Positions 1 to 64,000 of a DNA stretch of 64,000 nucleotides are shown here, piece after piece. Position numbers and translations under genes: made by a program. How positions within the stretch are numbered: the first letter of the stretch is position 1; every line of letters begins with the position of its first letter. The notes beneath the pieces are model-generated. The model did no database searches, had not been told where the DNA came from, and saw only the letters and a program-made list of their open reading frames with translations. Source of the DNA: Chiloscyllium plagiosum (Eukaryota); NCBI RefSeq assembly GCF_004010195.1, contig NC_057718.1:70790580-70854579 (forward strand). Reading direction: 5' to 3'.

Positions 1-330
1 GGCTGAGTGGTGGTCTTATAGAAGTTTATAAAATCATGAGGGGCATGAATAGGGTCAGTAGCCAAGGTCTTTCTCCCTGTGTAGGGGAGGCCAAAGAGGG
101 CACAATTTTAAAGTGAGAGGGGAAAGATTTAAATTGGACCTGAGAGGCAACTTGTTCATGCGGAGAGTGGTGGAGACAGGTACAATTATAACAGTTTAAA
201 GACATCTGAATGGGTACATGAAAATGAAGGGCTAAAAGGATGCTGGTAAATGGTCCTGGATCAGTTTAGGATATCTGGTCAGCATGGATCTGGAATTGGA
301 AGGAAGGGTCTGTTTCTGAGCTGTACAACT
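1..330 (+). mobile_element. CR1/HER1 LINE 3' end
   Basis: Degenerate ...LIEVYKIMRG...RGHNFKVRGERF coding tail plus a CR1-type 3' UTR. Confidence 0.85.
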
Positions 331-969
331 CTAAGACACTTAAGGTGCATACTTTACCCCTACTTGCATGTGTCCTATTTTCCAGAAAGTGGAATAATAA
401 AATACAAATTAGACAAATTCAATTGCACATTTAGAGCTGGAGACCACCCAAATTCCCACACAAAACAAGTGCCAAAGCACTTGTTAGATGAGCTAACTGG
501 CATTTCTGAACAAAAGCACATCAAATATTGAAGGTGCCAACAGCTCTAGGAGGTATTTGTTAGTCTTTACTGATCAAAACCTATCAAATATGGGTTATTC
601 ATTTCTAGACATGGTCCTTTCGACAATACAAATTAACTGAAACCTTTTCATTATATAAAGTGCACAGCCATACTGCAATCAACATGAATAAACTTCATGG
701 GTCCTGAGAGATTATTTTGCAGGATATTCATGCTTGGTAAACATTTGCCCAAATCTTTGTTTCCAGAATAGAGAGGTGATGAATCTCAGGAAGTGTGCAT
801 CAGCATTGTGCAGAACTCTTGATGCGTATTTATACATGAATAATAGCAGAGAAAGTTTAAATATCTAATGGGCTGATTCCCTGCTTCCAAAGAATTTCTG
901 CAAACACCTTGAGAAAGGTGATGCTGAGCTGCCTTCTTAAATGGCTGGAGTTAAGAAATCAGTAAGAAT

Positions 970-1305
970 CCCTACAGTGCAGAGACCATTGGGCCTATCA
1001 AGTCCTTTCCCACCACCCAAAGACTTTCCCAACCAAACCCAAAGCCCCCATCCTATCCCCGCAACCTCACATTGGTCATGGCTAATCCACCTTGCCAGGA
1101 CATCCCTGCACAACATGAGGCAATTTAACACAGCTAATCCACCGAACCTGCATATCTTCAGGCTGTGCAAGGAAACCAAAATACCTGGCAAAAACCCACA
1201 CAGACAAGCGCAGAATGTGCAAATTCCACATAGTCACCCAAATCTGGAACCAAGGTCCCTGATCCTGAGAGGCAGTAGTGTTATCCATTGAGCCACCACA
1301 CTGCC
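970..1305 (-). mobile_element. HE1 V-SINE, degraded
   Basis: Reverse-complement homologue of 10821-11135. Confidence 0.85.
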
Positions 1306-1839
1306 CCTGTCCATGATACCGAATGTTGCCGAGAAAGGAGTTCAGAGTTTGACCCAGTAGCAATAAAGGAACAGCAGTATAGTTCCAAATCAGGATGGCA
1401 TATGGCTTGCAGGGGAGCTAGAAGGTTGTGTGCTTAAGTGCATCTGCTGCATTTTATTTTTCTAGGCAGTACAGATTGTGTGTTCATAAGGGCTGCCAAA
1501 AGAGCTTTGATAAGCAGTGCAATTTGTAGGTTCTACACACTGTAACCACTTTGTGTCAGTGATGAGGAGTAAATGTTGAAGGTGGAAGATGGGATCTTAA
1601 TCAGCTGCCTTGACCTGAATGGTGTTGAGATTTTTGACTGCCATTGGAGATGCACCCATCAAGGTGATGGAGAGTACTTGATCACACTCTTGTGACTTGT
1701 AGATGAAGGACAGGCTCTGAGGAGACAGCTGAATCACTCAACAATGAACATGCTCTCATATGGCCAATGATGGAAGAAAGATCATTGATGAAGAAGCTGA
1801 ATATGCTGGACCTAGAACACTACCCTGAGAAACTGGGCC

Positions 1840-4420
1840 AGACAGAGGGGTAGTGTTTCCTGATTAATAAGAAATGCAATTAAATTAATAGTAAGAAACA
1901 AAGTAGGAATAGATGGTATAGAATCCATGTGGGTAGCATTGAGGAACCGCAAAGGTAAAAAAGCCATAATTGGAGTTATGTACAAGCCTCCAAACAGTAG
2001 TCAGGAGCTGGATCAGGAAATAGAAAAGATGGCAATAGGAAAGACAAAGTTACAGTGATCATGGGGCATTTCAATATGCATGTGGGCTGGGAAAATCAGG
2101 TTGGTAGTGGATTGCAAGAAAAGGAATTTGTGGAATGTCTTCGAGCTGCTTTTTGGAGTAGCTAGTGGTAGGGCCCACTAAGGAACAGGCAGTACTGGAT
2201 TTAGTGCTGTGTAACAAGGCAGGCTTGATAAGGGAGCTTAAGGTGAAAGCACCCTGAGGAGGCAGTAATCATAATATGATTGAATTTACTCTGTAAATTG
2301 AGAGGGAGAAGATAGGATCAGAGGTAACTGTATTATAGCAGAACAAAGACAGAGGCATAAGGAAGGAGCTGGATAGAATTGACTGGGAGAGGAGCTTAGC
2401 AGGAAAGACAGTGGGACAGCAATGGCAGGAGTTTCTGGGAGAATTCAGGAAGCTTCATCCCGAGGTAAAAGACACATGGGTACAGGAAGGATGAGACAAC
2501 CATGGCTGACTAGGGAAGTCAAGGATAGCATAAAAGCAAAACAGAAAGCATATAATTTGGTAAAGGAGAGTGGGAAATCAGAGGATTAGTAAGTTTCCAA
2601 AGACCTACTGAAGGCAACAAAAAAAGAAATAATGATAGAGAAGATTAAATATGAGGGTAAGCTAACCAGTAAAATAAAGGAAGACTGTAAAAGTTCCTTT
2701 AGATATATTAAGGGCAAAAGAGAGTCAAATGTGGACATTGTACTCTCATTTTTAAATGACGCTGAAGAGGTAGAGGTGGGGAATAAGGAAATGGCTGAGG
2801 AACTGAATAGTTACTTCGTGTCAGTTTCACGGTGAAAAACATGAGTAATATCCTAAAAATTTAAGAGAGTGAGAGCTGAATATGGTGGTCATCATCAAGG
2901 AGAAGGTGCTAGAAAAACTGAATGGCCTGAAGGATCATTTGGACTACACCCCAATGTTCTAAGGGCCAAAAAAGATATTAGAGATGTTAGTGGTGATCTT
3001 TCCAGAAAAACTGGAGTCAGGGAGGGTCACAGAGGACTGGAAAATTGCTAATGTGACACCCCTGTTTAAAAGGGAAGTAAAGCAAAAGATGGAAAATTAC
3101 AGATCGATTCATCTAAACTTGGTAGTCGGTAAGATCCTGGAATCCATTGTGAAGAATGAGATTTCTGAATACTTGGAAGTATATGGTAAAATAGGGCAAA
3201 GTCAGCATGGTTTCATGAAGTGGAGGTGATTTCTGACAAATCTGCTAGAATTCTTTGAGAAAGTAATGAGCAGGTTAACCAAGGGGAGCCAATGGATGTT
3301 ATCTACCTGGACTTTAAGAAGGCCTTTAACAAAGTGGCGCAGAGGTGGCTGATGAGTAAGATAAGGACCCATCGTGTCAGAGGCAAGGAGCTAGCATGGA
3401 TAGAATCTTGGCTGTCTGACAGAAAACATAGAGTGGGGATAAAAGGGTCTTTCTCAGGATGGCAGCCGATGACAAGTCGTGTTCCACAAGGCTCTGTGTT
3501 GGGACCACAACTTTTCACTTTATACATTAATGATCTAGATGAAGGAACTAGCATTCTGGCTAAGTTTGCAGATGATACAAACATAGGTAGAAGGACAGGT
3601 AGCATTGAGCTGGCAGGGAGGCTACAGAAAGTTTTTGACAGATTAGGAGAGTGGGCAAAGAAGTGGCGGATAGAGTATAATGTGGGAAAGTGTGAGGAAG
3701 AATAGAGGCATGGACTATTTTCTGAATGGGGAGTAAACTCAGAAGTCTCAAGGCAACTTGCAGATTGAGTCAGTCGTTAAGAAGGCAAATGCAATGATGT
3801 CATTTATTTTGAGAGGACTTGAATATAAAAATAGGGATGTACTTTTGAGGCTCTATAAAGCTCTGATCAGACCACACATGGAGTATCGTGTGCAGTTTTG
3901 GTACACATATCTCAGGAAGGATGTACAGGCTCAGGAGCATGTTCAGAGGAGGTTCATAAGAATGGTCCCAGGAATGGAAAACTTAACATATGAGGAATGT
4001 TTGAGGACTCTGGGTCTATACTCAATGGAATTTAGAAGAATGAGAGGGGATCTAATAGAAACTTACAGAATACTGAATGATCTGGACAGAGTGGATTTGG
4101 GAAGTTGTTTCCATTAGTAGGAGAGACAAGGACCCAAGACCGCAGGCTAAAAGTAAAGCGAAGCTCCTTTAGAACAGAGATAAGGAAAAACTTCATTAGC
4201 CAGTGAGTGGTGAATTTGTGGAATTCATTGCCACATAGGACTGTGGAGGCCAGATCATTGAACATATTTAAGACAGTGATAGATAAGTTCTTAATTGCCA
4301 AGGAGATCAAAGATCACGGGGAGAAAGTGGGAAAATGGGGTTGAAAAACCTATCAGCCATGATCAAATGGTGGAGCAGACTCAATGGGCTGAATGCACTA
4401 ATTTTTCCTTCTATGTCTTA
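1840..4420 (+). mobile_element. CR1/HER1 LINE ORF2 (endonuclease part, RT, 3' UTR)
   Basis: DWKIANVTPLFK, VIYLDFKKAF, VPQGSVLGP, AKFADDT; many stops. Confidence 0.95.
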
Positions 4421-5629
4421 TGGTTTTCCACAGTTCAAGTCCCCCTGCTGCAGAGGTGTGTAACAACATCCCTGAACAGGTTGATTAGAAAATATCTACT
4501 CTGTGAAACTTTTAGAGAAATACCCTACAAAAGACGTGATTTCCCACCACTAATCAAAACCAATTTGTGCTCGACGTGACTTTTCAAGTTGTGGAGAGGT
4601 TTCCCCCCTCCTCTGCACTGAGCCCCTTGATACCTCACTCAGTGATATGCTGCCTTGATATCAAGTCTCCCTCACCTCATCTTTTTTCAATTCATTCACG
4701 GGATGTGAGCATCGCTGGCTAGACCAGCATTTATTGCCTATCCTTGATTGTCTAGAGGAGGGCAATCAAGTACGTTACCGTACCAGATTCTTTTAATGAC
4801 AATTGACAGTGGTTACATGGTAGCCATTAGGCCAGGTCTTTATTCCAGAATTGCTTTTTACTGAATTCAAATTTTACCATTTGCCATGGTAGAATTCAAG
4901 TCCCGGAACTTAGCCTGGGATTCTGGATTGCTCGTCCACTACATTGCCCCAACTTTGGAATTCAGCTGCTTTGTCTATGTTTGGATCAAGGCTGCAATGA
5001 GATCAGGAGTTGGGTCAGAACCCAACGACTGCCAATGAGCAGTTTACTGCTAAATAATGATACTTTCTTCCATCACTTCCCTGATAAATTGAAAGTCAAT
5101 CAATGTGGCAATAATTGACTGAGTTTAATTTGTGCTGCTTATTTTGCAAACAGAGCAAACCCACGCAATTTTCCACATTTCCCAATAGATGCTGGTGTTG
5201 CAACTGGATTAACACCAGAACATTACTAGGATCCACTCCCTTTGCAGTTCCAGTATCCAGTTGCTTCAATGTTTCTTAATACCATGTGGAGTGAACCAAG
5301 TTGCCCATGACTAGCAGCTGTGATGCTAGGGACTTCAGGAGGAAACTTGGGCTCGATAAGAATAAGAAATAGGTGGTGTAAACCTTTCATCTTCAATTAT
5401 CGCCTCAAGCTCGCGACGCCTTCAACAAGATCATGGATCATAGTTCAATATTCCCCCGCTAGTGTAAACATCTTCTCAACAGCTAAGAGAATGGGAGAAC
5501 TACAGATGCTGAAGAGTCAGAGTCAAAAGGTGTGGTGCTGGAAAAGCACAGCAGGTCAGGCAGCATTCAAAAGCAGGAGAGTCAATGTTTTGGGCATAAG
5601 CCCTTCGTTAGAATCTTGCATATTTTAAA

Positions 5630-7280
5630 ACGATCATTCCTCATTGTCCTAAACTGTAATGAATAAAGACCTAACCCTGTTTAGCTGTTCTTGATAAGTC
5701 AACCCCAGGAATCAGCCCAGTGAATCTGTTTTGAACCACTTCCAATGACAATACATCCTTTCTTAAATACAGTGATGCAAAACTATATAAAATATCCCTT
5801 ATTAACATCCTATGCAGTTGTAACAAGATTCTCCTAGTTTAAAACTCTGATCCCCACGTAATGAAGGCCAAAATTCCATTTACATCCTTAATTACTTGCT
5901 GCACCTGCATGCTAATGTTGTGTTTCATGCACAAGAACATCAAGATCCCTCTGAACTTTTTGGTCTCTCTCTCTCTGTACTTAAATAATAGTCCACCTTC
6001 CTACCAAAGTGCATGACCTTACACTTTCCTTCTTTAAATGCCATCTGCCAAGTTTTTGCCCACGCACTCAGCTTATCGATATCCACTTGCCCTTATCACA
6101 ACATGTCCTTTCACCTATTTCATACAAGTATTTAGCTAAATACCTGAGTAAATAATTAACTACCGTCTGATAAACTGACAACACCCCCAGTCAGACCAGA
6201 CTACATCTTGAACGGGTTTTGGACTGGGGACAAATGCGAGCAGTCGGCGGCTTGCAAGCTCAACCAGACAGGTGAAAGCCCCTGCATTGATCTACTGCAG
6301 GCCCTTCATAAAAAGACAATAATGGTTAACTACATTTCTTTTTTTTCCCAATCTATTCTATGAATATGCTTTGTACCTAAAATGACACGGTATGAGGCAA
6401 CATTGTAAAGTTTTCTCTTCTGTGCTTGAGTACACATGACAATAAAAGTCACTCCCAGTGATAATAAACCCAATTCGAATTCTATTCTTAGAAGGAGATT
6501 GTTCAATTTATCAAATATATGTCAGAACATGTAACATTAAACAGTGCAGCAGAGGAACAGGCCATTTGGCCTGGCCCGTCAATACTAACTATGATGCTAT
6601 TCTAAATCAATCCTATCTGCCTGCACATGGTCTGTATCCCTCTATTCTCTGCCTGTTCATGCGCCTCTTAAACTTTGCTATTGTATCAGTTTCTACCACC
6701 GCCCATGGCACATTCCAGGCATCTACTCCCTCTGTGTAAAAAAACTTTCCTCACACATTTCCTTTAAACATTTCCCTTCTCACCTTAAACCTATGTCCCC
6801 TAGTATATGACATTTCCACTCTGGGAAAGAGACCCTGACAATACACCCTATCAATGTGTCTTATAGTTTTATAATCTCCAAGTTTGTCCAACCTTTTCTT
6901 ACAGCTAAGGTTCTTACAATCTTTTTCTTACAATCCAGGCAATGTCCTGGTAAATCCCTTCTCCACCTTCTCCAAAGCCTCCACATCCTTTGTGGTGTGG
7001 CAACCAGAATAGTGCACAGTACTCCAAATGTAACCTGAACAAAATCTCATACAAGTGCAGTATGACTTGTCAACATTTATACTCAATGATGAAGGGAAGT
7101 ATGCCATATGCCTTCCTTAACTTGTGTTACGACTTTCAGGGAGCTATGGACTCGAACCTAAAGATCCCTCTATATATCAACGCTCCTAAGAGTCTGGCTA
7201 TCTACAGTCTATTTGCCTTTTACATCCTCCTCCTCCAACTTCCAAAATGCATCACCTCACACTTGTCCAGATTACACTGT
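5630..7280 (-). mobile_element. Two degraded CR1 fragments with another LINE-like tail (~6160-6450) between them
   Basis: Reverse complement of CR1 ORF2 C-terminal motifs, e.g. LEYCALFWLPH and CEVMHFG. Confidence 0.75.
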
Positions 7281-7380
7281 CGGCACAGAAATCTAGTCAG
7301 CCCGAATCACCCCCTTTTGTCTCAAAACTCTAAGTGTTTGCTTCAGGAGCTTTCCAGCCAGAGTGCTTAGTCTGACAACT

Positions 7381-7580
7381 AAAATAAGGAGTGTGGAGAT
7401 GGAAAAAACACAGCAAGTCATGCAGCATCAGAGGAGCAGGGCAGTCGATGCTTCAGGGCAGAACATTTCATCAGGACTGGTAAAACGTTCCAGGCTGAAA
7501 CATTGACTCCTCTGCTCCTCTGATACTGCTTGACCTGCTGTGTTTTTTCCACCTTCATACTCCATCATCTCTGAGTTTCT
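7381..7580. mobile_element. Older fold-back PLE-terminus insertion
   Basis: Inverted arms homologous to the family-1 terminus, with a degenerate ctgatgaa..gaa core. Confidence 0.75.
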
Positions 7581-9837
7581 GCTGCCATGCAGAATAAAAA
7601 ATTACTGTGTAAATTTAAGAAGCTGTCATTTGACAGAATTTTGTCAGGCGAGCAGGGAATAGTTACAAATTGTACGCAGTCCTCACTATCTCTAAGTAAA
7701 ATAGGGATATAACTAACAGTTTCTGTTGCATCTCCATGTCAACAAAGGCCCAATCAATCAGCATTCTCTTCCCATGCTATGTGTATTAGTGTCCCTTTAT
7801 TCAAATCTCATCCTTGCATCCTATTGCCTGATGAGTGCAACATGAAAAGCTTTGACTTGTTGTCTCCCTTCAACAATCCAAGTTCTGTACTACCAAGCAA
7901 CCTTTTAAGTACACATGTTTCATCAACAGTCCAATTTGGAAAGTCTTGCAAATGCTGATGTTGCAAAGTTTATAAATACTAAATGTAGATTTAATATGTT
8001 TGCTATTTTTGCAGATATGTCTTTAACACAAACACATGGTACTAAGCAGCTGTGCAAAAACAATGTAGCACAAGCAATGTAGATGAAGCAATTTGTCAAT
8101 TAGAATTTCTACCCTGCCAAGTCCAGACTTCAGTCTAGAATATTTCACATTATATTGAGCATGTGTTTTAATTGCATATTTTATTTATTTTCTGGGTGGA
8201 AGTGTGAAAGAGGCAGGAAAAAGAACACTTGTGAGCAATATCCTGTTCAAACTTTCAGAATGCAATGGGCAAACTCTTACTATCTTTAAAATGTTTAGGT
8301 GTTGGGACTAATTCCTGACTCCACTGTTGTCAGATGGTGTCATTATCTTCTTTAACTTAATGAGGGGTTCCCACAATATTTCCTATCCAATTAAGAACAG
8401 GCGGCCATATCAAACAGCCCACAGGACTGAAAGCCCCATGGACAGAGGTGAGCACTGCTGACACAGGTAGAGGGCCACAAATATAGCTCAAAACAGAGAG
8501 ACATTCTGAAGCATGGTAGAAAATTCAAAATGAATAATCCCACAGTTATCAGGGCCATCACAGCACCTTCAAATGGTTGCCAGTGATTGTGAGGTTCTCA
8601 TCCAAATAGCTCTGCAACTGACGAAAATGAGAAATCAATAGTCCTTCAATCTGCTCCTAAGAGGCTGCCTCCAGGTCTCTAGCAGCAATTACGTAGAGGC
8701 CTAGCATGTTCTGGAAATGGTCCCAGTCTGACTTAAAGCCTCAATTGCACTAATTGGCTGTTTCCTTCTGTGGAGTAAGCTTACTGAGGCAGGGACATAC
8801 TGAGAACAGATCTGTGCACAAATTGTAATTATTCCCTGCTTGCCTGACAAAACTCTGTCCAATGGCAGTTTTTTAACTTTACACAATAATTTTTTATTCT
8901 ACATGGCAGTAGAAATAATGGATGAAATTTTAATTTTACAGCTCCACACACAGTACATGCTCACTAACAGGCCAAAAGCAGTTTATAATTGGACTGGGCT
9001 TTGCCCCGGCTTTCTAACACAAAAAGCTTAAGCATTTCATTTCCATGTTTCCCAAACAATTACAAAAGGTGGGTAAATGTTGTGCTGTATCTGTCAAAGG
9101 AAGACTTTACACTGCAAAAGATGCCAGTAGAGGTTAGAATGGCAAAATTTTCAGCAACCACAATAATGAAAACGGGACGTGGGATGCTTGTATCCAAGTC
9201 TGACTCAGATACTGAAATGAGATCGTATTTCTCACTTAATTTCATACCAAGCAGGTTTGGATGGAAGTGGCTGAGGAAATTAATTGCAGTAGGATGGGGT
9301 GCAGGCAGCCTAAATATAGTGCATAGGAGGTTACAGAACTTCAGGACAGTGCAGAGGAATAGCTTAGCACTTTCAGAACAATTCCTCAGATTCTAACTTT
9401 CCCAGCATTTTCTGAACAGACCTCCTCAGGCTGACACACCTAGAAATTCCAGTCATCCTTCCTCAAGGCACTTCCACAAATCCTCACCTTAACAATGGTA
9501 CATCCTCTCACATAGACTGGGCAGATGATGTAAAGTTGATAGCACAGTTGTCTATAGTCAACAGGAACTTGCCCTGGGAATCCTCAATATTGACACTGGA
9601 TGTCTATGAAGTCTCATGGCATCAGACCAAACATAGACAAAGAACCTCTGCTCATTACCAACTGCTGCTCATCCTCAGCCAAGAAATCAGTATTTCTCCA
9701 CATTGGGCACCATTCTGGAGAAGCACTGACAGTCATAATGGCACATGGTATCCTCTGTGTGTGCATCTTCAACATCCATTACCAAGAGTGGCTCCATAAC
9801 ACCATTATTGACTAAGCTATTATAGTGCTAAAGGACA

Positions 9838-10183
9838 TGGGGGCAGCAATGACTTAGTCGAAAGTCACTGGGCTAACAACACAGGACACCAGGCCAATGT
9901 TCTAGGGATATCGGTTGAACCCAAGAATGACAGATTTAAAAATTTATATTCAGTGAAATCTGGAATAAAGAACTAGCCTAATGGCAACCACTATCCATTG
10001 TCATAAAAATCCATATAGTTTACTAATATCCTTTAGGGAAGGAAATCTGTCATCTTGACCTGGTCTAATCTACAAGTAATGTTAGACCCAAAGCACTGTG
10101 GATGAGTCTTAACTACCCTCTGGGCAATAAATTGCTGGATTTGCCAATGACACTCAGATTGTACAAATGAGTATTTTAAAAAA
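9838..10183 (+). mobile_element. Second tRNA-derived SINE family (other copies at ~4682-4950 minus and ~58130-58420 minus)
   Basis: The three loci share body motifs (gaaggaaat..., gggcaataaatgctgg...cacatccc) and an A-rich end. Confidence 0.7.
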
Positions 10184-10820
10184 TATCTGTTCGACTGGAT
10201 CTGTAGCAGTTAGTGAGAAAGATAACAAGAGAGAAAAATCTACTGTGTCTCATCCTCACCAATCTACTTATACCAGATGTACCTATCAATGGCAATCTCG
10301 TTAGAAGGAGTGACCACTGTGGAGGCAAAACCCAAAGCTTCACAGAGTCGATGTCCTGCATCATGCTGCATAGCTAAAATGGGATAAATTTCAAACAGAA
10401 TCAGCAACTCATCATCCATCAGCTGCTGTGGGCCATCAGCAGCAAAAGAGCTGTATCAACTACACTCAGTAACCACATGGCCTGACACTTTATCAAGCCA
10501 GAGGAGCAACCTGGTACGTCGAAGACTGCAGGCAGCCATGCCAGAGGTTCACCAAACAAACCTAGAACTCATGGGTCAATCCAGTGAAGATACAGCACAA
10601 GACAACCTCTATGCCAAATAGCAGAACCAGCGATCCAATAAATAGTTAGCAATGCCACAACCATATCCAAACTCTACAAGTCCTGCCAATTCCATAGTGA
10701 ATGGTGGCAGACAATCAAATAACTAATAGGAGGATGTTCCATAAATATCCTTATCTGCAATGATAATGGACCCCAGTACATCAGTGCAAAATTCAAGATT
10801 TGAGACTTTTGCAATCATCT

Positions 10821-11135
10821 TGGGCGGCACGGTGGCACAGTGGTTAGCACTGCTGCCTCACAGCGCCAGAGACCCGGGTTCAATTCCCGCCTCAGGCGAC
10901 TGACTGTGTGGAGTTTGCATGTTCTCCCCGTGTCTGCGTGGGTTTCCTCCGGGTGCTCCGGTTTCCTCCCACAGTCCAAAGATGTGCAGGTCAGGTGAAT
11001 TGGCCATGCTAAATTGCCTGTAGTAATAGGTAAGGGGTAAATGTAGGGGTATGGGTGTGTTGTGCTTCGGCGGGTCGGTGTGGACTTGTTGGGCCGAAGG
11101 GCCTGTTTCCACACTGTAAGTAATCTAATCTAATC
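10821..11135 (+). mobile_element. HE1 V-SINE, young
   Basis: tRNA-like head with A/B boxes (TGGCACAGTGG, GGTTCAATTCC), V-domain GTGGAGTTTGCATGTTCTCCCCGTG, (AATCT)n tail. Confidence 0.95.
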
Positions 11136-11929
11136 TTCAGCCAGAAGTTGGATAACCCATCTCAACATCCCTCTGAAGCCCCCACCATTACAGATGCCAG
11201 TCTTCCGGCAATTCAATTAATTCTATGTCACATCGAAAATATAGGTGGAGTTGTTGAATACAACAGAGACTATGGGACCTGTCAACATTCAATCAATAGT
11301 ACTGAAGATTTATGCTCTAAAACTAACCATGCCCCTAACCAAGCTGCACCAGCTACAATAGATCTACCCAAAGATGTGGATCTCCTGTCCAAAAACTAGA
11401 ACAAATCTAATGTGGCCGACTGCCATTTAACTGAGTATTCCATCAAGGCAAACTGATGGAAGGGGTTATCAACAGTGCAGTCAAGGGACACTTGCCCAAT
11501 AGTAACATGTTCACAGCTACTCAATTTGGGTGCTGCAAGGGGCACTCAACTCCTGACCTCATTACAACCCTGACCCAAGCATGGGCAAAAGAAACAAACT
11601 CCAAAGAATGCCTATCCTTGATATCATGACAGCATTTGACAGAGTATTTGACAGAGTAATGATCCTTATCAAAACTGAAGTCAATGATTCAGGGGGAAAA
11701 TTCTCCATTGGTTGGAGTCATACTCAGCACAAAAGGAAGATGTCTGTAGTTGCTCAGTCTTAGGACATTAGTGCAGGGGTTTCTCAGGGTAGTGTCCCAG
11801 GTCCAACTATTTTAGTTGTTTCATCAATGACCTTCCCTCAATCGCAAGATCAGAAATGGGGTTGTTCATGAAAATACAACATTCAGCACATTCACCATTC
11901 CTAAGATACTGAAGCAACCTATGTCCATA

Positions 11930-12340
11930 CACTTAACGTATGAGGAACATTTGAGGACTCTGGGACGATACGTGATGGAGTTTAGAAGAATGAGGGAGGA
12001 TCTGATTGAAACTTACAGAATACTGAACAGTCTGGTCTAAGTGAACATTGGGAAGATGTTTCCATTGGGAGGAGAGACAAGGACCTGACACCACAGCCAT
12101 CTCTTTAGAATGGAGATAGGGAGAAATTTCTTTAGCCAGAGAGTGGTGAATCTGTGGAATTCATTGCCACAGAGGGCTGTGGAGGCCAGGTCATTGAGTA
12201 TATTTAAGAGAAAGATAGATAAGTTCTTGACTGCCAAAGGGATCAAAGATCATGGGGAGAAAGTGAGAAAACAGGTTGATCAAATGGCAGGGCAGACTCG
12301 ATGGGCTGAATGGCCTAATTTCTGCTCCTATGGTCTTATG
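11930..12340 (+). mobile_element. CR1 3' fragment nested in the old LINE
   Basis: Closely resembles 3985-4420; RNFFSQRVVNLWNSLP. Confidence 0.9.
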
Positions 12341-12898
12341 CAGCAAGACTTGGACAATAATTTGGCTTGGGATGTCAAGTGGTAAGGAACATTTGTTCTA
12401 TACAAGTATCACACATTCACCACCTCCAACAAGAGAGTCTAACCATCTTCCCTTGACATTCAATGGCATCATCAACACTGAATTCTACTTTTTATGCCAA
12501 TCATTATCATGGGAGTTACCACTAACTGAAACATAATTTAACCAGCTACATAAATACAGTGGCTCCAAGAGGAGGTCAGAAAGTAAGAATTCGGCAGCAA
12601 GTAGTACATCTCCTGTCTCCCCAGTGCCTGTCCACCATCTAAAAAATCACAAGTCAGGATAGTACTGAAATTGTCGCTATCAGCTTGGATGGGTGAAACT
12701 CTAACAATTCTCAAGAAACCTATACCAATCAGAACAAAGCAGCCAATTGATTTGTAACCCATCCACTTAGTCCTCTCACAACTGAGACATAGTGGCAGCT
12801 TGTACCATCCACAAGATGCATTGCAGAAACTTACTCAAGCTTGTTTGACAGCATCTTCTAAATATGTACCCTCTCCCACCTAGAAGGACAAGGGTATG

Positions 12899-13608
12899 GG
12901 ACGTCCCTGGTGCTCACCTTTCACCCTACCAACCTTTGCATAAACCAAATCATCCGCCGACATTTCCGCCACCTCCAAACAGACCCCACCACCAGGGATA
13001 TATTTCCCTCCCCACCCCTTTCCGCCTTCCGCAAAGACCATTCCCTCCGTGACTACCTGGTCAGGTCCACGCCTCCCTACAACTCACCCTCCCATCCTGG
13101 CACTTTCCCCTGCCACTGCAGGAACTGTAAAACCTGTGCCCACACCTCCTCCCTCACCTCNNNNNNNNNNNNNNNNNNNNNNNNNNNNNNNNNNNNNNNN
13201 NNNNNNNNNNNNNNNNNNNNNNNNNNNNNNNNNNNNNNNNNNNNNNNNNNNNNNNNNNNNNNNNNNNNNNNNNNNNNNNNNNNNNNNNNNNNNNNNNNNN
13301 NNNNNNNNNNNNNNNNNNNNNNNNNNNNNNNNNNNNNNNNNNNNNNNNNNNNNNNNACCTGCCTATCTCCTTTTCCACCTATCCACTCCACCCTCTCCTC
13401 CCTGACCTATCACCTTCATCCCCTCCCCCACTCACCCATTGTACTCTATGCTACTTCTCCCCACCCCCACCTTCCTCTAGTTTATCTCTCCACGCTCCAG
13501 GCTCACTGCCTTTATTCCTGATGAAGGGCTTTTGCCCGAAACGTCGATTTCGAAGCTCCTTGGATGCTGCCTGAACTGCTGTGCTCTTCCAGCACCACTA
13601 ATCCAGAA
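12899..13608 (+). mobile_element. Young 5'-truncated PLE containing a gap
   Basis: LTFHPTNL...FPCHCRNCKTC; TSD aagggtatg at 12890-12898 and 13609-13617. Confidence 0.95.
13518..13545 (+). ncRNA. Minimal hammerhead ribozyme motif in a PLE terminus
   Basis: CTGATGA-A-GGGC-TTTT-GCCC-GAAA-C-GTC: intact core, 4-bp stem II, palindromic ACGT stem III, GUC site. Activity untested. Confidence 0.75.
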
Positions 13609-15804
13609 AAGGGTATGAGAATGTATGGGAACAAATGTATAGGAACTTCACAACCTGCAAGTTCCCCTCCAAACTAAATACCCTCCTGCCTTGGAACTGT
13701 ATTGCTGCTCCTTACCAGGAACATCCCCATCCCATGAAGAAATGAAACAAAAAAAATCTGCCAACTCCACTCAGTCTAGTCTTCATGTGATTCCAGTTGA
13801 ACTCTGAATGCTGTCATAGCAACTATGCAATTAGTCATGAAAATAACTGTTAATATTCACACAGCAAGAATAAATTTTAGACAGCACAACCACAATTGGT
13901 TCAAACCAGTCTCCAACTTCTGTGTTGGAAAGGATTCAATAATGGCAACACCCTATGTTGATAATGATCAAGCCTTATGCAAAACCGAGGGCAAAGGAGA
14001 GGGGCGTTCAGAAGGGGAGAGAAAGAACCCATTTTAAATTAATGGTTTTTAAAACTCTCAGACCATGTAATTACAGTATTTAAGGAGGATACATTTCCCT
14101 GTTTGTCAGAATATCAAAATATTTATCTGATGACTTTCCTCTCTTGGTAAAATAGGCTAAATGCAATGTTATAATCAAAATTTAGTACATTTGATGCATC
14201 CTATGCTTTTTTCCCCATACTCCAAGAGAACAAAAACTTTTCCTTTAAAAAGTGAAATTCTTATCAAAATTATCACCAAGCATCAAAAGTTTATGAGTTA
14301 CTCTTGAAACAATCCAGTCTCCTACAGACTATTCATCAATTTGGGAATCAAATAGAATTGCCATTTGTTTCCAAACTGAACATATTACTTTTCTCCCATC
14401 CTTTTGGATGCTACATAGGTAAAACCAGCTCTTATTTCACAATGGCCTAGAAACCTCTGTAAACAATATGTATGAAGCACTCAGCATTCTCAGGCTGAAA
14501 GTTATCATAGAAACATACAATGGTTAAAGAACAGCACTTAAGTTTACCTGTTGCATGATACCTAGTTCTGTTCCAAGATTCCGTTTCACAAGTAATCTTG
14601 TTACAACTACATTTTTCTTTTAAAATGGCACAAAACTCAAAAAACTCACAAGAAGAACAAAACAGCTATGTGGTTACCCATCACTTTGAACTGCTCAACT
14701 ATTTCTTGGCTTCCGTTTGCATTTAGGTACTCACTGAATTCTTATAACCACAGGCCACAGCACCAATATTTTGATGCTAGAAAACTACACTGAAAGCTGC
14801 AAGCAAGATAAAAATAAACCATCAACAGCTCTTAAATTCAATATGCAGAAGGCAATTCTTTGAGGGTCACCTCTATGGCGAGAATAGTTAATATTCTAAC
14901 ATGCATGTGAATTGACAACGCTCAAGTGTTCAGTTAAAGGCAACACTTCTTTAAAGAGTATGTCTATTAATTAACAAATGCAATTCTATAAAAACATGAC
15001 TGAAACTGCATGATCTCTGCACTGAAATTATATTATATATTTTCTACATTAAGTCTAATCAAAACAGTAAAACTTGCATTTGTGTGACTGGCAGCAGTAA
15101 CCTGGAGCTTAAGTTTAATTTTAATTTTAATTTACAATTTGAAATAAAATGGGGACATCCTACTGAAGCCTCAAAATTAGTCATCATAAAAACTGATGGC
15201 AGAAACCAAGAAGCAGCATTTTTCACATAGAAAAGCAACATGAAGCTAGGGTTTAGTAAACAGTCATTCAAGCCAAGATGCAAAGGAAATTATCAAAAAA
15301 TGCAATCAAAGAGGATGAGATTAAGTGCTGATCTCGGCTGCTTGCAGAAAGGCTTTTGTTTTCTGTGTGTTTGTGCGAGAGAGAGAGAGAGAGAGACTAT
15401 AATTTAACCATGGTAATCTGATTTTTATGCATAATTGTTTGTTGGTGGTTAAATGTTTGTGTTTGTTTCCCCAGAGCTCAAGATCCTAGGGTGTTTTGAT
15501 TTTATTTTGCCCTGTAAGAATTTAAGCTAGTTATTTTTAACAGGTTTTACAAAGAACTGCTAGTGATTAGTGCATTCTGCAGGTGCATTCTTTAGAATGG
15601 TTTAGGCAGAACGAATGAGAATAGATTGTTTTTGTTAATTAGTTGAAACTAAAGAAGTTTAGAGATTGTTAGATTGGTAAGGGACGATTGCAAGTTGTAG
15701 AGTTGGGGAATTTTTATTGTAGGTGCTATTAGACTTGTATGGCATTAGGGACTGAATTGTGAGACCAGATGTAATAGATTAGCTGGACTGAAATATATGT
15801 CAGG

Positions 15805-18200
15805 ATGTATAAAGGGACTGCAGTTGGAATTTTGGTTAAGGAATTTCCAGTAGTAAAACACGATTTCTAAAAGCTTTCTGAAAAATGGGAAAGAAGAACT
15901 AAGGATTTATTAACTAAGTGGCCGAAAGAGGGTGCTTTTGATATAAATAGGTGCGGTGAAGTGGAAGGGTTGTTTAAGGATTACAGACCTAAGGATAAAT
16001 CAAAAAAGAGAATATTGAAGAGGGAATAGGAGTTAAAAATTTTAAGGCTGTTTGGAATTGTAGAGGAGGATTGAGAAAACTTTTCACGGGGTTGCCAGAG
16101 AGCAGAACAAGCAGCTTTTGGAAACAAAGACTTTGGAAGAGAAAATCTCCACGTGCTCGGTACAGTACAAAAAGCCCTCCAGTATGGGGGTCCAGCAGGG
16201 GTCTACATCTATATATCTCAGGTTGGAAGACTTTTTTGGGGCAATTGGCCCCCCCACACCCACCCCATTTAGATGAAGAGAATGTAACACACTGTCCTGT
16301 AATAAGGGAGACAATAGAGATAGAGGGGGAATTAGATTTGGATGAAACTTACCCAGAACAGAATGTGTTAAAAATAAAACAAGAGGCAGGACAGGTGAGG
16401 TGGCAAACAGAATTAGAACCTTTACAACTAGAAAAAGAGAGATTGCAAGGTGAAATTCAGACATTATGCCTGTTAAGAGAACAGAGAGACTGTGAGGCAC
16501 ATCTAAGTTATTCCAGGAATGTTGTGCAGAGATAGGGAGAGAGTGATGGGGGTGGGGAGCAGAGGAGGCAGTAACACGGGCAAGGAGGTATGAGGAAATA
16601 CAAGTTGATGAAGGAGTGACGCTCTGAAAGCTAGTGTGCTTCCAATTAAACTTGTTGGACTATAATGTGTGATTTTCAAGTTAGGTTAGAATTGGTATCT
16701 GATGAGGAATTACAATGTAGCAATTTTATTAAGGGAAAGAAGCTCCCACAGGGGGTGATGCTGCCATTGTTTATAAAAGGAGGGAGACAGCCACAATACG
16801 TTCCTTGGGGAACCCAGGATCTGGAAAGGCTGAGAAATGTGTTGCCCAGTTTACATGATGGGAAAGTGGATTAGAGCCTTTGAAGATGAAACCACAGACA
16901 GTTGTTGGCTGTGGGAGACTTGAAGGCACTGCTAATACAGATGGTGGGACTCCCAAAATTAAGAGACTGAGCTCAACTGAAGAGTGTTGCGGACAATCTG
17001 ATGCTTGATGGTACTGGGTTTGATCGAGTAAGACAAAGGGTATGGCAGGCCCTTAGATTGTAACCTGCCTAAGGTTGATCCCAAAGCCTTGAGAGGGGAT
17101 TCTCTGGGAGATACTGAAAACCCAGCAGCCTATTTGGAAAACCAGTTTAAAAGGTGGAGGCTTGAAACAAAGCAAGTTGTGGAATGTAGTCAACTGTTAA
17201 CTGCAATTTTCTGGACTGCTACTGTCGAGGCAATGCCCCTCAAGTCAAATCTAAGCCAGAGGAGGTAGTGGGTCTAACGTCCGTGGCCCGCCAGGAATTC
17301 AGAGGTCACGTAGTCCATTCAGTCGTAAAATACCAGAAAACAAAAAGAAGCTGGCTGAACAGCAGGAGGAGGTGGCAAAGACAGTTGACATAAATGCAGC
17401 TAGGGGAACTTAAAAAGTCAGAGAGAGTGAAATCCGAGCTGCTGTTACCAGAAACTACAGGGTTGATTGGCACTAATGAAATGAAATGCAAGGCATGTTG
17501 GTCCAGGAAGAACCCTCTCCCGTCACCTGGCAAGGGCCAGACAACCCCATGCTGAGGGCGGCACGGTGGCTCAATGGTTAACACTGTTGCCTCACAGCGT
17601 CAGGGGCCAGGGTTCAATTCCAACCTTGGGCAACTGTGTGGAGTTTGCATATTCTCCCTGGGTGCTCCGGTTTCCTCCCACAGTCCAAAGATGTGCAGGT
17701 TAGGTGAATTGGTCACACTAAATTGCCCATAGTGTTCAGGGATGTGTAGGCTAGGGGTAAATATAGAGAAAGGGAATAGGTCTGGGTGGGTTACTCTTCG
17801 GAGGGTTGGAGTGGACCTGTTGGGCCGAAGGGCCTGTTTCCACACTGTAGGGAATCTAATCTAATCCAATCTAATCTCAGAGCTGTTTATGGAGGAACTT
17901 TACCGCAGATACCATGCCAAGGGCAATATATAATTAACTAACAGCCTAGACAAAACTGGGGTCTCCAAGGACAGGGACAAAGAGATGGGGGCTACAGGGT
18001 AGGGTGAGAAGTCAGATTCAGAGAGATCAGGAGAAGTGTTTGGGGGTGTAATCGACGAGGCCATTTGAAGAGAGATTGCCTATATTGGCCCCGGCCCTTC
18101 TGGCCCCAGGGAAAACCTATGAGTCAGGCATGTCTGGCTGTCCCGCCACAACTCCCTACTGGCCCGATGGGGCCTGCAAATCATATAGGGTGTGTCAGGG
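15805..18200 (+). pseudogene. gag: ERV gag (stops and frameshifts; interrupted by a PLE end and a SINE)
   Basis: Matrix-like KWPKEGAFD at ~15915-15941, capsid-like PQYVPWGTQDL...LPSLHDG at ~16790-16862, degenerate zinc knuckle GCNRRGHLKRDC at ~18044-18079. Confidence 0.85.
17555..17877 (+). mobile_element. HE1 V-SINE inside ERV gag
   Basis: Same head, V-domain and tail. Confidence 0.95.
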
Positions 18201-18580
18201 TTGCCCAGAGAACCGAAGTGGGAAGGGGCTATACCCTACGATGACATGGGAGGTTGAACAGAAACCTATTTTACAGGTTAGCGTAGAAGGTCGGTCGACG
18301 CCTATGAAGATAGATACTGGAGTTACATATGCTTGCGCCCAACCACAGTATGCCTCCCACCTTCCCATGCCCGGTAAATTTATTAAGACTGTAGAGTTCT
18401 CGCGTAGACCGTGGTTGACAAGGTTTACAGCTCCAGTAAGTTTACAAATAGATAGTAAAGTAGTCGTTTTGCCTTTATTAGTCTCTAAAGGGATACCAAT
18501 TAATTTGCTAGGTAGGGACGTTTTATTGAAGTTAGAATTAGAATTGGAATGTACTCAAAAGGGATTTAGTGTAGACAGAG
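18200..18580 (+). pseudogene. pro: ERV aspartic protease
   Basis: ORF 18076-18711 contains MKIDTGVTY (DTG at 18313) and PINLLGRDVL. Confidence 0.92.
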
Positions 18581-18800
18581 TGAATTCTCAGTTGGTGTTG
18601 CAGGGTGCCAGGGAGGCCAATGTATATTGGATAGGCAACATAGATGGTTATATTTGGGAAAAATGGAGGAAAGGTGCTTTAGTTTTACTGCCTTTGGCTG
18701 AGCCACCCTAATCTGAACTGCATTGTACAGTGATTTTTGATTAGACTCTGCGTGAAGTCTTAGGGAAGCGGTGGCACTGTGAGTTTGTCACCCCACAGCA
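18580..18800 (+). pseudogene. Probable N-terminal half of a 2H phosphoesterase (CNPase-like) domain in pol
   Basis: In frame after protease: ANVYWIGNID...PP*SELHCTVIFD. LHCT (18718-18729) matches the first HxT motif of CNPase-type 2H enzymes. The second motif is absent because of the deletion. Confidence 0.55.
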
Positions 18801-18814
18801 TTTATAGAGTATAG

Positions 18815-19050
18815 CTATAGCATTAAGGAAGCGAAGGGGCTTCTGGAAGGGCAATGGGGCTCCCATACAACAATATCAGCAGATTGTTGAGTTGACGACC
18901 GCATTGATGAATGCCTGCAACATTAGCTATTATACAGTGTCAGTGTCAACATTAGCTATTATACAGTGTCAAGATAGGTGGTGATTTGGTGGTCAAGGGT
19001 AATCAGGCAGCAGATGAAGTGGCTGGGTTGGCTTCTGGGTGTGCTTCAGC
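18815..19050 (+). pseudogene. ERV RNase H, C-terminal part only
   Basis: RKRRGFWKGNGAPIQQYQQIVELTTALM..ATLAIIQCQ...VVKGNQAADEVA. Confidence 0.85.
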
Positions 19051-20200
19051 TGTCATTGCACCCCAGGTGTGTTTAGATCTGGATTCAACCATTGCAATGC
19101 AAGGTGAGGCGATCTTAGCTGAGCAGGTGTTGTGGGAACAAAGGGGGGCCATGTGTAATCAGGAAGGCCTTTGGAGCACAGAGGAAGGCTTGTGGGTGGC
19201 ACCTACCCCTTTGTTGACCATTCTTATCTCAGAGGCACATGGGCTGGATCACTGTGCTTGAGGCGAAGTACTGAGGAAGATAATGAGGGATGGATTTTGG
19301 TCACCTTACTTGCAGGATTTGGTGGTTTACATATTATCGCAATGTGATGTTTGTGCTCAACTAATGTCAGAAAGAGGATAGCGACCCCTATAGGGCATAT
19401 ACCTGCACCTGAGGAGCCATTTAGGCATTTGGTGGTCAACTATGTGGACATGATAAGGACGGTGAGAATGCAGTGATATATGTTGGTGGTCATTGACAGG
19501 TTTAGTAGATGGGTAGAAGCAAACCCATCAAGAGATTCAGGGGCAAGCGTTGTTATGAAGTTTTTAACAATTGAAGTTATTCCAAGGTTTGGCATACCAT
19601 CTGAGATCAATTCGGATAATGGGTCGGCCTTTATCCAGAAGGTGGTTAAGTTGGTGCAGCAGACTTTGTGGATTAAACAGTGGTTTGGCTGTGCATATCA
19701 TCGCAGGGTATGGTGGAATGGATTAGTCCTTTGGAAGCTGAGTTGAACATAATTTGTGCAAGTACCTATTGTACCTGGGTCAATGTGCTGCCGCTGGCAT
19801 TAATGGGCTACCATGACTAACCACATGACTAACTTGGCACCGCATGAAATGCTTACCGGTAGACCCCTGCCAGTGCCTGAATGAAGGGGTCCATTTGACA
19901 TGCCTAGCTTAGAACGATTGGAACTTGAACTTAGGCAGTACATGCAACAGCTAACTATGATTCATGAGTCTATCCACACACAGGAAATACTGAGGGAGCC
20001 AGTGTCTGGTGACTGGAAGGCCTACTGGACCTGGGGATCAAGTGTATGTATGGCTTTTCCAGAGAAAGTGGAACAAGCCGAGGAGAGAGGGTCCCTTTAC
20101 GGTAACCAGGGCATCACCTACTGCTGTTACAATGGTGGGTCAATCTGCGTGATATCATCTTAATCACTGTACAAGGGTGCCCCCACAGGCACAGATTAAC
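19050..20200 (+). pseudogene. ERV integrase
   Basis: HHCC (EAHGLDHC...QCDVC), LVVIDRFSRWVEA, IPRFGIPSEINSDNGSAF, and GMVE after a frameshift. Confidence 0.95.
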
Positions 20201-20559
20201 TCCAGGATTGAGGTATGTGAAGCCTGAGAAGGGTAGCAATGGTTGAAAGGGCGTGTTGGGGCCCATTACTCCTTTATGTGGCCTTGAGTAGTCAGTGAGT
20301 GAGGCTTGTGGGGATGCTGGTGCTTCCGAGGCTGTCAGTGATGCATTCGTGGAAGGAGACCTTTCTCCTGCCTGTGTTGCTAAGGACGGGTTGGGGGAGA
20401 TCACTGAGGCCTCTTCCCCAGTCTGCTTTCTGCTTTCCCCAGTCCCCTTTCTGCTCCTATGCTGACTTGGGGTCCATCGATTTGGCGGACCTGGCGGATC
20501 TTGCTTGGTACTGCCAATGCCTTATTTCAACCAACTTTGCATGGTCCTAAATGGGGGTA

Positions 20560-21249
20560 TGTCCCTAATCCAACATTACACGTTGTTGGTATAGGTTGGC
20601 CAAGGCGTTTCCCCAATGTGTTCAAGGCCCAATGCGATTGCCGCAGGCTGGGAGTTACTTATCCTTGCCATTGGTGTTGGCAAGACTGCTGAGTAGATTA
20701 GTTATATTTATTACAATCAGCAGGGATTTATTAATTACTCTGATGATGCCCTCTCCGTGTTGGGTGAGCAATTGAATGCAACTGGTCGGACGGCGTGGCA
20801 GACTCAGCAGGCTGGTTGTTGGCTGAGAAAGGTGGGGTTTGTGTGTTGTTTGGGAAGTATCGCTGTACCTTTATTCCCAATAACACTAGCCAAGAGGAAT
20901 CTTTTACTCAGGGAATAGGTAAGCTACGTACTTTACAAAGGAGCTCGAGAAGAATATAGGATATGGCCATCAGGTTTTTGCCTGGTTGGATGGTGTTTTG
21001 GGTAAACTGGGAGCTTGGTTCACTAAGATTGTGATTGTTGCGGGTTTTGCATTGCTTGTTGTTGCCTTTGTCTTTTGCTGTGCTCTTCCTCTTGTTCAGT
21101 CTTTTTTAGTGTGGCTTGCTGTACAACAATTCCCTGTTGTTTCAGTGGACTCTGGCCCGGCGACATCTTCCACTACGGTTTGGCCGCTCTGCTTCAATGA
21201 TCTGACATCTGCTGTGGTGCTGAAGCCGTGTTCGAATGGAGATGCCTGA
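20560..21249 (+). pseudogene. env: ERV env transmembrane subunit (SU missing)
   Basis: VGIGWPRRFPNVFKA..AIAAGWE..YIYYNQQGFINYSDDAL..EQLNAT..WLLAEKGGVCVLFGKYRCTFIPNNT (immunosuppressive domain plus degenerate CX6CC), followed by a hydrophobic anchor and a CC motif. Confidence 0.9.
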
Positions 21250-21491
21250 CTTGCATGTGTTACATGCGTGTTTGGATTGTGCAGGGTCTTTGGGTCTTTT
21301 TTCCTGTTCCTGTTATTGTGGGATGGGTTTTTGGCCTGTGACTCCAGGTGTGAAGGGAGAACCCTTTGAGGATTGGACCCTAGAAATTGTTAAGGCCCCT
21401 TTTGGGGCTCTGTCGATCGATTTGGCCTTTGTGCGTCCTGCCTTCTTGTATTCTTTCTCTGTATAACACCTGTTGGTCTCAAAGGGGAGCA

Positions 21492-21931
21492 TATATGGAA
21501 GTTATTATGGCAGTAATGTTGTTAACTTAGTGTTGTAATGTATGCACAGGATCATGTTACAGGGCTCCAGTAAAAGATAATGGTGATGCATTGTGATAGG
21601 TTAGTTAAATCACTGGGAGATGAGGTAATGCTGAAGATGATGTTTTAATGTGATAGGTTAAGTGTGATGGAGGGAACCAGTGCGGCAGACAATGATTAGT
21701 TTAGGAAGACATAACAAGCCAGCATGATTGGCTACGCTAATATTATCCGATAAGCACGGGACCAACAAATTGTATAAACTGGAGAAGAACAAAGAAATTG
21801 TGGGCAGCCAGGGAAGACATTTTTCTGGCTGCCACAGCTTTGATTTTGCAAGATTAAAGTTTAATTTCATGACGGATTTTCTGTGTCTCCTGGTGATATT
21901 TTATAGAACATTGAGTAATTCTTCCACAACA
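21492..21931 (+). repeat. ERV 3' LTR
   Basis: Preceded by polypurine tract AAAGGGGAG (21481). Imperfect terminal inverted repeat TATATGGAAG...CTTCCACAACA, TATA-like GTATAAA at ~21772, ATTAAA at 21853. Confidence 0.8.
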
Positions 21932-21959
21932 ACCTATGCCTCTCAATTTTATACAGTTC

Positions 21960-22684
21960 AATCACAGCATCCCTACAGTGTGGAAGCACGCCATTCAGCC
22001 CATTGGGTCCACAATTCTCACAAAGCATCCATCCCACCTAGATCCACCGCTATCCTATCCCTGTAACCCTGCATACTCCATGCCAAATCCACCTAATGTA
22101 TAATGTGGAGGTGCCGGTGTTGGACTGGGGTGGACAAAGTCAGAAGTGACATGCAGCGCTCCCAAATCTTATGATTTCAAATAAACCTGTTGGACTATAA
22201 CCAGGTGTCATGTGACTTATGGCTTTGTCCACCTAACCTGAAACCCTTTATTAGCATTTATCATGGCTAATCTACCTGGCCAGCACATCCCTGAACATAT
22301 TTAGCATGGCCAATCCACCTAACCTGCACATCTTTGAGAAGTTGGAGGAAACTCTCTCAGACACAGAGAGCATTGTGCTCAGTCATGTTTAGATTCCCTA
22401 CAGTGTGGAAACAGGCCCTTCGGCCCAAGAAGTCCACACCGACCCTCCGAAGAGTAACCCATCCAGACCCATTTCCCTCTGACTAACGCACCTAACACTT
22501 TGGACAATTTAGCACCTGACCTGCAAATCTTTGGAATGTGGGAGGAAACCGGAGCACCTAGAGAAACCCACGCAGACACGGGGAGAATGTGCAAAATCCA
22601 CACAGTTGCCCAAGGCTGGAATCAAACCTGGGACCCTGGCGCTGTGAGGCAGCAGTGCTAACCACTAAGCCACCGTGCTACCCA
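21960..22684 (-). mobile_element. Two HE1 V-SINEs, the older one carrying a family-2 PLE end at ~22100-22230
   Basis: Reverse-complement HE1 motifs; the more intact copy is 22385-22684. Confidence 0.88.
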
Positions 22685-22764
22685 TAAGTCAATCTCTCCT
22701 ATAATATGAATTATAGAACCACACACATATCCTAGCTGTGGTCTAGCCAACATTTTTTACAGTT

Positions 22765-24655
22765 AGAACAAAGAACAAAGAAAATTTACAGCCCAGGAAC
22801 AGGCCCTTCAGCCCTCCAAGCCTGAGCCGAACCAAATCCACTGATTAAACCTGTTGCTCAATTCCTAAGCATCTGTATCCCTCTGCTCCCCACCTACTCA
22901 TGCATCTGTCCAGATGCATCTTAAATGAATCTACCATGCCTGTCTCTACTACCTCCGCTGGCAATGCGTTCCAGGCATCTACCACCCTCTGTGTAAAGTA
23001 CTTGCCGCGTGTATCCCCCTTAAACGTTTCACCTCTCACCTTGAAAGTGTGACCTCTTGTTATTGAATCCTTTACCCTGGGGAGGACTTTATCTCTATCT
23101 ACCCTGTCTATATCCTTCATGATTTTGTAGACCTCAATCTCCTTTTTTTCTAATGAAAAATCTAACCTACTCACTTTCTCTTCATAGCTAGCACCTTTAT
23201 TACCAGGCAACATCCTCATACATCTTCTCTGCACCTCTCCAAAGCGTCCGCATCCTTCTGGTAATGTGGCGACTTGAACTGTACACAGTATTCCAAATGC
23301 GACGTGTACAATTTTAACATGACCTGCCAACTCTTATACTCAATACCCCATCCAATGAAGGCAAGCATACCATACGCCTTCCTGACCACTCTATCCACTT
23401 ATGCAGCAACCCTCAGGGTACAATGGACCTGAACTCCCAGATCTCTCAGTTCATCAATTTTTCCCAAGGCTCTTCCTTTTACTGTATAATTCGCTCTAGA
23501 ATTAGACTTCCCAAAATGCATCACCTCGCATTTTCCTGGATTGAACTCCATCTGCCACTTCTCTGCCCAAATCTCCAGTCTATTTACATTCTCCTGTATT
23601 CTTTGACAGTCCTCTATGCTTTCTGCTACTCCACCAATCTTCGTGTCATCTGCAAACTTGCTGATCATACCAACAGTGCCCTCTTCCAGATCATTTATGT
23701 ATATCACAAACAACAGTGGCCCCAGCACTGATCCCTGTGTAACACCATTGATCACCTTTCTCCCTTCAACTACTACTCTCTGTCTCCTGTTGCTCAACCA
23801 GTTCTTTATCCACCTAGCTAGAACGCCCTGCCCACCATGTGACTTCACTTTCTCTATCAGTTTACCATGGGGAACCTTATCAAACACCTTACTAAAGTCC
23901 ATTTTATGACATCTACAGCCCTTCCTTCACCTATCAACTTGGTCACTTCCTCAAAGAACTCTATTAAGTTGGTAAGGCACGATCTCCCCTGCACAAAACC
24001 ATGTTGCCTAACACTGATAAGCCCATTCTTTTCCAAATATAAATAGATTTTATTCCTCAATACCTTCTCCAGCAACTTTCCCACCACTGATGTCAGGCTC
24101 ACTGGTCTGTAGTTACCGGAATATCCCTATTACCCTTCTTGTACAGGGGGACAACAAGAGCAACATTCCAGTCCTCTGGCACCTCACCTGTGTTTAAAGA
24201 TGTTACAAAGATATCTGTCAGGGCCCCAGTTATTTCCTCTCTCGCCTCCCTCAGCAGCCTGGGATAGATCCCATCTGGTCCTGGGGATAATAACCTCTAG
24301 CCTACCCAATATATCTTCCCTACTTATGTCAACGTGATCCAGAGTAATCAAACTCCTATCTCTAATCTCAACATTCATCATGTCCCTCTCCTCAGTGAAC
24401 ACTGATGCAAAGTAGTCATTCAGAATCTCAACCATTCTCTCAGGTTCAACACACAGCCTTCCTTTAGTGGACCAATCCTTTCCCTAGTTACCCACTTGCT
24501 TCTTATATAAAAATAAAAGGTATTCAGTATGTCAATAGTGATGACGAGGGAAGGGGCCATATTGGACCTAGTGTTGGGGAATGAGTCAGGCCAGGTGGTA
24601 GAACTTGTGGTGGGAGATTTCTTTGGGAACAATTACCACAATTCTGTAAGTTTTT
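22765..24655 (-). mobile_element. CR1/HER1 LINE, 5'-truncated, with inverted 5' segment (24525-24655)
   Basis: RT ORFs 23399-23902 (QGSVLGP, KFADDTK) and 22845-23330; tail (agaacaa)n at ~22765-22785. Confidence 0.95.
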
Positions 24656-26410
24656 AGTTCTAGCACAAACTCCCTTCTCTTAAATTATATGCCTCAGCTA
24701 ATGAAGGCAAATATCATGTATTTTATCCTATGCATGAACCACTTTATCTACCTGTCTCACTACCTTAAGGGTGGTGGAGGATAATCCTTCCTGCTGTTTA
24801 ACATAGTGTTCAATTCGGCATTGCACTTCAAAATGGCAACACTCCATCTAATTAGTGTTACATTCCAGTTTACATCATGATTTCACTACCTGTGATGGCA
24901 CTGGTGAACATTAAGTAGATATATGCAAAACCTTTTCCAAGATGTGGTTCAGAGCATTTCCAACCAGAAGTGGGCACACAGGATACTTCAAAGGTCTCAT
25001 AGGATTCAAAATCTGGGTGCTAAAAAGTCTTACTGTACCTCTCAAGGATTTTGAAGGAGAAGAAAGAGGGTGCAAGGAATTAAGAGAGGTGGTGTTCAAA
25101 GGTGGAGAAAGTACCAAATGAAGGCATTGGTGAGAAGCAACCGAGGAAGATTCTGGGAGAAGTCACTTCAGTCATGACTGTGAAGTGGATCATGGAAATA
25201 AGCTTAGCTGCTAAGGAATCAAGTTTGTACACTGAGTGTGTAGTACCTGAGGAAAGATACTTTTTTGTAGTTTTATCTGCTAGAAACAGAGAGTGGGATT
25301 GAGAGATGTGAATTTGGTGACTAGAGGGTGAGGTGGTGTGATCAGTTCCTGGATTGTTGGCTGTAGTTCATTTAGTTGATTTAGTTGATCAGATTCAAAA
25401 TGGCGGAGAACACGGCCCATGGAGTGCTCCTCATACAATGTGTGGGAAATCAGGGATACTTCCAGTGTCTAGGCTGACTATATATGCAATAAGTATGTTC
25501 AGCTGCAACTTCTGATTTGCCACATAGAGTGCCTGGAGCTGTGAATGGACTCAGTATGGTGCATCCACGAAGCTGAGTGTCATGGATAGCATGTTTAGCG
25601 AGCTGGACACACCAATAAGGAAATCAGGAGGGCGAAAAGGGGGCACGAGATAGCTTTGGATGAGAAGGTTAAGGTGAATCCAAAGAGATTTTTAAGTATA
25701 TTAAAGGGAAATGAACTAGAGAGAGAATAGGACCCCTCAAGGTCCAAAGTGGACATGTATGTGTGGAACCGCAGGAGATGGGTGAGGTCCTCAATGAATA
25801 TTTCTCTACTGTGTTTACCATGGAGAAAGCCATGAAGACTTAGTAACTTGGGGAAGTTAGTGGTGATATCTTAGGAACAGTGGTATTGGATATATTAGAA
25901 TGTATGAAGGTGGTTAAATCTCCTGGTCCGGAACACATATATCCAAGAACACTGGAAGAGGCTAGAGAAGACTCAATGAGGTCCTGAAACAGTGAAGGGT
26001 CGCGAATAAGGAGTTGAAGAAGGGCTGCAAAGAGAAACCTGGGATCTATAGACCAGTAAGCTTAACATCTGTAGTGTTAAGCTTACTTGAGAAGATTCTG
26101 AGGGATGAGATAAAAATGCATTTGTAAAGACAGGGTTTGATTTGGAGTAGTCAGCATGTGTGTGGGAGATCATGCCTCACAAATTTGTTCAAGTTCTTTG
26201 ATGAATATGTTTAGAGTGAGAGGGGAAAATTTAAAAGAGATCTAAGGGGCAACATTTTCAAGAAGAGAGTGGTGTGTGTATGGAATGAGCAGTTAAAGGA
26301 AGTGGTGGAGGCTGGTACAATTACACTATTTAAAAGGCATTTGGATAGGTATATGAGTAAGAAGGGTTTAAATGGATATGGGTGAAATGCTGGCAAGTGG
26401 GACTAGATTA

Positions 26411-26568
26411 AAAAGCACACAACACCAGGTTATAGTCCAACAGGTTTAGCTGGAAGCACTAGCTTTCAGAGCGTTGCTGAAAGCTAGTGCTTCCAATTAA
26501 ACCTGTTGGACTATAACCTGGTGTTGTGTGATTTTTAACTTTGCACACCCCAGTCCAACACCATATCA
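26411..26568. mobile_element. Fold-back terminus insertion of a second PLE-type family
   Basis: Arms cacacaacaccaggttatagtccaacagg / cctgttggactataacctggtgttgtgtg; TSD ggactagatta. Confidence 0.85.
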
Positions 26569-27392
26569 GGACTAGATTAGTTTAGGATATCTGGTCGGCA
26601 TGGATGAGTTGGACCAAAGGGTCTGTTTCCATGCTGTACATCTCTATGACTCAAAGTGACCAAGAAGGTTGTTGAGTGTAGGGCGGTAGACATAGTTTAT
26701 ACGGATTTCAGTAAGGTCTTTGATAAAGTTCCACATAGTAGCTTGCTCTGGAAGGTCAGAATCCAGGTGGACCTGGTAAATTGGATACACCATTGGCTTG
26801 ACGGTAGAAGCAGAGGGTAATAGTGGAAGGGTGCTTGTCGGACTGGAAGCCTGTGACCAGTGGTGCATCTCAGGAGTCGGCTCTGGGCCCATTGCTGTTT
26901 GTTTTCTATATCAATGATTTGGATGAGAGTGTACAAGACATGATTAGTAAGTTTGCAGATGACACTAAACTAGGTGGTATTGTGGTCAGTTAGGAAGATT
27001 ATCAGAAATTGCAATAGGACCTTGATCAACTGCGGAAGTGGGCCAAGAAATGGCAAATGGTGCTGAATATAGGTAAGTGAGAGGTATTGAGTTTTGGAAA
27101 GTCAAACCAAAGTAGGAGTTTCATGGTGAATGTAAGACCTTAAGGAATGTAGTGGAACAGAAGGACCTTGGGGTTTAGGTGCACAGTTCTCTGAAAGTGG
27201 AGTCACAGGTAGATAAGGCAGTGAAGAAGGCTTTTGGCACACTGGCCTTAACTTTTTATGCAACAGGAAATTGACCAGCTCCAATGGAATAGTGAACAGG
27301 ATTAAATGAAATAGGAGCAGAACTTGGTCATTCGGTCCTGAAATTTCTCCACAGAAGTCAGTATCCTGTTACCAAGCCACCCTTTATTTACA

Positions 27393-27655
27393 CATGGAAA
27401 GTCCTTGTCACTGATCCAGCTCCCTCAGAGTCAGCTCTCAGAGTGAACAGAACCTCTGACACTCCTATTTATTTTTTTTACCTCTTGTTTATTTTTATCT
27501 TTTCTGTTTTTTTTCTTTTTTTTCCATGGAAAGTCCTTGTCACTGATCCAGCTCCCTCAGAGTCAGCTCTCAGAGTGAACAGAACCTCTGACACTCCTAT
27601 TTTTTTTTTTACCTCTTGTTTATTTTTATCTTTTCTGTTTTTTTTCTTTTTTTTC
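27393..27655. repeat. Near-perfect tandem duplication, period 132 bp
   Basis: catggaaagtccttgtcactgatcc... starts at 27393 and again at 27525. Confidence 0.95.
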
Positions 27656-28309
27656 AACACTGCTGCCTAACTGTGGTAGTGCTTATTTTTCTCCAGCACC
27701 CATGTTGTGTGTGTGCAGGAGTGAGACACAGTGAAAGACACAAGGTGCACAAATCTTTATTCAATTTCCACCACCAGGAAGAAAAGAAACAACCAAATGG
27801 CCACACATTGGTCTTTATCAGTCAGAAAGTTATGGTCCATTTGTACAGGATGACGAGGCCGTAATTGGAGTGTTGTGTTCAGTTTCGGTCACCTTGCCAT
27901 AGGAAGGATGTTTTTAAACTGGAAAGAGTGCAGAAGACATTTACAAGAATATTGCCAGGACTCAAGGGTCTGAGTTAAAGAAATAGGTTGGACAAGCAAG
28001 GACTTTATTCTTTAGAATGGAATAGATGGAGGGGTTGATTTTATATAAGTATGTAAGATCATGAGAAGCATGAAGTGGGTGAATGCACTCAGTCTTTTTC
28101 CCAGGGTTAGAGAATCAAGGACTAGATGGCATCAGCCTAAGGTGAGGGGGAAAGAATAAAAGAAAACCGGACAGGCAACTTTGTTACACAGACAGTGGTA
28201 CACATATGCAATGAGCTGCAAGCGGAAGAGGGTGAGATGAGTACATTAACAACATTTAAAAGGCATTTCAACAAATACATGAATAGTAAAGGTTTAGAAG
28301 GATATGGGC

Positions 28310-28491
28310 TGAAAATGTGTTGCTGGAAAAGCGCAGCAGGTCAGGCAGCATCCAAGGAACTGGAGAATCGACGTTTCGGGCATAAGCCCTTCTTCAGGAA
28401 TGATTCTTGGATGCTGCCTGACCTGCTGCGCTTTTCCAGCAACATATTTTCAGCTCTGATCTCCAGCATCTGCAGCCCTCACTTTCTCCTC
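28310..28491. mobile_element. Fold-back PLE-terminus insertion
   Basis: TSD ttagaaggatatgggc (16 bp). Confidence 0.92.
28370..28397 (-). ncRNA. Minimal hammerhead ribozyme motif
   Basis: Minus strand: CTGAAGA-A-GGGC-TTAT-GCCC-GAAA-C-GTC. Confidence 0.72.
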
Positions 28492-29039
28492 TTAGAAGGA
28501 TATGGGCCAAGTCCAAAGAAATGGGTTAGACTCGATCAACATTTTGGTCGGCATGACTGATTTGGGCAGAAATGCCTATCTCTTTGCTGTGAACATAGGA
28601 GATATAGTTCGTAAATTTGCAGATGACACCAAAATTGGAGGTTTAGTGGACAGCGAGAAGGTTATCTTGGAGTACAATGGGATCTTGATCAGATGGGCCA
28701 ATGGGCTGAGGAGTGACAAATGGAGGATAATTTAGATAAAGGCAAGATGCTGCACTTTGGAAAAGCAAATCAGAGCAGGACTTATACACTTAATGATAAG
28801 GTCCTAGAGAGTGCTACTGAACAAACAGACCTTGGAGTGCACATTCATAGTTCCTTGGAAGTAGAATTGCAGGTAGATAGGATAGTGAAAAAGACATTTG
28901 GTATGCTTTGCTTTATTAGTCAGAGCATTGAGCATAGGATTTGGGAGGTCAATTCCGGTCTCCTTCCTATTGGTAGTATGTTGTGAAACTTGAAAGGGTT
29001 AAGAAAAAATTTACAAGGATGTTGCCAGGGTTGGAGGAG

Positions 29040-29545
29040 TGTCAGAGGCTGAAGCAAACTATCCTTGTTGTGGTTGGGGGGAGCGTTGTGGGGAAATGGA
29101 GGACATGCAATTGAGGACATTGTGGATAACAGGGGAGGGGAAATTACAGTCCTGGAAGTAGGAGGATATCTGGAATATTCTGAATGGAATCACTTATCCT
29201 GGGAGCAGATACAACAGAGTTGGAGGAATTGGGATTAAGGAGTCACTTTTTACAAGGTAGCTGTGGGAGTTGGTGGGTTTGAAGTAGATGTCAATGTTAA
29301 GTCGGTTGCCAGAAACGGAGAGGTCCAGGAAGGGAAGGGAGGTGTCAGAGATGGTCCATATGAATTTGAGGTCAGGGTGGATGGTACTGGTGTAGTAGAT
29401 GAACTGTTCAAGCTCCTTGTGGGAGCACAAGGCTGCACTAATACAGTCATTGATATAGTGGAGGAAAAAGTGAGGGATGGTGTTGAGAGATTGAGATGGT
29501 TAATGTTGCGACAGCAGTTGGAGATGAAGAACAGTTGTTGCAAGT
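29040..29545 (-). mobile_element. PLE RT fragment
   Basis: HPDLKFIWTISDTSLPFLDLSVS..DIYFKPTNSH. Confidence 0.9.
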
Positions 29546-31195
29546 GATGAATAAATATGTCCCTCTGAGACAGGCAAGAAGTGGTAAGATAAAGGAACCT
29601 TGGATGAGGAGAGCGGTGGAGCTTCTCGTCAAAAGGAAAAAGATAGCTTACATAAGGTGGAGGAAGCTAGGGTCAAGCTCAGCTCTAGAGGATTACAGGC
29701 AGGNNNNNNNNNNNNNNNNNNNNNNNNNNNNNNNNNNNNNNNNNNNNNNNNNNNNNNNNNNNNNNNNNNNNNNNNNNNNNNNNNNNNNNNNNNNNNNNNN
29801 NNNNNNNNNNNNNNNNNNNNNNNNNNNNNNNNNNNNNNNNNNNNNNNNNNNNNNNNNNNNNNNNNNNNNNNNNNNNNNNNNNNNNNNNNNNCCAGCTAAT
29901 GGAAATATTCCACCTGGTATCATTAGCTGATATATGTGCAAGCATTTGAAGTGATCACACTATAATTATCATTCACAGTTTAGTTTGATGTCTTTATTTC
30001 ACATGCTGAATTTCAAAATCATCTTGTTATTTGTGCTGATATTCAAGCTGTTTGCAGTATTATGTTAAGACAAATATGGGGTGGTTTCCTTTGTTTTATG
30101 TTGAGTGTGTGTGATCGATATATATATATATATATGTATGTATAGAGGAAGTGCTATATTTTGCTTCATATAGCTGGTAGAGGAGGATGTTGTTTCAAAT
30201 GGTGAAATTAATAATCGTGTAGATACTCTCCCTGAAGTAAATTGCAGGGTGGTGCCGTGGCTCAGTGGTTAGCACTGCTGCCTCACAGCATCAGAGATCT
30301 GGGTTTGATTCCACCTTCAGGCGACAGTATGGAGTTTGCATGTTCTCCCCTTGTCTGCGTGGGTTTCCTCCGGGTGCTGTAGTTTCCTCCCACAACCTAA
30401 AGATGTGCAGGTTTGGTGAATTGGCTATGCTAAATTGCAGGGGTGTATAGATGAAGGGGTAAATATAGGGGAATGGGTCTGGGTGGGTTACGCTTCAGCC
30501 GGTCGGTGTGGACTTGTTGGGCCGAAGGGCCTGTTTCCACACTGTAAGTAATCTAATCTAAAAAAATGGCCAGCCAAATGGGCAGGGTTGTTAAGAAAGC
30601 ATATGGTTTTGGCTTTCATTAACATCAGGATTGAGTTTAATAGTCGTGAGATCTTGTTGCAGCTCGAAAAAACTTTGGATGGACCGCACTTGGAATACTG
30701 CGTCCAGTTCTGGTCGCCCTATTATAGGAAAGATGTGGATGCTTTGGAGAGGGTTCAGAGGGGGTTTACCACGATGCTGCCTGGACTGGAGGGCTTATCT
30801 TATGAGGAGAGGTTGCCTTTTTTCATTGGAGAAAAGGAGGAGGAGAGGGGATCTACTTGAGGTATATAAGGTAATGAGAGGCATAGATAGAGTCGATAGC
30901 CAGAGACTATTTCCCAGGGCAGAAATGACACGAGGGGTCATAGTTTTAAGCTTTTTGGAGGAAAGTATAGAGGGGATGTCAGAGGCGGGTTCTTTACACA
31001 GAAAGTTGAGAGAGCATGGAATGAGTTTCCAGCAGCAGTTGTGGAGGCAGGGTCATTGGGGACATTTAAGAGACTCCTGGACATGCATATGGTCACAGAA
31101 ATTTGAGGGTGCATACATGAGGATCAGTGGTCGGCACAACATCGTGGGCTGAAGGGCCTGTTCTGTGCTGTACTGTTCTATGTTCTATGTTCTAA
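29545..31195 (+). mobile_element. CR1 fragments on either side of a gap, with unique sequence and a SINE between
   Basis: KIKEPWMRRAVE (29585) and HLEYCVQFWSPYYRKD (30690); tail (gttctat)n at ~31175. Confidence 0.85.
30246..30560 (+). mobile_element. HE1 V-SINE
   Basis: Same motifs. Confidence 0.95.
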
Positions 31196-31199
31196 GTCA

Positions 31200-32055
31200 A
31201 GGAAAGGGAGGAAGCCAGCACGTTGGTGTCCAAGAAGATGGAGTTTGTTGGAGGCAAGAGAAGTGTGGTTGGGAGTCATGATCGAAAAAGTGGCACGGAG
31301 GCGGAGGTGACGGAAAAAGAGTTCAACATTGCAGCGCGGAAAGAATTCATTGACATATAGCTACGATGGAATGGAGATGAGTCCTTTGCTGAGGTCTGAC
31401 CATTTGTCCTCTGGGGTTATAGTAAACACCCGGCGGGGCTTAAGGCTGAGGCTGAGTGGGGAGCTGGAGTTAGGAGTGGGTTGAAGACTGTCTCTGGAGT
31501 GAGAGTATGAGAGAGAGAGGTCATGTGGTTAATGGTGATGTCAGCAGTCACACAACAAGTAGCATCCATGGAGGCAACGTGGTTGACAGCCTCAGTGGAA
31601 GTGACATTGGTGGCGTTCGTGGTGACGGAATTGATATGATCGATGCCACCTGTGGGGGCGGAAGTGATGTTGTTGACGGCGTTCGCAGAAGCGGCAAGGT
31701 CGGAGACATTGGCGGCATGGTCGGCTGTGGCCATGGGAGAGGTATGGTTGGCACAGACCGTGGAAGCGTTCCCTCGTTAGGTTCACACTCCCCACCAAAC
31801 CCCTCTCCACACCTAGAACCTTTCTCTGTTGCCGTCTGAAGTGCAAAACCTGTGCCCTCACCTGTGTCCAAGGCCCCCAAGGGTCATTCCAAATCCGACA
31901 GAGATTTACTTGCAAATCCTCAAACCTCATTTACTGCATCTGGTGAACCCAGATGAGAGATTGAGCACAAACTCGTGCAAGGGTTCAGGGAATATCTCTG
32001 GTCTGTACACACCAAACAACGCAACCTTCCCGAAGTCATCCATTTCTGGCTGAGA
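31200..32055. mobile_element. PLE fragments in opposite orientations (RT N-terminal part on minus, GIY-YIG on plus)
   Basis: Minus strand: LSKGL..FFRAAM. Plus strand: GTF-like start, then CKTCA, IYCIW. Confidence 0.75.
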
Positions 32056-33076
32056 GCAAGAATCCAGCGTGGTATATTGTTACCATGGTGCCAAGATCAA
32101 AGATATCTGAGTAGCCCCAGGATATTTTGAGAAGGGAGGGTGAGAGGCCAGAGGCTGTGATCCATACTGATACTAATGATATCGGCAGAAAGAGATGAGG
32201 TCCTGCAAAGATAGTTCAAGGAATTAGGTAGAAAGTTAAAATGCAGGAGCTCTCAGATTCTAATCTCAGGATTACCTCTTGTGCCACATGCTAATGAGAC
32301 TCAGAATAGGAAGACAGCAAAGTTTAAATATGTGGCTAATTTGCTGGTTTAAGAGGGAGGGCTTCAGGTATGTAGATCATTGGGATGTCTTCTGGGACAC
32401 GTGGACTGTAAAAGCAGAATGGGTTGCACCGAAACAGTAAGATCTGTTCGTGAAACCTTGGAGGGTTTAAATTAGTATTTAGGGGTGGTGTGGGAGGATT
32501 GGAGGATTCTAGAGTATTAGGTCAGCAGGTAAAATGACCAAGGTGGAGTCAGAGACTGAGGCCAATAAAGGTAAGAGAAAGAACAGACAGGAATAGGTTA
32601 CTGAACATGGCAGGGCTGGCAATCTTAAGTGTATTTGTTTTAATGCAAGGAAAATGCCAGGTAAGGCTGATGAACTTCGAACTTGGATTAATATATACAA
32701 CTATGATGTTGTAGGTATTACAGAACTTGATTGAGAGAGGGACAAGATTGGAAGCATAACATTCCAGAGTTTAGATGTTTCAGTCGGGATAGAAAGGGAT
32801 ATAAAAGATGTGGGATAGTTGCATTACCAATAAGGGAGAATATCACAGCAATCCAAGCAAGAACACCTTGGAGGGTTCATCCAGAGAAGTCTTATAGATA
32901 GAGGTCAGGAACAGGAAGGTTGCAAGCACTTTGATGGAATGATATTATAGGCTTCCGAACAGCCAGCCAGAGATAGAAGAATAGATATGTGAACAGACTA
33001 TGGAAAAATCTGAAAATAAGGGGCTTGATGTGGTGGGTGATTTTAACTTGCCCTCTGTTGACTGGAACTCACTTAG

Positions 33077-33255
33077 GGGAGAAAGTGAGGACTGCAGATG
33101 CTGGAGATCAGAGCTGAAAATGTGGTGCTGGAAAAGCACAGCAGGTCAGGCAGCATCCAAGGAACAGGAGAAGGGCTTATGCCCAAAACGTCGATTCTCC
33201 TGTTCCTTGGATGCTGCCTGACCTGCTGCGCTTTTCCAGCAACACATTTTAAGCT
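33077..33255. mobile_element. Fold-back PLE-terminus insertion
   Basis: TSD ctggaactcacttag (33062-33076 and 33256-33270). Confidence 0.92.
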
Positions 33256-35531
33256 CTGGAACTCACTTAGTGCCAGGGGCTTGGATTAGGGGGAGCTTAT
33301 TAGGTTTTGAAATATGTAAATAGTCCAACTAGGGAAGAGGCTGAATTAGACCTGGTATTGGTGAATGAGTCTGGCCAGGTGATCAAGTTTCAGTAGGGGA
33401 GTATTTTGGAAGCAGTGACCCTAATTCTGTAATTTTCAAGTTACTTATGGAAGGAGAACAGTAGACCTCGGGTGAAAGTATTAAATTGGGGAAGGCTAAC
33501 TACCACAATATGAGACAGGAACTAGGGAATGTAGATTGGGAGCAGCTGTTTAAGGGTAAATCCAAATCTGTCATGTGGGAATCTTTTAAATGATAGTTGA
33601 TTCGGGTTCAGGACCAGCATGTCCCTGTGAAAACGAAAGACAAAGATTCAGGAACTTTGGACAAGAGAAATTGAGAGTGTAGTCAAAAAGAAAAAGGAGG
33701 CATACATAAGATTTAGAAAAATTAAGACAGAAACAGCCCTCAAAGAATATAAAGATGGCAGGAGAGAACTTAAACAATGAATTAGGAGGGCTCAAAGGGG
33801 TCATAAAATGTCTTTGGCAAAGATTAAGGAAATACACTCTCGGGAGCAAGAATGTAGATAGTTAAAGGGTACATCACTCAAGACAAAGGAGGGAATTTGT
33901 ATGTGGCACTGGAGCAAGGTCCTTAATGAATACTTTGCATCAGTATTCACAAAAGAGAACTGGTGAATGGTGAGTCGTGGAAGCCTTATATTGATATTCT
34001 AGGGCTTGTCAATATTAAAAAGCTGGTGGTGTAGAGTGTTTTAAGGTAGACAGTCTCCAGGACCTGATAGGATTTATCCCAGAATGTTGTGTGAGGCAGG
34101 TGAGGAAATTACCTGTGCCTTGTATAAAATCTTTATTTCCTCTTTAGATATAGGGGTGGACTGTACCTGGCCAGAAATAGAATGGCCCATGTTTGTTAAC
34201 ACAAAATGACTGATAAGTGGAAAGCAGAATTAAACAGCAGAATTTAAAACTAAATGGTGGACAAAGCAAAACAGTCTGCTCACACACACAGTAAAACATA
34301 AGATACCATAGAACAAACCATTCCAAGGATAATAAAAAGGATCCAGCCTGTTCCCATTCGAAACAGTTCTGACAAGACTACCTAAGGTCCAATAAATGAT
34401 TAACTCCAGCCACACTAAATGAAAAGGTAATTCTCCCAGTAAATGAACAAACACCAGTTGGCAGATAATAGACAATAGGTGCAGGAGTAGCCATTCTGCC
34501 CTTCGAGCCTGCACCACCATTCAATATGATCATGGCTGATCATCCTTGATCAGTATCCTGTTCCTGCCTTATCTCCATAACCCTTGATTCCACTGAGAGC
34601 TCTATCCAACTTTTTCTTAAATAAATGCAGAGACTGGGGCAGAGCATTCCACAAAGCCACCACTCTCTGGCTGAAGAAGTTTCTCCTCATCTCTGTCCTA
34701 AATGGTCTACCCCATATTTTTAAGCTGTGTCCTCTGGTTTGGCACTCACCCATCAGCAGAAACATGATTCCTGCCTCCAGACTATTCAATTCTTTAATAA
34801 TCTTATATGTCTCAATCAGATTCCCTCTCAGATCTGACCAGGGCCCTGTACAGCCCTGTACGGCCCTGTACAGCTGCAGAAGAACCTCTTTGCTTCTAAT
34901 GATATGGCCCATTATCTCCCTAAAACGGCTGAAGATGCAACAGCTCAAGTTATCTTATTGTACTTAGTTTCTTGAAATAACTCAGATTATTAAGACATAG
35001 CTTCTAATAAATAGTCAGCATCATGAGGGTAGTTTTCAGCATAAAAAATTGATATATATAACTAAAGCATAAAGGAAAAAAGCATTTAAACCTAGAAGTG
35101 AAGATTAGTTAGCATTAGGAAAAGACTTCTCTTTTACCCAGAACAAAATAGATTGCTCACAGCCCATTAATCAAAACCTTGACACTAGAAGTACTGTATT
35201 ATTTTAACATCATGAGACATAGGAGCAGAAATTAAGGCATTCAGCCCATCAAGTCTGCACCCCATTCAATCATGGCTAGTAACCCCACTCAACCCCACTC
35301 GCCCACTCTCTCCCCGTATTCCTTGATACTCAAGAGCCTACCTACCTACTATTTGACACTTTATAACTAATGTTAGAACAAATCAATATTACAAATCTTT
35401 CAAGTATGTTAAAACTGTCTTTTGTATTTTTACACATATAATTAGGACAGTGGAAAATGAGGAGTAACTGAATTTGATAAAATAGAATACAATGAATAAC
35501 AGAATTTAAGCTGCCCTTAGAGATAAGTCAG

Positions 35532-35771
35532 GTCGGTAAAAACAATGACTGCAGATGCTGGATACCAGATTCTGGAGTAGAGTGGTGCTGGAAAAGCACA
35601 GCAGTTCAGGCAGCATCCGAGAAGCAGGAAAATCAAAGTTCGGGCAAACCCCTTCATCAGGAATACCCAACGTATTCCTGACGAAGGGCTTTTGCCCGAA
35701 ACGTCGATTTTCCTGCACCTCGGATGCTGCCTGAACTGCTGTGCTTTTCCAGCACCACTCTACTCCAGAAT
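35532..35771. mobile_element. Fold-back PLE-terminus insertion
   Basis: About 105-bp inverted arms; TSD cttagagataagtcag (16 bp). Confidence 0.93.
35678..35705 (+). ncRNA. Minimal hammerhead ribozyme motif
   Basis: CTGACGA-A-GGGC-TTTT-GCCC-GAAA-C-GTC. Confidence 0.72.
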
Positions 35772-36453
35772 CTTAGAGATAAGTCAGCCTGAGACAGACC
35801 CAAAAGAGTACTTTGGAATGTGCATTTCAAGATCCCAAGCCTTGCGATTATAGTAGGTAAAACAGGGTAAAACACTGTTAAACACTGTGAGATCATGGGA
35901 ACCTGGGGCTGTCCATCGGAATGCTCATTGTTAATTAGGTGTCTCACAGGATTGCATGTACGAAGTAAGAGGAAGGAACATAGTGATCACGTTGTATGTG
36001 ATTGTTAACAGAAAATGTATAATAAATGCAACATTTTATTGTAAAATTAGAGTGTATCATGGATCTTCTTTCCGAGGCCAGTTTCAGGGGAATATCCTGT
36101 GTCCCTCTCCCTATATTGACCAGGTTATGCTCGAATACTCATTTTCCACTTGCCTGAATCCTGCTAGTCTCCTGAGATTTCATCCTCAGTTATGATCCTA
36201 CAGCAGAGATCCTAAGGACTGGAGAATACCCAATGTTTAAAGGGCAGCTGGGATAATCTGGGAAGTTACTGACTAGTGTACCTTATGACAGTGGTAGGAA
36301 AATTTTTAGAGAATAGGGTTACAAATAGGATTTATTCACAGTTCTAAAAATATAGACTTATTAGCAATAGGCAGCATGCATTTGTATGGGGAAGGTCATG
36401 TTTCACAAACATGATTGAGTGTTTTTATTGATGAGGCTGGGATGGTAGATGCT

Positions 36454-36765
36454 TAGATTAGATTATATTACAGTGTGGAAACAGGCCCTTCGGCCCAACA
36501 AGTTCACACCGCCCCGCCGAAGCGCAACCCATCCATACCCCTACATTTACCCCTTACCTAACACCAAGGGCAATTTAGCATGACCAATTCGCCTGACCTG
36601 CACATCTTTGGACTGTGGGAGGAAACCGGAGCACCCAGAGGAAACCCACGCAGACACGGGGAGAACGTGCAAACTCCACACAGTCAGTCGCCTGAGGCGG
36701 GAATTGAACCCGGGTCTCCGGCGCTGTGAGGCAGCAGTGCTAACCACTGTGCCACCGTGCCGCCC
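36454..36765 (-). mobile_element. HE1 V-SINE, young
   Basis: Near-identical to the reverse complement of 10821-11135. Confidence 0.95.
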
Positions 36766-38239
36766 ATATGCTGTCCATATGGACTTAGGCAAGGCCTTCC
36801 ACGAAGTCCCTCACAGCAGGCTGACATAAAAGATGATGGTGAAGTCACATGTAGTTCGCTGGTAAAATGAATGCAGTAATGGCTGAGTCATAAAAGACAA
36901 AGATTAGTAGTGGATGTTTTTCAGATTGGAGATTTGTGAATAGTGATGTTATGCAGAGCTCTCATGTTGTTTGTAATATATATAGATGATATAGATAGGA
37001 GAACATAGGCAGTCTGAATTGATACTTTTACAGATAGCACAAAGATTGGATCAGCTGCGGACACAGCAGGATATAGATACGTTAGAGATTTGGGCAAAGA
37101 AATGACAAATAGAAATATGAGGTGGTGCATTTTGGGAGATTTAATGTAGATGGGAAGTATACAGTAAATATAGTTTTCTAGAATGTTACCTGGTTTGGAG
37201 GGCATTAGCTACGAGCAGAGATTGGACAAATGTGGTTTGTTTTCACTTGAATGTCGAATACTGAAGGGCAATCTGATAGACATTTACAAAATTATGAGGG
37301 GTATGGAGAGAATGGATAATCAGAGTCTGTTTCCCAGGGTAGAAATGTCAATTATTAGGAGACACAGGTTTAAGGTAAAAGGAGTAAGCTCAAAGGACAT
37401 GTGAGAGGTGAGTTCTGTTTTGCACAGAGGCTAGTAAGTGCCTTTATTGCACAGCTAGAGAAGATGGTGGAGGTGGATATAATAGGCATTTTATAGGCAT
37501 ATAATATATTTAAGAGGCATTTTGACAGATATATAAATAGGTAGGGAATGGAGGAATACAGAGTGTGTAGAGACAAAATGCTTTTAGTTTAGAATGACAT
37601 CATGTATCAGTGCAGTCTTGGTAGGCCCAGCGGCCTGTTCTTGTGCTGTACTTTTCTTTGTTCTTTGAACAGGGAAGTTACCATGATTAGATTTGGTAAT
37701 ATCCCCCAATATCCCTCCCGAGCACCACACCCCTCTTTCTTAGCCAATATGACTGATTCTGGCATCACCAATTCACCTGGTTTCATCCTTCCATAGCATT
37801 TTGTCATATGATTCCTATCTTCCAAGTGCAGTCCCAATTGGAGACACTACTCCCAAGTGCGTTGACCTAACAGCATTCCAAGTGGCCAACTGTTCCAAAT
37901 TGTTTTATATGTTCTCTTGCAGAGAAATGTCATAAGGAAGTTACACAATCACTCACTCTTAAAAGTCACATTAGTTGCATTGTCAGTTCCCTGCTACATT
38001 GAGACTTTTCACACAGGACAAGGAGTCAGCAATGACATTGCAGGAAAACAAACATTGTAAATGATGTTTACGTTTAAGGTCTGAAAGAGGAACTCCATCA
38101 GACTAACATGGTATTTGTCACTTTGAAACTTCCCAGAAAATTGTCAAAGCATTATGGTCTGTATTTTGCAGTACATCCCAAAATAAAAGGTTCTGGGCAT
38201 TCAGCTGCTCATACTACCTGTGATTTTGTTTTCCAGCAA

Positions 38240-39620
38240 AAAACAGTACAGCACAGGAAAAGGCCTTTCAGCCAAAGATATTGCATTGAACATGACGCCA
38301 AATTAAAAATAATCCTTTCTGCCTACCCTTGGTACATATCTCTCTATTCCTTGCATATTCATGTGCTTATCTAAAAGCCCCAATCATATCTGCCTCCATC
38401 ACCACCCCTGGCAGCATATTCCAGACTCTGACCACTCTTTGTATAAAACCCTTGCCCCTTACATTCCCTTTGAACTTTCCCCCCTCACCTTAAATCATGT
38501 CCCCTAGTTTTAGATATTTCAACTGGGAAATAGATTCTGACTGTCAACCTTATCTATGTGTGGGTTTCCTCCAGGTGCTCCAGTTTCCTTCCACAATCAC
38601 AAAGATGCGCAGGTTAGGTGAACTGGCCACACTAAATTACCCATAGTGTTCAGGGAAGTGTAGGCTAAGTGCATTTGTCAGGGGTAAATATAGGTTAGGG
38701 AAATGGGTCTACATGGGTAACTCTTCAGCGGGTCGGTGTGGACTTGTTGGGCCGAAGGGCCTGTTTCCACACTATAGGGGATAGTAATTCTAATTCTATG
38801 CATCTCATAATTTTATAGATTTCTTTCAAGTCTTCCCACAGCCTCCACTGCTCCAGAGAAACTACTTGAGTTTTTCTAACCTCCCCTTATACATCATACC
38901 CTCTATTTCAGGTAGCATCCTGGTAACTTTCTTCTGCACCCTCTCCAAAGCATTCACGTCCCCTGTAATGTGGCAACCAGAACTGAACACAAACCTGTTA
39001 AGTGTGGCCTAACCACAAGTCTTATAAAACTGCAATATGAGATCCTGATATTTTTCCTGAACATTTGATCTCCTAAAGTGCAGCATCTCACACCTACCCG
39101 AATTAAACCCCTTCTACCATTTCTCTGGCCATACCTGCAACTGATCTGTATCCCACCGTACCGCTCTTTGTATCGTCTGCAAACTTACTTACCCACCCAT
39201 CTACATTCTCATCCAAGTCATTTATATATGTCACAAACAGCAGAGGTCCCATTACGGATCCCTGTGGAACACCACTAATCATGGACCTCCAGCCTGAAAT
39301 TTATCCTTCCTTATATGGGCAAGCCAATTCTGAATCCACACAGACAAGTCACTAGGGATCCCATGCATCTTAATCTTCTGGATGAGCGCACCATAAGAGT
39401 CCTCATCAAAAGCTTTATTAAACTTCACGAGACAACATCCACTGCTCCACTCAAATCGATCAACTTTGTCACCTCCTTGAAAATTCAATTAAGTTAGTAA
39501 GACATGACCTGCCCTGCACAAAGCCCTGTGCTGACTATCCCTAATCAGTCCATGCTTTTACAAATACACGTAAATCCTACCCTTAAGTATTCTCTCCACT
39601 AGTTTTCCAAATCCATCTCG
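38240..39620 (-). mobile_element. CR1 3' half with nested SINE
   Basis: Reverse-strand RT remnants (WIQNWL, PQGS, CEMLHF). Confidence 0.85.
38557..38800 (+). mobile_element. HE1 V-SINE, 5'-truncated
   Basis: Starts within the V-domain. Confidence 0.9.
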
Positions 39621-39791
39621 GCCCAACACCTACACCTCCATATCATTGGTACATTAAAAAAAAGAGGATATCTAGGGAGAAGGTTAGGATAAAGGAGGAA
39701 ACTTTATGTCAGTATTCACCCAAGAGAAGGATATGGAGGATAATGAGGTTTGTGTGGAGCATGCTAATATGCTACAGCATTTTGAGATCAT

Positions 39792-41747
39792 TGTTTCAGC
39801 ATGACCTGAGACTACTCCATGAGTTACCTGGTTATAACATGGCTCTTCTTGTCAGGGAGCTGTCCTGACCTGGTAAAGTGCAAAAGGTATTCTCAAGCCC
39901 TGGATACAGTGAGTACTCCTTGTCACGGAGCAGCCAGCCTCTAGTTTGACTTGACATTGCATATGAAATTTTTTTAAAGTTTAGTTTCTGAAGCCCCAAA
40001 CCAAATGTGATAATGATCATATAATAGTTTTTTGGTCAATTTGGGTGAGCAATAAATATATGTCCCATCATTTCATTTGTTGAAAGGGTTGGAATAGAGA
40101 TTGTTCATCTTTTAAGGTATATCTGTGCAATCTGCTGTTGTATGTTAATAGAAACTAGTTTATTCCTTACCTATACATATTATAAGTCCATGCAAAATCT
40201 CTGAAGTCATCACAGAAAGTGATGTTACACTCACTCTTCTGGAGTTCCACCTTTTATCTGTCACACCTTTTAAATACTACAGCATTGATTAGATTAGATT
40301 ACTTACAGTGTGCAAACAGGCCCTTCAGCCCAATAAGTCCACACTGACCCTCCGAAGAGCAACCCATCCAGACCCTACATTCCCCTACATTTACCCCTTC
40401 ACCTAACACTATGGGCAATTTAGCATGACCAATACACCTAACCTACACATTTTTGGACTGTGGGAGGAAACCGGAGCATCCGGAGGAAACCCACGCAGAC
40501 ACAGGGAGAACAGACAGTTGCCTGAGGCAGGAATTGAACCCAGGTATCTGGCGCTGTGAGGCAGCAGTGCTAACCACTGTGCCACCGTGCCGTCCCCGAT
40601 TAATATTATCAACAAAAATAATTCACAAATCAATAGCTTTAAGTTCTGTAACAACATTCTCCAACAGGTAGATCAACTACTATATCTGGCATTTCAATTT
40701 AATAGGTTTAGAACACAATTGGAGATTGTTTATTTGTTTGTTTGATTTTGAGTCAGAAGCAGTCAGGATAGACCCCAGCAGAACTAAAAAAGATAAAAAT
40801 AAACAAGTGGGTCCAGAAGATCCAGGAGAACATCCAGAGAAATGCATAAACTATATAGTTTCAGCAAACTTTCGCATGGCTGCAGAAGGCTGTAAAGAGT
40901 TCAGTGGTTTTGAAGGGGGTAAAGAAAATTCATCTGGGATAAGGTAGTCTGAGAGAAAACCTTTTTTTAGAAAGGCTAAAAAAAATAAAAAAATTTATTA
41001 ATAAAAAAATTAAGAGAGGTCAAGGAAGGACATGTAGATTTCAAAAGAGAGAATGGGCAAGAGCCAGAAATGGAATAAGCCAAAACCTTCCTTGCTGAAT
41101 TGGATTGGAACCAGGGCAATTCCCTCCCATGCAGATTAACTGATTGTGAGAGAGAGGACCCCAACGCAGCCACAGGACAAAACAATAGAAAGTAGCCAGC
41201 TTCATGTGAACCAGGGTGTCCCACAGGTCTTGGGACAGAATCGGGACTGGTCCATTCCTGCTGTTGCTGAATTAGGGCAATATAGTGAAATTGTTACCTC
41301 GTAAACAAGATGACACTGACAACTACACAAAAGGCAGTGTGTGCTGCTGATAACTCTCAGGCATCCAAAACTAGTACTAAGTTGATACTTAGCCAGAAGT
41401 GTTAGAAATAGTAGAGGCTGAAAGAGAGGCAGCCAACATGTGGCTAGCAAAATCCTCTCTCCCAGGGATAAATAAGGGCACTGAAACCTCCCAGACCAAA
41501 ATTGAAAGTGTACAACTACCAAAATTATCAAAGAAACTATTATCTGGTCTTTATCACATTTCTGTTTTGGGACCTCAGAAACTAAACTTTAGAAGAATTT
41601 CACAAGCAATGTCAAGTCAAACTAAAGGGTGACAAGGAGTACTCGCTATACTTCAGGCTTGAGAATACCTTTTGCACTTAACTCCAACAAGAAGAGACAT
41701 GTTGCAACCAGATAAATCATGGGGTAAACTAATGGCATCCTGAAACA
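39792..41747. repeat. Segment bounded by ~230-255-bp inverted repeats, TGT...ACA
   Basis: 39792-40046 aligns to the reverse complement of 41518-41747. Confidence 0.8.
40290..40597 (-). mobile_element. HE1 V-SINE
   Basis: Same motifs, with an internal deletion. Confidence 0.93.
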
Positions 41748-43109
41748 TTGATTGCTCTGAAGACCCCACTAGTAGTCACCAGAGTAAAAGATTTCAGATT
41801 CAGATTCTGTCCTTAATAATGTTGTATTATGAAGACAAAATTCTTTCCACCATGTCCTCAGTGGCCACCTTGAATGATGTAGGAGAAAGAACAGAGGAGG
41901 TGCAAGTAAAGAAAGAACAAGTGTACCTTTACGAGACACGGTCATGACATCATCACTGTATCATATTCCCAGGGTAAAAAGATTTCATACTCCATCACTT
42001 CAGATCACTTGAAGTATGACATTCCACTGGAAACACATGCCTGTTTTGTAACTTAATAGCTTAAAAATTGCCCAGAAACTGTGGTCCCTGAAGGCTGTCA
42101 TGTTCATACACAGTAGTTAGCTCTAATAAATATGTTGGGTTCTTCAATGCCTCGATATCCATGCTCAGTTAGGGGAGATAACGTAAGCATTGCCCATCAG
42201 ATAAAACACCCTATTGGAGAGATGCTCATAACTTGGTCATCCAGATCCCGGGACAGCTGCAACGCAATAACCTCCCACATTAAAAGACTCCACAGTGCAG
42301 GGTGTTACCACCAGCTGTACTCAGCAAAAAGCATTCTTCAAGAGGCTGCTAGAAGAGGAAACATTGGTCGAAGTGTCCGCCTCCATTCCTCCTCTCCTTC
42401 TGCTAGGAGGGTGAATAGCCAAGGTCTTTTTCTCAGGGAAGGGGAGTCCAAACCTTGAGGCTATAGGTCTAAAGTAGAAGGGAAAGATTTAAAAGACATT
42501 TTGATGGGTACGTGAATGGGAAGGGTTTAGAGAGATATGGGCAAAATGCTGCAAATGGGACTAGGTTAATTTGGGAAATCTGGTTGGCATGGAAGAGTTG
42601 AATCAAAGGGTCTGGTTCCCGTGCTGTACAACTCAATGACTCTGTGACTCTATAAAAGAAAGGTAGGGTGCATTAACACAACATTGCTCTATGCAAACTG
42701 TCTCTGAACATTTCAGACTCTGGCGACTCTGTAAAAATCCTCTAATATTGTTTCTCCCCTTCTCTTCACTTCCACCACTTCCACTTTCTGACCCTCTTTT
42801 AGAGATATCCCATCTAATTTTTATTATGGATAATATTTTCCATTTCTGGTGATGACTACGTGAATCTACTTTATATCCTCTCAAGTATGGTTGCATCTTT
42901 ATTGTAGTACAGTGACCAGAATGGTGTACCGTGCTCCAGTTACTTGTCTCTTATATTATTATGCCAAAACTGCTCTTACATTCTATGCTTAAACTCATAT
43001 CTCACTTGCCTTCTTATCTAATTTATTTGTACTGCTTTTGGGAATCTGTGCACAGGCTGTTCAGGTTTCCCCTGGTCCTTTACCCTTCCCACTATTCGAC
43101 CATTTACCT

Positions 43110-43225
43110 TTCCTTTCTAATCAACTTGTTCAGGGATGTTATTATACACCTTTGGAGCAGGTGGGTCTTGAATCCAGGCCTTCTGGTCCAGGGATATGGA
43201 CACCACCACTGTGCCGTAAGGACAC
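43110..43225 (-). mobile_element. Short tRNA-derived SINE (partial copy at ~4430-4495 plus)
   Basis: ggcacagtggtggtgtcc...ggattcaagaccc, then aacatccctgaacaagttgattagaaa shared with 4465-4491. Confidence 0.6.
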
Positions 43226-43999
43226 TCCAAGCATTCTCAGGCAGGCCTCCATCAAAGTTGTAACAAGGCTTGATTCTGTTTGGCTTCCGAGATCAGATGT
43301 TTTCAAACTAGTATATTTTACCATTTATTGTGTATTCCCTTGCATTTGTTTGTTCTCCTCAAATACAAGAATCATATGTCATTGGAGGAATTATTTTCAC
43401 TTTTCTACCAACATGGTCAAATCATACCTTCCTGCAATCTCCAGATTTCTTTCCCATTATTAGCAATGCAACCAACCTTTGTACCATCTGAAACTCCCCA
43501 GATTAGGTTTTACCACTCTTAAAACTTTGACGAAGGTCAGTCGGATGAATGCAACAGAACTCCATAGGAGATTGCCTACTAGTCATATGCAAATCGGTTG
43601 ACTGTATCCTTTGCCTTATGCAACACCGCCACTTGTCCTTTAATCCTAAGAACCCCTACCTTACTGACCAGTCAAACATATGCAACTTTGTCAGAAGTCT
43701 TGCTACACTCATGTAGATGACATCAAATGTGCTCTCAGTGGATACTCCCCCAAAACCTTTAATCTAGTTAGTCAATTATGACCTCCTCATGACAAATGTA
43801 TGTTGAACATTCAAGGCCTTACTAAATGACTTGTTATTAGAGGTTTTTTTTCAATAATTTGCCCACCAATGTTACAGTGACTATCTTTCCTCACTTTTAA
43901 AACAATGGTGCAATATTAGCACTCCTGAAGTGCATCTGCAGCCAAAGCAATTAGAAAATGATGGTCAGAGACTCCATGATTTGCTCCCATGTTTGAGTA

Positions 44000-46290
44000 T
44001 CTGGATTAGTGGTACTGGAAGAGCACAGCAGTTCAGCTAGCATCTGAGGAGCAGTAAAATCAACGTTTCGGGCAAAAGCCCTTCACCAGGAATACAGGCA
44101 GAGTGCCTGAAGAGTGGAGAGATAAATGAGAGGAGGTTGGCGGTGGGGAGAAAGTAGCAAAGAGTACAATAGGTGAGTGGGGGAGGGGATGAAGGTGATA
44201 GGTCAGGGAGGAGGGTGGAGTGGATAGCTGGAAAAGAAGGTAGGCAGGTAGGACAAGTTATGGGGACAGTGCTGAGCTGGAAGTTTAGAACTGGGGTGAG
44301 GTGGGGGAAGGGGAAATAAGGAAATTGTTGAAGTCCACATTGATGCCCTGGGGCTGAAGTGTTCCGTGGCAGAAGATGAGGCGTTCTTCCTCCAGGCGTC
44401 TGGTGGTGAGGGACCTGCAGTGAAGGAGGCCCAGGACCTCCATGTCCTCGGCAGAGTGGAAGAGGGAGTTGAAATGTTGGGCCACAGGGCAGTGTGGTTG
44501 ATTGGTGTGGATGTCCCAGAGATGTTCCCTAAAGTGCTCTGTTAGGAGTCGTCCAGTCTCCCCAATGTAGAGGAGATCGCATCGGGAGCAACGGATACAA
44601 TAAATGATATCGGTGGATGTGCAGGTAAAACCTTGATGGATGTGGAAGGCTCTTTTAGGGCCTTGGATGGAGGTGAGGGAGGAAGTGTGGGCACAGGTTT
44701 TGCAATTCCTGCGGTGGCAGGGGAAGGTGCCAGGATGGGAGTGTGGGTTGTAGAGGGGCGTGGGTTGTAGAGGGACCTGACCAGGTAGTCATGGAGGGAA
44801 TGGACTTCGCGGAAAGCAGAAAGGGGTGGGGAGGGAAACATATCCCTGGTGGTGGGGTCCGTTTGGAGGTGGCGGAAATGTCGGCAGATGATTTGGTTTA
44901 TGCGAAGGTTGGTAGGGTGGAAGGTGAGCACCAGGGGCGTTCTGTCCATGTTACGGTTGGAGGGATGGGGTCTGAGGGCGGAGGTGCGGGATGTGGACGA
45001 GATGCGATGGAGGGCATCGTTAACCACGTGGGAAGGAAAATTGAGGTCTCTAAAGGAGGAGGCCATCTGGTGTGTTCTGTGGTGGAACTGATCCTCCTGG
45101 GAACAAATACGGTAGAGGCGGAGGAATTGGGAATACAGGATGGCATTTTTGCAGGAGGTAGGATGGGAAGAGGGGTAATCCAGGTACCTGTGGGAGTCGG
45201 TGGGTTTGTAAAAAATGTCGGTGTCAAGTTGGTCGTCATTAATGGAGATGGAGGGGTCCAGGAAGGGGAGGGAGGTGTCAGAAATGGTCCAGGTAAATTT
45301 AAGGTCAGGGTGGGATGTGTTGGTGAAGTTGATGAATTGCTCAACCTCCTCGCGGGAGCACGAGGTGGCGCCAATGCAGTCACCAATGTAGCGGAGGAAG
45401 AGGTGGGGAATGGTCCTGGTGTAATTAAGGAAGATCGACTGTTTTTACCAAGACCATCTTCAGGGTCAACTCTGGTGCTAATTGTCAACTTATGGTCTCC
45501 AACCTTTTAAGCCTGCTGTAACATTGTCTTAGGAAAAACAAATTCAATCTGACCCTTTCAATTCTACATTGCAATCTGTTGGGTGGAGGGTGTGGGTGGT
45601 GTCTCGAATGTATGTGGGGAGTTCCTGGACTAGGGGGGATAGGACAGTGTCGAGGTAGATAGAAATGAGTTCAATGGGGCAGGAGCATGCTGAGACAATG
45701 GGTCGGACGGGGTGGTCAGGCTTGTGGGTCTTGGGAAGGAGGTAGAACCGAGCAGTGCAGGGTTCCCGGACTATGAGTTGGAAGCTGTGGATGGGAGATC
45801 TCCTGAGGTGATGAGGTTCTGTATGGTCTGGGAGACTCACCTTCATCCCCTCCACCCACGCATCAATGAATTTAATACACACCGTGACGTCGAACACTTC
45901 TTCCACCGTCTCCGCCTCTGAGCTTACATTCACAATCAGGACTCCCGCCCACCTTCCAAGGACCCCTTCGCCCACCTCTAACACACTGCATCCACCTGGA
46001 TACCCCGCGCTGGCCTATTACCAGCCCTCGACCTCTTTATTTCCAACTGCCGCCGGGACATTAACCGCCTCAATCTGTCTACCCCCCGCCCCCACTCCAA
46101 CCTCTCACCTTCACAACCTGCAGCCCTCCAATCCCTCTGCTCCAATCCCGACCTCACCATCAAGCCAGCAGATAAAGTAGTGGTAGTCTGGCGCACTGAC
46201 CTTTACATTTCTGAAGCCAGATGCCAACTCGAGGACACTTCTTCCTACCGTCCCCTCAACCATGACCCCACGCCCCCATCACCAAACCAT
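44000..46290 (-). mobile_element. Penelope-like element (Neptune type): RT, Cys linker, GIY-YIG and terminus, with an inverted 5' piece at ~45835-46290
   Basis: Minus strand: FYLLPKTHK..RPIVS, LFLRYIGDC (mutated YIDD), LPFLD, FPCHRRNCKTC, IIYCIRC..LLYIGETGR. Confidence 0.95.
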
Positions 46291-46859
46291 AGTCGCCCGA
46301 GGCTAGAATTGAACGAGGGTCTCTGGTGCTCTGAGCCACCGTGCTGCCTTTCTGGACTACAATGCTGCCTTTCTTTTATTATACTGGCCTCGACTTTCAT
46401 TTATTCCTGTTGTTTCTCAGTTAATACCTTCCTTCAAAAACATTTTAAAATTATGAATGAATAAACATACCATTTTGCTGTGGTGTCAGTGATTTGATTT
46501 GTGCACCCAATCAGCAGTTGTTAAACTAGGATTCCCTTCTCTCTGTTCAGTTAAAGCTGAAGAAAATATCCTTATAAACTATAAACCTTGAAGAAGAACC
46601 TTACAAACTATGAACAAGAAAAATAAAGAAGCACCTCTCAGGCTATGCATTGAATTCCCACAGAGCACTAAATTTCCAGTACACATTCAATCATGCTCTA
46701 CCTCTCTATGTACGTGCCTTCTTCTAACTGCTCAAGTGAAGCATATTGACTTGCATTTTTAACAGTCCCTTTCTTAATTAGAGTTGCGCTCCCACATCAT
46801 ACTCTACTTCCCATCTTTTTAACCCACAAAGCTAATCTAACAATACCTTTTTGTGACCT

Positions 46860-48550
46860 TTTAGGATAGGATCTATTTCTATTTAGAAGAAAATGGGCTT
46901 ATCAGTAATGGCAGCATGGTTTTGTGCAGGGAAGGTCATGTCTTACAACCTTAATAGAATCCTTTGAGGAGGTGACAAACTTGATTGATGGGGGAAAGGT
47001 CGTAGATGTTATAAACATGGACTTCAGTAAGGCGTTTGATAAGGTTTCACATGGTAGGGTGATAGAGAAGGTGAAGTCGCATGGGGTCCAGGACATTCTA
47101 GCTAGATGGGTAGAGAACTGGCTGGGCAACAGGAGACAGAGACTAGTAGTAGAAGGGAGTTTCTCAAAATGGATACCTGTGACTACTGGTGTCCCATAAG
47201 GATCCGTGCTGGGACCACTGTTGTTTGTGAATATATATTAATGATGTGGAGAAAGGTATCGGTTGCCTGATTAGCAAGTTTGCAGATGACACCAAGATTA
47301 GTGGAGTAGTAGTTAGTGAAGGGGACTGTCGGAGAATACAGTAGAATACAAATAGGTTGGAGAGATGGGCAGATAAATGGTAGGTGGAGTACAATCCAGG
47401 CAAATGTGAGGTGATGCATTTTGGAAGATCCAATTCAAGAGCGAACTATACAATAAGTGGAAAAGTCCGGGGGAAATTGACATACAGAGAGATCTGGGCG
47501 TTCAGGTCCATTGTTCCCTGTGGGTGGCAACACAGGCCAGTAAAGTGGTCAATAAGGCATACAGCATGCTTTCCTTCATTGGACAGGGTACTGAGTACAA
47601 GAGTTGGCAGATCATGTTACAATTGCATAATACTTTGGTTCAGCCACATTTGGAATACAGCAATCAGTTCTGGTCGCCACATTACCAAAAGGATGTGGCT
47701 GCTTTGGAGATGGTGCAGAGGAGGTTCACCAGGATGTTGCCTGTTATGGAGGGCGCTAGCTATAAAGAGAGGTTGAATAGATTAAGATTATTTTCATTAG
47801 AACAACAGAGGTTGAGGGTGCCCTGATTGAGGTCTACAAAATCATGAGAGGTAAAGACAGGGTGGATAGCAAGAAGCTTTCTCCCCAGAGTGCGGAATTC
47901 AATTACTAGGGGTCACAAATTCAAAGTGAGAGGGGAAAAGTTTAGGGGAGATATGCATAGAATGTCCTTTACACAGAGGGTGGTAGGGGCCTGGAACGCA
48001 TTGCCAGAGGAGGAGGTAGAGGTGGGAATGATAGCGTCATTTAAGATGTATCTAGATAAGATACATGAATGGGCAGGGAGCAAAGGGATACAGATAGAGT
48101 CATAGAGATGTACAGCATGGAAACAGACCCTTCGGTCCAACCTGTCCATGCCGACCAGATATCCTAACCCAATCTAGTCTCACCTGCCAGCACCCGGCCC
48201 ATATCCCTACAAGCCTCTCCCTGTAGCTCAGATCCTCCAACCCTGGCAACATCCTTGTAAATCTTTTCTGAACCCTTTCAAGTTTCACAACATCTTTCCG
48301 ATAGGAAGGAGACCAGAATTGCACACAATATTCCAACAGTGGCCTAACCAATGTCCTGTACAGCTGCAACATGACCTTCCAACTCCTGTACTCAATACTC
48401 TGACCAATAAAGGAAAGCATACCAAACGCCTTTAGATCTTTAGAAAATAGGCGACAATTTTATATAGAGGATCTGGATCGGTGCAGGCTTGGAGGGCCGA
48501 AGGGACTGTTCTTGTGCTGTAGTTTTCCTGGTTCTATTTATTCTTTGACC
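46860..48550 (+). mobile_element. CR1 3' half with a nested opposite-strand CR1 end (48095-48432)
   Basis: GRSCLTTLIESFEEV, DFSKAFDKV, KFADDTK; same subfamily as 22765-24520. Confidence 0.93.
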
Positions 48551-51500
48551 TCACTGTGTCCTCTTGCCAGCTTATTTTCAACTTATTACATCTTTGTTAA
48601 CAAATTTGACAACCATACCTTATATTCTTTGAGTCATTTGCACAAACTGTATTAAGTTGAGGCAGCAGCACTGATTCCCATAGTCCACCACTCATTGCAC
48701 CTTGTCAACATGAAAAAGGCCCAATAACATATTTTCTGTTTCCTGTTAGCCAGGTAATTGTCAATCCATGCAAATATGCTACACCGTTCACCATGAGCTT
48801 TTATTTTCCACAATAACCTTTAATGTGGTACCTTAACACTCGCCTTCTGGAAATCCAAGTACTGGTTCCCCTTTATCTTCAGCACTTTATCTTATACAGT
48901 CAGAGTTGTGGAGGTTTAAAGCATGGAGGCAAGCCCTTTGGCTCAACTTGTCCATGCCACCCAGTTTTTCACAATTAATCTAGTCCCATTGCTGCGTTTG
49001 GTCCATATCCCTCCATACCTATACCATCCATGTACCTACCCAAACGTTTCTTAAAGGGCAAAACTGTACTCGTTTCCACCAATACTTCAGGCAGCCCATC
49101 CCAGACACCACCCTCTGTGAAAAAAATTGCTCCTCAGGACTCTGTTGTATCTCACCCCTCTCACCTTAAACCTATGCCCCCTAGTTCTGGACTCCCCTAT
49201 CATGGGGAAATGCTTTCACTGTATACCTTATCTATACCTCTCGTGACTTTATAGACTTCAAGTCTCCTACACTGCAGGGAAAAAAAAATGTCCCAGCCTA
49301 TTCAGCCTCTCCTTATAACTCAAACCTTACAGCCTAGGTGGGAACCTAGTAAATCCTTTCTGCACGCTTCCTGGTTTAATAACTTCCTGTATAGTAGGGT
49401 GACCAAAACTGCACCCAGTAGTCCAAGGAACTCCACCTATCTCCTCCAAGAACTCCAATAGATTAGATTGGAGTTCCCTTTAACACAACAATGCTGACTC
49501 TGCCTGATTATCTTGAATTTAGCTCCATGCCCTGCTCTAACTTCTTTTATAACCAGGTTCTAACATTTCTATTTGACAGAGGTTAAGCTAGTTGACCTGC
49601 AGATTCTGACATTCTGTCTCTTGTCCTTTTTGAATAAATTCACAACTTTTGAATCTAATAGGAATGTTCTCAAATCCAAGAAAACAGGTTTGGAAATTTA
49701 AAGCCAACACATCAACTATCTGATGAGGCACTTCTTTTAAGACCCTAGGAGAAAGTTCATCAGAAGACAGGTACTTGTCAGCACAAACAACCCCAGCAAT
49801 TTATTCAGTATCAGTTTTCTGATTAGTGTGACTTTTAATGAGTTCCTTCCTCCCTCCCTTCCATTTTCTGGATGTTACTTCTTTATAGTAAATACTGATG
49901 CAAAATACATTTTCAATTCAACTTCTATTGCTTTATTTTCCATTACTAATTCTCCAGTCTGACTTTCTATAAGGAGAAAGTGAGGACCGCAGGTGCTGGT
50001 GCTCAGAGTTGGGAGTGTAGTGCTGGAAAAGCACAGCAGGTCAGGCAGATGGCAAAGAGGCAAAACAAAAATGGGAAGTGGCAGGTCTTGGCAGCATCTG
50101 TGGAAAGTGAAATGGAGTTAATATCTCAAAGCCAGTGACCTTTTATCAAAATGGTCAGTTCTGACAAAGGGACATGTCCCAACAGCCATAATCTGGCCTA
50201 GGGCCAAAGGGGGGATCTGTAAGTTCAGCCCATGAATGAAAGACACAAGTGGATGCCAAGGTTTAGATAGACTGAGACAGCATGCTCCAGCATTAAAACA
50301 CAAAATAGTCGACGAGAGATAAACAGGATAAATAGTGGAACATAATGGTACCTTTGAACAGGACCACTCCAAGTCCAGCAAGGTGCATTGCGAGCAATCA
50401 TCTAAGACAGTTTTATAAGAAGATGCTTAATGACAGACAAATGATTGATTCCAGACTCATTTATAAGAGGATGTTATCTCAATAACTGACCAGCAACAGT
50501 GAGAACAAAGGGTGTAAATCTCAGCCCATGAACCAGCCAACCTAACTCATCAAGTAGGTGTGAAAACAACAGCAAAAGGTATTTTATAGTAATTGGTAGT
50601 TTCTTTGAAGTTATTCACAATATTAGGATATAGATTCTTCATAGTTTCATAGCTTTATAGTAATAGAAGCAGAGTAGGCCAATTGGCCCATCAAATCTAC
50701 TCTGTAATTCATTAAGATCTCAGCTCATCCTTCTTGCATTATCCCCATCACCCTTAATACCCCAACCATGCAAAAACCCATCAAATTGTGTCTTGAATAC
50801 ATTTCATGAAGCTGCCACTATTGCATCCTTGGGCACAGAATTCCATAGATTCACTAGTCTCTGTGAAAAGCAGTTTAACATAGAACATCGAACAGTACAG
50901 GCACTTTGGCCCTTGATGCTGTGCTGACCTTTCATCCTGCTCAAACTAATGTACATACCCTTCAATTTACTATCATCCATGTGCCTATCCAAGAGTCACT
51001 TATGTGTTCCTAACATATCTGACTCCACTACCACTGCTGGCAGAGTATTCCACGCACCCACCACTCTGTGTAAAGAATTAACCTCTGACATCTCCCCTGA
51101 ACCTACCTCCAATCACATTAAAATTCTGCCCCTTTGGGATAGCCATTTCTGCTCTGGGCAAAAAAAGTATCTTGACGATTGACTCTCATGATCTTATACA
51201 CCTCTATCAAGTCACCTCTCAATCTTCTTTGCTCCAATGAGAAACCTTACTTCATAAGACATGCCCTCCAGTCAACGCAACATACCAGTAAATCTCCTCT
51301 GCACCCTCTCTAAAGCTTTCACATACTTCCTACAATGAGGCAACCAGAACTGAACACAATATTCCAAGTGTGGTCTAACCAGGACTCTGTAGAGCTGCAG
51401 CATAACTTCACGGCTCTTAAACTCAATCCTCCCCCCGCTAATAAAAGTCAACACATCATATGTCTTCTTAACAACCATATCAACATGGGTGGCAACTTTG

Positions 51501-52925
51501 AGGGATCTATGGACATAGGCCCTGTTCCTCCACACTGCCAAGAATCCTGCCTTTAACCCTGTAAACTGCTTTCAAATTTGACCTTCCAAAATGGAACACT
51601 TCACACTTTTCCAGGTTGAACTCCATCTGCCACTTCTAACCCCAGCTCTGCATCCTGTAAATGTCTCATTGCAATCTACAACAGCCCTCCACACTATCCA
51701 CAAATCCACTGACCTTCATGCCATCAGCAAACTTACTAACCCACCCTTTCACCTCCACATCTAAGTCATTTATAAAAATCACAGAGGTCCCATATCAGAT
51801 CCCTGCGGAACACTAGTGGTCATCGAGCTCCAGGCTGAATACTTTCCATCTACTACCTACGGGCCAGCCAATTCTATATTCAGACAGTCAAATTTCCCTG
51901 TATCCCATGCCTCTTTACTTCCTGAATGAGCCAGGCATGGGGAACCTTAGCAAAAGCCAAAGTAAGATCCATACACACCACATCCACTGCTCTACCTTCA
52001 TCAATGTGCTTTTTCACATCCTCAAAGAATTCAATAAGGCTTGTGAGGTATAATCTGCCCTTCATAAAGCCATGCTGACTATCTCTAATCAAGCTATGCT
52101 TTTCCAAATAATCATAAATCCTATCTCTCAGAATCCTCTACAATAATTTGCTCACCACTAACATAAGACTGATTGGTCTGTAATTTCCAGGGTTATCCCT
52201 ATTCCCTTTCTTGAACAAGGGAATAACTCTTGCCAGCCTCCAATCAGCTGGCATGACTCTAGTGGACAGTGAAGATGTAAAGATCATTGCCAAAGATGCA
52301 GCAGTCTCTTCCCTCACTTCCCATAATTACCTTGGGTATTTCCTGTCTGGCCCAGGGGATGTATCTATACGTATATTTTTCAAAATTTCCAGCACATCCT
52401 CCTCCTTAATATCAACCTATACGAGCATATCTACCTGTTTCATGCTGTCCTCACAAATGGCAAAGTCCCTCTCATTAGTGAATACTGAAGTTAAGTATTC
52501 ATTTGGGACCTCCCTCATCTCCTCTGACTCTAGGCACAAGTTCCACCTACCATCCCTGATCAGTGCCGCCCTCCCCCCAAACACCCCCACCTCCCACCAC
52601 TACCCCACACTGGCCATTCTCTGGCCACCTAAGTATAGAACGCTTTGGGGTTTTCCTTAATCCTAGCTGCTAAACCTTTATCACCTCCCTTAAAGCTCTT
52701 CTAAGTCCATTCTTCAGTTCCTTCCTGGCTACCTTGTAACCTTCTAAAGCCCTGTCTGATCCTTGCTTCCTCAACCTTAAGTAAGCTCCCTTCTTCCTCT
52801 TGATTAGGTGTTCCACATCTCTTGTCATCCAAGGTTCCTTCACTCTACCACCCCTTTATTATCTCAGCTGGATAAACCTATCCAGCGCTCACAGCAAGTG
52901 CTTCCTAAACAAGCTGCACATTTCT
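48550..52925 (-). mobile_element. Stack of minus-strand CR1 fragments (largest 50875-52925)
   Basis: ORFs 51272-51541 and 51880-52107 encode CR1 RT segments. Confidence 0.85.
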
Positions 52926-52930
52926 AACTT

Positions 52931-53450
52931 TATAACAGAAATTCACATCTTATAGCAGCTAGTTAAAACCAATTGTCTTTTGTGTTTATTGGGACAATGG
53001 AGAATACATGAAAAACAGAATTTAAGCAGTTCTTAGAGATAAGGAAATCTGGGACAGACCACCAGGAATATAACCAGTAAGTTTGGAATGAGATCATAGG
53101 AACCTGGGACTGTCCATAGGAATGTCCATCATTGATTAGGTGTCTCACAGGATTGGGTGTATGGAATAAGAGGGAAGGACATAGTGACCACACTGTATGT
53201 GATTATTGTAACACAATGTATATAAAAATGCTGTATTTCATTGTAAAAATCAGAGTGTGTCATCGAACCCTCTTCCAATCTGAGCCAAAATTTAAGGGAA
53301 TAATTGTGCTCTCACATCAAGGCCAGATTCAGGGAAGATCCTTTGGCCCTCTCCCTGCATTAACCAGTTATTGCTTGAATAAAAGTCTGCCACTTACATC
53401 CTGCTTCCCTCCTAAGTCTTCATCACCATTCATAAGGGATTCAGGATCCA
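52931..53450 (+). repeat. Solo-LTR-like repeat
   Basis: TATATAAAAA at ~53219, AATAAA at 53378; homologous to 35371-36202. Confidence 0.65.
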
Positions 53451-55925
53451 ATTGGATACACTATTGGCTTAATGGCAGGAGACAGAGAGTGGTGGTGGAG
53501 GATTGCTTTTCAGACTGGAGGCCTGTCACCAGCAGAATTCTGTAGGGATTCATGCTGGGTCCTCTTTTGTTTGTCATTTGCATAAATGATTTGGATAAGA
53601 ATATAGAAGCATGTTTGGTAAGTTTGTGGATTACACCAACTCAGGCGACTGACTGTGTGGAGTTTGCACATTCTCCCCGTGTCTGCGTGGGTTTCCTCCG
53701 GGTGCTCCGGTTTCCTCCCACAGTCCAAAGATGTGCAGGTCAGGTGAATTGGCCATGCTAAATTGCCTGTAGTGTTAGGTAAAGGGGTAAATGTACGGGA
53801 ATGGATGGGTTATGCTTCGGCGGGTCGGTGTGGACTTGTTGGGCCGAAGGGCCTGTTTCCACACTGTAAGTAATCTAATCTAATCTAAAATTGGAGGAAT
53901 AGTAGACAGTGAAGAAGTTTTTCTAAGATAACTAAGGATCTTGATCATAAGGGTCAATGGGCTAAACAAATGCAATCTGGATAAATGTCAGGTATTGCAT
54001 TTTGGTACAACAAACAAGGGTAGGGTTTATACAATTAATAGTAGGACCTTAGATAATATTATAGAACCTAAGGATGCAGGTACATTTTTCTTTGAAGTTT
54101 GTGTCACACATAGACAGAGTGGTTAAAAGGCATTTGGCATGCTTGCCTTCATTGCTCAATCCTTTGAATGTAGGAATTGAGAAGTCACGTTGAAGTTGTA
54201 CAGGATATTGGTGAGGGTTTTTCTGGAATACTTCGTCCAGTTCTGATTGCCCAGTTATAGGAAGGATATTATTAAGCTGGAGAGGGTTCAGAAGATCTTT
54301 ACCAGGATGTTGCCAGGTATGGAAGGTTTAAGTTGTAAAGGAAGGCTGGGACATTTTTCCACTGGAGCTTAGGAGGTTGAGAAGGCAACCTTATGGAAGT
54401 TCACAAAATAATGAAGAGTATAGATAGAGTTAATGGTCATTGTCTTTTCTCTAGGATGGGGATTTCAAGACTAGGGGGCACATTTTTAAGGTCTGAGGAG
54501 AGAGATTTAAGAAAGACGTGAGGGATTTTTTTTTACACAGAGGGTGGTTCTCATATGGAATGAACTTCCTGAGGAAGTGGTGGATGTGGGTTTAAAAGAA
54601 GTTTGGATAAGTTCATGAACAGGAAAGGTTTGGAGGAATATGGGTCAGGAGCAGGAGGTGGGACTAGTTTAGTTTGGAATTATGTTTGGCATGGACTGGT
54701 TGGACCGAATGGTCTGTTTCCATGCTGTATGACTCTTTGCCATTCTTATACCCTTTATCAAGTTTTTTTAAAAATCGGCCTGATTTTTCCATTGTTGTCA
54801 AGCTCAGGGAAAAGCGACATCAACAGCACGAACAGTACCACTATGATTGGTTTTGTCGTACAGCAGGGAGGGTCCAAGATACAGAACTGGCTCAAAGGTA
54901 GAAGACAGAAGGTGGTGGTGGAGGGTTGTTTTTCAGACTGGAGGCCTGACCAATGGAGTGCCACAAGGATCGGTGCTGTGTCACTTCTTTTCGTCATTTA
55001 TATAACTGAGTTGGATGTGAGCATAAGAGGTACAATTTTGCAGATTTTGGACCAATATTGGAGGTGCAGTGGACAGAGAAGAAAGTTACTTCAGATTACA
55101 AATGGATCTTGATCAGATGGGCCAATGGGCTGAGATGTGGCAGATAGAGTTTAATTTAGATAAATGTGAGGTGCTGCATTTTGGGAAGGCGAATCTTAGC
55201 AAGACTTATACACTTAATGGTAAGGTCCTGGGGAGTGTTGCCGAACAAAGAGACCTTGGAGTGCAGGTAGATAGGATAATGAAGAAGGTGTTTGGTATGC
55301 TTTCCTTTATTAGTCAGAGTATTGAGTACAGGAGTTGGGAGGTCATGTTGTGGCTGTACAAGACATTGGTTAGGCCACTGTTGGAATATTGCTTGCAATT
55401 CTGGTCTCCTTCCTATTGGAAAGACGTTGTGAAAATTGAAAGAGTTCAGAAAAGATTTGCAAGAATGTTACCAGGGTTGGAGAATTTGAGCAAAAGGGAG
55501 AGGCTGAACAAGCTGGAGCTGTTTTCCATGGTGCATTGGAGGCTGAGGGATAACGTTATAGAGTTTTATAAAATCCTGAGGGGCATGGATAGAATAAATA
55601 GACAAAGTCTTCTCCCTGAGGTGGGGGAGTCCAGAACTAGAGGGCATAGGTTTAGGTTGAGAGGGGAAAGATATAAAAGAGACCTGAAGGGCAATTTTTC
55701 ACACAGAGGGTGGTGAAATGAGCTGCCAGAGGAAGTGGTAGAGATTAGTACAATTGCAATATTTAAAAGACATTTGGATGGGTGTATGAATGGGAAGGGT
55801 TAGGAGGGATATGGGCTGGGTGCTAGAAGGTGGGACTAGATTGGGTTAGGATATCTGGTCAGCATGGACGGGTTGGACCGAAGAGTCTGTTTCCATGCTG
55901 TACATCCCAATGACTCTTTGACTCT
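53450..55925 (+). mobile_element. Two consecutive CR1 3' halves (53450-54740 and 54860-55925)
   Basis: ORF 55069-55716 and repeated RT and 3' UTR motifs. Confidence 0.92.
53640..53888 (+). mobile_element. HE1 V-SINE, 5'-truncated, inside a CR1
   Basis: V-domain and (AATCT)n tail. Confidence 0.93.
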
Positions 55926-56099
55926 ACGGTGTAGGTGTGGAGTATCCTTTGATAACCTTCCTCACTATCCACAATTCCACCAATTTTTGTGTCATCTGCA
56001 AATGCACTAATCAATTTGCAAGCTTACTAATCTGTAATCAGGGATGGAGCAATTTTTAGCAATGAAGAGGGAGTGGAAAAGCTCAGGTTGTTTTCTACA

Positions 56100-56962
56100 G
56101 AGAAAGTGAGGACTGAAGATGCTGGAGATCAGAGTCGAAGAGTGTGGTGCTGGAAAAGCACAGCCAGTCAGGCAGTATCAGAGGAGCAGGAGAGTCAACG
56201 TTTCGGGCATAAGTCCTTCATCAAGAATGAGACTTGTGGGCCAAGGAGGCTGCGAGATAAATGGGAGGGGGTGGGGCTGGGGGGGAAGGCAGCTGGGAAA
56301 AAGCCCCAAAGCTTTTCAGCCTCTTTGATCCAAAGCATCTGTCAGAAATTTATCTATTCTTCCACACACGTCATCTACTGCATCCATTGCACCTGATGTG
56401 GTCTCCTCTACATTGGAGAGACAGGACGCCAATCGTTTCAGAGAAAATCTCTGGGACACCCGCACTAAGCAGCCCTACTGCCCTGTGGCTAAACACTTTA
56501 ACTCTTCGTCCCACTCCGCCAAGGACAAGAGGTCCTGGACATCTTCCATCACCAAATCCTAACCACCCGACACCTGGAGAAAGAACGCTTCATCTTCCGC
56601 CTTGGGACCTTAAACCACATGGGATCAATGTAGATTTCACCAGGTTCCCAATTCCCCTCCCCCAACCTTATCCCAGTCCCAACTTTCCAACTCGGCACCA
56701 TCCTCTTGAATAGTCCTAACTATCCATCTCCCTTCCCATCTATCTGCTCCATACTCCTCTCTGATCTATCACTTTCACCCCCATCTTCACTTACCTATCT
56801 TATTTCCAGCTGCCCGCCACCAGCCCCGCCTCCTCCCATTTATTATCTCTCAGTCCCTTTGGCCCAGAAGCTTCATTCCTGGTGAAGGGCTTGTGCCCAA
56901 CTCTCCTGCTCCTCGGATGCTGCCTGACTGGCTGTGCTTTTCCAGCACCACAATCTTCGACT
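56100..56962 (+). mobile_element. PLE 3' fragment with inverted terminal repeat
   Basis: 56100-56300 is the reverse complement of ~56810-56962; VIYCIHCT..LLYIGETGR lies between. Confidence 0.9.
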
Positions 56963-57346
56963 CTGTTTTCTATGGAACAGAGAAAGCTGACAGCGGCCTG
57001 ATGAGATGTATAAGATTACAAGAGGCATGGACAGGGTGAATAGGAAGCTTCTCTCCTTAGTTGAAGAGTCAATTTTAAAGGTGAAAGGATGTTTAGAGGG
57101 GATTTGAGAAAATTTCATTCAGAGGGTGGTGAAAATCTGGAATGAATTGTTTGGGAGGGTGATTGAGGTGGGAATCCTCATAACCTTAAAAAAGTACTTG
57201 GATGAGCACTTGAAGTGTAATAACCCATGGGCCAAGTGCTGGAAACTGGACTGATGCAAATTTAGAATCATTTTCTTTCAGTGATTCTAGTCCAAGTATA
57301 TCAAACCTTGAATAATGAAAAACAAGTATAAATTGGACATTTCGCA

Positions 57347-57396
57347 TTTATTTAAAAACTTCCAACAATAAAACAATGTTGTACATTGTATTTATT
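57347..57396 (-). promoter_or_regulatory. Candidate DYNLT1 polyadenylation signals
   Basis: AATAAA on the minus strand at 57391-57396 and 57347-57352, about 190-235 nt after the stop codon. Confidence 0.7.
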
Positions 57397-57582
57397 TTTT
57401 TAGCAGTATAGTTTAAACCAATGCCACATCAAACTGCACCAAAACAAAACATTGAACTGAGATACTGCACTGTACAGTAAAGGAACATATACTAACTGTA
57501 GTTCAGTTTGCTGAGGATGTTGTACCATAGTAGTGTTTCACATATACAAGTTTGAGGAAGAGGTCTGGTAGCATTCTAGGTT

Positions 57583-57653
57583 TTAGATGCCTAGCCCAAA
57601 GACGCTGACTATACAAAACATCGTCTTATTCTCCCATCTCACAGTGCAGCTTC
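57583..57653 (-). CDS. DYNLT1: Dynein light chain Tctex-type 1, last coding exon
   Basis: Minus strand reads ctcttacttgttttcag|GA AGC TGC..., giving (G)[22 protein letters not shown]. This matches the DYNLT1 C-terminus [23 protein letters not shown]. Phase is compatible with the upstream exon. Confidence 0.97.
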
Positions 57654-59914
57654 CTGAAAACAAGTAAGAGAGGAGGTGAAAATTCTTTTATTGCAAGGAT
57701 CATACAAGTAGAAGCAATTTAAAGTAGAACTAGTCAATACACTACAAATTTGACAAGAATTTTTGTTTTTCTCTAAATACACCATGCAGCAATTGCAGAA
57801 AGGAGCCTGTCTTGATTTAGCACTTGCACGTGCAATGATCTAACCACAAGGTAATCCTAGATTTGCTCTTACTCCATATTCATTGCAATTCTACAGTCAA
57901 GCAACTGGCATTAAGTCAGACTCTCATCCTATAAGCACCTTGAGTAGTGAACTCTTCCAACCTACTGCAACTACATTTCATATTTTAATTATTAAATACG
58001 TTAAGGATCAATAAACAGCATAACATATAATCATACATTAGATATACCAAAGCTATTTCATAGTTTTCATACAAAACAGATGCATGTGTGTACTGATGCT
58101 CACAGATACATAATAAACAGAGAATCCAGCTATTTTTATTCATTGCGTGGGGATTGCTGGCAATGCCAGCATTTGTTGCCCTTTAAGTGATTGGCTCTTC
58201 AGGCCATTTCTGAGGGCAGTTGAAGGTCAGCCACGTTTCTGTGGATCTGAAGGCACATGAATGCCAAAACAGGTAAGAACATAGGATTTCCTTCCCTAGA
58301 GTAGATTAGTGAACCAAATGTGTCAACAATCGACAATTAGAATAGCTTTTTTAATTCTAGATTTTATCAAATACACATTTCACTGTGGCATACAGGGATT
58401 TGAACATATTTGTAAAGCATTGTCAGGAATGGAGAGGAACTTGCACAGGAGAGGCAAAAAATTCAAGATCTACGTGGGTATGATCTCTCTGAACTATTTT
58501 TCCCCTGCGAAGACATCTAAGATGCATGTGTGGTAGTAACTTTTGAAACCAGAATGGCTTTGGCATGGATGCTCAGAGTGGCTGCGCAGCTTAGAGGCAA
58601 CAGTACACAATAGGTTTCAAGGGCATAGGCAGAACTAAGAAACAAATTTTATGAATGGACTATGAGGAGTTAGATGCTATACTGAAAATAAACACAAGAC
58701 AAAATTCTTTATCTAAATGTGTGCAATATTCATAACAAGACTCATGAATTAATGGGCCAAATAGAAATGAAAGGGAATAAAATGACAACAGATGCGGTTG
58801 CACCAGTGTAAAAATGCTATCTTTTAATTTTTTCTGTGTTTTTGATTGTGTGGACTGAAATGGGAAAAGACTGATTTCAAAATACAAAGGTTGTTGAAGA
58901 AAATCAAGTTACCCGACACTCATTTAAATGTTGCTTACATAGCTGCAGGTGGGGTAGGAGGTCTGCATGTTTTAGTTACAGACGAATTGGAACTAAAGGA
59001 CTGGATTTGTTCAGTAAGTCACTGATTGATATATGGGCAAGTGACCAGTTACTGATAATAAAGGGCGGAGGTGGGTACTGCAGATGCTGGAGATTAGAGT
59101 CAAGAGTAAAGTGGTGCTGGAAAAGCACAGCAGGTTAGGCAGCATCCGAGGAGCAGGAAAATCGATGTTTCAGTCAAAAGCCCTTCATCATTGATAACAA
59201 AGGACTCCTGTCTGCCAACAATTATCTGATTGATTCCCTGGTAGCAGAATAGCTTGGGAATCGTGAATATCTTGGTAAAGTAAATCAGACCTTTGGAATT
59301 GAAAGAGCTATGTTTCTGCTCCATATTAAAAAGCATCACAAGCCTGAAAATAGCCAGTTTATTTTCCCTCATCCATTGCTGTAGCTGTTATTTTAATTAT
59401 AAATCCTTATAAGTATGAACTAGTGTCTCCTATAAACAAGTGAAAGTATTTGGAGAAGGAAGATCAAAAAACAGCATTCTGATCGGCACAAGAACTATTT
59501 AGGTAAACATGGGATTTCAGGGCAGAGGGAGAAGGAAAGAAGTTTGGATTTTCCAAGAGATAAAATAAAGTAATAAAGTCTCTAGGAGATGTTTGGATAA
59601 TAGAACAGAGTGGATGGAAGACAAATTTATTGATTGAACAAAGAAAAATGGAGAAACAAGTTATGTGCAGGACACAGAACCTGTAAAAGAATATAGTTAG
59701 GTTAAGTGAATGGGTAAATACTAGGCAGATGGAGTATTTGAGAAAATGAGATTGCCCACTTCTGAAAGAACAGAAAAACAAAATATTAATTCAGTGGAGA
59801 GAGACTACATAATGCCGCAAGACGAAGGATGTTCTTGCGTTTGAATAAACAAAAATGTGGTAACAGTGAATAATTAGGAATGCAAATTATATTTTGCCCT
59901 TTATGGGAAAGGAG

Positions 59915-61165
59915 AGTCATTGAGTCACAGACATGTACAGCACTGAAACAGACCCTTCAGTCCAACCCATCCATGTTGACCAGATATCCCCACCCAAACT
60001 AGTCGCACCTGCCAGCACCTGGCCCATATCCCTCCAAACACTTCGTATTCATATACCCATCCAAATGCCTCTTAAATGTTGCAATTGTACCAGCCTCCAC
60101 CACTTCCTCTGGCAGCTCATTCCATAGACGTACCACCCTCTGTGAGAAAACGTTGCCCCTTAGGTCTCTTTTATATCTTTCCCCTCACACCCGAAACCTA
60201 TGCCCTCTAGTTCTGGACTCCCCCACCCGAGGGAAGAGACTTTGTCTATTTATCCTATCTATGCCCCTCATGATTTTGTAAATCTCTATAAGGTCACCCC
60301 TCAGCCTGTGACGCTCCAGGGAAAACAGCTTCAGCCTATTCAACCTCTCCCTATACCTCAAACCCTTCAATCCTGGCAATGTCCTTGCAAATCTTTTCTG
60401 AACCCTTTCAAGTTTCACAACATCTTTCCGATAGGAGGGAGACTAGAATTGCATGCAATATTCCAACAGTGGCCTAACCAATATCCTGTATAACTGCAAC
60501 ATAACCTCCCAACCCCTGTACTCAATACTCTGACTAATAAAGGAAAGCATACCAAACGCCTTCTTCACTATCCTATCTGCCTGCGACTCTACTTTCAAGG
60601 AGCTATGAACCTGCACTCCTAGGTCTCTTTGTTCAGCAACACACCCTAGGACCTTACTATTAAGTATATAAGTCTTGCTAAGATTCGCCTTCCCAAAATG
60701 CAGCACCTCAAATTTATCTAAATCAAACTCTATCTGCCACATCTCAGCTTATTGGCCCATCTGATCAAGATCCTTTTGTAATCTGAGGTAACCTTCTTCG
60801 CTGTCCATTACACCTCCAATTTTAGTGTCATTTGCAAACTTACTAACTATACCTCTTACGCTCACATTCAAATCATTTATATAAATGATGAAAATTAGTG
60901 GACCCAGCACCGAGCCTTGGGGCACTCCACTGGTCACAGGCCTCCAGTCTGAAAAACAACCCTCCACCAGCACCTTGTCTTCTACCTTTGAGCCAGTTCT
61001 GTCTCCAAATGGTTAGTTTTCCCTATATTCCATGAGATCTAACCTTGTTAACCAGTTTCCCATGGGGAACCTTGTCGAACGCCTTACTGAAGTCCATATA
61101 GATCACGTCTACCTCTCTGCCCTCATCAATCCTCTTTGTTACTTATTTTAAAAATCCAATCAATG
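59915..61165 (-). mobile_element. Relatively young CR1 3' half in the last DYNLT1 intron
   Basis: ORFs 60185-60973: GVPQGSVLGP, KFANDTK, LLEYCMQF. Confidence 0.95.
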
Positions 61166-61204
61166 AATATAAAAGTAATGTAGTCTTGCAATGCTATTAG
61201 TGAG

Positions 61205-61363
61205 GAGAAAGTGAGGGTTGCAGATGCTGGAAATCAGAGTCAAGAGTGTGGTGCTGGAAAAGCACAGCAGATCAGGCAGCATCCAAGGAGCATCAGAATC
61301 GATGTTTCAGGCAAAAGCCCTTCAACCTGACCTGCTGTGCTTTTCCAGCACCACATTCTCGAC
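61205..61363. mobile_element. Fold-back PLE-terminus insertion
   Basis: TSD tgctattagtgag (61192-61204 and 61364-61376). Confidence 0.92.
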
Positions 61364-61554
61364 TGCTATTAGTGAGACCACACCGAAAGCATGGAATACA
61401 GTTTTGTTCTCTTTATTTGTTCTCTAACTGCATTTTAGAGAAGATTCATTAGGTTAATTCCTGGGTCATGTTCCCCCCAATTATTTTTTCTGCTGTGCAG
61501 ACATCCAAGGGTCTGTGTATAGCAGTAATTTCTGCATTTGAAATTGAGCCATGG

Positions 61555-61812
61555 TGGCTCAAAGGTTAATTGCAGAGTCTCTCCATGTCTGCATGGGTTT
61601 CCTCCCACAATCCAAAGATGTGAGGGTTAGGTGGATTGGTAATGCTAAATTGCCCATATTGGCCAGGGATGTATAGGTTAAATGGAAATGCAATGTTACA
61701 GGGGATAGGATAGGAGGGAATGAGGTCCAGCTGGGATGCTTTGCAGAGGGTTGGTGTAGGCACAATGGGCCTAATCTCCTGCTTCCACACTGTCAGGATT
61801 CTATGATTCTAG
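61555..61812 (+). mobile_element. HE1 V-SINE, degraded
   Basis: V-domain remnant and tail. Confidence 0.8.
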
Positions 61813-62362
61813 CATGCCAATCACCATCCACAAGACCACTGAGATGCACAGCTTAGCGGAATGCTGTTTATGGGACAAAGGTTTTATGTGGAAAAGTTGA
61901 GGTCGGGTCAATAATAACTGTAGTTTAGAAGAATAATTTGTGATATGATTCAAACACAGAAGATTCTGAGGGGACTTGATTCAAGGTTGGTGCTGAGAGG
62001 AAGCTGCCTTCATGGGATAAACAACCATTAGCATTGTTTTATAATAAAGGGTCTCCCATTCCAAACAGGCACTGGCCAAATTTTCTTGAATGGTGGAGCA
62101 GGCTTGAGGGCCAAATTGTTTTCCCCTTCTATTTCTATGAACTAGATGCTGAATTTCAAATACAGTTCAACTCGCTCACTTTGTGACAAATCAATGTTGG
62201 ATGCGAAAAGGAATAGAAGGTGGAAATACTCAGTAATTTCATTTACACAGCATGTTCTGTTGAAACATTTCAAAGCACTATAACAAAATCATTATGTTCC
62301 AAAAATGTATACTAGGTAAACAGCAGATTCTATTTAACTAGATTTACTCAGATAATACTCAC

Positions 62363-62440
62363 CATCAGCATTATTATCCCAGTAACAGGAACTAGCTGTG
62401 TGCAAACCAGCACCATTCTTTTGCATTATTACAGAGGTCA
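62363..62440 (-). CDS. DYNLT1: Dynein light chain Tctex-type 1, penultimate coding exon (78 nt)
   Basis: tttccttcag|TG ACC TCT ... GAT G|gtgagt, giving (V)[25 protein letters not shown](G). The [15 protein letters not shown] motif is DYNLT1, not DYNLT3. Canonical splice sites. Earlier exons are not seen in the window. Confidence 0.97.
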
Positions 62441-62639
62441 CTGAAGGAAAATTCAAATTAAGTTGAGTTAACATCCAAAATGTTAAAAACATTGTTCACA
62501 TTTGGAAAAGATCTAGGACACCACAATATTTAGCAATTACTGCACTATTTTATGGTCGCAATTTAACATCTTTCCAACAGGTTCGATAAAAAAAATGACA
62601 AAACAACATAATTGCAAGCAATCAAGTTAAAATTGTTAA

Positions 62640-64000
62640 AGAAGCTGTTTTAAGTCTGTCCAAGAGAAAGGCTGCAGTAGTGACTATAGTGGATTCTTTC
62701 TTGATTATATGTTTTTGGAGATAAGTCTCTTGATTAAACTTAAAATATAAGCCATAACTATTAATTTAAGCTGGGGCAGTGTTTGTGGAGGAATAGGATG
62801 GTGTTATTTTCTGGGTCTGTAGACTGTGAAGGAGCAAAAATGGCCTTTGCAGTGATATGTACTTCTTGTCAGATGTGGGAGTTTAAAGAGAGTTTAAGGG
62901 TTACTGCAGATTATATCTGCCATAAATGCTGTTGGATGCGAAACTTATCAGATCGAATGGNNNNNNNNNNNNNNNNNNNNNNNNNNNNNNNNNNNNNNNN
63001 NNNNNNNNNNNNNNNNNNNNNNNNNNNNNNNNNNNNNNNNNNNNNNNNNNNNNNNNNNNNNNNNNNNNNNNNNNNNNNNNNNNNNNNNNNNNNNNNNNNN
63101 NNNNNNNNNNNNNNNNNNNNNNNNNNNNNNNNNNNNNNNNNNNNNNNNNNNNNNNNNNNNNNNNNNNNNNNNNNNNNNNNNNNNNNNNNNNNNNNNNNNN
63201 NNNNNNNNNNNNNNNNNNNNNNNNNNNNNNNNNNNNNNNNNNNNNNNNNNNNNNNNNNNNNNNNNNNNNNNNNNNNNNNNNNNNNNNNNNNNNNNNNNNN
63301 NNNNNNNNNNNNNNNNNNNNNNNNNNNNNNNNNNNNNNNNNNNNNNNNNNNNNNNNNNNNNNNNNNNNNNNNNNNNNNNNNNNNNNNNNNNNNNNNNNNN
63401 NNNNNNNNNNNNNNNNNNNNNNNNNNNNNNNNNNNNNNNNNNNNNNNNNNNNNNNNNNNNNNNNNNNNNNNNNNNNNNNNNNNNNNNNNNNNNNNNNNNN
63501 NNNNNNNNNNNNNNNNNNNNNNNNNNNNNNNNNNNNNNNNNNNNNNNNNNNNNNNNNNNNNNNNNNNNNNNNNNNNNNNNNNNNNNNNNNNNNNNNNNNN
63601 NNNNNNNNNNNNNNNNNNNNNNNNNNNNNNNNNNNNNNNNNNNNNNNNNNNNNNNNNNNNNNNNNNNNNNNNNNNNNNNNNNNNNNNNNNNNNNNNNNNN
63701 NNNNNNNNNNNNNNNNNNNNNNNNNNNNNNNNNNNNNNNNNNNNNNNNNNNNNNNNNNNNNNNNNNNNNNNNNNGGATAGCATTACAGCTGTGCTGAGGG
63801 AGGATATTCCTGGAAATACATCCAGGGAAGTTATTTGAGTGGAACTGAGAAATAAGAAAGGGATGATCACCTTATTGGGATTGTATTATAGACCCCCAAT
63901 TGTCAGAGGGAAATTATGAAACAAACTTGTAAGGAGATCTCAGCTATCTGTAAGAATAATAGGGTAGTTATGGTATGGAATTTTAACTTTCCAAAACAAT
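62640..64000 (+). mobile_element. CR1 5' end (UTR, ORF1 zinc finger, gap, endonuclease), antisense to DYNLT1 and upstream of its penultimate exon
   Basis: MAFAVICTSCQMWEF...DYICHKC before the gap; ELRNKKGMITLLGLYYRPP after it. Confidence 0.9.

Follow-up and report, generated by a model that had tools for sequence, protein, structure and literature searches.

Head-to-head Penelope-like element termini in Chiloscyllium plagiosum: hairpin stubs left by integration, probably through twin priming

Introduction

In the insertion unit described for Penelope-like elements (PLEs), an inverted, 5′-truncated copy lies beside the 5′ end, and a tail of 30 to 40 bp is found at one end (PMC8557442, PMC3846280). 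In rotifers, PLEs with palindromes at the inverted junction, target-site duplications (TSDs) of 8 to 10 bp, and solo pLTRs have been reported (PMC3846280), and the origin of the inverted-plus-tail structure has been called undefined (PMC8557442). In vitro, the Poseidon protein of a lizard element nicks and extends both strands, and two start sites bound the tail; the hammerhead of this element cleaves only in the presence of the protein and is dispensable for insertion in vitro (PMC11167929). Among the minimal hammerhead ribozymes (min-HHR) of metazoan PLEs, the example tested showed no cleavage as a monomer and little as a dimer or trimer (PMC4209133).

We analysed a stretch of 64,000 nucleotides from Chiloscyllium plagiosum (contig NC_057718.1, positions 70,790,580 to 70,854,579), hereafter the window. 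An initial annotation had presented a palindromic insertion at 35532-35771 as the type of a group of fold-back mini-insertions that may be ribozyme cassettes, sources of dsRNA or small RNAs, or retrozyme-like RNAs. We find that both of its arms correspond to the 3′ end of the sense strand of a coding PLE, placed head to head inside one TSD, that one arm is tailed and the other tail-less, and that the turn point varies from copy to copy. In our reading, to which we assign a probability of about 0.7, the insert is a single, dead-on-arrival integration event of an endonuclease-bearing PLE that took place by twin priming.

The focal insert

The 240-bp insertion and its exact 16-bp TSD (35516-35531 repeated at 35772-35787) are as annotated, and so are the two inverted PLE termini. 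The loop, which had been put at about 7 nt, measures 5 nt (35667-35671), and the arms are unequal, the minus arm (35532-35666, tail included) being 35-37 nt longer at the tail that the plus arm lacks. The end of this tail would be the outer reverse-transcription start site, and the centre is private to this insertion, or nearly so. The two arms differ from each other at 8 of 101 aligned columns, all 8 (35620-35720) falling within the 47 loop-proximal columns and none in the distal 54 (p = 0.002), a clustering that could be explained by fold-back copying, by later homogenisation of the arms, or by the survival of palindromes whose centre was disrupted. The predicted RNA fold of the insert reaches −177.3 kcal/mol (z = −21.9 against 200 shuffles).

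An assembly fold-back artefact is ruled out by the TSD and by independent contigs. Four sequencing runs (three DNA, one RNA) were aligned to 35300-36000 at 88% likeness, and in one DNA run (X1) a contig bridges 35611-35699 across the loop with no other letters and one gap, having 56 and 28 letters on either side, the shorter of which lies slightly below the 31-letter bridging rule of the tool. The right junction is covered (35737-35988) by a contig from a second organism (X12, organism B), which departs from the window at 10 of 253 letters; the focal insertion is thus older than the split of organisms A and B. Exact 13-mers repeated 100 to 320 nt apart occur at five places in the window; since four of these surround palindromes (28294, 33062, 35516, and 61192), the TSDs of the palindromes are beyond chance, and the fifth place is a local duplication. 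The sole non-PLE exact 16-mer repeat at short range is a local direct duplication of about 130 bp at 27393-27650. No empty target site was found among the 15 joints listed of 469 in the DNA runs. The palindromes within 26281-26652, 28207-28560, and 56020-56990 sit in older, high-copy LINE-like repeats (families D11, D16, D18), and these host repeats could serve as reference empty sites.

Table 1. Features of the focal insert, its relatives, and the parent element in the window.
Feature	Coordinates	Strand	Remarks
Left TSD, 16 bp	35516-35531	+	Exact match to 35772-35787
PLE tail, 35-37 nt, minus-strand arm only	35532-35566	-	Alignment; tail as defined in PMC3846280, PMC8557442, and PMC11167929
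Minus-strand arm, 5′-truncated PLE terminus with degenerate hammerhead	35567-35666	-	Alignment
Centre between arms, 5 nt	35667-35671	.	Unlike the element's upstream sequence at 13513 or 44000
Plus-strand arm, 5′-truncated PLE terminus without tail	35672-35771	+	Alignment; end shares 2 nt with the TSD
Minimal type I hammerhead motif	35674-35709	+	Core from 35678; features as described in PMC4209133
Right TSD, 16 bp	35772-35787	+	Exact repeat
Sister palindrome, 16-bp TSD	28294-28507	.	Intact core on the minus arm, which lacks a tail; plus arm tailed, starting about 40 nt downstream of C3
Sister palindrome, 15-bp TSD, without intact core	33062-33270	.	Arms differ at two sites; one arm there equals the 28310 copies
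Sister palindrome, 13-bp TSD, without intact core	61192-61376	.
Palindrome of second Penelope-type terminus family, 11-bp TSD	26400-26579	.	Both arms start inside stem II
Old decayed palindrome, first family	7381-7575	.	No TSD found
Long-armed version	56099-56963	.	Arms of about 205 nt (tailed) and about 600 nt (tail-less, into endonuclease region); 9 bp of TSD recognisable
Decayed coding PLE ending in the focal terminus without tail	44000-46290	-	Broken RT-side and GIY-YIG frames

Parent element and related copies

The terminus that ends the decayed coding element at 44000-46290 also ends, in the same sense, the fragments 12900-13610 and 56371-56963. The last frame of the coding element is GIY-YIG nuclease-like (Atlas 0.96; Pfam E = 0.037, under the cut-off) and the frame preceding it is HTH_animal-like (Atlas 0.94), both Atlas searches being feature-based leads without alignments. 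Pfam searches of seven PLE frame fragments gave one weak GIY-YIG match and six blanks, and the core motifs of the reverse transcriptase (RT) were not recovered from the broken frames (0 families). It is through this terminus that the parent is placed among the EN+ PLEs, which combine an RT with a C-terminal GIY-YIG domain; a placement in the Poseidon clade would go by domain order. The upstream part of the coding element (45841-46290) is inverted and adjoins the rest without overlap, as would result from a 5′ inversion of the L1 type or from an inversion at a later time, and about 100 bp of unrelated sequence interrupts the element near 45450-45560.

The focal insert has the marks of an EN+ PLE insertion, namely an inverted, 5′-truncated, head-to-head copy, a tail at one end, and a TSD. 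As far as the published Penelope and Poseidon units are described (PMC3846280, PMC8557442), the likeness extends to heavy 5′ truncation, palindromic junctions, and a GIY-YIG parent. The stubs differ from these units in that both partners are cut to 40-135 nt, with no coding part left, and in their far higher density; their TSDs, at 11-16 bp, are also longer than the 8-10 bp reported from rotifers (PMC3846280).

That inverted, TSD-flanked copies are frequent and the family very abundant was borne out: the terminus family takes up about 3.3% of the non-N bases of the window, and its arms recruit 48,062-61,529 contigs per DNA run in three runs (54,745 in one). A long-arm search found 17 family arms in the window, 10 of them in five short palindromes, 2 in the long-armed version, and 5 single. 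A second terminus family accounts for the palindromes at 26411 and 22112 and for a single copy at 16606. In total, the 62.8 kb of called bases contain seven short palindromes. The sister palindromes annotated at 28310, 33077, 61205, and 26411 (the entries from 28294, 33062, 61192, and 26400 in Table 1) do have TSDs, of 16, 15, 13, and 11 bp, respectively, the correction being that 26411 carries a different Penelope terminus; the older palindrome at 7381 is indeed a decayed member of the first family. A further head-to-head pair of the second family lies at 22112-22240, with a tailed arm of about 50 nt, a tail-less arm that starts in stem II, and no clear TSD.

A one-sided tail of 33-39 nt is present in all six TSD-bearing palindromes, the other arm stopping short of it. 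The 5′ starts relative to position C3 of the hammerhead differ from palindrome to palindrome, being −6/−6 (focal), about −6/+40 (28310), +30/+5 (33077), and +4/+52 (61205) when set by eye; a script gave −5/−5 for the focal copy and −4/+44 for 28310. Single arms start at +1, +5, and +49, and four arms extend hundreds of bases further, so that arm length forms a continuum from 40 nt to more than 1 kb. Tailed arms lie on the minus strand in 8 of 10 cases (5490, 22112, 33077, 35532, 49973, 56099, 59066, and 61205, against 26476 and 28404 on the plus strand), which could be due to chance or to a preferred orientation within a host intron. The window also holds a repeat of about 300 bp, SINE-like by appearance, at 22389-22683, 36459-36765, and 40294-40595 (D15, D17, D19), and a region at 16000-18711, probably what is left of an LTR retroelement or endogenous retrovirus, a frame of which (18052-18711) matches a retroviral aspartyl protease (Pfam RVP, E = 5e-5).

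The hammerhead motif

The reading of the arms as PLE termini with a minimal type I hammerhead motif is supported, as is that of an intact core on the plus arm and a degenerate one on the minus arm. The intact core runs from C3 (35678) to C17 (35705), with a predicted cut after 35705, and it has the CUGANGA/GAAA/UH letters, an extra base after A9 (the A at 35685), the G10.1-C11.1 pair, and a palindromic 15.2-16.2 segment, ACGU, in place of stem III. The minus-arm copy has two 1-nt deletions and substitutions in stem II, GAAA, and the cut triplet. In the core, the extra nucleotide between 9 and 10.1, the G10.1-C11.1 pair, the palindromic segment, and also in the massive number of dispersed copies, the motif agrees with the metazoan min-HHR as characterised in PMC4209133. 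Compared with these, stem II has only 4 bp (35686-89/35694-97), the weak stem I (two pairs, a U-U, and one pair, so that 3 of 4 positions pair, where helix I of min-HHR has 4-5 bp) is broken by the U-U, and the motif is embedded in its own antisense copy.

This last property matters for folding. In the predicted fold of the full insert, whether or not 200-nt flanks are included, the pairing probability of stem II is below 1e-8 and that of stem I below 1e-21, stem II reaching about 1 and stem I at most 0.03 in the isolated arm, and freeing the core within the hairpin is predicted to cost about 35 kcal/mol. On these models, the hairpin sequesters the hammerhead core and abolishes the ribozyme fold in the full transcript. 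Cofolding prefers another duplex (−28.2 versus −18.9 kcal/mol, without stem I), which is weak evidence. Among 13 Rfam matches up to E = 5 there were no hammerhead families; weak matches to miRNA families appeared at four hairpins, all far below gathering scores, and a miRNA gene was rejected. A metagenome scan with a 30-nt degenerate pattern gave no matches.

A strict descriptor finds three intact cores in the 17 arms (13518, 35678, and 28397) and one chance-like match; two of the six palindromes originally listed have an intact core and four do not. Across copies, conservation of the core does not exceed that of the sequence downstream: among 15 of the 17 arms (those at 7381 being left out as too decayed), changes affect 12 of 108 core positions versus 39 of 575 downstream (p = 0.16), or 8 of 86 versus 28 of 520 without CpG (p = 0.21). 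There is thus no sign, in this comparison of copies, of selection on the hammerhead core. Between the two terminus families, the core letters are conserved and the stems differ (16606 copy), a pattern that fits selection in the parent elements. The hammerhead would be a passenger in the insert, relevant, if at all, in the RNA of the parent element.

Mobility and expression of the hairpins

If the hairpins were a mobile unit, their centres should recur. At loop base 35667, the summed depth is 199-379 versus about 1e6-1e7 on the arms, and 11-14 for flank contigs (X1); summed contig depth is not copy number, and it is the contrast between loop and arm, four orders of magnitude, that we rely on. 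All 15 listed joints (of 469, three DNA runs) connect the left arm to the right arm, all in different pairs, and being mutually different they represent other loci that turn elsewhere; the private changes of the query bias where joints can be called, and loose ends at 35673-4 were not counted as truncation points, the query having no upstream sequence. In the window, too, no two palindromes share a turn point. The hairpins do not form a family of mobile cassettes.

In the RNA run, 1,878 of 12,955,460 records (about 2% of one polyA single-cell run) match the family, in both orientations. Only 4 of the 1,878 are at least 99% alike, one read covers the loop, and 99% run on into unlike sequence; the focal flanks have zero depth on both sides in the same 2% of the run, which has little bearing on other tissues or non-polyA RNA. 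Taken together, the zero flank depth, the few reads at or above 99%, and the run-on indicate that transcripts from elsewhere in the genome include the terminus. Read starts and ends did not pile up, the predicted cut included, but this library type would not show such a pile-up in any case, and we give the result no weight. The 15 listed arm-to-arm joints have no support from RNA reads, and a search of sequencing runs listed no RNA run as carrying the focal sequence. RNA editing is not callable, because the A>G and T>C differences in the RNA reads listed also occur in family DNA contigs. Two variants, at 35563 and 35734, are present in about 47% and 35% of one-orientation RNA reads versus 0.3% and 3.5% of DNA contigs; this excess probably reflects one highly expressed host transcript with a copy, editing being possible at 35734.

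Could the hairpins nevertheless be transcribed and re-inserted as units, as non-autonomous, retrozyme-like RNAs? Their high density would suit such a life cycle, pLTR sequences are reported to suffice for mobilisation in trans (PMC3846280), and some joints have a summed depth of several hundred, so that a few centres may be multicopy. Against this stand the differing centres, the low loop depth, the lack of RNA reads over any of the 15 listed joints, and the lack of tandem hammerheads in a hairpin that would itself block the fold, and we regard the idea as very improbable. Non-LTR retrozymes, as far as they are defined in PMC6155905 and bioRxiv 10.64898/2026.07.22.740005, are also non-coding, derived from PLE termini, and equipped with a hammerhead motif, but a retrozyme consists of direct repeats in tandem and has a minimum of two complete hammerheads, whereas each stub is one inverted pair that has no more than one intact core and a centre of its own. 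Both this class and a retrozyme spreading as a unit with shared boundaries were rejected on these grounds, and the retrozyme-like RNAs of the initial annotation are not supported; nor are its ribozyme cassettes, given the sequestered core, the four palindromes of six without an intact one, and the unshared centres. A MITE or foldback DNA transposon was rejected as well, for the ends differ by the tail, the TSD (11-16 bp) is not fixed in length, and solo arms with their own TSD exist (59066). Retention by selection of ribozymes or of dsRNA or small-RNA cassettes useful to the host has equally little credit with us. The hairpins are very stable on both strands, fly siRNAs are known from inverted Penelope copies (PMC3681739), the focal insert is common to two organisms, and family reads occur in RNA in both orientations; the core decays like its neighbours or faster, however, the near-identical reads and flank depth are as scarce as given above, and the clustering of differences near the loop looks as if perfect palindromes were selected against. 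Inverted Penelope copies yield siRNAs in Drosophila, and a passive role of the hairpins as a dsRNA or siRNA source is plausible, though not a new idea (PMC3681739). Transcribed by chance, they would form duplexes of 30-55 bp as a passive by-product.

Origin of the inverted pair

In LINE-1 twin priming, both target ends prime cDNA, which results in a 5′ inversion with microhomology at the join. There, the two arms are adjacent, non-overlapping parts of one RNA, whereas here both are the same terminus. For the PLE, we propose that the GIY-YIG nuclease would make staggered nicks 11-16 nt apart and that each target 3′ end would then prime reverse transcription on PLE RNA, one start lying at the outer site (the tail end) and the other at an inner site some 35 nt further upstream, with 1-3 nt of pairing as an aid. 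Synthesis of both cDNAs would end prematurely, within the hammerhead region or shortly beyond it; end-joining with a few shared or added bases would unite them, and gap filling would generate the TSD. If each 3′ end primes a single cDNA, the expected product is a pair of antisense extensions, head to head inside one TSD and only one of them tailed. The scheme resembles the behaviour of Poseidon of the lizard Anolis carolinensis (PAc) in vitro, in which two start sites bound the tail and both strands are nicked and extended. In most copies here the sequence continues past the hammerhead cut site, and unprocessed RNA is the main template in the PAc experiments concerned (PMC11167929). At the tail-less end, each of the six junctions has 1-3 nt in common with the target (13 nt altogether; p = 3e-5 to 3e-4 under a simple model, with boundaries set by hand, the 56099 TSD partly lost, and one window surveyed).

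The alternative to be weighed most carefully is fold-back or self-priming, in which the first cDNA, or an antisense RNA as proposed by Arkhipova et al., folds onto itself and serves as its own template, later deletion making the centres asymmetric. Self-priming was proposed for rotifer PLEs on the basis of palindromic junctions (PMC3846280), and the focal element is what one would expect from it, or from later homogenisation: it is symmetric, its two arms begin at one and the same base with 5 nt of loop between them and agree in all 54 distal columns, and they share a minority variant (35763/35577). The 61205 copy, in which the tailed arm is the longer one, also agrees with it. These observations count against twin priming, and asymmetry elsewhere could have come from later deletions at palindrome centres. 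However, in five of the seven tailed palindromes (28310, 33077, 26411, 22112, and 56099) it is the tail-less arm that extends further in the 5′ direction, and neither arm is therefore a plain copy of the other; with sequence private to each arm in these five, simple fold-back is insufficient without later deletion. Single tail-less copies (13610 and 44000) end at the same inner site, and the microhomology at the tail-less end is a further point against it. The arms of 33077 differ at two sites, one arm having the letters of the 28310 copies and its partner the common letters (one site is a CpG; n = 1), a hint from sequence that two RNA templates may have been used. On balance, we consider fold-back unlikely. 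Under twin priming and fold-back alike, the insert is an integration by-product.

As a tentative extension of twin priming, about which we are rather more doubtful than confident, a dimeric PLE protein might prime both strands, at times on two RNAs, and cDNAs started at the first pLTR junction of a transcript might run off the RNA 5′ end about 6 nt before the core. Arms that start at −6 are found in 35532 (both arms), 28310, and 7381. If true, this model would explain the tail, the head-to-head geometry, the solo stubs, and the need for tandem copies, and it would replace the self-priming proposal.

Implications

The architecture described here is already published, and the stubs are the ordinary footprint of a Penelope-type element. 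In the open-licence literature, we found no description of such stubs from cartilaginous fish and no twin-priming model for PLEs. Given that about 3% of the DNA in this window lies in stubs, a purely computational test of twin priming versus self-priming is feasible. For gene annotation, the hairpins are likely to give rise to false miRNA predictions, and copies within introns are likely to contribute passive dsRNA. Thus, although the ribozyme-cassette class does not hold up, the stubs are data, a fossil record of how PLEs build inverted structures.
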